64,000 nucleotides of DNA from Candidatus Bruticola sp. (GCA_051874735.1 JBJEGD010000026.1:91452-155451), one strand, 5' to 3'. Positions 1 through 64,000 are shown, numbered from the stretch's first letter. Numbers and translations are program-made. Notes: a model not told the origin generated them from the letters alone.

Positions 1-1068
1 TTGCCTTTAGAAATAGAGGATGCTGAAGTTGAGCCTAATCCTGCCACAGAAGAACAGCTCGCTGCTGCTAAAATGCTGATGGATCGTGAATCCCGTCAGC
101 TTCTAGAACAGATTAAAAATGCTGGTTCAATATTTTTGAATAAGATTGAGTGTCCTGATCGCGATCTGTTAGAAAGACGTATCCACAACTTCAAAGATTT
201 AGGGCTCTTAAGTATGGATTACGCGGTACTCTGCCACCGAACTGGTCAGCAGATCCTGCGTGTTGCTGACAAAGCAACTATCGACGAAAGCTCCCAGAAG
301 GCTTTCAAGTGCTTTATTTGCGGTAGTCAAATTTCTGATGAACTCATTGAAGAAGTTCTCGCTTGTACGGAATGTGGCGTTACTATGCTCAGTGACCGTA
401 CTTGGCTGCTCATTTTAGTAAGAGGTATTTTAGCTGAACTCGGGATCCCCAGCAGTGCTATGAAGATCTACCGCAGCAAAGAGCTCCCAGTTCAAATATT
501 CCTTTCTATAAATGGGTTGCGTTATCTTTTAGTCCTTTGCACTGAACCCATCACCTTAGATCAGGCTTATCTTATTGGCGCGCATTTAGCTGCCTACAAA
601 CTGGACAGTGCTATTATTATTTCTACGGAAAAAATTACTACTCTTATGCGTTCTCACTTGGAGCAGACCAGCCCCCGGGCTAAATTTGAGTTCTTGGATA
701 AGATGGAAGATCTCAGTGCCCATTTGCAGCGTATAATTATCGATCAGCAGCGCGATTTCTTGAGCAAGCAGTTGGAAGATATGGTTTCTCTTACCAAGGT
801 AGATATCTCTCCGTTAGTTTTGCAGCGCATGCTCCCTATTCCTGAAAATTTAAAGGATGTAACTGTTAGAGATGAACCTGCTGCTTCAGTTCATGCTGAG
901 GTAAGTGTTAGCGAAGCTATTAAAGTCAGCAAGCCTTCTTTAGGAAAAGCGGCTCTGTCTATTGAGCCTAAATCAGCTTTAAATGCTGAAACAGTCGTGG
1001 AAATCATTGAAGAAAGCGGCGCTCTGGAGATTCCTTCCAAAGGTTCTAAAAAGGGCAAAAAACATTAA
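1..1068 (+). CDS. Hypothetical protein, probably 5'-truncated by the window edge. It has a CxxC…CxxC zinc-ribbon-like segment and a Lys-rich C-terminus.
   Basis: The ORF runs from position 1 (a TTG read as start) to the stop at 1068. Motifs CFICGSQ…CTECG are present. No recognisable family. Confidence 0.45.
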   Translation: MPLEIEDAEVEPNPATEEQLAAAKMLMDRESRQLLEQIKNAGSIFLNKIECPDRDLLERRIHNFKDLGLLSMDYAVLCHRTGQQILRVADKATIDESSQKAFKCFICGSQISDELIEEVLACTECGVTMLSDRTWLLILVRGILAELGIPSSAMKIYRSKELPVQIFLSINGLRYLLVLCTEPITLDQAYLIGAHLAAYKLDSAIIISTEKITTLMRSHLEQTSPRAKFEFLDKMEDLSAHLQRIIIDQQRDFLSKQLEDMVSLTKVDISPLVLQRMLPIPENLKDVTVRDEPAASVHAEVSVSEAIKVSKPSLGKAALSIEPKSALNAETVVEIIEESGALEIPSKGSKKGKKH

Positions 1069-1205
1069 TTTAGCTGATTTTATAACTTTAGTATAAACTA
1101 GTGGTGGGGGACTGCAGGGGCTCTTCGTTTGCATAGCATCGGTGGGTCCCTGTGCTTTTTATGGTTCGGTTGAGTTCGTTCTTTAGCAAATAATTATTTT
1201 TAGAG

Positions 1206-4200
1206 GTGAACTTTATGAAAGCAGTGATTATGGCCGGCGGTGAAGGCACTCGTTTGCGTCCCTTAACAGTGAGTAGACCCAAACCGATGGTTCCTGTATG
1301 CAACCGTCCAGTTATGGAATATACTATAGACCTTTTAAAACGCTATGGTATAGAGACCGTAGTTGTAACCCTTCACTACAAAGCTGAAGATATTATTTCC
1401 TACTTTGGAGATGGAACCGATTTCGGCCTAAAAATTGTTTATTCTATTGAAACTTCTCCTATGGGAACAGCGGGAAGCGTCAAGCAAATTCAAGACATAG
1501 TCGGAGACGATACTTTTTTAGTTATCAGCGGTGATGGACTTACCGATATAGATTTGGGGCGAGCTGTGGCTTTTCATAAAGAGAAAAGAGCTACAGCTAC
1601 TTTAGTGCTGATGCGTGTCAATAATCCCCTTGAGTATGGGGTGGTTATTACAGATAAAAACAATGCTATTGAGCGTTTTTTAGAAAAGCCTTCTTGGGGC
1701 GAAGTTTTTTCCGATCAAGTTAATACTGGCATCTATATTTTAGAACCAGAAATTTTCAATTTAATGGAGAAAGGTCAAAGTTACGATTTCTCTCGTGACA
1801 TCTTTCCCAAGCTTTTAGAACAGAAAAAAGGGCTGTATGGTTATGTCGCCTCAGGTTATTGGTGTGATATAGGCGATATAGACCATTATGCTGCGGCTCA
1901 TCGAGACATGTTTGATGGCAAAGTTCTCCAAGAAATGGTGGGAACCCAAAGAGCAGACGGGGTATGGATTGGAGAAGGCACAAAAATAGATCCTACGGCT
2001 ATTTTAGAAGCGCCTCTGATGATTGGGCGCAACTGCCGTATAGGAGCTCATACTTACGTATCATCTTACACTTGTATTGGTGATAACTGCATTATTGAAG
2101 AAGATGTCAATCTGCAAAGGGATATTATCTTTAATAACGTTTTCATTGGCGGTAAAAGCAACTGTGTCGGTGCCATTATTTGTCGGCAGTGCACTATAAA
2201 ACCGGGCGTTAGTTTAAATGACAGTTCTGTTATCGGTGAAAATGTTTTTATCGGTCGCGGAGCCTCTGTAAGAAGTCAGATTTCTATTTGGCCTGATAAG
2301 AATATTCCTGATGGTTTAACTATTTCTGAAAATTTAGTGTGGGGTAAAAAGAATTCTGAAACGCTTTTCGGACGTGACAGTATCATCGGGCTAGGCAATT
2401 TAGAAATTACTCCTGAATTCGCCATGAAGCTAGGGGCCGCTTTTGGAACTTTGCTTCCTAAAGAGTCTACAGTAACCGTTTCCCGAGATTCTCGCCCTGT
2501 CAGCCGTTTAATAAATAGGGCTATTATCAGCGGTCTGAGTTCAGTCGGTGTAAATACGCTCGATTTGCGTTTGCTGCCTGCAGCAGTGAGCCGGTATTTG
2601 GTTAGTCGGACTAAATCAGTAGGAGGGATTCATACGCGCGTTTACCGCGATGAATCGCGTTTAGTAGAGATTGAATTTTTTGATGAATTGGGCATCAATA
2701 TCGATAAAATTCGTCAACGTAAGGTTGAGAACTCCTTTATTCGCCAGGATTTCCGCCGTACCGATGTAGATGAAGTCGGTATTATCAGCTACATGGATGC
2801 TAGTATAGACAAATATATAGAAGGCTTTATAAGTTGCTTAGATACTAGGAGTATCAAAAATGCCAATTTTAAAGTAGTAATCGATTACTCGTATGGAACC
2901 GCTTGTCAAGTTCTTCCTTTTATTCTAAATAAATTAGGAGTAGAAACTGTTTCTATAAATGCTTATGTCGATTACGACAAGGCTAGAGAAGCGCAGGCTA
3001 AGAAAGATGATGCCCTGCGTCAGCTGTCAAATATTGTCAAGCCAGTTGGGGCAGATTTGGGCATCATTATGGATGCAGATGCCGAACGTATCTATTTAGT
3101 GGACGAAGAAGGCTCCCCCATTAAAGGGACTAATCTGCTAGCTTTGCTTGCTTTAATGGTATTTAGGCATAGCAAGGATGCTTTAGTAGCTGTGCCAATC
3201 AGCGTCCCGGGAATTATGGAAAAATTGGCTCAGCAGCAGCATGGCAAAATTATACGTACTAAAACTGACTATCGTTCAATTATGCACAGTGCTTTTGTCA
3301 GTGAAGGGCGCATTGCGTTAGCTGGAACTTCTTCTGGCGCTTTTGTTTTCCCTAAATTCTCTCCTGGTTTCGATGCCATGTTCCTTTTGGCCGAAATGCT
3401 GGAAATGATGGCTTTTGATAAGCGCAAACTGTCTGAAATAGCTAAAGTTATACCTCCTCACTATTCTCTTTCCGGTAGTGTCGAATGTAACTGGTCAGAG
3501 AAAGCCAAAGTTATGCGCCTTCTAGTAGAGCGTTACCGTGATGAAAAGTTGGAACTCCTCGATGGAGTGCGCATCGATTTTGATGATGATTCATCTGTAT
3601 TGATGGTGCCTCATCCTTCATTGGCTAGAATTAATGTCTGGACAGATGCTTCTTCTAAAGAAAGGGCTAAAGCATTAATGGAGAGGGCTCGTTTTGTGAT
3701 TCCTCAGTTAGCTAATGCTGACGAGAATGCACTGTTGAAAGAGCGCAAAGAAGACGACAATCATAATTTAATTAGTCCTACTACCATTATTCCTGAAGAG
3801 CGTGCTTTCCATTTTTGGGTACCCGGACGTTATTTAGGCGTTCAAGTGCGTAGTTTGCGCAGTTTTATCGACGTGCTGCACTATATTGAGACGGCTTCGT
3901 TGGAATATCATATGGAACGCAACGATTTCGCCAACTGGCTCAGAACTGAGTTAGGAAGATACTTAGTGGCTCTCGATTTAGAACAGATAAGTAAAGCTCG
4001 CTACAAAGGAGAAGAACTGCGCTGCCATATTTTGGAATGTTTTGGCGAAGCAGCTTCTTCTGAGTCTAGTAATTCTGTTGAGCACAATGATGATTTTGAG
4101 GAAACTCACTTCAAAATTAACGAAGATCATCATAGTCAAGAAGTTGGCGGTATCAGGTTTATGTCTGATCATGTTGTAAATGATATCCAGAAGGGACACG

Positions 4201-4445
4201 ATAAAGGAGCGGTTGCAGATGCTGCTGACAGCAACGATCCTAATTTAGGTTCAGCTATAGTGGTAGAAGAAGCTTCGAAAACTAATTTAGCTAGTAAACT
4301 AAATGATGAAGAGTTTACAACTCATAAAGGCGATTTATTGTCTGAAAATCAAGACAGCCGCTCTAAAGCTAGTCCTGGAGCTTTGGAGACTGACGGAGGT
4401 CTGAAACTCGATAATTCTTTGTCTGGAGCTAAGGCTGAGCAATAA
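1206..4445 (+). CDS. Fused mannose-1-phosphate guanylyltransferase / phosphomannomutase-like protein (1079 aa). It has an N-terminal NTP-transferase domain, a left-handed beta-helix, an alpha-D-phosphohexomutase-like domain and an acidic C-terminal extension of about 250 aa.
   Basis: N-terminus MKAVIMAGGEGTRLRPLT is the sugar-nucleotidyltransferase G-loop. Hexapeptide repeats lie mid-protein. The phosphohexomutase Mg-loop GIIMDADAER is present. A Shine-Dalgarno AGAGGTG lies upstream. Confidence 0.8.
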   Translation: MNFMKAVIMAGGEGTRLRPLTVSRPKPMVPVCNRPVMEYTIDLLKRYGIETVVVTLHYKAEDIISYFGDGTDFGLKIVYSIETSPMGTAGSVKQIQDIVGDDTFLVISGDGLTDIDLGRAVAFHKEKRATATLVLMRVNNPLEYGVVITDKNNAIERFLEKPSWGEVFSDQVNTGIYILEPEIFNLMEKGQSYDFSRDIFPKLLEQKKGLYGYVASGYWCDIGDIDHYAAAHRDMFDGKVLQEMVGTQRADGVWIGEGTKIDPTAILEAPLMIGRNCRIGAHTYVSSYTCIGDNCIIEEDVNLQRDIIFNNVFIGGKSNCVGAIICRQCTIKPGVSLNDSSVIGENVFIGRGASVRSQISIWPDKNIPDGLTISENLVWGKKNSETLFGRDSIIGLGNLEITPEFAMKLGAAFGTLLPKESTVTVSRDSRPVSRLINRAIISGLSSVGVNTLDLRLLPAAVSRYLVSRTKSVGGIHTRVYRDESRLVEIEFFDELGINIDKIRQRKVENSFIRQDFRRTDVDEVGIISYMDASIDKYIEGFISCLDTRSIKNANFKVVIDYSYGTACQVLPFILNKLGVETVSINAYVDYDKAREAQAKKDDALRQLSNIVKPVGADLGIIMDADAERIYLVDEEGSPIKGTNLLALLALMVFRHSKDALVAVPISVPGIMEKLAQQQHGKIIRTKTDYRSIMHSAFVSEGRIALAGTSSGAFVFPKFSPGFDAMFLLAEMLEMMAFDKRKLSEIAKVIPPHYSLSGSVECNWSEKAKVMRLLVERYRDEKLELLDGVRIDFDDDSSVLMVPHPSLARINVWTDASSKERAKALMERARFVIPQLANADENALLKERKEDDNHNLISPTTIIPEERAFHFWVPGRYLGVQVRSLRSFIDVLHYIETASLEYHMERNDFANWLRTELGRYLVALDLEQISKARYKGEELRCHILECFGEAASSESSNSVEHNDDFEETHFKINEDHHSQEVGGIRFMSDHVVNDIQKGHDKGAVADAADSNDPNLGSAIVVEEASKTNLASKLNDEEFTTHKGDLLSENQDSRSKASPGALETDGGLKLDNSLSGAKAEQ

Positions 4446-4485
4446 TAGATCAAAAACTGTTAGAGAAGATTAAATTCTCTATCTA

Positions 4486-4537
4486 AGCTCTTCTTAGAAT
4501 TTTGGTAAAAGTTCTAACCGAGAAGAGCTCTTTTTTT
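4486..4537 (+). terminator. Rho-independent terminator after the ManC/ManB fusion gene.
   Basis: AGCTCTTCT…AGAAGAGCT 9-bp stem followed by T7 (4531–4537). Confidence 0.55.
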
Positions 4538-4608
4538 ATCCTAGGGGGGAAATTGTTTCTTATAAAAGAAGCGCTAAAAAATTAAATTTTGAGGCGGGAG
4601 TACAGTCT

Positions 4609-5403
4609 ATGTCCTTTTGGGATGATTTGAGAAGTGAAGTCAGAGATCGCTATACTACGGGAGATATAAGTGTAGGTTTATTCAGTACTATAACTAGTTT
4701 CGGGGTCATGCCTTTACCAGTAGTACAGCCTACATTTTATATGGGTAGATGCTATATCCTTTGTTTCGATTACATGGATTACGTAGAAAAACTTTTGGCT
4801 TGTCAGGCTAAGCAGGAAAACGTTTTTCAACTTCTGCTTTATATAAAAGAGACTGCAGCTACCTTGGGCCGATGCGTTCATCACGCTGTTGGTCCTATAG
4901 AAGAGATTCTTTCTGCCATAGATGATATTTTTGATGAACGTATGCGCAAACTGGAAGAAACTTTAGCTGAATCAATTATTGAAGAGGCTGAAGAAGAAGC
5001 TGCTGATGAGCTTGAAAATGAAAGCAATTCTGACGATTACGATGAATTCAAAAGAGAGCGCACTCTTATGGCAGCTAGTCTTCAGGAAAAGTTTGAAGCG
5101 GTTGATATATCCTACACTGTAGCTGTGGAATTGTCTATGCGTTTAGCGGCTATGTATGACTGTTGTACGCGCTATGTTCGAGATTTAAGGGAACTCAATT
5201 CGTCTGAAGTTTTAGGTGAAGTCGTTATTTTTATGCGTACTTTTATAGATGTGCAGCATATACTCGATACGCAGATGCGTCAGCTTCTTTTGGAAGATGT
5301 CTTTATGGAAAGAAGCAACTTATTCTCCACAGGTTTAATGCCTTGGATTAGTCATTCTGTAGGTGAATTAGTCCATCAAATTAACGGATTAGAACATGAA
5401 TAA
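4609..5403 (+). CDS. Hypothetical protein (264 aa) with an acidic central segment.
   Basis: Long ORF 18 nt upstream of the next gene. No family recognised. Confidence 0.5.
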   Translation: MSFWDDLRSEVRDRYTTGDISVGLFSTITSFGVMPLPVVQPTFYMGRCYILCFDYMDYVEKLLACQAKQENVFQLLLYIKETAATLGRCVHHAVGPIEEILSAIDDIFDERMRKLEETLAESIIEEAEEEAADELENESNSDDYDEFKRERTLMAASLQEKFEAVDISYTVAVELSMRLAAMYDCCTRYVRDLRELNSSEVLGEVVIFMRTFIDVQHILDTQMRQLLLEDVFMERSNLFSTGLMPWISHSVGELVHQINGLEHE

Positions 5404-5421
5404 AAATTGGAGATGTGAACA

Positions 5422-6198
5422 ATGGCTGCCAATATTGTTGCCTTATTAACTGATTTCGGTTCTCAAGATTCGTATGCGGCCATTGTTAAAGGGGTTATTT
5501 GGAAAATAAATGCTGACATTAAGTTAATAGATATTACTCATAATGTTCCTTTAGGAAAAATAAACAGGGCCGCTTTTCTGTTGGAATCGTGTATTAATTG
5601 GTTCCCGGAAGGTACCGTCTTTTTAGCTGTAGTTGATCCCGGAGTCGGCAGCCAGCGCAAAGCGATAGCTATTCGCGGTGAAAAATATTTTTATGTAGGC
5701 CCTGACAATGGCATTTTCACTTTAGCCCTCAAACGCGATCCCTTAAGGATGGCTGTAGAAATTGCAGTTGGAGCAGATAAAAATAAGGAAATAAGCAACA
5801 CTTTCCATGGTCGCGATCTGTTCGCTCCAGCTGCAGCCAGATTAGCTCAGGGAGAAGATGTGCGAATGTTGGGATCTGAACTGAAAGAACTAGTTAAACT
5901 GAATATATCAAAGAATCGTTTATCAGATCAAATCGGTCAAGGAAGTATTCTTTGCATAGACAGCTTCGGGAACTTAATCACTTCTTTGTGTAACCTCGAG
6001 GTGCGCAAAAAAGTAGTTGCTGCTGTTGTCAAGGGGCACAGATTTCCTATGTGCAGAACTTATTCAGAGGTAAAAGAGGGTGAGGGGCTAGCCTATTGGG
6101 GGTCTTCGGATTACTGTGAACTGGCTGTTAACAAAGGTTCAGCTGCCGACTTAACCCAGGCTCAGGAAGGAGACTTAGTTTCCTTTGAGCTTATCTAA
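5422..6198 (+). CDS. SAM hydroxide adenosyltransferase family protein (DUF62, fluorinase/chlorinase-like fold).
   Basis: N-terminal LLTDFGSQDSYAAIVKGVI…IDITHNVP and overall length match the SAM hydroxide adenosyltransferase family. Confidence 0.75.
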   Translation: MAANIVALLTDFGSQDSYAAIVKGVIWKINADIKLIDITHNVPLGKINRAAFLLESCINWFPEGTVFLAVVDPGVGSQRKAIAIRGEKYFYVGPDNGIFTLALKRDPLRMAVEIAVGADKNKEISNTFHGRDLFAPAAARLAQGEDVRMLGSELKELVKLNISKNRLSDQIGQGSILCIDSFGNLITSLCNLEVRKKVVAAVVKGHRFPMCRTYSEVKEGEGLAYWGSSDYCELAVNKGSAADLTQAQEGDLVSFELI

Positions 6199-6224
6199 AA
6201 AATTGCTTAAAAAAAGTTAAGCAA
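6197..6224 (-). terminator. Hairpin terminator that works on the minus strand, after the small membrane protein gene.
   Basis: TTGCTTAA/TTAAGCAA 8-bp stem. An A6 run on the plus side gives a U-run on the minus strand. Confidence 0.4.
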
Positions 6225-6273
6225 AGCAGACCTTGAAAAAACGTATTTTTATTTAAAGTTGGCAATAGTAGTT

Positions 6274-6507
6274 TTAGAAGATCTGATATTGATTGTGTAC
6301 TTCCACATTGGTGAAGCGTTCTAAATAGTTAATCACAGTTATTAAAGCTATAATAGCAAAAACAATCCAGAAAAAAGGACTTTTAAAAATTTTTGCCCAT
6401 ATTCCGGGTTCAGATATAGTTTCTAGATTGTTGTTATCTGTTTTGACTGATTCTTGGGGCTGTTCTGTCATGAATAAGGCCTCATTTTCTAGGGATAGAA
6501 CAGCCAA
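6274..6507 (-). CDS. Small single-pass membrane protein (77 aa).
   Basis: One clear hydrophobic helix, FFWIVFAIIALITVINYL. It is intergenic and on the opposite strand to its neighbours. Confidence 0.35.
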   Translation of the reverse strand: MAVLSLENEALFMTEQPQESVKTDNNNLETISEPGIWAKIFKSPFFWIVFAIIALITVINYLERFTNVEVHNQYQIF

Positions 6508-6605
6508 AACCTTCGTGTTAAGATGACAATTTGCCTTTTTTGAAACAGCTTTGTAAAGCCGCTGATGTTATTTTTTTCAGCTGGTTGACAGATAGGGGAA
6601 TTAAT

Positions 6606-8087
6606 ATGAATGCTGCTTATATTGAACGTCAGAGTCGAGCACCTATTTATGAAGCTTTAGAGGAATATATTCAAGAAGCGAATGTTCCTTTTCATATGCC
6701 TGGACATAGTCTGGGTAGAGGAGCTGATCCTTATTTGCAAAGTTTAATGGGAGCTAAGGCCTTAGCAGCAGATATCACTCAAGTGCTAGATATGGATGAT
6801 ATCCATCGTCCCTACAGCTACACTAAAAAAGCTCAAGAATTGGCAGCTGAATGTTTTGGAGCTGACAAAACTTGGTTTTTAGTGAATGGCTCTACTTGCG
6901 GTAATCAAGCTATGCTTTTGGCCTCTTTAAAAACTGGTCAGGAGGTTATTATGCCTCGCTGCGCTCACCGATCTCTGCAAGCTGGATTAGTTTTTTCTGG
7001 TGCGGTACCTCGTTATGTCTCTTCTCCGTACGATAAAGAAGCTGGGGTTAGTTTAGCAGTTGAATGCTCTGATATGGAGTACTTACAGCACAAATACCCT
7101 AATGTGATAGCTTGGGCTGTTACTAGTGTCACTCCTTATGGGGCCTGTGCTGATATCAACACTATAAGTACTGCAGCTCATAATCATGGACTGCCTCTTT
7201 TAGTCGATGAAGCTTGGGGCCCCCACTTCGGTTTTCATCCCGATTTGCCCCAGTCTGCTATTTCCCTGGGAGCAGACTGCTCAGTGCAGAGTGCTCATAA
7301 ACTTTTAGCCGCTCTTTCTCAGGCTTCTATGCTCCACATAAAAGGCAAAAGGCTCAATTATGAACGTTTTAACTTGACTTTGCGTATGCTGCAGAGCACT
7401 AGCCCCAACTATTTGCTTTTAGCTTCGTTAGATATTGCGCGCCGTCAGTTGGCTTTGCATGGCTATCAGGATTGGCAGAGAGCTTTAGATTCTGCTGAGA
7501 GAATACGTCAATTTGTGCGTCATACTGAGGGACTACAGCTTATGGAACAGGGAGCGGCTTTTAACTACGATAAAACCAGAATTGTAATTTCTGCTCTAGA
7601 TTTGGGTATAGATGGAGTCGAGTTAGAAAGAACGCTGCGTTATCGTTTTAAAATTCAGCCGGAAATGTCCGATATGCGCCAAATCGTTTTAGTTATTACG
7701 CCCGGACATACTTCTAAGGACTTAGATAAACTTGAAGCAGCTCTTAAAGAAATTGCCGAAGCTCCTCACGGCTGGGTTTCTGCTGAAGGGGTTAAAGCGC
7801 CACTGCGCAGAGCTGCTTCTTTAGACTTTCCTGGTTTTCCTGAACAGTTAATGAGTCCTCGTCAATCTTATTTTAGCTCTTCTAAATATGTGCCTTGGGA
7901 GCAAGCTTTAGGAGAGGTTTGCGCTGAATTGATCACTCCTTATCCGCCTGGTATTCCCTTAATATGTCCCGGGGAAAGAATTGAGCGTCCCCATTGGGAG
8001 TACTTAAAGGCTCTTAACAAGGCTGGAGTACCTATTGATGGGTTGAGTGATCTTTCTATGCATCAAGTTAGAGTTATAGTTGGATAA
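6606..8087 (+). CDS. Orn/Lys/Arg decarboxylase family PLP enzyme (YaaO/SpeA-like).
   Basis: FHMPGH motif near the N-terminus and size match the Orn/Lys/Arg decarboxylase major domain. The start was chosen at the internal ATG (MNAAYIERQ) rather than the track start at 6531. Confidence 0.75.
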   Translation: MNAAYIERQSRAPIYEALEEYIQEANVPFHMPGHSLGRGADPYLQSLMGAKALAADITQVLDMDDIHRPYSYTKKAQELAAECFGADKTWFLVNGSTCGNQAMLLASLKTGQEVIMPRCAHRSLQAGLVFSGAVPRYVSSPYDKEAGVSLAVECSDMEYLQHKYPNVIAWAVTSVTPYGACADINTISTAAHNHGLPLLVDEAWGPHFGFHPDLPQSAISLGADCSVQSAHKLLAALSQASMLHIKGKRLNYERFNLTLRMLQSTSPNYLLLASLDIARRQLALHGYQDWQRALDSAERIRQFVRHTEGLQLMEQGAAFNYDKTRIVISALDLGIDGVELERTLRYRFKIQPEMSDMRQIVLVITPGHTSKDLDKLEAALKEIAEAPHGWVSAEGVKAPLRRAASLDFPGFPEQLMSPRQSYFSSSKYVPWEQALGEVCAELITPYPPGIPLICPGERIERPHWEYLKALNKAGVPIDGLSDLSMHQVRVIVG

Positions 8088-8180
8088 AACTTTAGATTCT
8101 TTCTTTTTGGAGGAACAAAACTGCGGTTAATTAAAATACATCCTCATTTTTGGAACAGATAAGAGGTTCTTCTCTGCATT

Positions 8181-10010
8181 ATGAATACAGACTCATCTGG
8201 ACAGTTAGTTATCGCGTCCGATAATCTTGAAGAGCTGATGTGCGTTTTTCCCGTAGATTGGTGTGAAGGATATGCCAGTTTAGGGCGTCCAGCTGATGAT
8301 TTAATTGAATTTGTCGCTGATTTAGGGCGCCTTCCTATGGCACGTTTCCAAGATGAAATATGTACTATTAGCGATTATCCGGTGAGCTACGGCGATCTGG
8401 ATTATATCGCTTCTTATGTTTCTTCTTTCGGTTCCGATAATAGAGCCGGTATAGATGCTACCTTGCATCGCATTTCCGCTATCCGCAATAGAAAGGGAAG
8501 AATTGTAGGTATTACCGCTAGAGTGGGCCGAGCTGTTTACGGAGATGCTGACATTATAAAAGATGTTGTTAAAAGCGGTCGGAGTATTCTGCTGTTAGGA
8601 CAACCTGGCGTTGGTAAAACTACGGTTTTACGTGAAATTTCGCGTGTATTGGCGGATGAATTGCACAAAAGAGTGGTTATTGTTGACACTTCTAACGAAA
8701 TTGCTGGTGATGGTGATATTCCTCATCCGGGAGTTGGAGCGGCTAGGCGTATGCAGGTGGCTGATCCGATAGAACAGCATAAAATTATGATTGAAGCTGT
8801 CGAGAATCATACTCCTCAAGTTGTTGTCATAGACGAAATTGGTACCGAGGCTGAAACTTATGCTGCTAGGACAATTGCTGAGCGTGGAGTTATGTTGGTA
8901 GCTACGGCTCACGGTACTAAACTGGAAAATTTAATTCAAAATCCTTCTTTATGTGATTTAGTAGGTGGCATAGAATCTGTAACTCTCTCTGATGAGATTG
9001 CCTTTAAAAAAGGTGGGGGACACAAAGCTATTTTAGAGCGCAAAGCTCCGCCAACTTTTGAGGTAGTTATAGAGCTCAGAGATCGTCATACTTTTGCTAT
9101 TCACAAAAATGTGGCTGACTCTGTTGATGCTATTTTACGTGGAGCAGAAATAGCTCCAATAGTTAGAATGAGACATAGTTCTGAGGCCAAAGATAATACA
9201 GAAGATACACCATCAGTAGTGACATTTAAGAAAAAAAAGAATAAAAGTTTAGAAACAATGGGAGCGCAGTTAGCTCCTCAGAATGGAATAGAACTCCAGG
9301 TAAATGGTTCTGCTGTGAATATAGACAAGCCGAACAGCGTTTCAGTTTTAGCTAAATACGGTTCTTTAATTCCTAAAAATAGTGCATCTTCCCACCGGAA
9401 ACAGGAAAAAATGGCTGAACTCGCTGATTCGAGCAGCCTTAATGAAAGGTTCGCCTACTTGCGCCGCGATCGCTACACAGATGAAGAGGGCAATATATTA
9501 CTGGCCCAAAAAGAGGAGCGCAAACCTTGTGTAGGAACGAAGCCTAAGGTCAATATTTATCCTATTGGAGTAAGTCGCAACCGTTTAGAAAAGTTAATTG
9601 GACTCTTGGAGCTGCCTGCTCAAGTTGTACCTAGTTGGAAGTCTGCTAGCGTTGTTTTAGCCTTAGAATCTAGCCAGGAGAGTGATCCTCATCTCTTTAA
9701 GGCTATCAAAAATGCCGGACTTAAGGTCTGTCGTTTGGCTGAGAATACTTGGCCTAAAATTAAGTCTTTTCTCGATAACTATTTTGAAGATACTATTTTA
9801 AGCCCCGCTGAGTTGGCCCAACTTGAAGTTATGGAAGCTATCGAAGAGGTGCAAAAAACTGGCCGTCCCTATAATTTGTTGCCTCAAGAGCGCTCTTTAC
9901 GTCGTCTGCAGGGGCAGCTGGCCTCTGAAGCTGGTATACAATCAATTATTTATGGTACAGAGCCAGAATGTTATCTGCGTTTGCAGATGCATAAAGTTCA
10001 TTCAGTTTAA
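8181..10010 (+). CDS. AAA+ P-loop ATPase with a C-terminal R3H-like nucleic-acid-binding domain (Ycf45/SpoIIIAA-like).
   Basis: Walker A GQPGVGKTT and Walker B VVIDEIG are present. The C-terminus LLPQERSLRRLQGQLASEAGIQSIIYG resembles an R3H motif. Confidence 0.7.
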   Translation: MNTDSSGQLVIASDNLEELMCVFPVDWCEGYASLGRPADDLIEFVADLGRLPMARFQDEICTISDYPVSYGDLDYIASYVSSFGSDNRAGIDATLHRISAIRNRKGRIVGITARVGRAVYGDADIIKDVVKSGRSILLLGQPGVGKTTVLREISRVLADELHKRVVIVDTSNEIAGDGDIPHPGVGAARRMQVADPIEQHKIMIEAVENHTPQVVVIDEIGTEAETYAARTIAERGVMLVATAHGTKLENLIQNPSLCDLVGGIESVTLSDEIAFKKGGGHKAILERKAPPTFEVVIELRDRHTFAIHKNVADSVDAILRGAEIAPIVRMRHSSEAKDNTEDTPSVVTFKKKKNKSLETMGAQLAPQNGIELQVNGSAVNIDKPNSVSVLAKYGSLIPKNSASSHRKQEKMAELADSSSLNERFAYLRRDRYTDEEGNILLAQKEERKPCVGTKPKVNIYPIGVSRNRLEKLIGLLELPAQVVPSWKSASVVLALESSQESDPHLFKAIKNAGLKVCRLAENTWPKIKSFLDNYFEDTILSPAELAQLEVMEAIEEVQKTGRPYNLLPQERSLRRLQGQLASEAGIQSIIYGTEPECYLRLQMHKVHSV

Positions 10011-10025
10011 TTTTAGGGTATAAAT

Positions 10026-10739
10026 ATGGATACAGCTAGTAGAAAAGGACTATTTATTACCTTAGAGGGGCCTGAGGGCGGTGGTAAAACCTCACAGGCT
10101 AATGCTCTAGCAGAGAAGCTGCGCCGTTATGGCTTGACAGTTTCTGTTACTCGTGAGCCTGGGGGAACCCCATTGGGCGATAAAATTCGCCAGCTGCTTA
10201 TTGATCCGGCTAATAAAGAAATGAAGCCCTTAACTGAGCTGTTACTTTTTGAAGCTTCTCGAGCTCAGCATGTTCAGGAGTTTATTAAGCCTAAGCTTAA
10301 TTCGGGAGAAATCGTTATTTGTGATCGTTTTTACGACTCTACAGTAGCTTATCAAGGGGCAAGAAATTTGCCTTTAGATACTGTCCATTACTTAAATAAT
10401 TTGGTAGCCGCTCAATGCTGCCCTGATTTTACTATTCTCCTCGATCTCGACTATGAAGTAGGTCGCTCTCGCTTAATGAAGCGTTATCGGCAAAATAGCG
10501 GAGCTGTAGATCGCATTGAGCGTGAAGAACAAGCTTTTTTTGAACGGTTGCGTCAAAATTATTTAGAGTTAGCTAGAGGAGGCTTACAGAAGGACGGATT
10601 AAGAGATAATTCCCTCAATCGTTGGCATATTGTAGATGCTTCTGTAAGCTTTTCTGAAGTTGCTGAGCAAGTTTGGAAGGCTGTTTGGCCGGTAGTGAAG
10701 TCTTGTATGGATAAATTATCTGCTGCAAAGAGGAGTTAA
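10026..10739 (+). CDS. tmk: Thymidylate kinase.
   Basis: LEGPEGGGKTSQ P-loop and DRF…STVAYQG motifs. Size 237 aa. Confidence 0.9.
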   Translation: MDTASRKGLFITLEGPEGGGKTSQANALAEKLRRYGLTVSVTREPGGTPLGDKIRQLLIDPANKEMKPLTELLLFEASRAQHVQEFIKPKLNSGEIVICDRFYDSTVAYQGARNLPLDTVHYLNNLVAAQCCPDFTILLDLDYEVGRSRLMKRYRQNSGAVDRIEREEQAFFERLRQNYLELARGGLQKDGLRDNSLNRWHIVDASVSFSEVAEQVWKAVWPVVKSCMDKLSAAKRS

Positions 10740-10740
10740 G

Positions 10741-11745
10741 GTGAAAATAATTGGCAGCGAAGTTATACTGGAACGCTTGGGCATTTTGGCTTTTGAGACT
10801 AAATTAGCTCCTAGTTATCTTTTTATAGGTCCTAAAGGAGTTGGTAAATTTTTATGCGCTCGTTGGTTCGCTGCAGCTGTACTTTGCCCCAATAAGAATA
10901 AGCTGGGCCCTTGTGGGCAGTGTTCTGTTTGTAAGAGAATCGAATCGGGTAATCATCCTGATATTAATATTTTGGCTAGCAGCGGTCGTTCTACTATCGG
11001 TATTGATGACATTCGGGAAGGCATAGTTTCAATGCAGACCTGCTCTTTTGAAGGAGGTTATCGCTTTTGGATTATTGACGAAGCTCAGCGGTTAACTGAA
11101 GAAGGTCAAAATGCTTTATTAAAAACCCTTGAAGAGCCCCCGCCTTCATTAGTTATTGTTTTAGTAGCTCAACTTGGTGGTTCTCTTTTAAATACTGTTA
11201 TGTCTCGCTGCCGCCGGTTCGATTTTAAAACTTTGCCCATCGTCTCTCTTCAGCAGGAACTTATAGTTCGAGGGGCCTCTCCAGATAAAGCCTTGGCTGC
11301 AGCTAAAATAAGCGAAGGCTCTTTAGGCGGAGCTTTAGAAATTTTGAGTGACAGCGTGCTTTGGGATTACAGGGTAGCTCTGTTGGAAATTTTAGCTTCA
11401 TTAGCTTCTGAAGAGCCAAGTTTATGGAAGGCAATTAGCGCTTCAATCACCTTAGAAAAGTTTTGTGGCGGTTCTTCAGCTAAAGACAAAGATCTTCTGT
11501 TAAAAACCTTTTCTATGGCCTCGTCATTTTATCGAGATTTGCTTTTGCTAAAAGTTGGAGCTCCCAGGCATATGCTTGTTAACGAAGATTATTTAGCCAT
11601 TCTTGAACAAGTATCTGAAAGTAGCAATGCTGCTAGCTTTAGAAAGGCTTTAGAGAGTATTAACCAGGCTAAGTCTCAAGCATTTCACAATGTTAATGTA
11701 AGGCTTTTACTGCAAAATCTGTGTTTATCCTTACAGCCAATGTAA
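10741..11745 (+). CDS. holB: DNA polymerase III delta-prime subunit.
   Basis: GPKGVGK P-loop, the zinc module CGQCSVCKRIESGNHPD, and a position immediately after tmk. Confidence 0.85.
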   Translation: MKIIGSEVILERLGILAFETKLAPSYLFIGPKGVGKFLCARWFAAAVLCPNKNKLGPCGQCSVCKRIESGNHPDINILASSGRSTIGIDDIREGIVSMQTCSFEGGYRFWIIDEAQRLTEEGQNALLKTLEEPPPSLVIVLVAQLGGSLLNTVMSRCRRFDFKTLPIVSLQQELIVRGASPDKALAAAKISEGSLGGALEILSDSVLWDYRVALLEILASLASEEPSLWKAISASITLEKFCGGSSAKDKDLLLKTFSMASSFYRDLLLLKVGAPRHMLVNEDYLAILEQVSESSNAASFRKALESINQAKSQAFHNVNVRLLLQNLCLSLQPM

Positions 11746-11773
11746 TTTTTCTTATCTTAGTAATTTACAGAAA

Positions 11774-11813
11774 AGAGCCCGCTTCAAAAACTTTGAAGCG
11801 GGCTCTAGTTTTG
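11774..11813. terminator. Bidirectional rho-independent terminator between holB (+) and the amylase gene (-).
   Basis: Perfect 14-bp stem AGAGCCCGCTTCAA/TTGAAGCGGGCTCT flanked by T-rich tracts on both strands. Confidence 0.7.
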
Positions 11814-11901
11814 AAGTCGTTTTGTATCGCTCTCAGCTAAGGTCTCTCGGTTACCGAAAACTACACAACCTTAGCTGACAACTTTATAATGCAACATTCA
11901 A

Positions 11902-13596
11902 TTACTTTTTGAATTGAATATTCCCATAGTCCTTTTCAGGAACCAGAACTCTTCCCTGCTTGTCCGCAGTGCCAATATTGAGGCAGTTGTCTTTGACTGT
12001 GAACTTGTCGCCAGTCAGGACGTCTACCATAACATCGCCATTGTGGATAGGACTGCCCTCACGCAGAGGAATGTTGCGGGTCTGGTGATTGTAGGAGTTA
12101 TTCAAAACTGTAATGCACTCCTGGCCTTCGTAGCGACGGCAGAAAGCGTAAACTTGGTCATCCTGCCACATCTCTTTTTGCTCACCGAATTGGAGGGCCG
12201 GCATAGCCGCACGGGTGCTGGTTAACTTTTGGAGGTGCTCGGTAATATGCGGGTTAGCACCAAACTCCATATCGCGACGGTTATCAGGATCACCTCCGCC
12301 GACCATGGCAGTTTCATCGCCGTAGTAAATGGAAGGAATACCGCGGCAAGTCATGATGAGATCCATACCCAGCTTAAGCTTATCATGGCCGCGGCTGTTG
12401 TTGGTGTTGTTCATGAAACGCTCGAAGTCATGGTTGTCTAAGAGAGTGACCATCTTGCTAGCATCGGGGTACTTGCTGTCCTCTGCAAAGCGTCTGCCAA
12501 GCTCTCTAGCACTGCCGTCTTTACCGATAGTATCACGGATTGTGTAATACAAAGGCATATCGAAGCAGCTGTCCATGCCGTCACGCTGGTAACCAGACAC
12601 CACGTTGGGATCGCCATGTAAAGCTTCACCCAAAATCATGAAGTCGTCGCCCATTTCTTTCTTTACATCGGCGCAGAACTTCTGCCAGAACTGGTGATCG
12701 ACATGCTTAATGGCGTCTAAACGAATACCATCAGCTCCGGTCTCTTTAGCCCACCACAGAGTATTGTCTAACAAATATTTGTAAACTTCAGGGTTACTCT
12801 GGTCAAGGTCGGGAAGACCGCAGACATCGCCGTTTTCGAGCTGCCAAGGATCATTCCAGTTACGGATGCCGCCGTTGTGGTGGAACCAATCTTTTTTACT
12901 AGGATCATTCAGCCAAGAATGGTTGGGAGAAACGTGGTTGAGCACGGTGTCCAAAACAACCTTCATGCCTTTTTCGTGAGCCTTAGAAACTAACTCTTTG
13001 GCGTCATCCATGGTACCCTGATGCTCATCTACTTTGTAGTGGTCAGTAATCCAGTAGCCGTGATAACCGGTACCTTCGTAGTTGCCCATTCTAATGGTGT
13101 CGGCGTTGTCGTACATAGGGGCGACCCAAAGACAAGTGGCGCCCAAATCTTTGATATAGTCTAATTTGTTGATAACACCGCGGAGATCGCCGCCATGGTA
13201 AGCGGTTGGGTTGTTCTTATCAACATTGAAGTTATTGCTGGGATCACCGTCGCAGAAGCGGTCAGTGAGGGGAAAATAAATTACCTGGGGGCCCCATTTC
13301 TCTTGCCAAGAACTCAAAGAGTTTGTGGTAACGGCAGAAGCACTAGCTGTCTCTTCGGTCTTAGCCGCAGTTGAGCAGAAAAGAGACTTCGGAATGAGTC
13401 CGGCCGAAGAATCAGACTTAGATTTCGTAAGAGTATCGGTGGGGAGGGCAGATACGCTCTCGGCCTCAGCGGCCTTGGCGGCAGGAACTGAAACGTTAGA
13501 TATAGGCTGATTGAAAACTTTAAAGTTATCAGACACGCCGGAAATCATGATAAAGCCTCCAAAAATAATTATAGATGTAAAAACTCTCTTAAGCAC
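11902..13596 (-). CDS. Secreted GH13 alpha-amylase family glycoside hydrolase.
   Basis: N-terminal signal peptide. GH13 catalytic blocks DAIKH, GYHGYW and FLDNHD. Confidence 0.85.
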   Translation of the reverse strand: MLKRVFTSIIIFGGFIMISGVSDNFKVFNQPISNVSVPAAKAAEAESVSALPTDTLTKSKSDSSAGLIPKSLFCSTAAKTEETASASAVTTNSLSSWQEKWGPQVIYFPLTDRFCDGDPSNNFNVDKNNPTAYHGGDLRGVINKLDYIKDLGATCLWVAPMYDNADTIRMGNYEGTGYHGYWITDHYKVDEHQGTMDDAKELVSKAHEKGMKVVLDTVLNHVSPNHSWLNDPSKKDWFHHNGGIRNWNDPWQLENGDVCGLPDLDQSNPEVYKYLLDNTLWWAKETGADGIRLDAIKHVDHQFWQKFCADVKKEMGDDFMILGEALHGDPNVVSGYQRDGMDSCFDMPLYYTIRDTIGKDGSARELGRRFAEDSKYPDASKMVTLLDNHDFERFMNNTNNSRGHDKLKLGMDLIMTCRGIPSIYYGDETAMVGGGDPDNRRDMEFGANPHITEHLQKLTSTRAAMPALQFGEQKEMWQDDQVYAFCRRYEGQECITVLNNSYNHQTRNIPLREGSPIHNGDVMVDVLTGDKFTVKDNCLNIGTADKQGRVLVPEKDYGNIQFKK

Positions 13597-13809
13597 TCCG
13601 CTTTAGGAACACCTAATCCCAAACATTTGCAAAGAAGCCACAGTCTGAAATTAATATGTTGTTTTCTTGCAACTTCATTAACTTAGATTATACCTAATTA
13701 TCAAAAAAAAATGTTACCAGGAATTTAATTAACACCTAGAAAAAAACTAATTGTGCAGAGTAGAGCTTCTTTGCGCCCAGGTATTCGCATGTTTTCAGGA
13801 GTAAAGATT

Positions 13810-15834
13810 ATGAAATTACAGCCGCGTGTTTTTTTTAATATGGGAGCCATAGTTTTAGGAATTGCTTGTTTAACTTTGCCGGCTGTGGCCAACAGTGGTA
13901 CCCCAGAAAAGTTTTCTTCCAAGCATAATGCTATCGTCCGCCAAGTTAAGGGCAACCTTACCATAGAAGGAGTGCCGACAATCCCTGATTCTCTGATTGA
14001 ACGCTTGGCTCAGTACTCTAATGTGCGTTCCGCAGTAGTGGGTGATTGGGATCCCCAGGCTAAGGGCCTCTTAGTTTTTACCCGTTTTGGTCAAACTTCT
14101 CAAGTTCATCGTGTAGCTCGTCCGGGTTCTTTTCGCGAGCAGATTACTTTCTTTGATGAGCCTGTCAACAGTATAGCCGTCAATCCTGACAGTAAACGTA
14201 ACGAAATGGTAATGCTGAAAGATGTAGGCGGCAACGAAAATTATCAAATATTCTTGTGGAATTTTAGTGATGGCCGTTCTAAAATGCTCACTAATGGTAA
14301 GGCCAGATATGGCTCTGTAGTATGGAATGATGAAGGTACTAAAATAGCCTACCAGTCTACTGAACGTGATGGCGCTAATTGGGATATTTGGATTATGGAT
14401 CCTAAACATCCTGAACAAGCTAAAATGGTTTACAGCCCTGGAGGGTATTGGGGGGTATTAGATTGGTCTAAACAAGGCGATCGTTTGCTTCTTTATAAAT
14501 ATATTTCTATTACAGAATCGTCTATGGTGGTTCTCGATTTAAATAGCGGCAAGACTATACCTATTGGCATAGATGACGCTTCTCAACCTCCTTTTGCTTT
14601 AGGAGAGGTCGCTAAATTTTCTACCGACGGTAAGGGAGTGTTCTTTACTACAGATAGTGGCAGCGAATTTCAGCGTTTAGCTTATCAAGATCTGTCTACT
14701 AAAAAAATAAGTTACATGGCGAGAGATATCCAGGCTGATGTGATTGATATACAAATCAGCAAAGATGGCAGCTTGTTGGCTTTTGTTACTAATGAGGATG
14801 GTTTTTACAAAATTTATGTTATGAACTTAAATAAGGGAAACTGTAAATATCGCCGTTTAACTACTATACCTGAAGGTGTGGTTTACGGAATGAAATTTTC
14901 CCCTGACCGTCGTTTGGCTGTTAGCATCGGATCTGGTAATAGGCCTTGTGATACTTATACTGTTAACTTAGATCGAAAAGATGAGTGCTTGCGTTGGACT
15001 TTTAGTGAGGCCGGCGGTTTAGACACTTCTTCTTTTGCTGAACCTAAACTTTTACATTACCCTACTTTCGATAATGACGGGGACAAAGCACGTCAAATTC
15101 CCGCTTTTGTTTACATGCCTAAAAAAGCTGCCTCAGAGCCCTGTCCTGTACTTATTCAAATCCACGGAGGGCCAGAGAGTCAATATCAGCCTTATTTCAG
15201 TTCGTTTATTCAGTATTTAGTCAATGAAAAAGGTATAGCTGTTATCGCTCCCAATGTTCGGGGCTCTCATGGTTATGGCAAAACTTATGTGTCTTTAGAT
15301 AACGGATACAAGAGAGAAGATTCTGTTAAAGATATCGGTGCTCTCATTGATTGGATAAAAAAACAGCCTCAGTTCAATGGAAAGATCGCTGTTATGGGAG
15401 GTTCGTACGGCGGTTATATGACTTTAGCTTCCATGACTCATTACAGTCAGGATTTGAGTTGCGGCATAGACAACGTAGGTATTAGCAATTTTGTGACTTT
15501 CTTAGAGAATACTAATCCTAATCGCCAAGACTTGCGTCGTGTTGAATATGGTGATGAGCGAGATCCGGAAATGAGAGCTTTTATGGAAAAAATTGCTCCG
15601 GCTAATAATGCTGCCAAGATAACTAAACCTCTTTATGTGGTACAGGGATACAACGATCCGCGCGTTCCTGTTACTGAAGCAGAACAAATGGTTCGAGAAA
15701 TACGTCAGGCTGGCGGTTTAGTTTGGTATTGCTGTGCCGCTGATGAAGGACACGGATTCGCCAAAAAGAACAATCGCGATTATTACTGGCAGTCTGCAGT
15801 GCTTTTCTTAGAGAAATATTTGTTAGGTAAATAA
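13810..15834 (+). CDS. S9 family serine peptidase (prolyl oligopeptidase/DPP-like) with an N-terminal beta-propeller and a signal peptide.
   Basis: GGSYGG nucleophile elbow and a C-terminal alpha/beta-hydrolase domain. Start set at the ATG preceded by AGGAG (MKLQPRVFF…). Confidence 0.85.
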   Translation: MKLQPRVFFNMGAIVLGIACLTLPAVANSGTPEKFSSKHNAIVRQVKGNLTIEGVPTIPDSLIERLAQYSNVRSAVVGDWDPQAKGLLVFTRFGQTSQVHRVARPGSFREQITFFDEPVNSIAVNPDSKRNEMVMLKDVGGNENYQIFLWNFSDGRSKMLTNGKARYGSVVWNDEGTKIAYQSTERDGANWDIWIMDPKHPEQAKMVYSPGGYWGVLDWSKQGDRLLLYKYISITESSMVVLDLNSGKTIPIGIDDASQPPFALGEVAKFSTDGKGVFFTTDSGSEFQRLAYQDLSTKKISYMARDIQADVIDIQISKDGSLLAFVTNEDGFYKIYVMNLNKGNCKYRRLTTIPEGVVYGMKFSPDRRLAVSIGSGNRPCDTYTVNLDRKDECLRWTFSEAGGLDTSSFAEPKLLHYPTFDNDGDKARQIPAFVYMPKKAASEPCPVLIQIHGGPESQYQPYFSSFIQYLVNEKGIAVIAPNVRGSHGYGKTYVSLDNGYKREDSVKDIGALIDWIKKQPQFNGKIAVMGGSYGGYMTLASMTHYSQDLSCGIDNVGISNFVTFLENTNPNRQDLRRVEYGDERDPEMRAFMEKIAPANNAAKITKPLYVVQGYNDPRVPVTEAEQMVREIRQAGGLVWYCCAADEGHGFAKKNNRDYYWQSAVLFLEKYLLGK

Positions 15835-15862
15835 ATTAACTTTATTAGTTATCTTAAAAATA

Positions 15863-15905
15863 AAGAGCTTCTCTACTATAAAGTAGCAAAGCTCTTTATT
15901 TTTAT
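15863..15905. terminator. Bidirectional terminator between convergent genes.
   Basis: AAGAGCTT…AAGCTCTT stem followed by TATTTTTAT. Confidence 0.55.
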
Positions 15906-15961
15906 GGCGCGTAGATGGTAACTTTATATTGTACTGAGGTAAAAAAGCTTATGGCTTAAAA

Positions 15962-16285
15962 CTAGGGAGTACCAGGAAAACTGTCAACGAATTTAACAGT
16001 GAAGTCGGGGAAAGAGTCGACAAATTGAATTTTATAATCGGGGAAAGAGTCGACAAGCTGCCATTTCCCCGGGCCATCAGGAAAACTTTTAACTACTTTA
16101 ACTTTCAGATCGGGAAAAGAATTGTCTACTTTAACCTTATAATCGGGGAAAGAATTAACTATCTGAATTCTGCCGTATATTCCGCTAACAGGAACTTTCG
16201 GTTTTGCTTGTACATTGGTGGCTGCGCAGGCAAAGAGTATAATTAGCGTCAGTAAAGCTGCAGACAAGGAGATCTGCTTTCTCAT
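15962..16285 (-). CDS. Small secreted protein of tandem approximately 11-aa SFPD repeats (six to seven copies).
   Basis: Signal peptide MRKQISLSAALLTLIILFACAA. Repeats are VNSFPDYKVKV / DNSFPDLKVKV / VDSFPDYKIQF / VDSFPDFTVKF and further variants. Periodic DNA repeats support it. Confidence 0.6.
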   Translation of the reverse strand: MRKQISLSAALLTLIILFACAATNVQAKPKVPVSGIYGRIQIVNSFPDYKVKVDNSFPDLKVKVVKSFPDGPGKWQLVDSFPDYKIQFVDSFPDFTVKFVDSFPGTP

Positions 16286-16406
16286 ATTGCACCTCCTGAA
16301 AATAGTTTTATTGACCTTTGCACTGAATTATTTCAGAGTCTACATGTTAATATCGTCTTTTCGTCTATTTTCCTTTGCACAAGTTATATAATACCCAAAT
16401 TTAATA

Positions 16407-16456
16407 AAGCCACAGTTTTATTGTACTAAAAATAGTACCTGTATAAACTGTGGCTT
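16407..16456. promoter_or_regulatory. Perfect 12-bp inverted repeat AAGCCACAGTTT…AAACTGTGGCTT with a nested palindrome GTACTAaaaaTAGTAC in the loop. It is either a terminator for the upstream minus-strand gene or an operator.
   Basis: Seen directly. It lies between the stop of the EEP gene and the start of the repeat-protein gene. Confidence 0.4.
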
Positions 16457-16483
16457 CATTTCACTCTATATGCCAGTAAAACG

Positions 16484-17380
16484 TTAGCCTCTAATATTAA
16501 ATTCGGAAGTAATCATGAGATGGTCTGAGGCTGTGGAAGATACCCAGCGAGTGTCTGTAGTATCGGATTGCGTATAACGATGGACTTGAGAGCTCACCAA
16601 GCGGTTGGACATAGATTTCGGGAAAATCATGTGATCGAACTGCTCGGGAGCAAAACCATTACTCTTTTTGGGATTGGCGGGCCAAGTGTTGCGCTCTGCA
16701 TCGGGTTTGCCTGCTAAACTGTCGACCCATTCTTCGCGCCCTCCGCCTGGATTCAAGACTGCTTGGACGGAAGCGTCGTCAGTGTTGTCGTTGAAGTCGC
16801 CGGTAAGCACGAAGAGACGGCCGGGGAATTCTTTCATTTCCGCTTCAGCAATGTCGCGCATAGCGCGCCCTTCGCTCAGGCGTTTCGTATCGGCGCTCAC
16901 ATGACCGGGAGCAGAGGGTCTTCTAGATTTTGAATGGGTAGTATATAAGCTGAGATCGGCGCTCTGGTTGCCATCGACATCTATATCGACGCGGAGCAAG
17001 TCGCGGCTGAATTTAGTGTCGCCGCTGCCGTCGGCTAGAGGGAAGGTTACGTCTTTATGGGAGACAACCTCAGTAAAGGGATATTTAGAGATTACTGCTA
17101 CGTTTACGCCGCGTCCGTCGTTGCCGGGAACGTGAGCTACGTATTTATAATTTTTGCTAAGCCCGCGAGTTTCGAGGAATTCATCTAAGGTTTCTTTAGA
17201 TGTACACTCTTGTAAGGCTACTACGTCGGCGTCAGCTCTTCTAATATTTTCGGCCAAAGCGTCTAAAGAACGCTCGCTCTTCACTGGAGTGCGGCCACCG
17301 CCAGCCCTTTGCACGTCGCGATCAGCAAACATGTTTTTTACATTGTAAGTACCTATGGTTACAGACGTTTTGCCTATCAT
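16484..17380 (-). CDS. Endonuclease/exonuclease/phosphatase (EEP) family protein.
   Basis: N-terminal TYNVKN motif and a C-terminal SDH motif typical of the EEP fold. Confidence 0.65.
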   Translation of the reverse strand: MIGKTSVTIGTYNVKNMFADRDVQRAGGGRTPVKSERSLDALAENIRRADADVVALQECTSKETLDEFLETRGLSKNYKYVAHVPGNDGRGVNVAVISKYPFTEVVSHKDVTFPLADGSGDTKFSRDLLRVDIDVDGNQSADLSLYTTHSKSRRPSAPGHVSADTKRLSEGRAMRDIAEAEMKEFPGRLFVLTGDFNDNTDDASVQAVLNPGGGREEWVDSLAGKPDAERNTWPANPKKSNGFAPEQFDHMIFPKSMSNRLVSSQVHRYTQSDTTDTRWVSSTASDHLMITSEFNIRG

Positions 17381-17718
17381 ATTATTTAAACCCCGCTGGA
17401 TAAACTTTCTTTATACCGCTGTACTTTTAATACAGAAGTAGAATTAAGAATATAAGTTCCTCCCGCCGCATCTTTTTTAAGAAAATGACGATCCAAAAGC
17501 ATTTGTCTACTTCTGTTGGCTGTAAACCAACACAAGCAGCTGATACTTGCGACTCACAACCAAAAATTTTCTTTAACGGCGGACTATAAAACTAGAAAAA
17601 GATGCGGCAGTCCAGCTTAGGCGTCAGCCTAAGCAGCTTTCTGCACACTATTATAAAGATTATACGTATAATTAACTACAAACAAAACTTTTGTGTAAGT
17701 GATTTAATGTATTTTTTG

Positions 17719-18912
17719 TTAATTTTCTAATATATCATTTTTAATCAGAGCTTCTTCTACTATTTTAGCCATAAAACGATGGCCTTCTGGAGTGAAATGT
17801 ACAGAATCTGCAAAAAGGCGGTCGTATTGCTGAGGTGGCAGAGACGCAAAAATTTGTGGAGCATCTATTATCATTATGTTGTATTCGGCAGCTAGGCGGC
17901 GCAAAGCTTCATGATAAAGAGGTAACTGAGAGCTATTAGCTATATGGCGATTAGTAGGTTCTAGAAGGAGAACTAGTTGGAATCCGTCTTCTTGGCTCAG
18001 TTTATAAAAATTTTTTATATTTTCGATAAACTCAGATAAGGGCACACGTTCAGTGGCGTTAACATCGCCACTTCGGCGGCTGTACATACTGCGGCTGTGC
18101 AGGCGCAGACTAAGGCTGCGTACTAGGATACATATTCGGCTGCGATATATCCAGGAGCGCAGATAATGAATCCACTTGTTGTCCGTAATTACTGAACGGT
18201 CAGTGGAAAAAGCTTCATTGGCATCGTGATAGCCAAAGGCTTCTATAACCATATCGGGTTTGTAAGGGGCTATGTCCGATTTGTAGAGCATCAGTCCCTG
18301 CCATGAGGAATAACCGGAAATAGCTCCATCAATTACTTCTATGTGGCGATGGCCATTGGCTTGGGCTTGTCGTCTGTTTAAATTATTCTGCAGTACTTTT
18401 GGGTAACAGTGTTTGGGGGCATATTGATGGCGGAAGGCAGAAATAGCCTGAGAATCGCCTAAAACGGTAATACGGAAGGTATTGCTATTTTTATGGCGCG
18501 GGTGTTCCTGATCAAAAATGCCGCTTATAGAAGTCCGCGAAGTACCGACCATATTAGTTCTGCGTCCGCGTTCATTGGCTGTCGCTTCTGGATTAGCTTT
18601 CCAAAAGGTGAGGGGATCGGGAATAAATAATTTAGAGGGACTGTAGTAAGGCAAGTGAAGCATAGCTTCGAAAATAACAAAGAATAGAAATGTAACAAGC
18701 AGATTACGCTTGAACAGAGAAAGCCTTGCCCAGCCTGAATATTTTTGGGCCACTACTTGACTTAGTTTGCATAGTAGGGCAGCAATAGTAAAACCCAATA
18801 GAAGGCTGGCTATAATTTGATTATCTAGCAGTCTGGGAATATTGCCTATAAGATATTGAGAACTTAGGGCCGTTTCTCCGCCGCTTACTATGTAAAATGC
18901 AGTATCTTCCAT
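17719..18912 (-). CDS. Membrane-anchored SGNH/GDSL-family hydrolase.
   Basis: Two N-terminal transmembrane helices. SGNH blocks GDSQA (I), GYHD (III) and DSVHFT (V). Confidence 0.55.
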   Translation of the reverse strand: MEDTAFYIVSGGETALSSQYLIGNIPRLLDNQIIASLLLGFTIAALLCKLSQVVAQKYSGWARLSLFKRNLLVTFLFFVIFEAMLHLPYYSPSKLFIPDPLTFWKANPEATANERGRRTNMVGTSRTSISGIFDQEHPRHKNSNTFRITVLGDSQAISAFRHQYAPKHCYPKVLQNNLNRRQAQANGHRHIEVIDGAISGYSSWQGLMLYKSDIAPYKPDMVIEAFGYHDANEAFSTDRSVITDNKWIHYLRSWIYRSRICILVRSLSLRLHSRSMYSRRSGDVNATERVPLSEFIENIKNFYKLSQEDGFQLVLLLEPTNRHIANSSQLPLYHEALRRLAAEYNIMIIDAPQIFASLPPQQYDRLFADSVHFTPEGHRFMAKIVEEALIKNDILEN

Positions 18913-18957
18913 GTGCCGTTAACTAGTGACTGAGTGTTTTTTATGTTGTTAGAAAAC

Positions 18958-26886: not shown

Positions 26887-29800
26887 ATGAGGAATGCACT
26901 CGGACATGTCTTGTCAGCAGCAGTGCTTGTAGGTAGTTTTGGGGCTTCAGTTCCTGCCTTTGCAGATAGTCCATCCGGAAATGCTGCGGTCAATACTGCT
27001 GAGCCTTTACCGGCTGCAGTAAATATGGGATTCAGCTTGGAAGCCGATTCTGCGGCTGCTCCCTACGTACATGGTTCTCAGACATCCTCTTTAACTAGTC
27101 AGACTGACAGTTGCGAGTACGTTCAGCCGCATATAATTCAGTTGGTAGCGACTGATAAAGGAGACACTGAGCTGGTTGATTCTGCGGCGATTGCTAGCGG
27201 TGCGGCAAACAGTAGCTGTTCGACTAGTGAACTTAGCACTTCAGAGAAAGATGCTACAGTTTCAACGTCTTCGGCTGTTTCTGCAGATGAGAGCAAAACT
27301 ATAAAAACAAAAACTAAGAGCTCAACTTCCGAACTAAAAAAAAGTAAAGCTAGGCTAAATAAGAGCAGAGCTGCGCGGCGTAAGAATAAAGTTAATTCTA
27401 CCGCCTTGGGAAAGCATTCTAGCCCTGAAAAGGTTGAATCTGCTGTTGCTAATTCTGATAATGGTGCGGTGGCAATAGATAGCAGCGAACCCATAAAAAG
27501 TAAGACTGAGTTTTCCGCTGAACTGTCAGATAAAACGGATCATGTTCAGACTTCCTCCAGCAGTGAACCTGCTGTCGAGGCTAAAGCCGCTTCTTCTGTT
27601 GAGCAAGAGTCTGTGCCAGTATCTACGTACTCCGCCAGCAAAAACAACGGTGATAACGTTTCTTCCGCTCTTGAAGAGAATAGCGCTGCTGCAGAACAAA
27701 AAGTTGCTCCTGCCGCCGATGAAACAAAAAGCCAGGTGGCAGATGAGGGTACGAAAAAGGCTGCAGCTTCGATCTCTCCTATTTTTAGCGGTACGGTTGA
27801 GGCTATAACTGATTCATCTTTGCGTATTTTCGGTATAGGTGCCAATGGTGAACCGCTTAGCCTCGATTTTATTGTCGATGCTAATAGTCAGATGGCTGAG
27901 GGGATAAAAATAGGCGACAGTTTATCTGTTTATTATGAAGTTTCTGAAAGCGGTGGTTTCAGAGTAACTTCGGCTAGGTATCTATCAGGTGAAGCTCCCA
28001 AGAATGTTTTCCCCGGAGATATCCCTTCTGAACTGCTCGACAATAATGATGTAACTGCAAAAGACGAGACTGATACTACCAACGAAGCGGATATACCTAA
28101 GGTCGTCAGTATTGAGGTTGAGGGCAATAAAACCGTTTCTTCAGAGGAAATACTGCAGATTATTTCCACCCGTATCGGTGACCCTTTGTTAGAACCGCGT
28201 ATCCGCCGCGATATGCAGGCTATCTACGACAGTGGATATTACACTGATGTACGTTTAGATACACGCTACACTTCAGATGGCGTCCGTGTGATCTTCCGGG
28301 TTTTGGAAAATCCTGTAGTTGATGAAATAGCTATCGAGGGTAATAGCGTAGTCCCTAGCGAAAAGCTTCGCTCTCTTATGCAACTTGAAACGGGTAAAGT
28401 GCTCAATACTCGTACTTTGCAAAATGATCTACAATCAATCAACAAATATTACAACGAAGATTTAGGCTATACTATTAGTCCTTCCCACGTTACCAAACTC
28501 GATTTTAATAGCGGTAAACTTACGTTTACCTTAGTTGATGGCATTGTAGTTAAAGAAGTTAAGGTTGAGGGGGTTACCGTTTTCCCTCAAGACCAGATCG
28601 CTTCTATGATCACGCTCAAGCCGGGCGATCTGTTTAATCGTAATACTCTGCGCGATGATACAGAAAAAATTTCTGCTCTCTACGATGAAAAACAGTACAT
28701 ATTAGATACTATTAAACCTTCGGTTGATGTCGAAACTGGTGTAGTTACGGTCAGTGTTGTTGAAGCCGTACTTCAGGAAATTAAGCTGGCTTGGACTGGC
28801 ACTAGTGCTACTAAGCACCGTACCAAAGACGACACTGTGCTGCGCAATATCCGTACTAAGCCTGGCGAGGTGATGCGTCGCGATCGCATACAAAAAGATT
28901 TGGAACGTCTTAATAACTTAGGTCTTTTCAAAAAAGTAGAGCCTGAGGTCGAGCCGGGATCTGCGCCAGGTCAAGCCGTTTTAGTTTTAAATATTGAAGA
29001 ACAGAAAACTGGTTTAGCTACGGTCGGTGTCGGTTATGCTGGAGGCGGATCGGGAGCTGTTCGCCCTGGTATAACTGGAGCGATTTCTTATTCTGAGCGC
29101 AACTTATTCGGAGAAGGTAAGCAGTTTTCCATAAACTTGCAGCGAGGTGCTCAGATCGGTGCGTATAGTATTTCTTATTACGATCCAGCCATTAACTCTG
29201 CTCAAGATTCTATTGGCGTATCTGCTTACTATAACAGCGTAGACGACTTGGAACAGCAGGTGACCGGAGCTGATTATGGCACTTACGCTTATTACGATCA
29301 GGAAGTGTACGGCGCCACTGTTACTTACGGCCATCCTTTCTCCGATGACCTTCGCGGTTTTGTCACTTTGCGTCATGAAACTATAAATTTAACTATGTCT
29401 GGTAAATCTCTGTATGTACCAGTTGGCTTGGGTAAAGGTGATTTGAACGCTATTGGTTTGTCTACTTTATATGACACTCGCGATGACGTCTTCAGCCCTC
29501 ACAAAGGTAGTTATGCTAATGTGGCCCTTACTTTTGCTGGTTTTGGGGGAGACTATAGTTACAATAAATTTGTTGTAGAAGGACGCCACTATGTGCCCTT
29601 AACTAAGCGATCTACTTTGGCTTTGCGCGGTATGTACGGAACTGTGGGCAATGGGGCTCCCGCGTCTGAATATTTTTATGCTGGCGGTACTGACACTTTG
29701 CGTGGCTATCAAGATAACTCAATGTTCGGAAACAAAGTTGTCCTTCTGAATGCTGAATACCGTTTCCCCATTGGAAATATTAAGATGCTCAGCGGCGCTG

Positions 29801-29979
29801 TGTTTGTTGACGCCGGCAATGCCTGGATCTCCGGCTACAAGTCGAGTGAACTGTATACCGATGCTGGTGTTGGTCTGCGCATAGTATTTCCTAACCTCGG
29901 TTTGGGTGTTATTCGTATCGATTATGCTTTCGGCAAAGATGGATCCCGCTCCAGTATAGGTATAGGTCAGTCATTCTAG
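26887..29979 (+). CDS. bamA: Omp85-family outer-membrane protein assembly factor BamA. It has a roughly 380-aa Ser/Ala/Glu-rich N-terminal extension, three POTRA domains and a C-terminal beta-barrel.
   Basis: Signal peptide, then POTRA-like segments (VVSIEVEGNKTVSSEEI…) and the bacterial surface-antigen barrel ending …GIGQSF. Confidence 0.85.
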   Translation: MRNALGHVLSAAVLVGSFGASVPAFADSPSGNAAVNTAEPLPAAVNMGFSLEADSAAAPYVHGSQTSSLTSQTDSCEYVQPHIIQLVATDKGDTELVDSAAIASGAANSSCSTSELSTSEKDATVSTSSAVSADESKTIKTKTKSSTSELKKSKARLNKSRAARRKNKVNSTALGKHSSPEKVESAVANSDNGAVAIDSSEPIKSKTEFSAELSDKTDHVQTSSSSEPAVEAKAASSVEQESVPVSTYSASKNNGDNVSSALEENSAAAEQKVAPAADETKSQVADEGTKKAAASISPIFSGTVEAITDSSLRIFGIGANGEPLSLDFIVDANSQMAEGIKIGDSLSVYYEVSESGGFRVTSARYLSGEAPKNVFPGDIPSELLDNNDVTAKDETDTTNEADIPKVVSIEVEGNKTVSSEEILQIISTRIGDPLLEPRIRRDMQAIYDSGYYTDVRLDTRYTSDGVRVIFRVLENPVVDEIAIEGNSVVPSEKLRSLMQLETGKVLNTRTLQNDLQSINKYYNEDLGYTISPSHVTKLDFNSGKLTFTLVDGIVVKEVKVEGVTVFPQDQIASMITLKPGDLFNRNTLRDDTEKISALYDEKQYILDTIKPSVDVETGVVTVSVVEAVLQEIKLAWTGTSATKHRTKDDTVLRNIRTKPGEVMRRDRIQKDLERLNNLGLFKKVEPEVEPGSAPGQAVLVLNIEEQKTGLATVGVGYAGGGSGAVRPGITGAISYSERNLFGEGKQFSINLQRGAQIGAYSISYYDPAINSAQDSIGVSAYYNSVDDLEQQVTGADYGTYAYYDQEVYGATVTYGHPFSDDLRGFVTLRHETINLTMSGKSLYVPVGLGKGDLNAIGLSTLYDTRDDVFSPHKGSYANVALTFAGFGGDYSYNKFVVEGRHYVPLTKRSTLALRGMYGTVGNGAPASEYFYAGGTDTLRGYQDNSMFGNKVVLLNAEYRFPIGNIKMLSGAVFVDAGNAWISGYKSSELYTDAGVGLRIVFPNLGLGVIRIDYAFGKDGSRSSIGIGQSF

Positions 29980-30175
29980 TTGCTAGGGAGCTACGCTTAT
30001 AGAGCATTCGAAAAAGTTGAGCGGGTGGGCATCTCTAATAGTTGTAGCTCTCTTTTGGGGGGAATTTACGAAAACGTGAAATGCCGCGTTCTGCCGACAT
30101 TTTTTTTGGGTAAAAATGAGCGGCGCAGTTGCTATTTATAGTTTGTTGGAACCCTTAAAGGAGGTTCAAGTTTAA

Positions 30176-31171
30176 ATGTCTGAAGTCAATTTGAGTAAAT
30201 CTGCTGACAACACTGCAGATGAAGCTGTTAGTGAGTCAGCTACTCCTTCTGGCGGAAACAAGAAAATTGTTGGCGTAGTTGTTGCTGTAGCTGTTTTAAT
30301 AATTATCGGTATTGGAACTTGGATGTTCCTCAGTCCTAGCGGTATGATGTCTTCTCCTGCTAAAAAAGTAGGCTGTATAGACGCTTCAGCTATTTATGCT
30401 CTCGATGAGTTTAAAAACGCTGAAAAGCAGATCGCTGATTTTGCTGAAGCTAAAAACAAAGAATTTGAAAAAGCTGTCAGTGAAAAAAATGGAAAAGAAG
30501 GTTCTGAGACTGAGCTCCAGCTGCTTTATAACAAGCTTCAAGGTGAAGTTGAGGTTAACCGTAACAAAATTATTCTTCCTTTGAATAATCGTGTCTCTGC
30601 AGCTATCGCTTCCGTATCTGCTGGAAAAGGGCTTAATGTAGTCCTGGATAAGCGCGTAGTCGTATGTGGAGTTCCCGATATCACTGAAGATGTAAAAAAA
30701 CTTTTTCAACAAAAAGGCGAGCTGAAAGTTCCTTCTGAGGAAGATACTAGCGATTCTCCGGTGGCTTATTTCGATCAGGGAATAGTTCGCAAATTGAAAG
30801 TGTTCGGTGAAGTTGATATCCGCTTGAGTCAAGCCCGCGCTGACATGATGCGTGAGTATGAGAAAAAAGCTCCCAGTCTTTCAGCTTCAGAGCGTGAGGC
30901 CCTGCAGCGTGAGATGTCCGCTCGTTTTGAGGCTATTAGTCAGCAACAGTATGCTCCTCTCTATCAGAAGGTCAATAATTCTGTAAATAAAGTTGCCAAA
31001 GATTTAGGCATTTCGCTGGTACTGAACAAACAGACTGTGATGTACGGCGGGCGCAATATTACTGATGAAGTTATTGATACTTTTAATGCTAGTCTGAACA
31101 CAGATTCATCTTCTGCTGAAGCTGCAGACAGCAAAGCTGCAGACTCTAAGAATACTGAAGCTGCTAAGTAA
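30176..31171 (+). CDS. Skp/OmpH-like periplasmic chaperone, membrane-anchored, with two tandem OmpH-like halves.
   Basis: N-terminal transmembrane segment. Both halves end with a …VLDK/VLNK…DITE/ITDEVI… Skp-like tail. Strong Shine-Dalgarno AAGGAGG. Confidence 0.6.
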   Translation: MSEVNLSKSADNTADEAVSESATPSGGNKKIVGVVVAVAVLIIIGIGTWMFLSPSGMMSSPAKKVGCIDASAIYALDEFKNAEKQIADFAEAKNKEFEKAVSEKNGKEGSETELQLLYNKLQGEVEVNRNKIILPLNNRVSAAIASVSAGKGLNVVLDKRVVVCGVPDITEDVKKLFQQKGELKVPSEEDTSDSPVAYFDQGIVRKLKVFGEVDIRLSQARADMMREYEKKAPSLSASEREALQREMSARFEAISQQQYAPLYQKVNNSVNKVAKDLGISLVLNKQTVMYGGRNITDEVIDTFNASLNTDSSSAEAADSKAADSKNTEAAK

Positions 31172-31184
31172 TTGAGGTGTTTTT

Positions 31185-32624
31185 ATGCAGTTTTTTTCTG
31201 TCCCTAAATTCAAAAGTACAGGCGTATGGCTGGGGGTCGGCAGCATTCTAGTCGGCGCCGCTGTGGCTGTTCAAGTAGGCTTAGCTGAGGTTGCCTGTGC
31301 TGAAGGGACTGAGCCGAAAAAATCTGCTGCTCTTGATAAGGCTGATGATAAGTTCACTGAGTTAGCTGTAGTTGACTTCGATAAGCTGTTGAAAGATCGT
31401 CCCGATTATGAGCGCATCAATCAACTCGATGAACAGATTCGTTTACTGCAACAGGAACTAGATTTTTTGCCTTTAGCTGACCACAGGCGTAAAGTAGATT
31501 CTGGACGTAAACGTATGGAACGCGAGGTTGAAAAGGCTCGCAATGAACTTCAAGCTGAGTCTGAGCGTATTGGACGGGAATTGAAAAATTTTCGCAATGC
31601 ACTTTCTTCTCAGCTTGAACGGGAAAGTAAAGCTCTCAATGAACATTACCAAAATGTTTTACGTCAGCGTATTGCCGCTCTGACTCCCAAAGCTCAGCCG
31701 CAGGTTCCTGAAGATGTTCGCAAGCGTATGGATAGTTTCCTTAGCGATTTGGCTGGAGTGCGTCAGCAGCGACTCTCTGCTAAGCGTTTAGAACTTGAGC
31801 GCCTTATGCAGAATAATTTGGAAAGTGCCAGAGCTTCCATGGATGAGCGCTTAGCAGCCTACGACAATTCTCTTATGGAAGAGAATCAAGCGCAGCGCGT
31901 TAATCTTCAGCTTCAGTTGCAAACGGCAGCTAATGCTGAAGAAGAGTCGTCCATTCAAGATAAGCTGAGTGCTTTGAGTGATGAAGAAACGGCTAAAAAA
32001 GCGGCCAAACGCGATGAACTTAGTGCTGAGTATCAAGCGCTTGAAGCTTCAGAGAGAGCTAATGTTAACTCAAAAATGAAAGCTTTTGAAGATTCTTTAG
32101 ATAAGGAAACTTCTGCTAAAGCGGCTGCTGAACGGGAACGTCTCTTAAAGACGGTGTCAGTTCCTTCTCCCCAGGCTAACAAAGCTGATATTGAGGCCCA
32201 GATCGAAAAGATTAAGGCGACTATCAACGCTGAAATGGAAGCGAAGAAGGCTTCCATGACGGCGGCCATGCAGCAAAAGGCTGAGGAAGCCCAGCGCAAT
32301 ATGGAAAAAAAGCAGGCTGAACTAGAAAAGCGTCTCATGGCCACTCAGAAGCAGCTTGAAGCGATGGTTAAAAATTCCCAAAATGATGTCAGCGATGAAA
32401 CTCGCAAAAAGATGGATGACATTAAGGCCAAGATAGAAGATCTGCAGAAACAGCGCACTGAATTGCACGATTCCATGGCGGCTGATCTGCGCAAGGTTAT
32501 CAGTAAGATAGCTGCAGAGCAGGAAGGGCAGCCTTCTGTAATAGGAACTTATGTAATGAATATTGACTGTTTGGATCTTACCGACAAGACTATGATCGCT
32601 TTGGAGAAAGAGGACCAGCATTAG
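31185..32624 (+). CDS. Giant coiled-coil Skp/OmpH-like protein (479 aa) with a signal peptide.
   Basis: About 400 aa of heptad-rich E/K/Q/R sequence. It ends in a Skp-like tail, VIGTYVMNIDCLDLTDKTMIAL. Confidence 0.45.
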   Translation: MQFFSVPKFKSTGVWLGVGSILVGAAVAVQVGLAEVACAEGTEPKKSAALDKADDKFTELAVVDFDKLLKDRPDYERINQLDEQIRLLQQELDFLPLADHRRKVDSGRKRMEREVEKARNELQAESERIGRELKNFRNALSSQLERESKALNEHYQNVLRQRIAALTPKAQPQVPEDVRKRMDSFLSDLAGVRQQRLSAKRLELERLMQNNLESARASMDERLAAYDNSLMEENQAQRVNLQLQLQTAANAEEESSIQDKLSALSDEETAKKAAKRDELSAEYQALEASERANVNSKMKAFEDSLDKETSAKAAAERERLLKTVSVPSPQANKADIEAQIEKIKATINAEMEAKKASMTAAMQQKAEEAQRNMEKKQAELEKRLMATQKQLEAMVKNSQNDVSDETRKKMDDIKAKIEDLQKQRTELHDSMAADLRKVISKIAAEQEGQPSVIGTYVMNIDCLDLTDKTMIALEKEDQH

Positions 32625-32633
32625 GAGGTCGCA

Positions 32634-33194
32634 GTGAAGAGAATTTTTTGGTGCGGAGCAGTTTGTGCGTTACTCACTGTCGGTGTTTTGTTGGCGTCAG
32701 GATGCAATACCCAGAATCAAAAAGCTATTATTCGCACTGGAACTATAAATAGCACTGTGGTGCTTCAGCAGGATGACAAGTATCAAGAATTATCGCGTCA
32801 GTACTTCGCTGAGCGCGTTAAAGCCAGTCAAGAAGTGCAGCGAATCGTCAAAGAAAATTCTGATGCCAACGGTGTTGTGAGTGATAAGTCTATTTATGAT
32901 AAGCTTATGAAAATTCAGAACGATGTAGAATCGAAGTGGCAGAAACGCACCGCCGACTATATAGATGCTAAAATGAAGAGTATGGAAGAAGCTGCTCAGA
33001 AGGTTGCAGTGGACAGCAAGCTCGATATCATTTTAATCGATTCCGATGATGTACCTACTGTAGAGTATGGCGGCCACGACGTTACAGCTAATGTTCTAGC
33101 TGCTATGCCCGGGTTCGCTGGCAAGTCTGAAGCTGAAAGTACTAGTGCTGAGACTGCAGCTGATTCTAAGCAGCCTGTGAATAACAGCAAATAG
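32634..33194 (+). CDS. OmpH/Skp-family lipoprotein.
   Basis: Lipobox LLASGC and an OmpH-like core. GTG start after AGGAGG. Confidence 0.6.
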   Translation: MKRIFWCGAVCALLTVGVLLASGCNTQNQKAIIRTGTINSTVVLQQDDKYQELSRQYFAERVKASQEVQRIVKENSDANGVVSDKSIYDKLMKIQNDVESKWQKRTADYIDAKMKSMEEAAQKVAVDSKLDIILIDSDDVPTVEYGGHDVTANVLAAMPGFAGKSEAESTSAETAADSKQPVNNSK

Positions 33195-33214
33195 AAATGC
33201 GGAGGATAAACAGG

Positions 33215-33688
33215 TTGAAGCATTCAAAGTTTATTAACTGTTTGATTTTAACGGCTGTAGGCGCCGCTCTGCTGCTGTCAGGGGGAGGATGCGCTAAGCG
33301 TTCACTTAAAGTAGGGGTGGTTAATACTGAGAGAATTATCAGGGAAAATCCCAAGTACATGGAATTGAATGTGGTTTTGTCTGATGAGCGGAACAAGTTG
33401 TTCTCGCAAATTCCCAGTAATGTCAACAGCATGTCTGGAGCACAAAAGAAAGCTTTGCAGGAAAAATTAGCTAAAGAGGCTGCTGAGCGTTCCAGTAAAT
33501 TTGACAAGCTTTACAATGAAAGCATGAAAAGCCTGCGTGAAGATATAAAAAAACAGGCTTCAGAAGTTGCTAAAGATAAAAATATCGACTTAGTGGTAGT
33601 TAATACCATAAATTATCCAGTAGTGCTTTATACCAGCGGCGATAATGTCACTTTAGATATTCTTCTCAAAATGGACGGAGCAAAATAA
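33215..33688 (+). CDS. OmpH/Skp-family (lipo)protein.
   Basis: TTG start 9 nt after GGAGG, preferred to the track ATG at 33197. Signal sequence ending LLSGGGC. OmpH-like tail DLVVVNTINYPVVLYTSGDNVTLDILL. Confidence 0.55.
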   Translation: MKHSKFINCLILTAVGAALLLSGGGCAKRSLKVGVVNTERIIRENPKYMELNVVLSDERNKLFSQIPSNVNSMSGAQKKALQEKLAKEAAERSSKFDKLYNESMKSLREDIKKQASEVAKDKNIDLVVVNTINYPVVLYTSGDNVTLDILLKMDGAK

Positions 33689-34402
33689 ATGGAACAGGGA
33701 CTCATACATACTAGCGCTTGTATTGATGTCTTCGCCTCTCTTGGAGAGGGATGCCGAGTCGGAGCTATGGCTGTTATTGAAAGTGGAGCCCAAATTGGCT
33801 GCGGAGCTGAAATCGGTCCTAAAGTTTATATCGGACGCAACGTTTCTATCGGTGAAAGAGCTGTTATAAAGTGCGGTGCTGTTATTATGGATGGCGTTGT
33901 TGTTGGCAGAGAAGCGGTAGTCGAGTCGGGGGCTGTTTTGGGAATGGATGGCTTTGGATATGTTTTTGACGGACAAAGCCATCGTAAAATTCAGCAAATA
34001 GGCAATGTTGTCATTGGGCAGGGAGCGAAAATTGGCGCTTGTTCCTGTATAGACAGGGCCGCTTCTGCTTCAACGGTCGTTGGCGATCATACTGAAATAG
34101 GTCATATGGTGATGGTCGGTCATAACAGCAAGATTGGCAGCGGGTGTCGCATTGGTGATCAGAGCGGTTTAACTGGTTCCTCTCTGGTCGGTAACGATTG
34201 TATCATCGGCTCTCAGTGTGGTATAGGTGTGCGTGTTGAACTTGGCGATGGCTGTGTGTTGCTAGATCGAGCCACGGCTATGCGCAAATATGAGCCTGGG
34301 CAGGTTCTGGCCGGACATCCAGGACGACCGGTGGCGGAGGTTCGCCGTGCAGAAGCGGCTTTTAATTTGCTGCCTAAACTTTTAAAAGATTATATTGAGT
34401 AG
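33689..34402 (+). CDS. LpxD-like UDP-3-O-acyl-glucosamine N-acyltransferase lacking the N-terminal uridine-binding domain. It has only the left-handed beta-helix and the C-terminal helix.
   Basis: Begins exactly where the beta-helix of canonical LpxD begins. Has the GFGY motif and the catalytic GHN His. Only 237 aa versus about 330–340. Confidence 0.65.
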   Translation: MEQGLIHTSACIDVFASLGEGCRVGAMAVIESGAQIGCGAEIGPKVYIGRNVSIGERAVIKCGAVIMDGVVVGREAVVESGAVLGMDGFGYVFDGQSHRKIQQIGNVVIGQGAKIGACSCIDRAASASTVVGDHTEIGHMVMVGHNSKIGSGCRIGDQSGLTGSSLVGNDCIIGSQCGIGVRVELGDGCVLLDRATAMRKYEPGQVLAGHPGRPVAEVRRAEAAFNLLPKLLKDYIE

Positions 34403-34406
34403 TTCG

Positions 34407-34447
34407 TACCGGTCTTGGGGGCGGTTTTCTAGTCGGGAAGACCGGTA
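34407..34447 (+). terminator. Stem-loop after the short lpxD-like gene (10-bp stem, no strong U-tract). Weak terminator or attenuator.
   Basis: TACCGGTCTT…AAGACCGGTA. Confidence 0.3.
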
Positions 34448-34613
34448 GATCTTGTTGTTAGGGCAGATTCGGAGCAACTCATTTCCATTTTATCAATATT
34501 TATGTCAAGGCGCCTCAATTAGTCTGCAGTTTTGAAATTTGCAGCAGCACAGTTTAGGGCGCTATTTTTCTGTGTAACGCAGAGAGCGATGAATCTGTCG
34601 GAGTTGGGTTTTT

Positions 34614-36458
34614 ATGAGAAAATATAATTTATGGGCCTTAATTTTGGCTTTTGTAGTCTTTTATTCCGCTGCTCTGTCATCTGCCTGGGCTGCTGATGTA
34701 ATGCTGGGAGGCCAGGTTATCTTTCGTATAAATGATGAGGATCAAGCAAAAAAAATATCCCAAAAAATTGAAGCTATGTTGCAGAGGGGGGCTTCTTCGT
34801 CTTCAATTAAAGTCGTACGTAAAGATATTGCTGTAGCCTCGGAGGGGCAAGATAAGCAAGATAAAGATGAAGGTAGCAAGGGAGGGGCTAAAGCGAAAAA
34901 ATCTGTTTATAAAATATTTTGGGGAAGTGAATTAGTCATTGAAGTGAATGACGAAATTGCCAAGCAGAATGCTTCTTCTCCAGAAGCTTTAGCTAATTTA
35001 TGGGCCTCCAATATGCGCAATGTCGTCGATATTGGCCTGTTGAATGTTGATGTTGCTAGAGTCGTTTTACCTATAGAGGCTGATAAGGTTATTTACGCTT
35101 CTGGTTTGGCAACCGGTCCTTTGAGTGCTGAAGAGACTTCAGGTATCGTTGATATTGATATCGATCAGGAAAACGGCCTTATTAAGATAAAAGGGCGCAG
35201 GGTTGGAAAGTCGTCTATCGTTATTAGCAAAGGGGTTGCCTCCGTTTCCGTTTTTGTGCAGGTGAAAGATTGGGCCGGCAAACTTCCTCAGACGGTTAAT
35301 GTTGAAGTAACTGGCAATCCTGCACAGATTGATGACGTTTCCCAGGCGGTTATGCTTTCCATAGCGGCTAATACTTTCGTTCAGCCAGGCTGCAGTGTTT
35401 ATGTTGATGATTCCAACTTTAAACCGATTCCGGTGAGTAAAGGCGACAGTATGCGCTTAAGCGTGCCTGTGGGTATAAATGCTTCGGAAGATTATTTTGC
35501 GCTTCGCGGCAATGTTAATGTTGTAGTTAGCAATATAGAAGCTCCTGTAGTTGAGCAGAATCTGCTTCTAGTCAGCAATCGGCCGGAGCGTGTCAGCACA
35601 GATGGAGTATTAATGAAGTATAACTTCAAGAGACGTGAGCCCAGTCGTCTTATGTTCTCCCATCTTAATGCTTCCGAAAAGAATCGTTATTTGTGGATAA
35701 ATTTAGCTAATTTAAATGACGAACCGATAAAGATTGTTATCAGTCGCACTTCTGCTGGACCTGAGCGCAGCGAAATTTATGTCGGCCAAACGGCTGCCAA
35801 GCGCTTTTTAGAAAATTTGGCCAGTCGTTCCGGCTATATCATTACTCTTCCGCCCAATTCTGCTTTAGAGCTCTGTTCTTATGTGATGCGTCCTGAAGCT
35901 TTGGTAAGTGGATTTATAAATTTCCAAATTTTGGAAGGTACTAGCGCGACCGTTGAAGTGCGCAGTTCATTAAATCCTAATGCTAACGATGGACGTCCTC
36001 TGCCAGAAATAGGGGCCCCTTTTAATCCTTTCAAAATACATCCTCACGGAGTTTTTGCTCAGCCTTATTTTGAAAATGAAGGTGAATTTGTTATAGGTGG
36101 CAGTCCTTTAACTTTTCGTTATGGTGAGAGTCCTTGGCTGATTGATTTTGAAACTGGGCTGCCCAACACTGGCAATTTCGGGGTTTTGTATAAATCTTTG
36201 GTAGAATTAAAAAATCCTACTAAGCGTACAAAAACTGTGGGACTTTACTTTACGCCTTTGTCCGGCCCTGGCGGTGCTAACTTCCTGATAGGCAATTCTG
36301 TTTATCAGGCAGTTTTCCGCAAAAAAGGTGATGAAGTACTTGTAGCTAAAATCGAACTCTCGCCAGAGTCTAGCAGTATAATTGAAATTGTCACTTTACC
36401 TGAGGCGACTTCCTGTTATCCTGCCCAGTATGAATTGCGTGAACTGGACGGGCGCTGA
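34614..36458 (+). CDS. Large secreted protein of unknown function (614 aa) embedded in the lipid A cluster.
   Basis: Clear signal peptide MRKYNLWALILAFVVFYSAALSSAWA. No recognisable domain. Confidence 0.6.
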   Translation: MRKYNLWALILAFVVFYSAALSSAWAADVMLGGQVIFRINDEDQAKKISQKIEAMLQRGASSSSIKVVRKDIAVASEGQDKQDKDEGSKGGAKAKKSVYKIFWGSELVIEVNDEIAKQNASSPEALANLWASNMRNVVDIGLLNVDVARVVLPIEADKVIYASGLATGPLSAEETSGIVDIDIDQENGLIKIKGRRVGKSSIVISKGVASVSVFVQVKDWAGKLPQTVNVEVTGNPAQIDDVSQAVMLSIAANTFVQPGCSVYVDDSNFKPIPVSKGDSMRLSVPVGINASEDYFALRGNVNVVVSNIEAPVVEQNLLLVSNRPERVSTDGVLMKYNFKRREPSRLMFSHLNASEKNRYLWINLANLNDEPIKIVISRTSAGPERSEIYVGQTAAKRFLENLASRSGYIITLPPNSALELCSYVMRPEALVSGFINFQILEGTSATVEVRSSLNPNANDGRPLPEIGAPFNPFKIHPHGVFAQPYFENEGEFVIGGSPLTFRYGESPWLIDFETGLPNTGNFGVLYKSLVELKNPTKRTKTVGLYFTPLSGPGGANFLIGNSVYQAVFRKKGDEVLVAKIELSPESSSIIEIVTLPEATSCYPAQYELRELDGR

Positions 36459-36492
36459 CATTTTATGAAGATTATATAAAAATAATATCTAA

Positions 36493-36531
36493 AGCCCGTT
36501 CTGCCGTTGAGGCGGCTCACGGGTTTTTTTT
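36493..36531 (+). terminator. Rho-independent terminator.
   Basis: Nested GC stem CCCGT…GCCG/CGGC…ACGGG followed by T8. Confidence 0.65.
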
Positions 36532-36660
36532 GATATAAATTATGGCGTCAGCATGCTTCTCTAGTGCGATGGAACGATAAATATGGAGGAATAGCGGAGA
36601 AAATATAAAAAAGCGCCGTAGCTTTTTTTCTTTATTTTTTATTAAATTCGGAGTATTTTC

Positions 36661-37500
36661 ATGTGCAGAGCGCAGCGTACTTTGGCGAAAGAAGTTTCCT
36701 TCGAAGGAGTAGGGATTCATACTGGGAGAGCGAGTCACCTAACTATTAAGCCGGCTCCTGTCGATCACGGTCTCGTTTTTCTTAGTTCTGGAGAGTATAT
36801 CCCTGCTACCTATGAGTACGTTATTTCTACAAAGCGCTCTACAACGATTGGTAAGGGACAGGTCGCGGTAAATACTATCGAGCATTTAATGGCCGCTTTT
36901 GGAGGTCTTTCTGTGGATAATGCTCTTATAGAGATAGAAGGGCCGGAAGTTCCTATTTTAGACGGTTCTGCTTTGCCTTTTTGTCAGGCTATGGAAGAAG
37001 CAGGTATAGTTAATATCAAAGGCAGTGAAGTAGAAGATTATTATCTGAGCGAGCCCATTTTTGCTGCAGAAGGGGACAGTTTAGTTTTGGCTATGCCCGA
37101 TTCCCAATATAATCTTGAAGGAGCTGTCAGCTACAACAGTCCTCAAGTAGGTATTCAGCGATATCGTTACTGCGGATATGACAACTTTGTGACTCATATA
37201 GCTCCTGCTCGTACTTTTGGTTTTTGGTCTGAGGTAAAAACTCTCTTAGAAAACGGATTAGGGCAAGGTGGCGATCTGTCTAATGCTTTAATTTATGATC
37301 GTCCTGGTTTTAATGCTGCAGAAAATCAGCGTTTTGTCAATGAACCGGTGCGTCACAAAATTTTAGATTTAGCTGGTGATATTTGTCTGTTAGGTCGTCC
37401 GCTGTGTGCTTTTGTTTTGGCCGTTCGGGCTGGTCATAAATTGCATGTAGAATTCGTTCGCAAAATCGCTGAGGAGATGAAAAAAAATGCTGAATACTAA
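36661..37500 (+). CDS. lpxC: UDP-3-O-acyl-N-acetylglucosamine deacetylase.
   Basis: N-terminal QRTL…GVGIHTG and a C-terminal HKxLD…G motif. Size 279 aa. Confidence 0.9.
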   Translation: MCRAQRTLAKEVSFEGVGIHTGRASHLTIKPAPVDHGLVFLSSGEYIPATYEYVISTKRSTTIGKGQVAVNTIEHLMAAFGGLSVDNALIEIEGPEVPILDGSALPFCQAMEEAGIVNIKGSEVEDYYLSEPIFAAEGDSLVLAMPDSQYNLEGAVSYNSPQVGIQRYRYCGYDNFVTHIAPARTFGFWSEVKTLLENGLGQGGDLSNALIYDRPGFNAAENQRFVNEPVRHKILDLAGDICLLGRPLCAFVLAVRAGHKLHVEFVRKIAEEMKKNAEY

Positions 37501-37912
37501 AGATATATTGCACAGGATTAATTACAAAAGTCCTCTTTTTTTTGTTGATATTGTTAACGAGTTAGAGTTTCCTAAAATCTCTGGTTATAAAAATGTGACT
37601 ATGAGCGAGCCCCATTTCGCTGGACATTTCCCAGGCAAACCCATTATGCCTGGAGTACTACAAATGGAAGCTTTGGTACAGATTTGCCGACTTCTCTATA
37701 TAGGGAATGAAGAGGCTCCTATTAAAGTAAAAGAGCTCGATTTAGTTGGAGTTAAAAAATTTAAGTTTAGAACTCCTGTTGTTCCAGGAGATCGCCTCGA
37801 TCTTTATGCTGAAGAAATTGAGCGTAACAACGAAAATATAGTGCTATCTGTTAAAGCTTGCGTTGGAGATAATGTCGCTTGTGAAGGAATACTTTCTTTC
37901 AGTTGGCAATAA
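37487..37912 (+). CDS. fabZ: 3-hydroxyacyl-ACP dehydratase FabZ.
   Basis: Hot-dog fold motifs HFAGHFPGKPIMPGVL. Overlaps the lpxC stop by 14 nt. Confidence 0.9.
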   Translation: MLNTKDILHRINYKSPLFFVDIVNELEFPKISGYKNVTMSEPHFAGHFPGKPIMPGVLQMEALVQICRLLYIGNEEAPIKVKELDLVGVKKFKFRTPVVPGDRLDLYAEEIERNNENIVLSVKACVGDNVACEGILSFSWQ

Positions 37913-38028
37913 AAGGCGAACGCACGACCGTTTGCGGCTAGCTGTAGGAAATTTGCCATATACAGACGAAATTATAAACCGTTTTGTGTTCGCTTTTGCA
38001 TAGAGACAAAAATTGGAGGATAAGCATT

Positions 38029-38967
38029 ATGAAGCCGATTAAAGTTGGCGTGGTCGGCATTGGTAGTATGGGGAAAAACCATGCTCGAGTGTGCGCCGAA
38101 CTACCTCAAATTGAACTTACAGGCATGGTGGATCTCGATGAAGCCAGAGTCGCCCCTTTAGCTCAGCAGTACGGCACACAGTATTATAAAGATTATAAGA
38201 GTCTCTATGGCAAAATCGACGCTGTAGTTATTGTTGCACCTACACCGCTTCACTATCAAATCGCTCAAGATTTTTTGGAACAGGGCGTTCATGTCTTGGT
38301 AGAAAAGCCCATTACTGTAGAGGTAAGCGAGGCTAAACGGTTAGTGACTTCCGCTAAGGAAAAAAATCTTGTTCTGCAGGTAGGTCATTTGGAGCGTTTC
38401 AATCCAGCCGTAATAAAGCTTAAGCAGATGGTGAGCAAACCTGTGTTAATAGAATGCCACCGCCTTTCTGGGCCTACTACTCGCAGTCTCGATGTCGGTA
38501 TTATTTGGGATTTAATGATCCACGATTTTGATATACTTCTCAGTTTATATAAATCTCCAGTAGCCGAAATCCATGCTATGGGGACTTCTATCTATTCTAA
38601 ATTTGAAGATGTAGCTCACGTGCAAATGCGGTTTGAATGTGGGGCTGTAGCCAGTTTGGTAGCTAGTCGCAATTCCGGAGAAAGGAAGCGCAGTCTCAAA
38701 ATTACTGAAGATACCGGACGAGTTTTGTCTCTCGATTTTATTAACCAAACTTTAGTTATTTCTCGTCCTGGCCCCGATGGGCGTCCCCTAGATTTGGAGC
38801 CAGTTCACATCGAGAAAGAGGAACCTCTACGTTTGGAACTCAGCAATTTTGCAGATTGTGTGATTAATCACAAGGAACCTGTTGTATCCGGTGAGGATGG
38901 CAAGCGAGCTTTGGAATTAGCTGTTCACGTTTTGGAGAATATGCAAAAAATTACGCTTTCTAAGTAA
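38029..38967 (+). CDS. Gfo/Idh/MocA-family NAD(P)-dependent oxidoreductase. GnnA-like position between fabZ and lpxA.
   Basis: MKPIKVGVVGIGSMGKNHA Rossmann N-terminus and a C-terminal Gfo/Idh/MocA domain. Start set at the ATG after GGAGG. Confidence 0.75.
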   Translation: MKPIKVGVVGIGSMGKNHARVCAELPQIELTGMVDLDEARVAPLAQQYGTQYYKDYKSLYGKIDAVVIVAPTPLHYQIAQDFLEQGVHVLVEKPITVEVSEAKRLVTSAKEKNLVLQVGHLERFNPAVIKLKQMVSKPVLIECHRLSGPTTRSLDVGIIWDLMIHDFDILLSLYKSPVAEIHAMGTSIYSKFEDVAHVQMRFECGAVASLVASRNSGERKRSLKITEDTGRVLSLDFINQTLVISRPGPDGRPLDLEPVHIEKEEPLRLELSNFADCVINHKEPVVSGEDGKRALELAVHVLENMQKITLSK

Positions 38968-39017
38968 AGCAGCAATAAAAATTTTTCCGCTTAAAGTACA
39001 GAGAGGAGAGCCAAGAG

Positions 39018-39827
39018 GTGATTCATTCCAGCGCTATAGTACATCCCGGGGCACGCATCGGTGAGGGAGTAGAAATCGGACCTTTTTCTATTATCGGAGA
39101 AAATGTAGAAATTGGAGACGGAACTAAAATTATGTCTTCTGTCGTCATAGATGGATGGACAACTATAGGCAAAAATAACAAAATTTATCCGGGTGTATCT
39201 ATTGGTCTGGCACCTCAGGATTTCAGTTATAAAGGGCAGCGTTCATTTGTAACTATTGGTGATAATAATGAGTTCCGTGAATATGTGACTATTCATAGGG
39301 CTGCCGATGAAGATGGTATTACTTCTGTGGGTAGCGGCAATCTGCTTATGGCGAATGTACACATCGCTCATAACTGCCATATTGGTAGTCAAATTACTAT
39401 GGCTAATTATGCTGGTTTGGCTGGTCATACTGTAGTAGAAGATCAGGCGGTATTAGGTGGGCTTGTAGGTATCCATCAGCACACCCGCATCGGTCGTTTG
39501 TGTATGGTAGGCGGATGCTCCAAGATAAATAAAGATTTGCCGCCCTTCAGTATTGTCGATGGTAATCCTTGTCGTCTCTTTGGTATGAATTTCCGAGGCA
39601 TGCGGCGCCGTGACATTTCTAAGGAAAGTCGTTTAGCTGTTCATAAAGCTATCAATATTTTGGGCAGTTGTGGACTGACCTTAGACGCCGCTATAGAACG
39701 CATAGACAGTGAGTTGGAGCATACCCCTGAAATTGAACATTTCCTGACTTTCCTGCGCGGTGATTCTCATATGGGAGTTCTCAATAAAGCCGGCAACGTA
39801 GGGGCGAGAGCTCACAGTAACGCTTAA
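39018..39827 (+). CDS. lpxA: Acyl-ACP–UDP-GlcNAc (or GlcNAc3N) O-acyltransferase LpxA.
   Basis: Hexapeptide-repeat N-terminus SSAIVHPGARIGEGVEIGPFSIIG and the typical C-terminal helical domain. Confidence 0.9.
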   Translation: MIHSSAIVHPGARIGEGVEIGPFSIIGENVEIGDGTKIMSSVVIDGWTTIGKNNKIYPGVSIGLAPQDFSYKGQRSFVTIGDNNEFREYVTIHRAADEDGITSVGSGNLLMANVHIAHNCHIGSQITMANYAGLAGHTVVEDQAVLGGLVGIHQHTRIGRLCMVGGCSKINKDLPPFSIVDGNPCRLFGMNFRGMRRRDISKESRLAVHKAINILGSCGLTLDAAIERIDSELEHTPEIEHFLTFLRGDSHMGVLNKAGNVGARAHSNA

Positions 39828-39838
39828 TTGGTGCAGCT

Positions 39839-42286
39839 TTGACTGAAAATAGTCAGCAACAATCATCTGCTTATCCTCAGTTGACGGTTGCGATAATCGC
39901 CATAGAGCCTTCTGCCGATCTTCATGGAAGCAATTTGGCTAGGGCTCTTTTGGCGATTAATCCGCATCTAAAACTGGTCGGCGTAGGCGGATCGCATATG
40001 GCCGCGTCGGGAGTCAGTCTGTGGTTAAGGACCACAGACATGGCAGTTATTGGTCCCGGCGGGGCTATTGCTCGTTTGCCTAAATATATATGTTACTATT
40101 TGTACGTGCGCAGGCATTTGCTTAAGGAACATCCTCACCTCAGCATTTTAATAGACTGCCCCGCCGTTAACATGCGTTATGCTGGTCTTTTGACTCGCTA
40201 TGGCTATCATTCTGTTTATTACTTTCCCCCTTCTGCCTGGACAACCAGCGAAGTGCGTCTTAGACAGATTTTTAGCCGCACAGATAGGGTAATTTGTACC
40301 TTCTTGAGCAATGCCGAAAATTATCGCCGTCTGGGTATGGATGTAGATTTCTTCGGCCATCCTCTTATCGATATGCCCGAGTTAGGAATTTCTGCAGAAG
40401 AAGCTAAAAACAAGTTGGGGCTGGTAGGCGAAAATATTTTGGCTTTACTTCCGGGCAGTCGTGCTTCAGAAATAAAGTATCTATTGCCGATTTTTTTAGA
40501 AATAGTTGCTAAGTTGCATCAAGAAATAGAAAATTTGCAGGTACTTGTACCTTGTGCAACTCAGGCGCTTCGCAGGCAAATAGTTGCCTATATGGGGGAT
40601 AGGTTCCCTTATGTGCGTGTTTTAAATGGGCAGTCTCGTTTAGCCCTTTTAGCTTGTCGAGCAGCGTTGATGAGCTCTGGCACAGCTAGCCTGGAAGCTG
40701 CGATATTAGGCGCCCCAATGGTTCTGTCTTATAAACTTTGTCCCTTCGATGCTGTTATAGGTAAGTTCCTGATTTGGAGTGGTTTATTAAAAATTGAGCA
40801 TATCGGGTTGCCCAGTTTGGTCGCTGGACATCGCATTGTTCCAGAGTTTGTTCAAGATGAAGTTTCACCTGAAAATATTATCCCTCATTTGCGCAATTTT
40901 ATGCGAGATACTCCTGAGCGGTGCCAAATAAAACAAGATCTTTTAGATATGAGGAAGTCCATGGGCGCTCCTGGAGTAATTACCAAGATAGCCTCTTCTT
41001 TATATAGTCGCATTGAGAGCAGTGCTGCTGAAAGGATGGCTGAACCTTTCGACATTGTTATAACATCTAATTCTCCTGGAGAGGTGTCCACGTGGGTGCG
41101 ACGCACTGTTGCTCAGTTGGAGGTTAAAAACAAAGGGCAGTTTAGAGTTATAGTAGCGTTAGTTCCATGTCCTTATGCTTCCGGAGCTGAAGCTGAAGTC
41201 GCCGCTTCTCTGCCAGGCGTTTCCATTGTTCTGACGCCTAGTCAGACTGTGCGTTTAATGTGCGGCATGTTCAACGATTTTGAGCTGCGTAAAAAGGGAG
41301 TAGTAGTATTTTTAGGCGGTGATCTTATTCACGCTAAAATTTTGGCTTGGCGTTTAAAATATCGCTCTATAGCCTATGCAGCTAGATACAACAGGCTAAT
41401 CTACTATTTTGATAAAGTCGCTGCTTCAGATATTTCACTGGCCTCTGAATTATTAGAAGCTGGAGTTAATGAAGTTGTTAATATAGGTAATTTAAGTATT
41501 GATGGGGTTATTTCTGAAGTTGATAGGGAAGCAGCTGATAAAGTATCCCGTAGAACTGGCTTGAAGATTGGCATTTTCCCAGGATCGCGTTTTCTGCATA
41601 CTAAGATCGCTCTAGGAGTGTTTTTGCGTGTAGCTGCTCTAATAAAAACGCGTCACCCTGAGGTTGAATTTGTCCTTTCTGTATCGCCTTTTCTTTCCCC
41701 AGCTCGGCTGGAATCGGCACTTTGTAATCCTTTTAGTTTGGGGCTTCCGGTAGCTAAGGGTAAATTGCTCAGTGCTGATCGCATTGCAGTTGAGTGTATG
41801 TATGAAGATGAACAGGCTGCAGGACGCAGTTTTGAAGTTGAAGTTTTGTGGGGCCATCCTTATCAAGCTATTGCAGAAATAGATATGGCACTTACCATTC
41901 CGGGAACGAATACTGGAGAGTTGGGGTGTTGCGGCAAACCTATGGTAGTAGGACTTTCTGCTGATGCTTCCCTGCCCAGAGGAGGTTTGGGCGGCTTATT
42001 TGAAAGGATGCCAGTTTTATCAAAACTTAAGAGTTATTTGCGCTTGCGTTCTTATGCGCGTCACGGTTTCGCTGCGATCCCTAACCGTATTGCTTCTAGA
42101 GCTATCGTTCCTGAAGTTTTAGTAAAAAAAGATACGTCTGTGCTGGCCCAGCCTATTTTAGAGTGGATTGAAACTCCTGAGAAGTACGCCCGTGTTTCCC
42201 AAGATTTAAAAGACACTATGAGAACGACAGAGGGAGCGGGCAAGCGCATGGCTGAGTTGATCCTGGGTTTGGTTGATTCTAAATAA
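39839..42286 (+). CDS. lpxB: Lipid-A-disaccharide synthase fused in tandem to a second GT19 (LpxB-like) domain (815 aa).
   Basis: Residues 1 to about 390 carry the LpxB motifs LLPGSR and SSGTASLEAAILGAPMVLSY. Residues about 400–815 repeat them as IFPGSR and IPGTNTGELGCCGKPMVVGL. Confidence 0.8.
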   Translation: MTENSQQQSSAYPQLTVAIIAIEPSADLHGSNLARALLAINPHLKLVGVGGSHMAASGVSLWLRTTDMAVIGPGGAIARLPKYICYYLYVRRHLLKEHPHLSILIDCPAVNMRYAGLLTRYGYHSVYYFPPSAWTTSEVRLRQIFSRTDRVICTFLSNAENYRRLGMDVDFFGHPLIDMPELGISAEEAKNKLGLVGENILALLPGSRASEIKYLLPIFLEIVAKLHQEIENLQVLVPCATQALRRQIVAYMGDRFPYVRVLNGQSRLALLACRAALMSSGTASLEAAILGAPMVLSYKLCPFDAVIGKFLIWSGLLKIEHIGLPSLVAGHRIVPEFVQDEVSPENIIPHLRNFMRDTPERCQIKQDLLDMRKSMGAPGVITKIASSLYSRIESSAAERMAEPFDIVITSNSPGEVSTWVRRTVAQLEVKNKGQFRVIVALVPCPYASGAEAEVAASLPGVSIVLTPSQTVRLMCGMFNDFELRKKGVVVFLGGDLIHAKILAWRLKYRSIAYAARYNRLIYYFDKVAASDISLASELLEAGVNEVVNIGNLSIDGVISEVDREAADKVSRRTGLKIGIFPGSRFLHTKIALGVFLRVAALIKTRHPEVEFVLSVSPFLSPARLESALCNPFSLGLPVAKGKLLSADRIAVECMYEDEQAAGRSFEVEVLWGHPYQAIAEIDMALTIPGTNTGELGCCGKPMVVGLSADASLPRGGLGGLFERMPVLSKLKSYLRLRSYARHGFAAIPNRIASRAIVPEVLVKKDTSVLAQPILEWIETPEKYARVSQDLKDTMRTTEGAGKRMAELILGLVDSK

Positions 42287-42356
42287 TATGAAAATTCCTA
42301 ATGAAAATTGCCAAAATATTGCTACTCCTTTTATTTTCAAGTGGCGAGGCTTGATT

Positions 42357-42941
42357 ATGGCAGTAGTGACGGCTATCATACTGGCTGCTGCCAAGCCAAC
42401 TTTAGTTACCTGCTGCTGGGGAATTGGCTTTGTACTTTTAGGAGAGCTGTTGCGTTCATGGGCTTTGGGCTGGACTGGAGAACATACACGTAGTCAGGAA
42501 TTAATGGCGTCTTTTTTAGTTACTGGCGGTCCTTATAAATACATACGCAATCCACTGTACTTAGGCAATATTTTAAACGGATTTGGGGTTATGGTTGCTG
42601 CTTCTGGAGCTATGTCGTATTTGGGAACGGCTGCTTTGTGGGCTTTTGGTCTTCTATCTCTTTATATGGTTTATGCTTCATGTATAATCGCTGAAGAAGC
42701 TTTCTTGGCTATGCGTTTTGGTGATCTCTTCTTCCGCTACAGAGCAGTTACGCCGACCATTGTACCGCGTTGGGGAGATTATCTCGATTTTATAAGCAGT
42801 TTTTTCAATTTCTCTTCCTGTACAGATGTTCAATATGAAGGGAGAGGCTTCTTCTCTTGGCAATCTTTAAAATTTGAATATAGTACTTGGGGATGGATAA
42901 TTGCTGTTTGGTCTTGTTTATTTATAAAAGCTTTCATGTAA
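42357..42941 (+). CDS. ICMT/PEMT-family membrane methyltransferase-like protein (LmtA-like candidate).
   Basis: Multi-transmembrane protein with an RNPLYLG motif of the isoprenylcysteine carboxyl methyltransferase family. Start chosen at the ATG 7 nt after GAGG. The track start at 42273 overlaps lpxB. Confidence 0.5.
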   Translation: MAVVTAIILAAAKPTLVTCCWGIGFVLLGELLRSWALGWTGEHTRSQELMASFLVTGGPYKYIRNPLYLGNILNGFGVMVAASGAMSYLGTAALWAFGLLSLYMVYASCIIAEEAFLAMRFGDLFFRYRAVTPTIVPRWGDYLDFISSFFNFSSCTDVQYEGRGFFSWQSLKFEYSTWGWIIAVWSCLFIKAFM

Positions 42942-42943
42942 AA

Positions 42944-42984
42944 ACATTTAGTGCTTATCCCCTGCCTTAGGCTGGGATAAGCAC
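42944..42984 (-). terminator. Hairpin terminator for the convergent minus-strand operon.
   Basis: 11-bp stem GTGCTTATCCC/GGGATAAGCAC followed by AAATGTTTTT on the minus strand. Confidence 0.45.
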
Positions 42985-43026
42985 TTGACCAGGCTATGTT
43001 ATATGCTGCTATTCTCTAGTTAATAG

Positions 43027-44232
43027 TTAAGGCCGCATGGAAATCTCGGTTAAAATTTGAGCCATGCGGGCTGCTCCTCCGGGAGGGCCTAGTCTCTCTT
43101 GGCCGATAGATCCGCGCCGTTGCCGATCAGCTTTGTCTTGCATTAGGCGACATAGAGTTTCGATTATATCGGGATCGTAATCTTCACAAACAATAAGAGC
43201 CTCACCGAGCAGCCCCTTTTGTCTGGCCCTATACCACTTTAAACGAGTCTCTCCGCCTGGTTCATAAGCAACAACAGGAATACCGTGACCAGCCGCTTGT
43301 TCATGTGCTGTGCCCGCCAATCCTAGAGCGACTTGACTGTATTTTAGTACATCAGCTAGATGGCCTTTGATAAGAAAGAACTGAACTTGATACTCCGCCT
43401 TGTTGTCTGCAAGTTTAAGTTCGCTCCAACCCGGATAAGGTGCTTCGTTCATAACAAAACCCGGACAGGCCTGTGCTAACTTTGAGGTATCAATAGATGG
43501 AGCTACGGCAATAAAGGCACAAATTTTCTTATTTAAGCGTTGAGACAGCTGGCAACTTATTTCTAAAAGGCGAGGCAGTACCCTGTAAGTAGCTTGTCTG
43601 CTGCCGGGAAAGAGAGCTAGGCCTATTTCTTTGCTGCTGTCTAGACTGAAGTCCAGTTCTTGAGGAACCAAACCATCCATCATAGCATTACCTACCCAGA
43701 TAGCTTTAACTCCTTTTTGACGCAGACTGGCAGCTGTAGGTTCATCTCGGACAATAGAGCGAACTTTGAAAGTTCTCAGAACCCAAGCTTCTAGAGCTGA
43801 GTAAGGATGATGATAGTCAGATTTAGCCGTGCCAATGAAGGTTATTGGGCGTATACCAGATAGGGCAGCTAGAATAACTGGCCAAAGATCGCCGACAGCG
43901 GCAATGTGATTGAAACGGTGACGATTTGAGCGCAGCCAAAACAGCTGTTTTAAAGTTAAATAGGCTAAGCCGCCGCCAAGATCTTTCCAAAAATTACGCC
44001 AATCTTCTTGAATAAGGCCGCCGCTGGGCATGTCGCTGACAGGGCCGTTTATGGGAGCTATTCCTTTGTACGCTGAGCCTTCTCCAACCAAAGGTAAAGC
44101 TTCTATATCGATTGATTTAGGCAGCTCCTTAATTATCTGGGCAGCTATGGAATCTTCACCGGCTCCGTTAGATACAAGTAAAAGGCGTTGAGGGGCGGGC
44201 ATAATCTCTCCTTTTAAGTTTTTTAGCAGCAA
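43027..44232 (-). CDS. GT19-family lipid-A-disaccharide-synthase-related glycosyltransferase (third LpxB-like domain in the window).
   Basis: LALFPGSR motif and ALGLAGTAHEQAAGHGIPVVAY, equivalent to the LpxB ASGTA…PMVV block. Confidence 0.6.
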   Translation of the reverse strand: MLLKNLKGEIMPAPQRLLLVSNGAGEDSIAAQIIKELPKSIDIEALPLVGEGSAYKGIAPINGPVSDMPSGGLIQEDWRNFWKDLGGGLAYLTLKQLFWLRSNRHRFNHIAAVGDLWPVILAALSGIRPITFIGTAKSDYHHPYSALEAWVLRTFKVRSIVRDEPTAASLRQKGVKAIWVGNAMMDGLVPQELDFSLDSSKEIGLALFPGSRQATYRVLPRLLEISCQLSQRLNKKICAFIAVAPSIDTSKLAQACPGFVMNEAPYPGWSELKLADNKAEYQVQFFLIKGHLADVLKYSQVALGLAGTAHEQAAGHGIPVVAYEPGGETRLKWYRARQKGLLGEALIVCEDYDPDIIETLCRLMQDKADRQRRGSIGQERLGPPGGAARMAQILTEISMRP

Positions 44233-44234
44233 AT

Positions 44235-45080
44235 TTAAGCTAAACTTATCAACTTACAGTGACTTAGCTGTGGATTATCCATATTGTATTCAATTTCATT
44301 TATATGTTTGGCGAATGCACCAGTTTGTACAATAAAAGAACCATTAACTTGACAAGGTGAGTCCAGTTGGGTATGGGTATGGCCTCCTAAAATCCAGGTG
44401 CCTGGCGGCGTATTAACCGCCAATTGCTGATCTCGGTCAAAACCTATGTGACTGATGATAACTAAATTAGTTCTTAGACCTAATTTAGCTGAGCAGCGAT
44501 CAGCTATCTGAGGCAAAGTTGTCTCTGCTTTGAAAAAACGAAAACCAAATATTTTTTCCCATATGGCATTATGAGGGTATTGCACCGGCATGGCTGATAA
44601 AATCAGCAAGGCACAATTTGAGCTCCAAGAGCTGTTAAAAAGCGCCAGACCGGGAATCCAGCGCTCTGAGGATAGTTCTTGCCAGGCCGAGGAGTTACGC
44701 CAGTTAGCAGAACTGCAGTCTATTATTGGTATATCTTGAATTTGCTCGACAAATTCGCGCTGAGTTAAATGACCACTAAGACGTATATCAGACAAATTAG
44801 TACAGATAAGCGGAAAAGAACGCTGTCTAGCTCTTTTGTCTAGAATACGCCTTTGATAATTGAACTCTCGATTGCCCATAGCCATGGCTGCGCAGCCGAC
44901 AGAACTCATTTTATCTAAGTTTGGTTCAAAGTTTTTCCATACTGTGTTAGAACCGATTAGAGCGTCGCCGCTGTCAAAATAAAGGGCTTGACCTGCGGCT
45001 ATAGAGGCCTGGGCCTGGCTTTTGAGCCAAGCCAAAGCCTCGCTGCGTCCGTGCATATCGTTGGTATGATAAATAATCAT
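44235..45080 (-). CDS. Calcineurin-like metallophosphoesterase. Candidate UDP-2,3-diacylglucosamine hydrolase analog.
   Basis: Metallophosphoesterase motifs DMHG, DSGD, GNREF and GGHTH. Positioned between lpxD and the LpxB-like gene. Confidence 0.6.
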   Translation of the reverse strand: MIIYHTNDMHGRSEALAWLKSQAQASIAAGQALYFDSGDALIGSNTVWKNFEPNLDKMSSVGCAAMAMGNREFNYQRRILDKRARQRSFPLICTNLSDIRLSGHLTQREFVEQIQDIPIIDCSSANWRNSSAWQELSSERWIPGLALFNSSWSSNCALLILSAMPVQYPHNAIWEKIFGFRFFKAETTLPQIADRCSAKLGLRTNLVIISHIGFDRDQQLAVNTPPGTWILGGHTHTQLDSPCQVNGSFIVQTGAFAKHINEIEYNMDNPQLSHCKLISLA

Positions 45081-45105
45081 GCAACTTAGAGATGACTTAT
45101 AACAA

Positions 45106-45678
45106 TCAATTTTTGCTTCGCTGGGAAACTTTTGAGCTTCTTTCCTGAGCTACTTCGGTATAGACTTGACGGTAGCGATCTATTCCTATATATCTACAAA
45201 TTACTATACCGTAACCTATTATCCAACCGACTCCAGCTAGAGAAGCACCACCCAAACATACCCCTAATATTAAACCAATGCATCCGAAAATTAAACTGTT
45301 TAGCATAGGCTTAGAATCTAGTGATATTGAGTAACCTAAAGAAAGCCCAATAATAGCTCCCACTAGTCCGTAGTAACTACCTTTGCCTATATCTGCAGCC
45401 GTGGTTGCAATAGCCAAACTCGCTTTAGCTGCCTGCACAAGTGAATATTCAGACTGGCCAGCATCGATAATGGAGTTCGCTCCCCACAAGAATCCCATCA
45501 TCAGTCCCATGCCGGCGAAGCAGAGGCAGTACAAAGTCCTCTGTTGTTTGGTAAGAAAAGTTACAGACTGTTCTGTATTACTAGTCTTATTCGCGGTAGA
45601 CGATGAATTTTTTTTATCTTGCTTAGCGTTTTTCTTTTCTTTTTTTTTGCTGTCTTTGAGAGACGCCGGATCACTCAT
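45106..45678 (-). CDS. Membrane protein with a Lys-rich N-terminus and glycine-zipper transmembrane helices.
   Basis: Hydrophobic GxxxG-rich C-terminal half. In an operon with lpxD, with an 8-nt overlap. Confidence 0.45.
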   Translation of the reverse strand: MSDPASLKDSKKKEKKNAKQDKKNSSSTANKTSNTEQSVTFLTKQQRTLYCLCFAGMGLMMGFLWGANSIIDAGQSEYSLVQAAKASLAIATTAADIGKGSYYGLVGAIIGLSLGYSISLDSKPMLNSLIFGCIGLILGVCLGGASLAGVGWIIGYGIVICRYIGIDRYRQVYTEVAQERSSKVSQRSKN

Positions 45679-46654
45679 GTTTTTTATCTTTGTCCTTCAG
45701 AGATAATTTTGCCAATTTTTTTATTTGCTCCCATTTTTTTAAAGGAAGCTGACGCATCGCAATTTGGCGCATCGATACTTTATGTGCTTGAACGGGATCG
45801 CCGGACCACACTGACTGACCGGCTGGAATATCTTTATCCACGCCCGATCTAGCTGCTACTGTGGCAAAATCGCCGATATGACGCCCTTCTTTTACCAAGC
45901 ATTGGCCGGCGGCTATGGATAATTTTCCAATATAAGCTCTCTCCTGCAGACAGTTTTGAGAAATAATTATAGCCATAGGCTCTATAATAGATTCTTTGTT
46001 AATGCAGGCTAAATTGTCTATGCGCACTCCTTGATGAATAAGTGCTTTCCTGCCTATAAAGCAGCGAGCACCTATTTCAATATCACTTCCCAAAGAAGCT
46101 TCATCTTCGATAATGGTTAGCGGCCCTACTAAACTTGAACCTTCCAATTTTACTTTTTTCCCTAAAGAAACTCCGGGCATCAATTTAGTGTCAGCTCCTA
46201 CAAAGCTGTCGCTATCTATGCTGACATGAGCTTGAATTTGGCAGTTATCGCCAATGGTTACTCCATCTGCTATAACGGCAAAGGGGCCTATATAGGCTGT
46301 AGGAGATATGTTGGCAGAATCGCTTATGCAAGCACTTTCGTGTATCCCCGGCTTAAAGCGAAAAGGAGGATAATACAAATCGAGGAGCTTAGCATAGGCT
46401 ACTCGAGAATTTTTCACTAATATAGCCGGAATATTTGTTTGTATTTTTTCGGGTATAATTACTGCAGCAAAGCCGAGGTGCACTGCTTCTTGTAGTGAAC
46501 TTTCGTCTTCAGCGAAAGTAATTGCCGAGTTTAGATTGTGACTTAAAGCTGCGTCCATACCTGTGACTTCTTTTATAACCAGAGAAGCACTTTCCGGTAT
46601 GTTCAGACGACCTTCAAGATAATCGGCCAGCTCTTTTAAGTTCTTTACCACCAT
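45671..46654 (-). CDS. lpxD: Full-length UDP-3-O-acylglucosamine N-acyltransferase LpxD.
   Basis: N-terminal L.ELA..L.G domain, hexapeptide repeats with the catalytic His (LIHQGV), and a C-terminal helix. 327 aa. Confidence 0.85.
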   Translation of the reverse strand: MVVKNLKELADYLEGRLNIPESASLVIKEVTGMDAALSHNLNSAITFAEDESSLQEAVHLGFAAVIIPEKIQTNIPAILVKNSRVAYAKLLDLYYPPFRFKPGIHESACISDSANISPTAYIGPFAVIADGVTIGDNCQIQAHVSIDSDSFVGADTKLMPGVSLGKKVKLEGSSLVGPLTIIEDEASLGSDIEIGARCFIGRKALIHQGVRIDNLACINKESIIEPMAIIISQNCLQERAYIGKLSIAAGQCLVKEGRHIGDFATVAARSGVDKDIPAGQSVWSGDPVQAHKVSMRQIAMRQLPLKKWEQIKKLAKLSLKDKDKKHE

Positions 46655-47964
46655 AATTCAGGATAATCACTCCAAGTTTCTGCCGGATCTATATCCGCTT
46701 CTTCTAATGTTAGACTGCGTACAGCCAAGGGAACGCACATGGTACGCCCGTTCAAAACTGATTCATAACCTAAACCTATCAAGTCTGCTCCCAAGAGATC
46801 GGTGTAGTTAGCCCTGACAATAAACTGGGGCACTCGGCAAATAGGGCGGCCGTGGTGCAGCAAGAAAGCTGTCTCGCATCGCCTAGCAAACTGTCCCTCT
46901 TTTTTCAGGTGACTAGGAAGAGGAGTCAACCTGTCCAATAAAATGCCAAAGTCTGTCTTAGCGCATAATTCGCCTAAAGAATAGTCTCCGCCTTTGAGAA
47001 TTAAATTAGAATGACCAGGTTTAGGTGGCTGTCCCCAAGGACGCACTGCCGAACCGTTAGGTACAACTCCGCAGGCTCTCGCTGTGCTTAAATCGTAAAT
47101 GCCGCCTACTAGTTCGCCTTGGCGTATTAGTGGTAGTGATGTTTTAGTAATTCCTTCACCGTCAAAAGGTACACTGCCAAAGCCTCTGGGTAAAGACGCA
47201 TCATCCGTTATATTTATGCAAGGGGACAGCCACGGAGAATTTTTGGGTAAAGATTTAAAAAGCGGTGCATCAGCATAAAGCATTTCTTTGGCGAAATCTT
47301 CGAGTAATTTACCGCAGGCGCTCGATGTAAATACGCCAGGAATCGTATTGCTATCTGGCCAGGCCATCTCTGTGGAATGTACGGAACGCCAGGTTAACCT
47401 GCAGAGCATTTCTGCAGGAGAATGCTGAGCAGAAGTACTGTAGATGGCGTCTCCCACAGGTATACCGTCGTTGGAGTTTAAAGTTAGCAGATGTAGAATG
47501 CGGCTGGCACAGCGCTCTCCGCTTCTAGTTGTGATTTTTAACGTATGCTGCAATAACCTGGCACTAAGAGAAAAACGCCTGTTGGGCAACAAAGAAGGAA
47601 GCATAAAATCAAGCCCTTGAATTAAGGCTTTAAAATGCATAATTGAATCTTCGAGTTGTTGCGAAGTTTCAGAGATGTTGGAAACTGAGGTAGGAGAAAT
47701 TAAGCCCTTTTGTGAGAATGAACCGCGCTTGCCGTTGGCCGCACTTTGGGCAGCTTTCTGTAGTAAATCGCTAATGGAAAATTCTCCCTCAGACCAAACA
47801 TAACCAAGACGTCCGTCTATATTTATTCTGAGCCCTAGTCCGGGTTTAAATATACGCTGATCAGGCTGAGCTAAGTTGACTTCTGTATAAACTTCTTCGG
47901 AAACTTCAGCATCTCTGGCCATACCGAGTGCTTTGACCAGCAGTTGATTTGCATAACTGGCCAT
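46645..47964 (-). CDS. TldD/PmbA-family metalloprotease-like protein.
   Basis: About 440 aa. C-terminal region with …RP.G.PPKPGHSNLILKGG…G…V..L.G… resembles the PmbA/TldD C-domain. Moderate confidence. Confidence 0.5.
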   Translation of the reverse strand: MASYANQLLVKALGMARDAEVSEEVYTEVNLAQPDQRIFKPGLGLRINIDGRLGYVWSEGEFSISDLLQKAAQSAANGKRGSFSQKGLISPTSVSNISETSQQLEDSIMHFKALIQGLDFMLPSLLPNRRFSLSARLLQHTLKITTRSGERCASRILHLLTLNSNDGIPVGDAIYSTSAQHSPAEMLCRLTWRSVHSTEMAWPDSNTIPGVFTSSACGKLLEDFAKEMLYADAPLFKSLPKNSPWLSPCINITDDASLPRGFGSVPFDGEGITKTSLPLIRQGELVGGIYDLSTARACGVVPNGSAVRPWGQPPKPGHSNLILKGGDYSLGELCAKTDFGILLDRLTPLPSHLKKEGQFARRCETAFLLHHGRPICRVPQFIVRANYTDLLGADLIGLGYESVLNGRTMCVPLAVRSLTLEEADIDPAETWSDYPELWW

Positions 47965-47966
47965 AG

Positions 47967-48614
47967 TTATTCTTTATTTCCCAAAATCAGTATATTATAG
48001 GGCAGTACTTCCATATCTGATAGAAGTTTTTGATAATTTGGTTCGCATATAGACGTGCTGTTTTCATTAGGAAGCTTAAGCAACCAAAGTTGCTCCACAG
48101 AGTCAACTTGACTAACTTCGGCGCCATTAATAGCTGCCCACTGTCTGGCTACTCTTCGGCTGTTTTGAGCATCCAGATATAAGAAGCAGTATTGTAGGTT
48201 CTGTTTTGTAACTATTTTTACGAAACTTTCTAATCCGGAAGCAGAGTCCTGAGCAGAAGCTCCCCGCAAATCTAGACATGGAGTTCCTTTAAATACAGAA
48301 GCTTGAGAATGAGTTAATTTTGTTAATAGATCTGATTTCAGATGTTTTGAACTTTGAGAATGATTTTGGGAGGCTTCAGGAAGAGTGCTGTAATTATTTA
48401 AAACAACCTCAGCTTGAGGATCTAAATAGCGTCTTAAGGTGCCCTGCAGTCCTTTAACTAGAAAGGCCGTTGGCAATCCGGGAGCAAAGCGCTCCAGACT
48501 GACATTTAATCTATTTAATTCTTTATCGAAACTAAAGCTTGTGAAACGTACCCCCTCATCATTAAAAGTTTTAGTCAATTTATTTAAAATTTCCTCAGGG
48601 GTATACTTATCCAT
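47967..48614 (-). CDS. Hypothetical protein (215 aa).
   Basis: ORF with stop/start adjacency to the TldD-like gene. No family recognised. Confidence 0.45.
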   Translation of the reverse strand: MDKYTPEEILNKLTKTFNDEGVRFTSFSFDKELNRLNVSLERFAPGLPTAFLVKGLQGTLRRYLDPQAEVVLNNYSTLPEASQNHSQSSKHLKSDLLTKLTHSQASVFKGTPCLDLRGASAQDSASGLESFVKIVTKQNLQYCFLYLDAQNSRRVARQWAAINGAEVSQVDSVEQLWLLKLPNENSTSICEPNYQKLLSDMEVLPYNILILGNKE

Positions 48615-48827
48615 TTCATGTTTCCTTTATTAAATTTAGTTTTAGCTGCTGATTAAGTATGTTGGACTTAAACTTAACAGTATTAACATTATAAATAAGG
48701 CGCCGTTCAGTCTTGAATCTCTTCTTTCAAGGAGGAGATTAATCTGCACGGCGCTTCTGAGTAATTATAATGATAAACACGAAAACGGCCGACAGCAACA
48801 ACGGCAATTTCGGCGGCGCAGGACTAT

Positions 48828-50597
48828 TTAGAAAACGGCTGTACCTGGATCTGTTTTAGCTTGCTGGTAAAAATCTTGCCAGAGTTTTTTCTCATTGTTC
48901 ATGCGTTCAACGCTGACATTTTTACTCTTAATTTTTGCGACTATGTCTTGCCGACTGCGTTCTACTTCTTTGAAACGACCTGGTTTCCAAGCGTACTCGT
49001 CAAGATTGTATATATCGCGGTTGCGGTACTCTCCCACTTTATAAAGGACAGCGTAATTTTTTTCCATGTAGTACAAAGTTTCAAACGAAAAAGGATTAAG
49101 TTTGTTAGCTTTTTCGAAACACTGAGCTGCATCGTAGAAATAACTCTCTACAGGACGGTTTTTATCCTGAGCTTTATCGCCTTTGCGTAAGCGCTCGTAT
49201 CGGTATATACCCGCCCTTAAGTAACTTTGCCCTTGATTAAATTTAAATGAGGAATAAGTCCAGAAGCCAAGAGCGACAGCTATGATTAAAGGTCCTATCA
49301 CCAGAGCGAAGATGCTAGCTGCTTTATATGTGGCGGTGGAGTCTCCTTTGTCTTTGGGGGCATTACCGGACACAATGCGCTCTCTGGCAGCATAAAAATC
49401 TTGTTCTATAGTTTCTTTAGTTTTGGAAGCTAAAGCCCTTATTTTAGCTTCGTATCGGTTAGAAGCCATGATTTTTGTGCATATATCGGAGGCCGCTTCT
49501 AAAAAACCAGAGTGACCGATCTCTTCAGCCATTAACAGCCAATCCTCAGGATCGCTGCTGGTAATTTCGTGAATAACTTCACCTGGGCGAATGGAATCAT
49601 CTAGTTCCAACGCTTTGGAAAAATGGACTGCTGCTCTTTCTGGTTCGCCTATGGCCATAGAACATAGGCCTAAGCCATAGTGAGCATCAATATTATTAGG
49701 GAAGCGTTTCAGACTATTCTGAATATCAAAGTGCAGCTCTGAGAATTTTCCTTTGTCGAAAAGCTCAAGCTGTTCTTCCGTAAAAATATTGGCGATTTTG
49801 CGGGAAGTTACTGGAATTTTAGGAGTTGTCGACTGAGAGTTTTGCTCAGCTTCGACCTTTACTACATTTTGGGATACCGAAGGAGTTGCGGGCGGTACCG
49901 TAGGCTGCGAAGATAGCTGTGCTGACCTTTCTGTTGGTATATTCGCAGAGGTTGGGGCTGTCTGAGGATATCCCGGCTGCATAGGTCTGGGCTGGGGCGG
50001 TCTGCCTCCCGGTGTACCTGCGAGCACGGGAGCAGACTGAGGGTATCCCGTCTGCATAGGTCTGGGCTGGGGCGGTCTGCCTCCCGGTGTACCTGCGAGC
50101 ACGGGAGCAGACTGAGGGTATCCCGTCTGCATAGGTCTGGGCTGAGGCGGTCTGCCTCCTGGTGTACCTGCGGGCATGGGAGCAGACTGAGGATATCCCG
50201 TATGCGTAGGTCTGGGCTGAGGCGGTCTTCCTCCTGGTGTACCTGCGGGCATAGGAGCAGACTGAGGATATCCCGTCTGCATAGGTCTGGGCTGAGGCGG
50301 TCTTCCTCCTGGTGTACCTGCAGGCATGGGAGCAGACTGAGGATATCCCGTCTGCATAGGTCTGGGCTGAGGTAGTCTTCCTCCTGGCGTATTTAAAGGC
50401 ATGGGAGCAGACTGAGGGTGTCCCGGATGCATGGGGCTAGGCTGGGGGGGACGGGGAGTATAGCTTTGCCTTGATGAATACGGTTGAGATGTACTGGGAA
50501 TTGCAGTTTGAGCACTGAAATTATCCGCAGGAGTACCCTGGCTATCCTGCTGGTCTTGTAGTGTTAAATTGCTGCGCGGAGGCATTTGCATGCTCAC
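48828..50597 (-). CDS. Pro-rich tandem-repeat / TPR membrane protein (589 aa).
   Basis: Six near-identical 26-aa repeats, PMQTGYPQSAPMPAGTPGGRPPQPR, encoded by 78-bp DNA repeats at about 49975–50450. A TPR-like segment, one transmembrane helix and a C-terminal domain follow. Confidence 0.65.
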   Translation of the reverse strand: MSMQMPPRSNLTLQDQQDSQGTPADNFSAQTAIPSTSQPYSSRQSYTPRPPQPSPMHPGHPQSAPMPLNTPGGRLPQPRPMQTGYPQSAPMPAGTPGGRPPQPRPMQTGYPQSAPMPAGTPGGRPPQPRPTHTGYPQSAPMPAGTPGGRPPQPRPMQTGYPQSAPVLAGTPGGRPPQPRPMQTGYPQSAPVLAGTPGGRPPQPRPMQPGYPQTAPTSANIPTERSAQLSSQPTVPPATPSVSQNVVKVEAEQNSQSTTPKIPVTSRKIANIFTEEQLELFDKGKFSELHFDIQNSLKRFPNNIDAHYGLGLCSMAIGEPERAAVHFSKALELDDSIRPGEVIHEITSSDPEDWLLMAEEIGHSGFLEAASDICTKIMASNRYEAKIRALASKTKETIEQDFYAARERIVSGNAPKDKGDSTATYKAASIFALVIGPLIIAVALGFWTYSSFKFNQGQSYLRAGIYRYERLRKGDKAQDKNRPVESYFYDAAQCFEKANKLNPFSFETLYYMEKNYAVLYKVGEYRNRDIYNLDEYAWKPGRFKEVERSRQDIVAKIKSKNVSVERMNNEKKLWQDFYQQAKTDPGTAVF

Positions 50598-51026
50598 TTG
50601 AGTACATCCTTTTCGAAACTATTAAAAGACTGCGTCTCTGATATAGTCTTCACGCAGCAGCACGAAAGGTCTAGAGCGAAAACCTCTGATTAAAGCGTTT
50701 TTATAAACCGCTTTTTTATATAACAGAGTTACATCCTTCTTCGTTTTTATTGTGTTCGGTGTAGCTATCTATTGACGGAATATCAAGTTCACCGAATGCT
50801 GACTGCTGCATTAGACAAGCCTACTTATATTTGACGAAAATGGCTTATAACCTTTTATCTATCAACTTGCACAACAGTCAGCTTATTTAATTTGTTTCAT
50901 ATTTTTATTGTTAGCAACTAAAAAATATTAATAACAATTCAATGTCTTAAATGGCAAGGAAAAGAAAAGTTTGCCTGATATTATATAAAATTATGCAGTT
51001 TATTAAGGTTGCAGCGGAGGCATTAT

Positions 51027-51728
51027 ATGATTTCTCCTAGTGGCAGGCTTTTGTGTCTGTTAGCCGTTATGTCTGTTTTATATGGATGCGGAGAAAATAT
51101 TGAGAAAAAAAGCGGTACGGATACTGTGCCCACTGATAAGTCTGTTGCTTCATCCGTTGATCAGAATACAAATTTGAAAACAAAAGAAGAGACAACAGGC
51201 GGTGTGGTTGGCCGTTCTGTTAGCTCTGACAGCAAGGTAAAATCGTTTGAAGACGGGGCTGTAAAAGCAGATCAAGAAGCCGAGATAAAAGAAGATAGGC
51301 AGGGAGTTAATGCTATATCTCTCTCTGCTAAAGGAGATTCTCCTTGGAGTTTAACGGCCAACCGTATTGTTTACGATGATTCAACGAAAAAGGCCAGAGC
51401 TTCAAACATAACTTGGAACTTGCTTGATAAAAATGGAAAGTCTTCTCTAGAGCTTAAAGGTGACGCCGCTGTGGTAAATTTAGAGACGCAAGGGTTGGCC
51501 TTTGAAGGGCCTGTTCATGCCATTGGTCCCAAGGGAGAAAATATTACCTGCACTAAGCTTATTTGGGACAGTAAAACAAGGAAGCTGCGCGGATCTCATG
51601 GAGTTAAAGTTATCAGAGAAAGTTCTGTTATGACTGGAGATAATATGGTGGCGTCTCCCGATCTGAAACAAATTGAAGTTGAGGGTAATGTACGCATTCA
51701 CTTTAATTCAAGTTTGGAATCGAATTAG
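51027..51728 (+). CDS. OstA-like LptC/LptA-family lipoprotein.
   Basis: Lipobox LYGCG, a beta-jellyroll-like sequence, and a position directly upstream of lptB. Start set at the ATG after GGAGG. Confidence 0.5.
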   Translation: MISPSGRLLCLLAVMSVLYGCGENIEKKSGTDTVPTDKSVASSVDQNTNLKTKEETTGGVVGRSVSSDSKVKSFEDGAVKADQEAEIKEDRQGVNAISLSAKGDSPWSLTANRIVYDDSTKKARASNITWNLLDKNGKSSLELKGDAAVVNLETQGLAFEGPVHAIGPKGENITCTKLIWDSKTRKLRGSHGVKVIRESSVMTGDNMVASPDLKQIEVEGNVRIHFNSSLESN

Positions 51729-51752
51729 ATCGACAAGGCGAGAGGGCAAAGA

Positions 51753-52538
51753 ATGGCTATCAAGGCTGAAGGTCTAGTCAAAATATATAAAGACCGCCGT
51801 GTTGTAGACGGAGTTAATTTTGAAGTTGGTCCAGGAGAAGTGGTTGGCCTTTTGGGGGCTAACGGAGCTGGTAAAACTACAACTTTTTATATGGTAGTGG
51901 GGCTTATACGTCCTGATGGAGGAAAAATTTTTCTTAACGGTAGCGATGTTACCTCTTTGCCCATGCATATAAGAGCCAGGATGGGTATAGGGTATCTACC
52001 TCAAGAAGCTTCTGCATTTCGCAAACTTACTGTAGAAGATAATCTGCGCCTTTTATGGCAAATTAATGGAGTACCTCCTAAGGAACAGGCTGAGCGTTTA
52101 GAAAAGCTGCTGGATGAGTACCAGCTGCATAAAGTCCGCCACAGTCGAGCTATAGAACTTTCCGGAGGTGAACGTCGACGTCTAGAAATAGCCAGATCGT
52201 TGGCCATTAAACCTCAATACCTCCTTTTAGATGAACCTTTCTCTGGTGTCGATCCTATAGCGGTAGCTTCTATTCAAAAAATTATTCGCAGTGTAAAAGC
52301 TCAGGGGCTGGGAGTTTTAATTACTGACCACAATGTAAGAGAAACTTTAGCCATTACCGACAGAGCGTATATTATTCGTGAAGGCAGGATATTAGTATCT
52401 GGTAGCGCTGTGGAGCTGGCTAATAATTCTGATGCGCGCAAGTACTATTTGGGAGAAGCTTACCGGACCGGATTTGAAAATGAGCAGACAGCTGCAGAAG
52501 TGGATAAAGCCATAATAGAAGAGAAGGCTGGAAGGTAA
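51753..52538 (+). CDS. lptB: LPS export ABC transporter ATP-binding protein LptB.
   Basis: Walker A GANGAGKTT, signature LSGGERRR, and the LptB-typical C-terminal extension. Confidence 0.85.
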   Translation: MAIKAEGLVKIYKDRRVVDGVNFEVGPGEVVGLLGANGAGKTTTFYMVVGLIRPDGGKIFLNGSDVTSLPMHIRARMGIGYLPQEASAFRKLTVEDNLRLLWQINGVPPKEQAERLEKLLDEYQLHKVRHSRAIELSGGERRRLEIARSLAIKPQYLLLDEPFSGVDPIAVASIQKIIRSVKAQGLGVLITDHNVRETLAITDRAYIIREGRILVSGSAVELANNSDARKYYLGEAYRTGFENEQTAAEVDKAIIEEKAGR

Positions 52539-52647
52539 AAAGAATAAACAGCTAAGAGCATCTGCTGCTTAGTTAATCTTAACAAGTAGAACTCTGATTT
52601 ATAGTCGGCTGGAAAATCCGGATTAGAAGGCAAGTAGACAGGTATTT

Positions 52648-53778
52648 ATGAAAATTCTCGATCGTTACATAATGGCGGAGATGGCCAGTCCGTTTTTATT
52701 TGGGGTTTGCGCCTTTACTTTGCTATTTTTTTCTGCTGAAACACTGATGGGCGTTGCCAAGATGATTTTAGAGTCTCAGGCTGGTGTAGGCATGGTCATT
52801 AAGTATCTTTTTAATCGCTTGCCTTATGTGCTGATCATGACTTTCCCTATGTCTGCACTGCTTTCTGCTCTTATGGCGTATGGCCGTCTTTCCGGAGATA
52901 GTGAGGTTATTGCCCTGAAAGCCGGAGGCGTTGGATTCTTTCGCATATTTTTGCCAGGTTTTTTCTTCTGTTTTTTCATATCTATGATATCATTAGCTAT
53001 TAACCAGTATTGGGTTCCGCCGGCTACTAAACAGGCTTACAACATGGTTATGAAGCTGGAGGCTCCAGACCAAATTGAACGGGCTTTAATTACATCTCCG
53101 CGTTTGCTTTCTAATGGAGACGAACAACTTGTATATGCTCATGTACTTAATGTGGGTGAGCAAACTATGAAGGGCGTTTATGTTCACTTCTTCCGCAATA
53201 ATAATCGTTTGCGCGAAATGTATGCCAAAGAGGCGCGTTGGAATGCAAAACTTCAAGTTTGGGAAGTTTTAGATATTGAAGCTCGTGATTTTAATCCTGT
53301 TACTGGCGAAGAGCGGTATGCTGTAAAAGGACAAACTGGTTGGACCGCTCTAGATAAGGGCGACTCTCCAGCCAGTCCGGATTTATTGGCTCAGCGCAAA
53401 CTTCGTCCGGAAGAAATGACCGCTCAAGAGCTATCAGCTTATCTTAATTCTTTACCTCCTATAGAAAAAACTAATCCGGAGGAGTACCGCAAACGCAATA
53501 AATATAAGGTTATGTATCATCAGAAGATATCTTTACCTATGAGCTGTTTAGTGTTCGGGGCTTTTGCTATTCCCTTAGGGCTGCGTCCGCAGAGAACTAG
53601 CACCTCCATTGGTTTCGGCCTTTCGTTGTTTTTTATTCTGCTCTATTATGTCTTTATGACTATCGGTATGATGCTGGGAGAAAACGGCACTGCTGCTCCA
53701 TGGCTGGCAGCTTGGCTTCCTAACATCATTTTTGCTGTAGTAGGGGTAAGTTTTGTAGCCGACGCCTCAAGAAAATAA
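52648..53778 (+). CDS. LptF/LptG (YjgP/YjgQ) family LPS export permease.
   Basis: MKILDRYI… N-terminus, six transmembrane segments and a periplasmic beta-jellyroll. Confidence 0.8.
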   Translation: MKILDRYIMAEMASPFLFGVCAFTLLFFSAETLMGVAKMILESQAGVGMVIKYLFNRLPYVLIMTFPMSALLSALMAYGRLSGDSEVIALKAGGVGFFRIFLPGFFFCFFISMISLAINQYWVPPATKQAYNMVMKLEAPDQIERALITSPRLLSNGDEQLVYAHVLNVGEQTMKGVYVHFFRNNNRLREMYAKEARWNAKLQVWEVLDIEARDFNPVTGEERYAVKGQTGWTALDKGDSPASPDLLAQRKLRPEEMTAQELSAYLNSLPPIEKTNPEEYRKRNKYKVMYHQKISLPMSCLVFGAFAIPLGLRPQRTSTSIGFGLSLFFILLYYVFMTIGMMLGENGTAAPWLAAWLPNIIFAVVGVSFVADASRK

Positions 53779-53944
53779 GCTTGTGATGTCCAATAGCTAA
53801 ACTGTAAAAAATTATAGAAATATTTTATGTAAAAACGTTATATATTATGTAGTAACGTACAGGTATTCAAAGCCATTATAGGTTCGTTATTTTGTTTCTT
53901 ATATGTGGGCGGGAGAGGCTTTATAGGTAGGAGCAGCGCAGACA

Positions 53945-54949
53945 GTGGACTTTTTTTCTTGGCAAACCGTCATGAGAATTGCCTTCGTATATGCTTTAGT
54001 TTCGGCTGTAGCTGCTGGCATCGCCTATCTAGCCAATCAGTTGGGAAGGCATATAGGCAAGCGCAAGATGAGTATTCTTCATTTGCGTCCTCGCCATACT
54101 TCTATTTTAATAACCACAGTTACTGGCGTAGCTATAGCTCTTATAACTCTCACTGTATTTGCCTGCCTCTCAGAACCGGTGCGCAGTTTCCTTATTGGTT
54201 TGGAAAAGTTGCGTGCTGAAGAAACTAAGCTGAGACAGAGCGTTCTGTCTTTACAGAAAACATTAGCAGAAGGCAGCTTTGTTTGGCGTATAGATGAGCC
54301 TATTGTTCATATGACTATTCCTGGAGGTTTGCCCTATGAACGCACGCGTGCAGCTGTAACCAGCCTTTTGGCTGAAGCTAATGTGCGCACTATAATGCGG
54401 AATAACTCTATCGCCGCAGAAAAAGGTGATAAGCCGATCCCAGTAAGCGATGTCCTTATTGATTACGATCCTGAACAAGTGGAAGATATAATTAGTTCCA
54501 TATCTAGTGAGCAAGGTTTTATAGGCTTGAGAGTTTTGGCTTCGCAGAATAGTCTGTACGCTCATAAAGCTCCACTTCGTTTGGAATCTTGGAAAGTTCG
54601 TAAAGTTTTTTCTGAGGGTGAAATAGTTTCGAAAAGAGAAATGGACACTCAGCAGGCTGGTTTGGAATTTCTAAAATTTATTGAAGACACCAGGCAAAAA
54701 GCGATATCTAAGGGAATGCGTCCGATTGACGGTGAATTAGGAGGCGAACTTAACAATGATGACTTTGAGCGGCTGCAAAAAGATATAAGCCGGGAAAAAG
54801 GTAGATTCGAAGTGGTAGCTGTAGCTAATCGTGATCTTTACGAAACCAGTAGCCTGGATGTACGGGTGGAAGTGCATAGTTTGGAACTGCCATCCGATTC
54901 TAAGTCATCTAACGGATTTGATAGCAGCGGAGAGGAAGCTTATTATTGA
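53945..54949 (+). CDS. Membrane-anchored coiled-coil protein, DUF3084-like.
   Basis: N-terminal transmembrane segment plus a basic loop HIGKRKMSILHLRPRHTSILIT and a second transmembrane segment, then coiled coil. GTG start. Confidence 0.5.
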   Translation: MDFFSWQTVMRIAFVYALVSAVAAGIAYLANQLGRHIGKRKMSILHLRPRHTSILITTVTGVAIALITLTVFACLSEPVRSFLIGLEKLRAEETKLRQSVLSLQKTLAEGSFVWRIDEPIVHMTIPGGLPYERTRAAVTSLLAEANVRTIMRNNSIAAEKGDKPIPVSDVLIDYDPEQVEDIISSISSEQGFIGLRVLASQNSLYAHKAPLRLESWKVRKVFSEGEIVSKREMDTQQAGLEFLKFIEDTRQKAISKGMRPIDGELGGELNNDDFERLQKDISREKGRFEVVAVANRDLYETSSLDVRVEVHSLELPSDSKSSNGFDSSGEEAYY

Positions 54950-55347
54950 TAGTCTTATCTGTAGATCCGGGCAGCAAAAAATGTGGAATAGCTGTTGTGT
55001 CTTCTCGTGATGGGGTACTTGAACATACAGTAGTGGCTGTAGGAGCACTGAGTGAATCTTGTGCCGAATTGGGTACCCGTTACCAGTTCGATCATATCAT
55101 TGTTGGTGGTAGTACTGGTTCGTCTAATACTGTATCGGTTTTAAAGCAGACATTAAAATGTAATGTCTCTGTGGTTAATGAAGCTCACTCCACAGAAAGG
55201 GCTAAGTTGCGCTATTTTGAAGATCATCCTCCTAAAGGGCTGTGGCGTTTGATACCTTTGAGCCTGCAGGTTCCTTCCGGACTTTACGACGACTACGCGG
55301 CTATAGTTCTAGCCGAAGATTTTATCGCTTCTAATGGCGCTGGTTGA
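54946..55347 (+). CDS. Small RNase-H-fold RuvC/YqgF-like putative resolvase/nuclease (133 aa).
   Basis: N-terminal IVLSVDPGSKKCGIAVV resembles the RuvC IILGIDPGS…G start. 4-nt overlap with the upstream gene. Confidence 0.4.
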   Translation: MIVLSVDPGSKKCGIAVVSSRDGVLEHTVVAVGALSESCAELGTRYQFDHIIVGGSTGSSNTVSVLKQTLKCNVSVVNEAHSTERAKLRYFEDHPPKGLWRLIPLSLQVPSGLYDDYAAIVLAEDFIASNGAG

Positions 55348-55413
55348 TATCTTATTTTAGAACAAAAAACGAATTGAAACTTTTCGCTTGCGGAGAGGGC
55401 GGAGTTTTTTTTA

Positions 55414-57486
55414 GTGTACAGAGGTGCTAAAGTGCATTTTAAAGAGAAAAATACGGGGTACAGTTTCTCATTTGGTTCAAAGTTTGGCAGAAGAGTGGCG
55501 TTTTTTTGTTCTCTTTTAGCCTTAGGAGGGACAGCGCAGGCTCAATCTGTCAATCCTTCCATTGATAATACCGCTAGTCCAAATTTTTATCGTCAACAAT
55601 CGGCGGTTTACGAGAAATGTGATGAACTTTTGGCCTCTGCTGAACAGCCGGAAATACAGTTGCGTGTTAATAAGAAAAACACACCTGCCGCTGTGGGAAC
55701 CCCTGAATACAATTATCAGCTGGCTAAGAAGTATTACGATGAAAAAGTTTATTATAAAGCTATTAAATTCTTTACTCAGGCGGCCGAAGGCGGTCATATT
55801 GAAGCACAGAGTTTCTTAGGAAGATGCTATTATGAAGGCAGTGGGGTTGAACGCGATTACTATAAAGCTGCAGAATGGCTTTCTAAAGCTGCCGATCAAG
55901 ATGAACACCTTGCTCAGTACTACATGGGTATGTGCTACGAAAGTGGTTTAGGGGTAGAACAAAGTTTCGATTCTGCAGTTAGTTATTATGAGAGAGCGGC
56001 GTTCGGCGGTGTCCCTGAAGCTCAAAATGCTTTGGGGCGCTACTATTACTTTGGCCGGTGGGTAGATCGCGATTATCATCAGGCTGCTGAGTGGTTTTTG
56101 AGAGCTGCAAATCAGAAGCTTCCCAATGCCATGTATAATTTAGGGGTTTGCTACGATTTAGGGCAGGGAGTAGAAAAAGACCCGCAAAAAGCTGTCGATC
56201 TTTATTTTAGAGCAGCCAACGCTGGTGAGGCCAGTGCGCAGTGCAATTTGGGCATGTGCTATAGCTCCGGATCGGGCGTAGAGAAAAATTTAAATAAGGC
56301 TTTTTTATGGTATCAGCGAGCAGCCGCTAGTGGCAATATTAAGGCTCAAAATAATTTGGGAGTATGCTACAAAAACGGTGAAGGCGTGCAGCGTAATCCG
56401 CGCGAAGCTGCCCGCCTTTTTATAGCTGCTGCTGATCAAGGTTTGGCTGGAGCTCAATATAATGCTGGTTGGTCTTATTTAAATGGTTTCGGCGTCGGAC
56501 GCGATTACAAAAAGGCTTTTGAGTATTTCTCGAATGCTGCAGCTCAAAATTATCCTAAAGCTCAGCTTCAATTAGCTAACCTTTATTATAAAGGTTGCGG
56601 TACTGAACAAGATTATACTGAGGCTGTTCGGTGGTATACTATGGCTGCTAATCACGGTATACCCTCTGCTAAGTACTATTTAGCACGTTGCTATGCTCTA
56701 GGTCAGGGTGGGACCAAAGATTTAGGTAAGGCTGTTGAATTTTACACTGAAGCTGCTGAGGGAGGCGATGGGGAAGCGCAAACTCAGTTGGGACTCTGCT
56801 ACAGAAACGGCATTGTCGTATCCCAGGATTACGCTGAAGCTGCCAAATTGTTTGAGAAAGCTGCTGCCCAAAATATACCTGAAGCTCAGGCTTATTTGGG
56901 AGTAGCCTATCTTTTGGGAGAAGGTATTCAAGCCGATTATCAAGAGGCTTATAAACTTTTATCTAAAGCGGCTGACAGAGGAAATGCTTTAGCCGACTAT
57001 GCGTTGGGTTGCATGTTCTATGAAGGGTTGGGAGTGCAGAAAAACTTTAGTAGAAGCATAAGTCATTGGAACAATGTGGCTCGCAGCGGTTATGCAGAAG
57101 CACAAAATAATTTAGGATACTGCTACTATTACGGACGGGCAAGCGAACAGAACGAGCAAAAGGCCCTGAAGTGGTGGCGTCGGGCAGCTGATCAAGGCTG
57201 GGCTAATGCTGAAAATGCCTTAGGTGTGGCTTATTTTACTGGAATAGTAGTAAACGTAAATTATCCGATTGCTCAGGAGTGGTTTAAAAAAGCGGCAGAG
57301 CACGGCGATCCTGAGGGAGAGAAGAATTTCGCCATAATGCAGGGGGCCGATTTAGAGACGATGCCTACATTGACAGATCTTGTAAATCTGAAGTTCGATT
57401 ATAGGCCTGCTTCCGAAATCGAAAAGTTTATTAAGACATATGAGGAACGGGTGAAAACAACGGAACAGACTGGAGAATCAAGTTAA
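55414..57486 (+). CDS. Secreted Sel1/TPR-like repeat protein (about 15 Sel1 repeats).
   Basis: Signal peptide, then repeated A…W…AA.QG…AQ..LG.CY..G.GV..D…A..W units. Confidence 0.85.
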   Translation: MYRGAKVHFKEKNTGYSFSFGSKFGRRVAFFCSLLALGGTAQAQSVNPSIDNTASPNFYRQQSAVYEKCDELLASAEQPEIQLRVNKKNTPAAVGTPEYNYQLAKKYYDEKVYYKAIKFFTQAAEGGHIEAQSFLGRCYYEGSGVERDYYKAAEWLSKAADQDEHLAQYYMGMCYESGLGVEQSFDSAVSYYERAAFGGVPEAQNALGRYYYFGRWVDRDYHQAAEWFLRAANQKLPNAMYNLGVCYDLGQGVEKDPQKAVDLYFRAANAGEASAQCNLGMCYSSGSGVEKNLNKAFLWYQRAAASGNIKAQNNLGVCYKNGEGVQRNPREAARLFIAAADQGLAGAQYNAGWSYLNGFGVGRDYKKAFEYFSNAAAQNYPKAQLQLANLYYKGCGTEQDYTEAVRWYTMAANHGIPSAKYYLARCYALGQGGTKDLGKAVEFYTEAAEGGDGEAQTQLGLCYRNGIVVSQDYAEAAKLFEKAAAQNIPEAQAYLGVAYLLGEGIQADYQEAYKLLSKAADRGNALADYALGCMFYEGLGVQKNFSRSISHWNNVARSGYAEAQNNLGYCYYYGRASEQNEQKALKWWRRAADQGWANAENALGVAYFTGIVVNVNYPIAQEWFKKAAEHGDPEGEKNFAIMQGADLETMPTLTDLVNLKFDYRPASEIEKFIKTYEERVKTTEQTGESS

Positions 57487-57491
57487 AATTC

Positions 57492-58064
57492 ATGGAACAC
57501 GACTTAAGTTTATCTGAATTTGAAAAGATGCGTTTAGGATTGGTTTACGATCCCTACGATGCCGATTTATTGCGCCGTCGTCAGCGTGCTCTCAGCTTAA
57601 CTGAGCGTTTCAATGCGCTATCTCCTTTCAGCAGCAAAGATAGAGAGTTGATAGCTGCTGAGCTGTTTTCATCTATAGGAACGGAAACGTGTATTATGCC
57701 TCACTTCCATTGTGATTACGGAGAAAACATATGTTTAGGAAGCCGGTGCTATATTAATTACAATTGTGTTATGCTGGACTGTGCACCGATTTCCATAGGT
57801 GACAGTGTACTGATAGGCCCCGGGTGTGGATTGTATACGGCTGCTCATCCTTTAGAAAGCGAGTTGCGCCTTCAGGGAATTGAAACTGCTAGAGGCATCA
57901 GTATCGGCAATGGTGTGTGGCTGGGAGGAAACGTCACAGTGCTGCCTGGGGTGTCTATTGGAGAGTATTCTGTAATCGGCGCCGGGAGTGTGGTTACTAA
58001 AGATATCCCGCCTCATAGTTTAGCTTACGGAAATCCGTGTCGGGTGGTGAAAAATATACCTTAG
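57492..58064 (+). CDS. Maltose/galactoside O-acetyltransferase family (hexapeptide) enzyme.
   Basis: N-terminal Mac domain (EKMRLGLVYDPYD) and a C-terminal left-handed beta-helix with catalytic His. Confidence 0.8.
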   Translation: MEHDLSLSEFEKMRLGLVYDPYDADLLRRRQRALSLTERFNALSPFSSKDRELIAAELFSSIGTETCIMPHFHCDYGENICLGSRCYINYNCVMLDCAPISIGDSVLIGPGCGLYTAAHPLESELRLQGIETARGISIGNGVWLGGNVTVLPGVSIGEYSVIGAGSVVTKDIPPHSLAYGNPCRVVKNIP

Positions 58065-58158
58065 CCCGTCCTTACACTACATTTTGTATATATATTTACT
58101 AAAGCCGCATTGTGTAATATGCGGCTCAATTTTTTTGTTTGAGAGAATGTAATTTATT

Positions 58159-58869
58159 ATGCTGGTTGGTTCAATTACAAATGCTATTTCCGTTATTGTA
58201 GGATCCACCTTGGGATTGCTTTTTAGTAGAGGTATACCTAAACATTTTAATAAAACTATTATGGGCGGATTGGGATTATGTTTGCTATACATAGGTATAA
58301 GCGGTTTAAGTTCAGGTAAACAGCCTCTGCTTATTATTATGTCCGTAGTTTTGGGAACTTTGACAGGGGAGGCTTTGCGTTTAAATGCACGATTAGAAAA
58401 GCTAGGAACTTTAATCGGACGTAAATTTGCTAAAAGCAGCGGGGAAGGGCGCAATTTCTCTCAAGGATTCATATCCGCTTCTTTATTTTATTGTATAGGA
58501 TCGATGGCTTTTATGGGGGCCCTGCAGGACGGATTATGCGGCGATCATAAAATACTGTTCGCAAAATCGGCTATCGACGTTACTTCTTCTGTATTTTTTG
58601 CTTCTAGTATGGGAGCGGGAGTGGCTTTATCTGCCTTGCCTATTTTTCTGGTTGAGGGAGGAATCGCTGCCGGCGCAAGATTGGCAGCTCCATTTTTAAC
58701 CACTGCAGCTATCGGAGAATTAAATTGTGTAGGATCGGTAATAGTGATCGGTATAGGGTTAAATATGCTAGATATTACTAAGCTAAAGATGGCTAACTAC
58801 ATTCCCGCTGTGTTTTTTCCATTTGTACTGATGCCTATTTTCAATTATGTTTCTACTCTGTTCCAATAA
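58159..58869 (+). CDS. DUF554-family integral membrane protein.
   Basis: Polytopic membrane protein with a Gly-rich sequence typical of DUF554. Confidence 0.6.
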   Translation: MLVGSITNAISVIVGSTLGLLFSRGIPKHFNKTIMGGLGLCLLYIGISGLSSGKQPLLIIMSVVLGTLTGEALRLNARLEKLGTLIGRKFAKSSGEGRNFSQGFISASLFYCIGSMAFMGALQDGLCGDHKILFAKSAIDVTSSVFFASSMGAGVALSALPIFLVEGGIAAGARLAAPFLTTAAIGELNCVGSVIVIGIGLNMLDITKLKMANYIPAVFFPFVLMPIFNYVSTLFQ

Positions 58870-58971
58870 AAAAGGGAAGGAACTAAAATCCTTTTTTTTT
58901 GATTAGTTTTCCTTCTTTAGGTTGACTTCTGACTGGACTGTGGTGATAATTGAAGCAAGGAATTAGAAGGG

Positions 58972-60177
58972 TTGGCGGAACTCAATCGAGTGTTGAAGCC
59001 AACTCGGAGGTGGCTGCGCTGCTTAGTGAGTCGCTGTAAGGGTGGCGTTGGCTTAAGTCTTCAGATGGTTGAGGGTCAGATGATTTCACAGCAAGTTAAT
59101 AATGGTATTAGTATTCAGTCCCTGCAGAGTGGGCAGGTTTCTTTCCAGGGAAAAACTGGAGTAACTCAGGCTTTGTCCGGTATCAGCAAGGGGTTGGTAG
59201 GTGCAGAGTCTGCATCAGCTTCTACCGGATCTAATTCCAGCGCCAGTTTAGAGGCCACAAGTAGTGTATCTAACTTGCTTGGAGTGAATTCTTCCGATAC
59301 GGCTTCTTCTACTGACAACATAACTAGAGCTAATGAGAACAGGCAGGCTAACAGTTTTAATCCGTTAGATCCAGAAGGCAATGCCAATCGTGATATCGAC
59401 GGTAGTTTCAGCGGTATTTCCGACTATTCTAGAGATTGGTTAGAGAGCGTGTTCAGCGTCTATCGCGATGAAAACAGCGGCCAGTCAGTAGCGCTTCAGA
59501 ATTATTTAAACAGTTGCAACAGCGTTTTGAGCGATTTCGTGCCTACGAAGGTCGATCTGTTCTCCCAGCAGTATCAGAATTTGACTGGTATCAAACCTGG
59601 AAACGGCTTCGATCCTAGTGTTTCGTCGCAGAGTTGTCCTATGTGTGGAAGCTCCTTATCTAATTCTAAGCCCGGTTCGGTAGCCTACTTCCAGTCTACC
59701 GCTCCCACTTTTAGCAATGTAGAAATGTTTTTACCTCCTGCGGGTAGTTTCGGCTCTAAGAATATCGTGAATGGCGATTTGGATGTTTTTGGAGCTAATT
59801 CTATCGCTTATGAGGGGTTGGCTTCCCTCTATCAGAACAGTTTTACTAATATAAATAATCAAAGTGGCGGCGTATCAGAAAGCATTCCTGGTTTCGATGC
59901 ATCTGCTTATATGCAGCAGATTCAAGATATGTACGGTGAGGGGTATACCTCTATGGCCTCCGATTATATGGAGGCTTGCGGTTTGAGCAGTATTTCAACT
60001 GACGACATCAACGCTTATATGCAAGAGGTTCGAACTGCAGCTATGTCTACTAGTCAGCTGGTTGAGAAGTATAATGCTCAGATGACCGACGGTATACTTT
60101 CCGACTCTGAGCTGCAGGCCATGTATGAAAAGGCTGTTTCCGCCAACGGTGTCTTTGCTAGTTCGTTCTTAGCCTAG
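58972..60177 (+). CDS. Ser/Asn-rich hypothetical protein. The start is uncertain (possibly the ATG at 59065).
   Basis: Long ORF with low-complexity S/N/G-rich sequence. No domain recognised. Confidence 0.4.
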   Translation: MAELNRVLKPTRRWLRCLVSRCKGGVGLSLQMVEGQMISQQVNNGISIQSLQSGQVSFQGKTGVTQALSGISKGLVGAESASASTGSNSSASLEATSSVSNLLGVNSSDTASSTDNITRANENRQANSFNPLDPEGNANRDIDGSFSGISDYSRDWLESVFSVYRDENSGQSVALQNYLNSCNSVLSDFVPTKVDLFSQQYQNLTGIKPGNGFDPSVSSQSCPMCGSSLSNSKPGSVAYFQSTAPTFSNVEMFLPPAGSFGSKNIVNGDLDVFGANSIAYEGLASLYQNSFTNINNQSGGVSESIPGFDASAYMQQIQDMYGEGYTSMASDYMEACGLSSISTDDINAYMQEVRTAAMSTSQLVEKYNAQMTDGILSDSELQAMYEKAVSANGVFASSFLA

Positions 60178-60219
60178 TTTATTGTAATATTAACTCTGAG
60201 CATAGTTCAGATTCATGAT

Positions 60220-60271
60220 GGCCCGTCTAACCACTAGGCAGTATTCACCTACAAAAGACGGGCCGTTTTTT
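60220..60271 (+). terminator. Stem-loop terminator (long loop) after the Ser-rich protein gene.
   Basis: GGCCCGTCT…AGACGGGCC followed by GTTTTTTG. Confidence 0.4.
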
Positions 60272-60286
60272 GTGCTCTGCCAAAAT

Positions 60287-60967
60287 TTATTGGTTGTTAT
60301 TGGGAGATTCAAATTTTAAGCAGCACATAAGGCGTCCGCAGGCTCCAGATACTTTACCCGGCGCAAGAGGCATCTTTTGATTTTTAGCCATTTTTATTGA
60401 GACTGAAGAAAAATCGCGCAGCCAGGATGAACAGCACAAACGACGACAGCATACCCCGCGTCCCCCTACTAAAATAGCCCTGTCTCGCGGACCTATCTGG
60501 CGCAATTCGACTCTTTTTTTTAATCGGGCTGCTAAATCATGGACTAAAACTCGGAAATCTATCCTTTGCTCTGCGTAAAATTCTATAATTATGCGAGTTC
60601 CGTCTAAGGTAATGTAAGCAGATAAAATATTCATAGGCAGATTGTGGTAAATAACTCTAGCTTTAATAATTTTTAAAGCCTGAGCTGCCTGCAGTTCTTG
60701 TTCTTTAGCTAAAACTATGTTTTCTTTGGAAGCTGCTCCAATTATGAGGCTGGGAGTGCTATGTTTATTTGTGTTGCTCAGTGTTTCTACTTTATTGGGC
60801 GAACTGTTAGCATAAACTGGCGGAGCAGCAGAAATTGTGCCTAGTTCTTTACCACGAGCACTTTCTGTGACAACTTTTTGATTTGGTTGGTAATCAGCCC
60901 CATCTATAGCTTCGAAAAAAGTCGGAGCTTTTATGGCAGGTAAAATAACTTCATAATATTTTTTCAT
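60287..60967 (-). CDS. PSP1 C-terminal domain protein YaaT/RicT-like.
   Basis: IDFRVLVHDLAARLKKRVELRQIGPRDRAILVGGRGVCCRRLCCSSWL…KMAKNQKMPLAPGKVSGACGRLMCCLKFE closely matches the B. subtilis YaaT PSP1 core. Confidence 0.85.
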   Translation of the reverse strand: MKKYYEVILPAIKAPTFFEAIDGADYQPNQKVVTESARGKELGTISAAPPVYANSSPNKVETLSNTNKHSTPSLIIGAASKENIVLAKEQELQAAQALKIIKARVIYHNLPMNILSAYITLDGTRIIIEFYAEQRIDFRVLVHDLAARLKKRVELRQIGPRDRAILVGGRGVCCRRLCCSSWLRDFSSVSIKMAKNQKMPLAPGKVSGACGRLMCCLKFESPNNNQ

Positions 60968-61211
60968 AGTCAGAACTTTCGTTAAGCTTCTTATTAATTT
61001 CTGCTGTCAGCCGACAGGGGCGGTGACTAAAAATAATATATTCACTTTTTTAAGTTACAGCTAATTATATTATACAATTCTTCCGTTTTCGTGTTTCAGG
61101 TAGCCGCTGATAGTTAAAGTTTTTGCCTTAGGGCAGGGCCGCAGGGAGAGTAAGCTAGAACTATAAGCGCTGCTGAAAAATTGTTAGTATATTTGACGGA
61201 GGTTATATTTT

Positions 61212-63185
61212 ATGAGCAAGTATGCTACTTACGCTGCTATTGCTTTGGTTTTAGCTTTAGGAACTCCCTGCTTTTCTGCTCCCGATACTTCCAGTCGTGC
61301 GAAAAAAGTTGGCCAGATTAGCACTGATGCTTTTGTGCCCGATTCCAATATGTCCCGCAATCAAATTCCCGATCGTTACAAATGGAATTTGTCCGCTCTT
61401 TTTAAAAATGAGGCTGATTTTGAGGAGGCCTTAATAAAAACTAAAGAGGGAATAGAGTCTATAGCTTCTTATCGCGGTAAGCTGAGCAACAGCGATGCTC
61501 TATATAGCTGTATGCAAGCCTATTTCGATACGCGTCGTCTAGCCAATAGCGTAACTTTATATAGCAATTTGCGTTTAACTACCGATTTGCGCAACGCTCA
61601 GCTGCAGGATATGGATGCTAGAGCCCAGGCGGTGATGCGCAGTTTTATGGCTAATACAGCTTTTATTCGCGATGAACTTCTGAAAATAGATGATAAAGTA
61701 ATTAAACAGGCCGTAGCTGATCATGCTTCTATGCAGGAATTTCTTCCTTGGATTCAAGGAGTACGCCGTCGTCAGGCTCACATTCTTTCTCCTGAAGAAG
61801 AGCGCATTCTCTCCTTAGCTGGGGATAACCAACTGGCTGAAATTGACTTAAATGAACTTCCTTCTGATTTCGAAAAAGCTTTTCAATCGCTTTATTCCGA
61901 TATAAAGCTTCCGGTTATTCAAGATGAAAATGGCCAAGATGTACAGCTAACCTTTTCTAATTACGGTAAGTACAGAGCTAGTAAAGATCGCCGAGTTCGC
62001 CAGGATACTGTTGAAAAGTTCTTTGCCGCTCTCAATGATTATCGCAATACTTTTGCGTCTCTTATGTCCGGTCAGGTTCGCTTCTCATCCTTCTTGGCTC
62101 AGTCCCGCGGTTACGATTCTGCTTTGCAGGCTTACTTAGATAAAGATAACATCCCGGAGCAAGTTTACCGCAATGTTGTGGATACCGTCAAAAATAATAC
62201 AGAACCGCTGCATCGTTATATAGCACTGCGCAAGAAGGTTATGGGACTTCAGGACATACATCTTTACGATCTTTACACTCCCTTAGTTCCGACTGTGAGT
62301 CGCGATATCTCCTACGAAGAAGCCTGTCAGATTATTCCAAAAGCTTTGGCTCCTCTAGGTGAAGAGTATGTAAAATCGCTTACTTATGGTCTCGATTTGA
62401 AAAATGGTTGGGTTGACGTCTATCCTCATGCTGATAAAGACAGCGGGGCCAGCTGCGCCAGTATTTACGGCTGTCATCCTTTTGTAAAGCTCAACTACAT
62501 GAATTCTTTTAATGATATGTCTACGGTGGCCCATGAGTTCGGCCACGCTATGCACAGTAATCTTAACTACGCTAAGCAGAATTATAGTAATTCCGGATAC
62601 GTGCCATTTGTAGCGGAAGTAGCTTCTACTTGCAATGAAAAGTTCTTATCCGATTATCTTATAGCCAATGCTAAAGATGATGCTGAGCGTCTTTATTTGA
62701 TCAATGAAATGCTCGATGCTATCAGGTCTACAATTTATCGCCAGGCTTTGTTCGCCGATTTTGAAATGCGTATCCACGAAGCTAGTGAAAAAGGACAGAC
62801 TCTGACGGCTGACTTCCTCAATAAAACTTATGCTGATTTAATTCGGGAGTATTATGGGCCGGAGTTCACTATCGATGCTAATGACGGCATTGAGTGGGCT
62901 TACATTCCTCATCTTTATTACAAATTCTATGTATTCTCTTATGCTGCCGGTATGTCAAGTGGCATTGCTATTGCTGACAGGGTACATAATGAGGGGGCTC
63001 CTGCTCGCCAGGCTTACTTAGATATGCTCTCTAGTAGTTCTTCTACTCCTCCAGTTGAAATATTGAAGATAGCTGGTGTCGATCTCACTAAACCTGATGC
63101 TGTGAAATCAGCTGCCCAATTAATGGATAAACTTTTAGATGAGATGGAAGCTATTTTAATTAAGCAACATAAAATTGAAAAATAA
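61212..63185 (+). CDS. pepF: Secreted M3B oligoendopeptidase F family metallopeptidase.
   Basis: Signal peptide, HEFGHAMH zinc motif and size typical of PepF. Confidence 0.85.
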   Translation: MSKYATYAAIALVLALGTPCFSAPDTSSRAKKVGQISTDAFVPDSNMSRNQIPDRYKWNLSALFKNEADFEEALIKTKEGIESIASYRGKLSNSDALYSCMQAYFDTRRLANSVTLYSNLRLTTDLRNAQLQDMDARAQAVMRSFMANTAFIRDELLKIDDKVIKQAVADHASMQEFLPWIQGVRRRQAHILSPEEERILSLAGDNQLAEIDLNELPSDFEKAFQSLYSDIKLPVIQDENGQDVQLTFSNYGKYRASKDRRVRQDTVEKFFAALNDYRNTFASLMSGQVRFSSFLAQSRGYDSALQAYLDKDNIPEQVYRNVVDTVKNNTEPLHRYIALRKKVMGLQDIHLYDLYTPLVPTVSRDISYEEACQIIPKALAPLGEEYVKSLTYGLDLKNGWVDVYPHADKDSGASCASIYGCHPFVKLNYMNSFNDMSTVAHEFGHAMHSNLNYAKQNYSNSGYVPFVAEVASTCNEKFLSDYLIANAKDDAERLYLINEMLDAIRSTIYRQALFADFEMRIHEASEKGQTLTADFLNKTYADLIREYYGPEFTIDANDGIEWAYIPHLYYKFYVFSYAAGMSSGIAIADRVHNEGAPARQAYLDMLSSSSSTPPVEILKIAGVDLTKPDAVKSAAQLMDKLLDEMEAILIKQHKIEK

Positions 63186-63212
63186 GTTTCTTTTTAGAAA
63201 TTTTTAAAGCAT

Positions 63213-63251
63213 AAACGGCTAGCTCGGCGGGCTAGCCGTTTATTTTGATTT
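63213..63251 (+). terminator. Rho-independent terminator after pepF.
   Basis: Perfect 11-bp stem AAACGGCTAGC/GCTAGCCGTTT followed by ATTTTGATTTT. Confidence 0.7.
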
Positions 63252-63311
63252 TAGGTAGAGCTGACCATCAGCAGAAAGAAGATCGAGCACCGTTGAGAGG
63301 CGACTTAAGAT

Positions 63312-64000
63312 TCATTTTGGCGAAGACGTCGCTCCGACTTTAAACTGATACAAACGATTGTTAAGTTCAAAACTTTTACTTTTAGGATTGTAGCTTTCGC
63401 GTCCGATTTCTCCCAAATTCGGAGCGTAGTAGGCTCTATAGGAACCGTCCGTCAGTTTACCCTTTTCTCTGCCGAAATAAGTTACGCGCAAGCAGTCGCT
63501 GTAAGAACCCGCTGCTGTGTTTACATCGTAAAGATCAGAATCTACTTGATACCACCGGTTTTCAAACATATATGGAGTATCCAAAGAGGAGAGAGGAGGA
63601 ATTTGTACTGTCAAGTTGATGCCTTCTTGACCTTTATACAAGCGCATGTAGGCCTGACTTTCAGCATCAATAAAATCTATGCCCTGCATTCCTTCTTTGT
63701 CGGGAGTAATGAGACGCTCAGGATCGTTGGGATCGGCCGCTGCATCATGACGTTTCCAATTGCACTTTACATGGGCGAAGGGGATGATATGCTCGTAGTT
63801 ATAGAAAATAAAGCATTGAGATATATTCTCTTTTTTTAAGTTTTCAGGAACTGCAGTCGTGAAAGTTTTTGAGGCGATATTGGGAGCTGCTAAGTATAAA
63901 CCTATGTCAGGCTTAGGCGGAGTTTTGTCTAAAGAAGGACGATTAGTTTTTTCGTAAGCAGCTAATACGGTACGCGGATAAAAATCTTTAGTTTGAGGAT
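63312..64000 (-). CDS. Hypothetical protein, 5'-partial. The ORF continues past the window end.
   Basis: The minus-strand frame stays open from the stop at 63312 to position 64000, with no stop upstream of the track Met at 63689. No family recognised. Confidence 0.45.
   Translation of the reverse strand, partial: PQTKDFYPRTVLAAYEKTNRPSLDKTPPKPDIGLYLAAPNIASKTFTTAVPENLKKENISQCFIFYNYEHIIPFAHVKCNWKRHDAAADPNDPERLITPDKEGMQGIDFIDAESQAYMRLYKGQEGINLTVQIPPLSSLDTPYMFENRWYQVDSDLYDVNTAAGSYSDCLRVTYFGREKGKLTDGSYRAYYAPNLGEIGRESYNPKSKSFELNNRLYQFKVGATSSPK

Follow-up and report, generated by a model that had tools for sequence, protein, structure and literature searches.

A predicted cytoplasmic metallophosphoesterase of Vulcanimicrobiota lipopolysaccharide gene clusters as a candidate lipid X-forming hydrolase

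The window, that is the whole 64,000-nucleotide stretch of Candidatus Bruticola (Vulcanimicrobiota) DNA analysed here, contains an approximately 27-kb cluster of outer-membrane and lipopolysaccharide (LPS) genes, within which a string of six minus-strand open reading frames (ORFs) occupies positions 43027-48614. One of the six encodes a metallophosphoesterase (hereafter the phosphoesterase) that we assign to the LPS pathway from its sequence and gene context. The role that fits it best is that of a UDP-2,3-diacylglucosamine pyrophosphatase, a reading to which we give about an even chance, and the protein is a good candidate for a fourth, non-orthologous hydrolase forming lipid X, the acceptor required by LpxB. 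In the literature searched, which extends to 2026, LpxH, LpxI and LpxG are the only enzymes described for this reaction. The analysis rests on fold, active-site conservation, predicted cytoplasmic location, synteny and gene fusions, and the features on which it draws are collected in Table 1.

Table 1. Features of the lpx cluster and of the adjoining minus-strand gene string (window coordinates)
Position	Strand	Feature	Basis
33689..34402	+	Short LpxD, 237 aa, with catalytic His-Asn motif and without N-terminal UDP-binding domain	NF002060, alignment
36661..39827	+	lpxC, fabZ, GnnA-like UDP-GlcNAc 3-dehydrogenase, lpxA	Family models
39839..42286	+	815-aa fusion of canonical LpxB (N-terminal half) and a second, divergent LpxB-like GT-B domain (LpxB2)	TIGR00215
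42273..42941	+	ICMT/PEMT-family membrane methyltransferase, weakly LmtA-like	Family models, synteny
42950..42985	.	Perfect 12-nt inverted repeat between the convergent ICMT-like and TIGR03492 genes	Sequence
43027..44202	-	TIGR03492 'lipid-A-disaccharide synthase-related' GT-B protein, 391 aa from ATG 44202	NCBIfam score, start codon and ribosome-binding site
44235..45080	-	281-aa cytoplasmic (predicted) single-domain metallophosphoesterase ('GNRE family'), candidate UDP-2,3-diacyl-GlcN(3N) pyrophosphatase	
45106..45678	-	190-aa membrane protein, no known family	At least 3 hydrophobic segments; jackhmmer orthologues
45671..46654	-	LpxD-like left-handed beta-helix protein, 327 aa	Sub-cut-off LpxD scores; His missing
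46645..47964	-	PmbA/TldD-like protein	PF19289, E 1.8e-29
47967..48614	-	215-aa hypothetical protein, first gene of the compact string	ORF; kept in closest relatives

The six minus-strand genes are packed as the preliminary description of this DNA had proposed, with overlaps of 10 and 8 nt and gaps of 2, 25 and 32 nt at their junctions, and a search for internal terminators within the string gave no convincing candidate. The inverted repeat that separates the string from the convergent methyltransferase gene is likely to be a bidirectional terminator. The labels given earlier to the TldD/PmbA-like gene and to the small membrane protein were likewise borne out (Table 1). Orthologues of the membrane protein lie directly upstream of the phosphoesterase gene in 29 loci, and it is possible that this protein serves as a membrane anchor for the phosphoesterase and its TIGR03492 partner. 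The 215-aa hypothetical protein matches no Pfam or NCBIfam family, and its gene is conserved in the window's closest relatives (loci L003-L012 and L014). In these same loci, and in L016-L017 and L019-L020, the PmbA/TldD-like and LpxD-like genes are found together near the cluster.

The 237-aa LpxD scores 207 against NF002060, exactly the cut-off, its H145 aligns with H239 of E. coli LpxD, and the His-Asn motif is kept in all orthologues; it is likely to be the true N-acyltransferase. The 815-aa ORF exceeds the TIGR00215 cut-off of 190.25 with 248.6 bits, and its N-terminal half is identified on this sequence evidence as the canonical LpxB. The two halves of the fusion are 23% identical and are encoded as separate genes in other lineages. 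No ORF of at least 120 aa in the window matched the LpxH, LpxI, LpxK or WaaA models, which agrees with the earlier remark that no recognisable LpxH or LpxI is present.

The preliminary description had read the minus-strand genes as a second lipid A operon in pathway order, with a full-length lpxD. That would amount to a second, parallel pathway whose successive steps are carried out by the 327-aa LpxD-like protein, by the phosphoesterase and by the LpxB-like enzyme. The gene order does mirror the order of the pathway, and the LpxD-like protein retains the N-terminal, UDP-binding domain of LpxD. However, it falls below both LpxD cut-offs (163.7 against 207 and 143.6 against 242.5), and in alignments with the A. 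baumannii and C. trachomatis enzymes Lys220 stands where these have their catalytic His. This His is missing from all 17 aligned sequences (that of the window and 16 orthologues), and the protein is therefore probably non-catalytic. Furthermore, no second lpxA or lpxC was seen alongside the string, and most relatives have their LpxD-like and PmbA-like genes outside the phosphoesterase-TIGR03492 operon, the pair instead continuing the main lpx operon. A minus-strand operon of its own results from a rearrangement limited to the window's closest relatives. We thus consider a parallel pathway highly improbable, and neither the label of full-length lpxD nor that of a second lipid A operon was upheld.

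The gene directly 3' of the phosphoesterase, described previously as a GT19 LpxB-like gene at 43027-44232, is indeed related to LpxB, but it belongs to TIGR03492 (score 273.7, cut-off 219.2) rather than to LpxB itself: its Pfam LpxB score of 21.1 lies under the threshold of 22.6, TIGR00215 gives no match, and another gene of the same cluster encodes the canonical LpxB. Its start is most likely the ATG at 44202, which stands behind a GGAG ribosome-binding site and agrees with the NCBI call, and not position 44232. The protein shares with LpxB the GT-B fold, the phosphate-binding PGSR motif, the ribose-binding T...E motif and an acidic residue where LpxB has its base. The motifs NGxGED, GD105, PGSR199-202 and GTAxEQ are invariant. 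An hhalign comparison with the LpxB of the window gave a probability of 88.8% (E 2.5e-6) with only the C-terminal half aligned, and a sequence search of the PDB with the TIGR03492 profile gave no match.

Synteny ties the phosphoesterase closely to this partner. Its gene lies within or beside the lpx cluster in 35 Vulcanimicrobiota-type loci, and every one of the more than 30 genomes of this type that were covered has it in the lipid A cluster. In all 33 Vulcanimicrobiota-type loci that carry both genes TIGR03492 follows directly 3' on the same strand; 16 of these pairs overlap by 4 nt, and 12 are separated by 6-32 nt. This adjacency is kept between proteins only 30-40% identical, and two highly divergent proteins (P0104 and P0269) are in-frame fusions of the two; for the P0104 fusion, AF2 modelling gave a pLDDT of 91 and a pTM of 0.77, which, with no PAE map, is no proof of a defined interface. 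In Vulcanimicrobiota the small membrane protein, the phosphoesterase and the TIGR03492 protein form a fixed module at the 3' end of an lpxD-lpxC-fabZ-gnnA-lpxA-lpxB-lpxB2-methyltransferase cluster, and in most relatives this module runs on from the main lpx operon, the ICMT/PEMT-type methyltransferase gene lying between LpxB2 and the module. In addition, relatives of the phosphoesterase in Armatimonadota-type loci are encoded directly after kdsD and/or kdsC in 27 of 49 cases, and occur there without an adjacent TIGR03492 gene. The lpx-cluster context, the pairing and fusions with TIGR03492 and the kdsD/kdsC context in Armatimonadota together lead us to regard the phosphoesterase as an LPS-pathway enzyme. 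It could instead be a phosphoesterase or nucleotidase of the ordinary housekeeping kind that merely happens to lie beside lipid A genes, as its generic annotations and sub-threshold Pfam score would allow. Yet adjacency retained at such low identity, the frequent 4-nt overlaps, two independent fusions and a second LPS context in another phylum make this very unlikely, to the point that we give it hardly any credence. As the Armatimonadota gene lies beside Kdo genes, not lpx genes, other LPS-related roles are compatible with the data as well.

The sequence of the phosphoesterase carries a complete dimetal site. The motifs listed in the preliminary description, DMHG (residues 8-11), DSGD (36-39), GNRE (69-72) and GGHTH (232-236), are all present and conserved across the family; in the family alignment the metal ligands D39, N70, H211, H234 and H236 are invariant and H10 nearly so, and the DxH motif occurs in all full-length members. 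The AF2 model (pLDDT 95.3) has a metallophosphoesterase fold. The His of the usual GNH(D/E) motif is replaced by Arg in all 66 single-domain matches of the relative search and in all 69 short representatives of a second set, whereas the long canonical 5'-nucleotidases from the same search retain GNH[DE]. These two sets alone are independent with respect to GNRE conservation; in the loci collected by motif pattern it is circular, because the pattern contained GNRE.

The protein has no N-terminal extension. Its DxH motif begins at residue 8, so that no signal peptide is present, and an ORF start further upstream is impossible. The 66 single-domain matches, 186-286 aa long, are full-length proteins, and each of the 12 N-termini inspected opens directly in the catalytic domain. 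The phosphoesterase is hence predicted to be cytoplasmic, which fits a step at the cytoplasmic face. It is the sole predicted cytoplasmic phosphohydrolase of the cluster, whose other conserved unknown (614 aa) carries a signal peptide. Family members are typically about 240 aa long (235-300 aa) and have no nucleotide-binding C-domain. No family model or name was found in the libraries searched, existing annotations of relatives are generic ('metallophosphoesterase', '5'-nucleotidase / UDP-sugar diphosphatase'), and every member with a taxon name is from Vulcanimicrobiota (Eremiobacterota) or Armatimonadota. We propose that they constitute an uncharacterised family of cytoplasmic dimetal phosphoesterases derived from the catalytic N-domain of UshA/5'-nucleotidases.

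Homology to the 5'-nucleotidase/UshA clade, a relationship that had been raised at the outset, is clear: the N-terminal metallophosphoesterase domain of E. coli UshA, CD73, NadN, CpdB and SoxB is homologous to the phosphoesterase. Orthology, by contrast, was rejected, because the phosphoesterase is a single-domain protein that lacks the PF02872 C-terminal substrate-binding domain, the signal peptide and the catalytic His-Asp dyad, the UshA sequence GNHEFD having become GNREFN/H in the family. The end of motif V also differs, with GGH(T/S)H in place of the GGHSQ of UshA. The same comparison bears on a further possibility, namely that the phosphoesterase scavenges nucleotide products as a cytoplasmic UDP/UMP (or CMP) hydrolase and so relieves product inhibition, which in Vulcanimicrobiota would affect the three LpxB-type transferases and in Armatimonadota the transfer of Kdo. 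Its ancestry, its association with nucleotide-sugar-using enzymes in both phyla and its fusion to a UDP-binding GT-B protein are all in line with such a function. To our knowledge, however, the C-terminal domain binds the nucleoside in all characterised 5'-nucleotidases, and by length and profile matches the phosphoesterase does not have this domain; the dyad is lost, and since UDP and UMP are normally recycled, it would be unusual for an operon to encode a hydrolase dedicated to them and fused to a transferase. We therefore view scavenging as improbable.

The phosphoesterase resembles LpxH in its superfamily fold and dimetal motifs, in its predicted cytoplasmic location without a signal peptide and in being encoded among LPS genes. 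Both proteins have exchanged the His of GNH(D/E) for Arg (GNRD in LpxH, GNRE here), a change described as occurring 'only in LpxH', where the Arg binds the beta-phosphate (PMC5016852). Direct similarity was not detected, and the profile comparison with LpxH suggested earlier came out negative: no LpxH model was among the NCBIfam matches at E <= 0.01, the family profile found no LpxH in the PDB at E <= 1, and a phmmer query with an E. coli LpxH sequence gave no match at E 10 in the window and the fetched loci. Unlike LpxH, the phosphoesterase falls in the 5'-nucleotidase/UshA branch, depends on pairing with an obligate GT-B partner and lacks the helical lipid-binding insertion, only 22 residues separating H211 and H234; this absence speaks against the hydrolase role, and any acyl-chain site is putative. 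LpxI constitutes the DUF1009 family, and identity with LpxI was rejected for the phosphoesterase, which is a metallophosphoesterase; no window ORF matched an LpxI model. LpxI is itself unrelated to LpxH (PMC4807358). Chlamydial LpxG (CT461) is also calcineurin-like and was recruited independently for UDP-diacylglucosamine hydrolysis (PMC4807358), so that enzymes of this superfamily have been drawn into the step on more than one occasion. The GNHD motif and N-terminal transmembrane helix of LpxG (PMC4807358) are both absent from the phosphoesterase. The earlier suggestion that the gene is a positional candidate for the hydrolase step is strengthened by the lpx-cluster synteny, the translational coupling or fusion to TIGR03492, the predicted cytoplasmic location and the His-to-Arg change.

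The same module might act later, in a head-group step rather than in lipid X formation. In one version of this proposal, the disaccharide intermediate would lose its 1-phosphate or a nucleotide remnant, and TIGR03492 would transfer a sugar afterwards or in a coupled reaction, giving a lipid A with a non-canonical head group, phosphate-poor or glycosylated. The position of the module downstream of LpxB, LpxB2 and the methyltransferase in the operon is consistent with this, as is TIGR03492 itself, in which all the residues that an active inverting UDP-sugar glycosyltransferase should have are kept, the putative base D105 among them. Also in favour, neither lpxK nor waaA was detected in the cluster, and a 'four-enzyme' lipid A pathway has been described for Cyanobacteria and Dictyoglomi, with cyanobacterial LPS described as free of Kdo and phosphate (PMC3087551). 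Against it, the known phosphatases that act on the 1- and 4'-positions of lipid A are PAP2 enzymes of the periplasm, whereas the phosphoesterase is predicted to be cytoplasmic. Moreover, the His-to-Arg change is linked in the one characterised precedent to pyrophosphate recognition and not to monoesterase chemistry, and the Armatimonadota relatives do without an adjacent TIGR03492. On balance we think a later step unlikely, though it deserves consideration.

For the preferred role in UDP-2,3-diacylglucosamine hydrolysis, we infer the substrate, the function of Arg71 and the mechanism of partnership as follows. The membrane protein, TIGR03492 or both would keep the phosphoesterase on the inner side of the cytoplasmic membrane, and Arg71, in place of the usual catalytic His, would bind the beta-phosphate as Arg80 does in LpxH. 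TIGR03492, which appears to retain the UDP-binding residues of LpxB, could supply the substrate binding normally given by the 5'-nucleotidase C-domain, or could take the product directly. Any such partnership model is speculative, since neither protein has a characterised function. If the assignment is correct, the phosphoesterase would represent a new, non-orthologous enzyme for UDP-diacylglucosamine hydrolysis in endotoxin synthesis.

All six minus-strand open reading frames (ORFs) that the preliminary description placed in a second lipid A operon were recovered at 43027-48614, where they encode, from 5' to 3', a 215-aa hypothetical protein, a PmbA/TldD-like protein, a 327-aa LpxD-like protein, a 190-aa membrane protein, a 281-aa metallophosphoesterase (hereafter the phosphoesterase) and a TIGR03492 protein. 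Along this string the first two genes lie 2 nt apart, the next two junctions overlap by 10 and 8 nt, and the last two are spaced by 25 and 32 nt; a terminator scan of the string gave nothing above shuffle expectation. A 12-nt perfect inverted repeat lies between the convergent 3' ends of the TIGR03492 gene and an adjacent methyltransferase gene. The TIGR03492 gene is present as described, except that its start most likely lies not at 44232 but at an ATG at 44202 with GGAG upstream, giving 391 aa, as NCBI calls it. In the gene for a TPR protein directly upstream of the string, on the same strand, a 75-nt unit (25-aa, proline-rich; 92% matching) is repeated 6.4 times in tandem at 49962-50444.

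Candidatus Bruticola belongs to the Vulcanimicrobiota (formerly Eremiobacterota), class Xenobia, and its string sits within a large envelope-biogenesis cluster, listed in the table below. In line with the earlier observation that no recognisable LpxH or LpxI is encoded in the window, its ORFs of at least 120 aa gave no match to LpxH, LpxI, LpxK or WaaA models. The 614-aa protein encoded between lpxD and lpxC is kept, where the locus reaches across the region, in most relatives of the Vulcanimicrobiota type; as an alternative hydrolase it is ruled out by its signal peptide. A GnnA-like gene lies between fabZ and lpxA in the window and in every relative with a locus covering this part of the cluster, which suggests a lipid A based on GlcN3N; no GnnB-type aminotransferase was found in the window. 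If DUF3084, strongly matched in the window, and DUF3370 are cyanobacteria-associated domains, their presence hints that Vulcanimicrobiota and cyanobacteria have envelope features in common.

Features of the envelope cluster, of the rest of the window and of related loci (window coordinates unless a locus is named)
Feature	Coordinates	Strand	Remarks
Sugar-1-phosphate nucleotidyltransferase fused to phosphoglucosamine/phosphohexose mutase-like domain	1206-4445	+	1079 aa
BamA	26887-29979	+	unusually long, 1030 aa
Three OmpH/Skp-like ORFs and an unassigned 479-aa ORF	26887-33688 (stretch including BamA)	+	after BamA
Short LpxD	33689-34402	+	catalytic His-Asn present, UDP-binding N-domain absent
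614-aa exported protein	34614-36458	+	clear signal peptide; no family, weak DUF3370 match
LpxC, FabZ, GnnA-like dehydrogenase, LpxA		+	in this order after the 614-aa protein
GnnA-like Gfo/Idh/MocA dehydrogenase	37984-38967	+	274.9 bits with the UDP-GlcNAc 3-dehydrogenase model, under its cut-off (450)
LpxB fused to second LpxB-like domain	39839-42286	+	815 aa
ICMT-type methyltransferase	42273-42941	+	after the LpxB fusion
TIGR03492 protein	43027-44202	-	391 aa
Phosphoesterase	44235-45080	-	281 aa
LpxD-like protein	45671-46654	-	327 aa
TPR protein	48828-50597	-
DUF3084 protein	53945-54949	+	strong match
LptC, LptB, LptF/G			beyond the minus-strand string
Methyltransferase/Rce1-like protease feature, locus L083	9131-9901
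Methyltransferase/Rce1-like protease feature, locus L084	9185-9976

We then compared 80 loci encoding relatives of the phosphoesterase, labelling their ORFs by BLASTP against the window proteins. The TIGR03492 gene follows the phosphoesterase gene on the same strand in every Vulcanimicrobiota-type locus (L001-L029, L031, L058, L074 and the additional loci L083-L085), and orthologues of the small membrane protein are encoded directly upstream of it in 29 loci. The two genes overlap by 4 nt in 16 loci and by 8-52 nt in five; they lie 6-32 nt apart in 12 and 262-380 nt apart in two. Moreover, the two proteins form a single polypeptide in two lineages, as an in-frame fusion in L085 and as a second, very different fusion of 650 aa (P0269) found in an exhaustive protein search. 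In most lineages the genes form one co-directional array: lpxD, the 614-aa protein gene, lpxC, fabZ, gnnA-like, lpxA, lpxB, lpxB2 (encoding a second, divergent LpxB-like protein), methyltransferase, small membrane protein, phosphoesterase and TIGR03492. An inversion of the distal block that placed it next to the LpxD-like and PmbA-like genes is restricted to the window's closest relatives (L003-L012, L014), and the apparent second operon is a product of it. A literal second lipid A pathway, as first proposed from the gene order of the string, is therefore very unlikely.

More distant relatives, of the Armatimonadota type (24-30% identity, GNRE motif kept), are encoded directly after kdsD and/or kdsC in 27 of 49 loci, and representatives of the kdsD and kdsC gene clusters score above the NCBIfam cut-offs. 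A conserved operon in loci L032-L082 (Armatimonadota, Zipacnadia, Hebobacteria) runs, in order, through kdsD, kdsC, the GNRE-phosphoesterase gene, a gene for a LIC_10190-like polytopic membrane protein and one for a GT2 glycosyltransferase. In several further loci of this set the phosphoesterase gene instead faces a convergent gene for a Gfo/Idh/MocA oxidoreductase. Conserved synteny in two phyla, together with translational coupling and a pair of fusions, places the phosphoesterase by prediction in LPS or lipid A synthesis, alongside an LpxB-related protein. That it is a housekeeping enzyme in an incidental position, as its generic annotation might allow, is scarcely credible beside this conservation.

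A protein from a Candidatus Bruticola MAG that is 100% identical to the phosphoesterase is annotated as hypothetical, and a family profile search returned 776 clusters, the named ones all from Eremiobacterota/Vulcanimicrobiota or Armatimonadota and bearing generic names only. When 26 family members were combined into a profile, it hit the E. coli UshA/5'-nucleotidase in its N-terminal catalytic domain (E 1e-30), and LpxH sequences were not matched even at E 1. The nearest characterised relative is UshA, which cleaves UDP-sugars. The phosphoesterase (AlphaFold model pLDDT 95.3) lacks the substrate-binding C-domain because its C-terminus coincides with the end of the UshA N-domain, and lacks a signal peptide because its DxH motif starts at residue 8. 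The motifs reported previously are present and are conserved in the family: D39, N70, H211, H234 and H236 are invariant metal ligands, H10 is nearly so, and the DxH motif occurs in all full-length members. The GNH(D/E) histidine is replaced by an invariant Arg, and the partnering Asp of UshA GNHEFD by Asn or His. GNRE was found in 66 of 66 single-domain matches of a first search and, among the best 150 matches of the exhaustive search (1.84 billion proteins), in all 69 short representatives, the long canonical nucleotidases there being nearly all GNH[DE]; its presence in the 80 genome loci adds no separate support, since the scan pattern included GNRE. Members from the Bruticola clade, which comprises the window's closest relatives, also share a confidently modelled insertion of ~40 aa between motifs III and IV (residues about 100-145), absent from all family members outside that clade.

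Sequence-model, profile and phmmer tests exclude membership of LpxH, LpxG or LpxI, and a classical 5'-nucleotidase is ruled out by the missing C-domain, signal peptide and His-Asp dyad. A scavenger of nucleotide products, which kinship with UshA might bring to mind, appears improbable. The His-to-Arg replacement has been described as occurring 'only in LpxH' among metallophosphoesterases (PMC5016852), and the phosphoesterase reproduces this special Arg at its catalytic site. LpxG differs in both respects, with an intact GNHD and a transmembrane helix (PMC4807358). The phosphoesterase represents a new branch, uncharacterised so far, whose mode of action is plausibly LpxH-like.

Two neighbouring genes had been mislabelled. 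The 327-aa protein, described as a full-length LpxD, scores below both LpxD cut-offs and is ruled out as a working LpxD by the missing catalytic histidine: Lys220 aligns with that residue of solved LpxD structures, and the histidine is absent in 16 of 16 orthologues. The His-Asn motif is kept in every orthologue of the short LpxD. LpxD features are thus split over two paralogues, the longer having the N-domain; a mixed trimer, or a role in presenting substrate, can be imagined. Similarly, the gene described as LpxB-like falls below the Pfam LpxB threshold and matches TIGR03492, 'lipid-A-disaccharide synthase-related' (273.7 versus a cut-off of 219.2). The genuine LpxB is encoded instead by the N-half of the 815-aa ORF (248.6 bits versus a cut-off of 190.25), whose second domain is a highly divergent LpxB-like GT-B domain (23% identity to the N-half; PGSR and T...E kept). 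LpxB and LpxB2, fused here, are encoded by separate neighbouring genes in non-Xenobia relatives, so that the lineage has three LpxB-type proteins.

The invariant TIGR03492 motifs NGxGED, GD, PGSR and GTAxEQ correspond to E15/S17, D98, P198-R201 and T277/E281 of LpxB, which are UDP-phosphate-binding, ribose-binding and catalytic residues (PMC5785501). By hhalign the window's LpxB is related to TIGR03492 over the C-terminal half only (probability 88.8%), and the TIGR03492 profile found no PDB match by sequence. An AF2 model of a natural fusion is confident per domain (pLDDT 91.2), with a pTM of 0.77; the underlying alignment misplaced the TIGR03492 N-termini. The model is suggestive, not proof, of a defined domain arrangement, and it neither establishes nor refutes a fixed interface. 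Literature searches on TIGR03492 or LpxB-like proteins, and on lpx gene content in Eremiobacterota or Armatimonadota, found nothing relevant. An ICMT/PEMT-family membrane methyltransferase gene lies between lpxB2 and the membrane protein, phosphoesterase and TIGR03492 genes in almost all relatives (exceptions, L015 and L074), and matches the model of Leptospira LmtA, a lipid A Kdo2 1-phosphate O-methyltransferase, weakly (42.7 bits). Two relatives encode an Rce1-like CPBP protease next after TIGR03492, recalling the eukaryotic Rce1/ICMT pair.

To our knowledge, UDP-2,3-diacylglucosamine hydrolysis is the sole Raetz-pathway step with non-orthologous enzymes, and the searched literature, up to 2025-2026, names only LpxH, LpxI and LpxG and no fourth. 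Among Raetz steps, the cluster lacks only this hydrolase. UDP-2,3-diacylglucosamine, or a GlcN3N analogue given the conserved GnnA-like gene, is the obvious cytoplasmic pyrophosphate substrate of the pathway. The interpretation proposed earlier is supported in part and, for its central point, the positional candidacy, strengthened. Because of substrate fit, the missing step, UshA kinship and the LpxH-like Arg, we favour, with evenly balanced confidence, a UDP-diacylglucosamine pyrophosphatase. The phosphoesterase would hydrolyse UDP-diacylglucosamine, and TIGR03492, perhaps with the membrane protein, would bind the substrate or receive the product. The main rival is a later head-group reaction performed with TIGR03492, which we consider unlikely. 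A doubtful possibility is that phosphoesterase, TIGR03492 and membrane protein form one machine, in which the reduced UshA-type domain borrows the LpxB-like protein in trans for substrate binding, so that cleavage of one UDP-diacylglucosamine molecule would be coupled either to glycosyl transfer from a second or to a new head-group reaction.

If true, this one-machine arrangement would be a fourth, mechanistically distinct route to lipid X, would give TIGR03492 its first function and might hint at how bacteria without recognised LpxH, LpxI or LpxG make lipid A. LpxH is an active antibiotic target. A fourth enzyme drawn from the UshA/5'-nucleotidase lineage, with a convergent LpxH Arg, would illustrate the ease with which this step is reinvented. 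It would also improve LPS-pathway annotation in two diderm phyla that are widespread and little studied; gut-associated Xenobia such as this Bruticola belong to one of them. Vulcanimicrobium alpinus, described as a Gram-negative bacterium that has an outer membrane and is rich in iso-3-hydroxy fatty acids (PMC9758169), offers a cultured system with potential for testing the proposal, and complementation in E. coli would be similarly direct. TIGR03492 and the GNRE phosphoesterases, both without known function, are now tied to lipid A synthesis, in bacteria whose lipid A appears unusual: probably GlcN3N-based, possibly methylated and, as the genes point to, made using three LpxB-type transferases.
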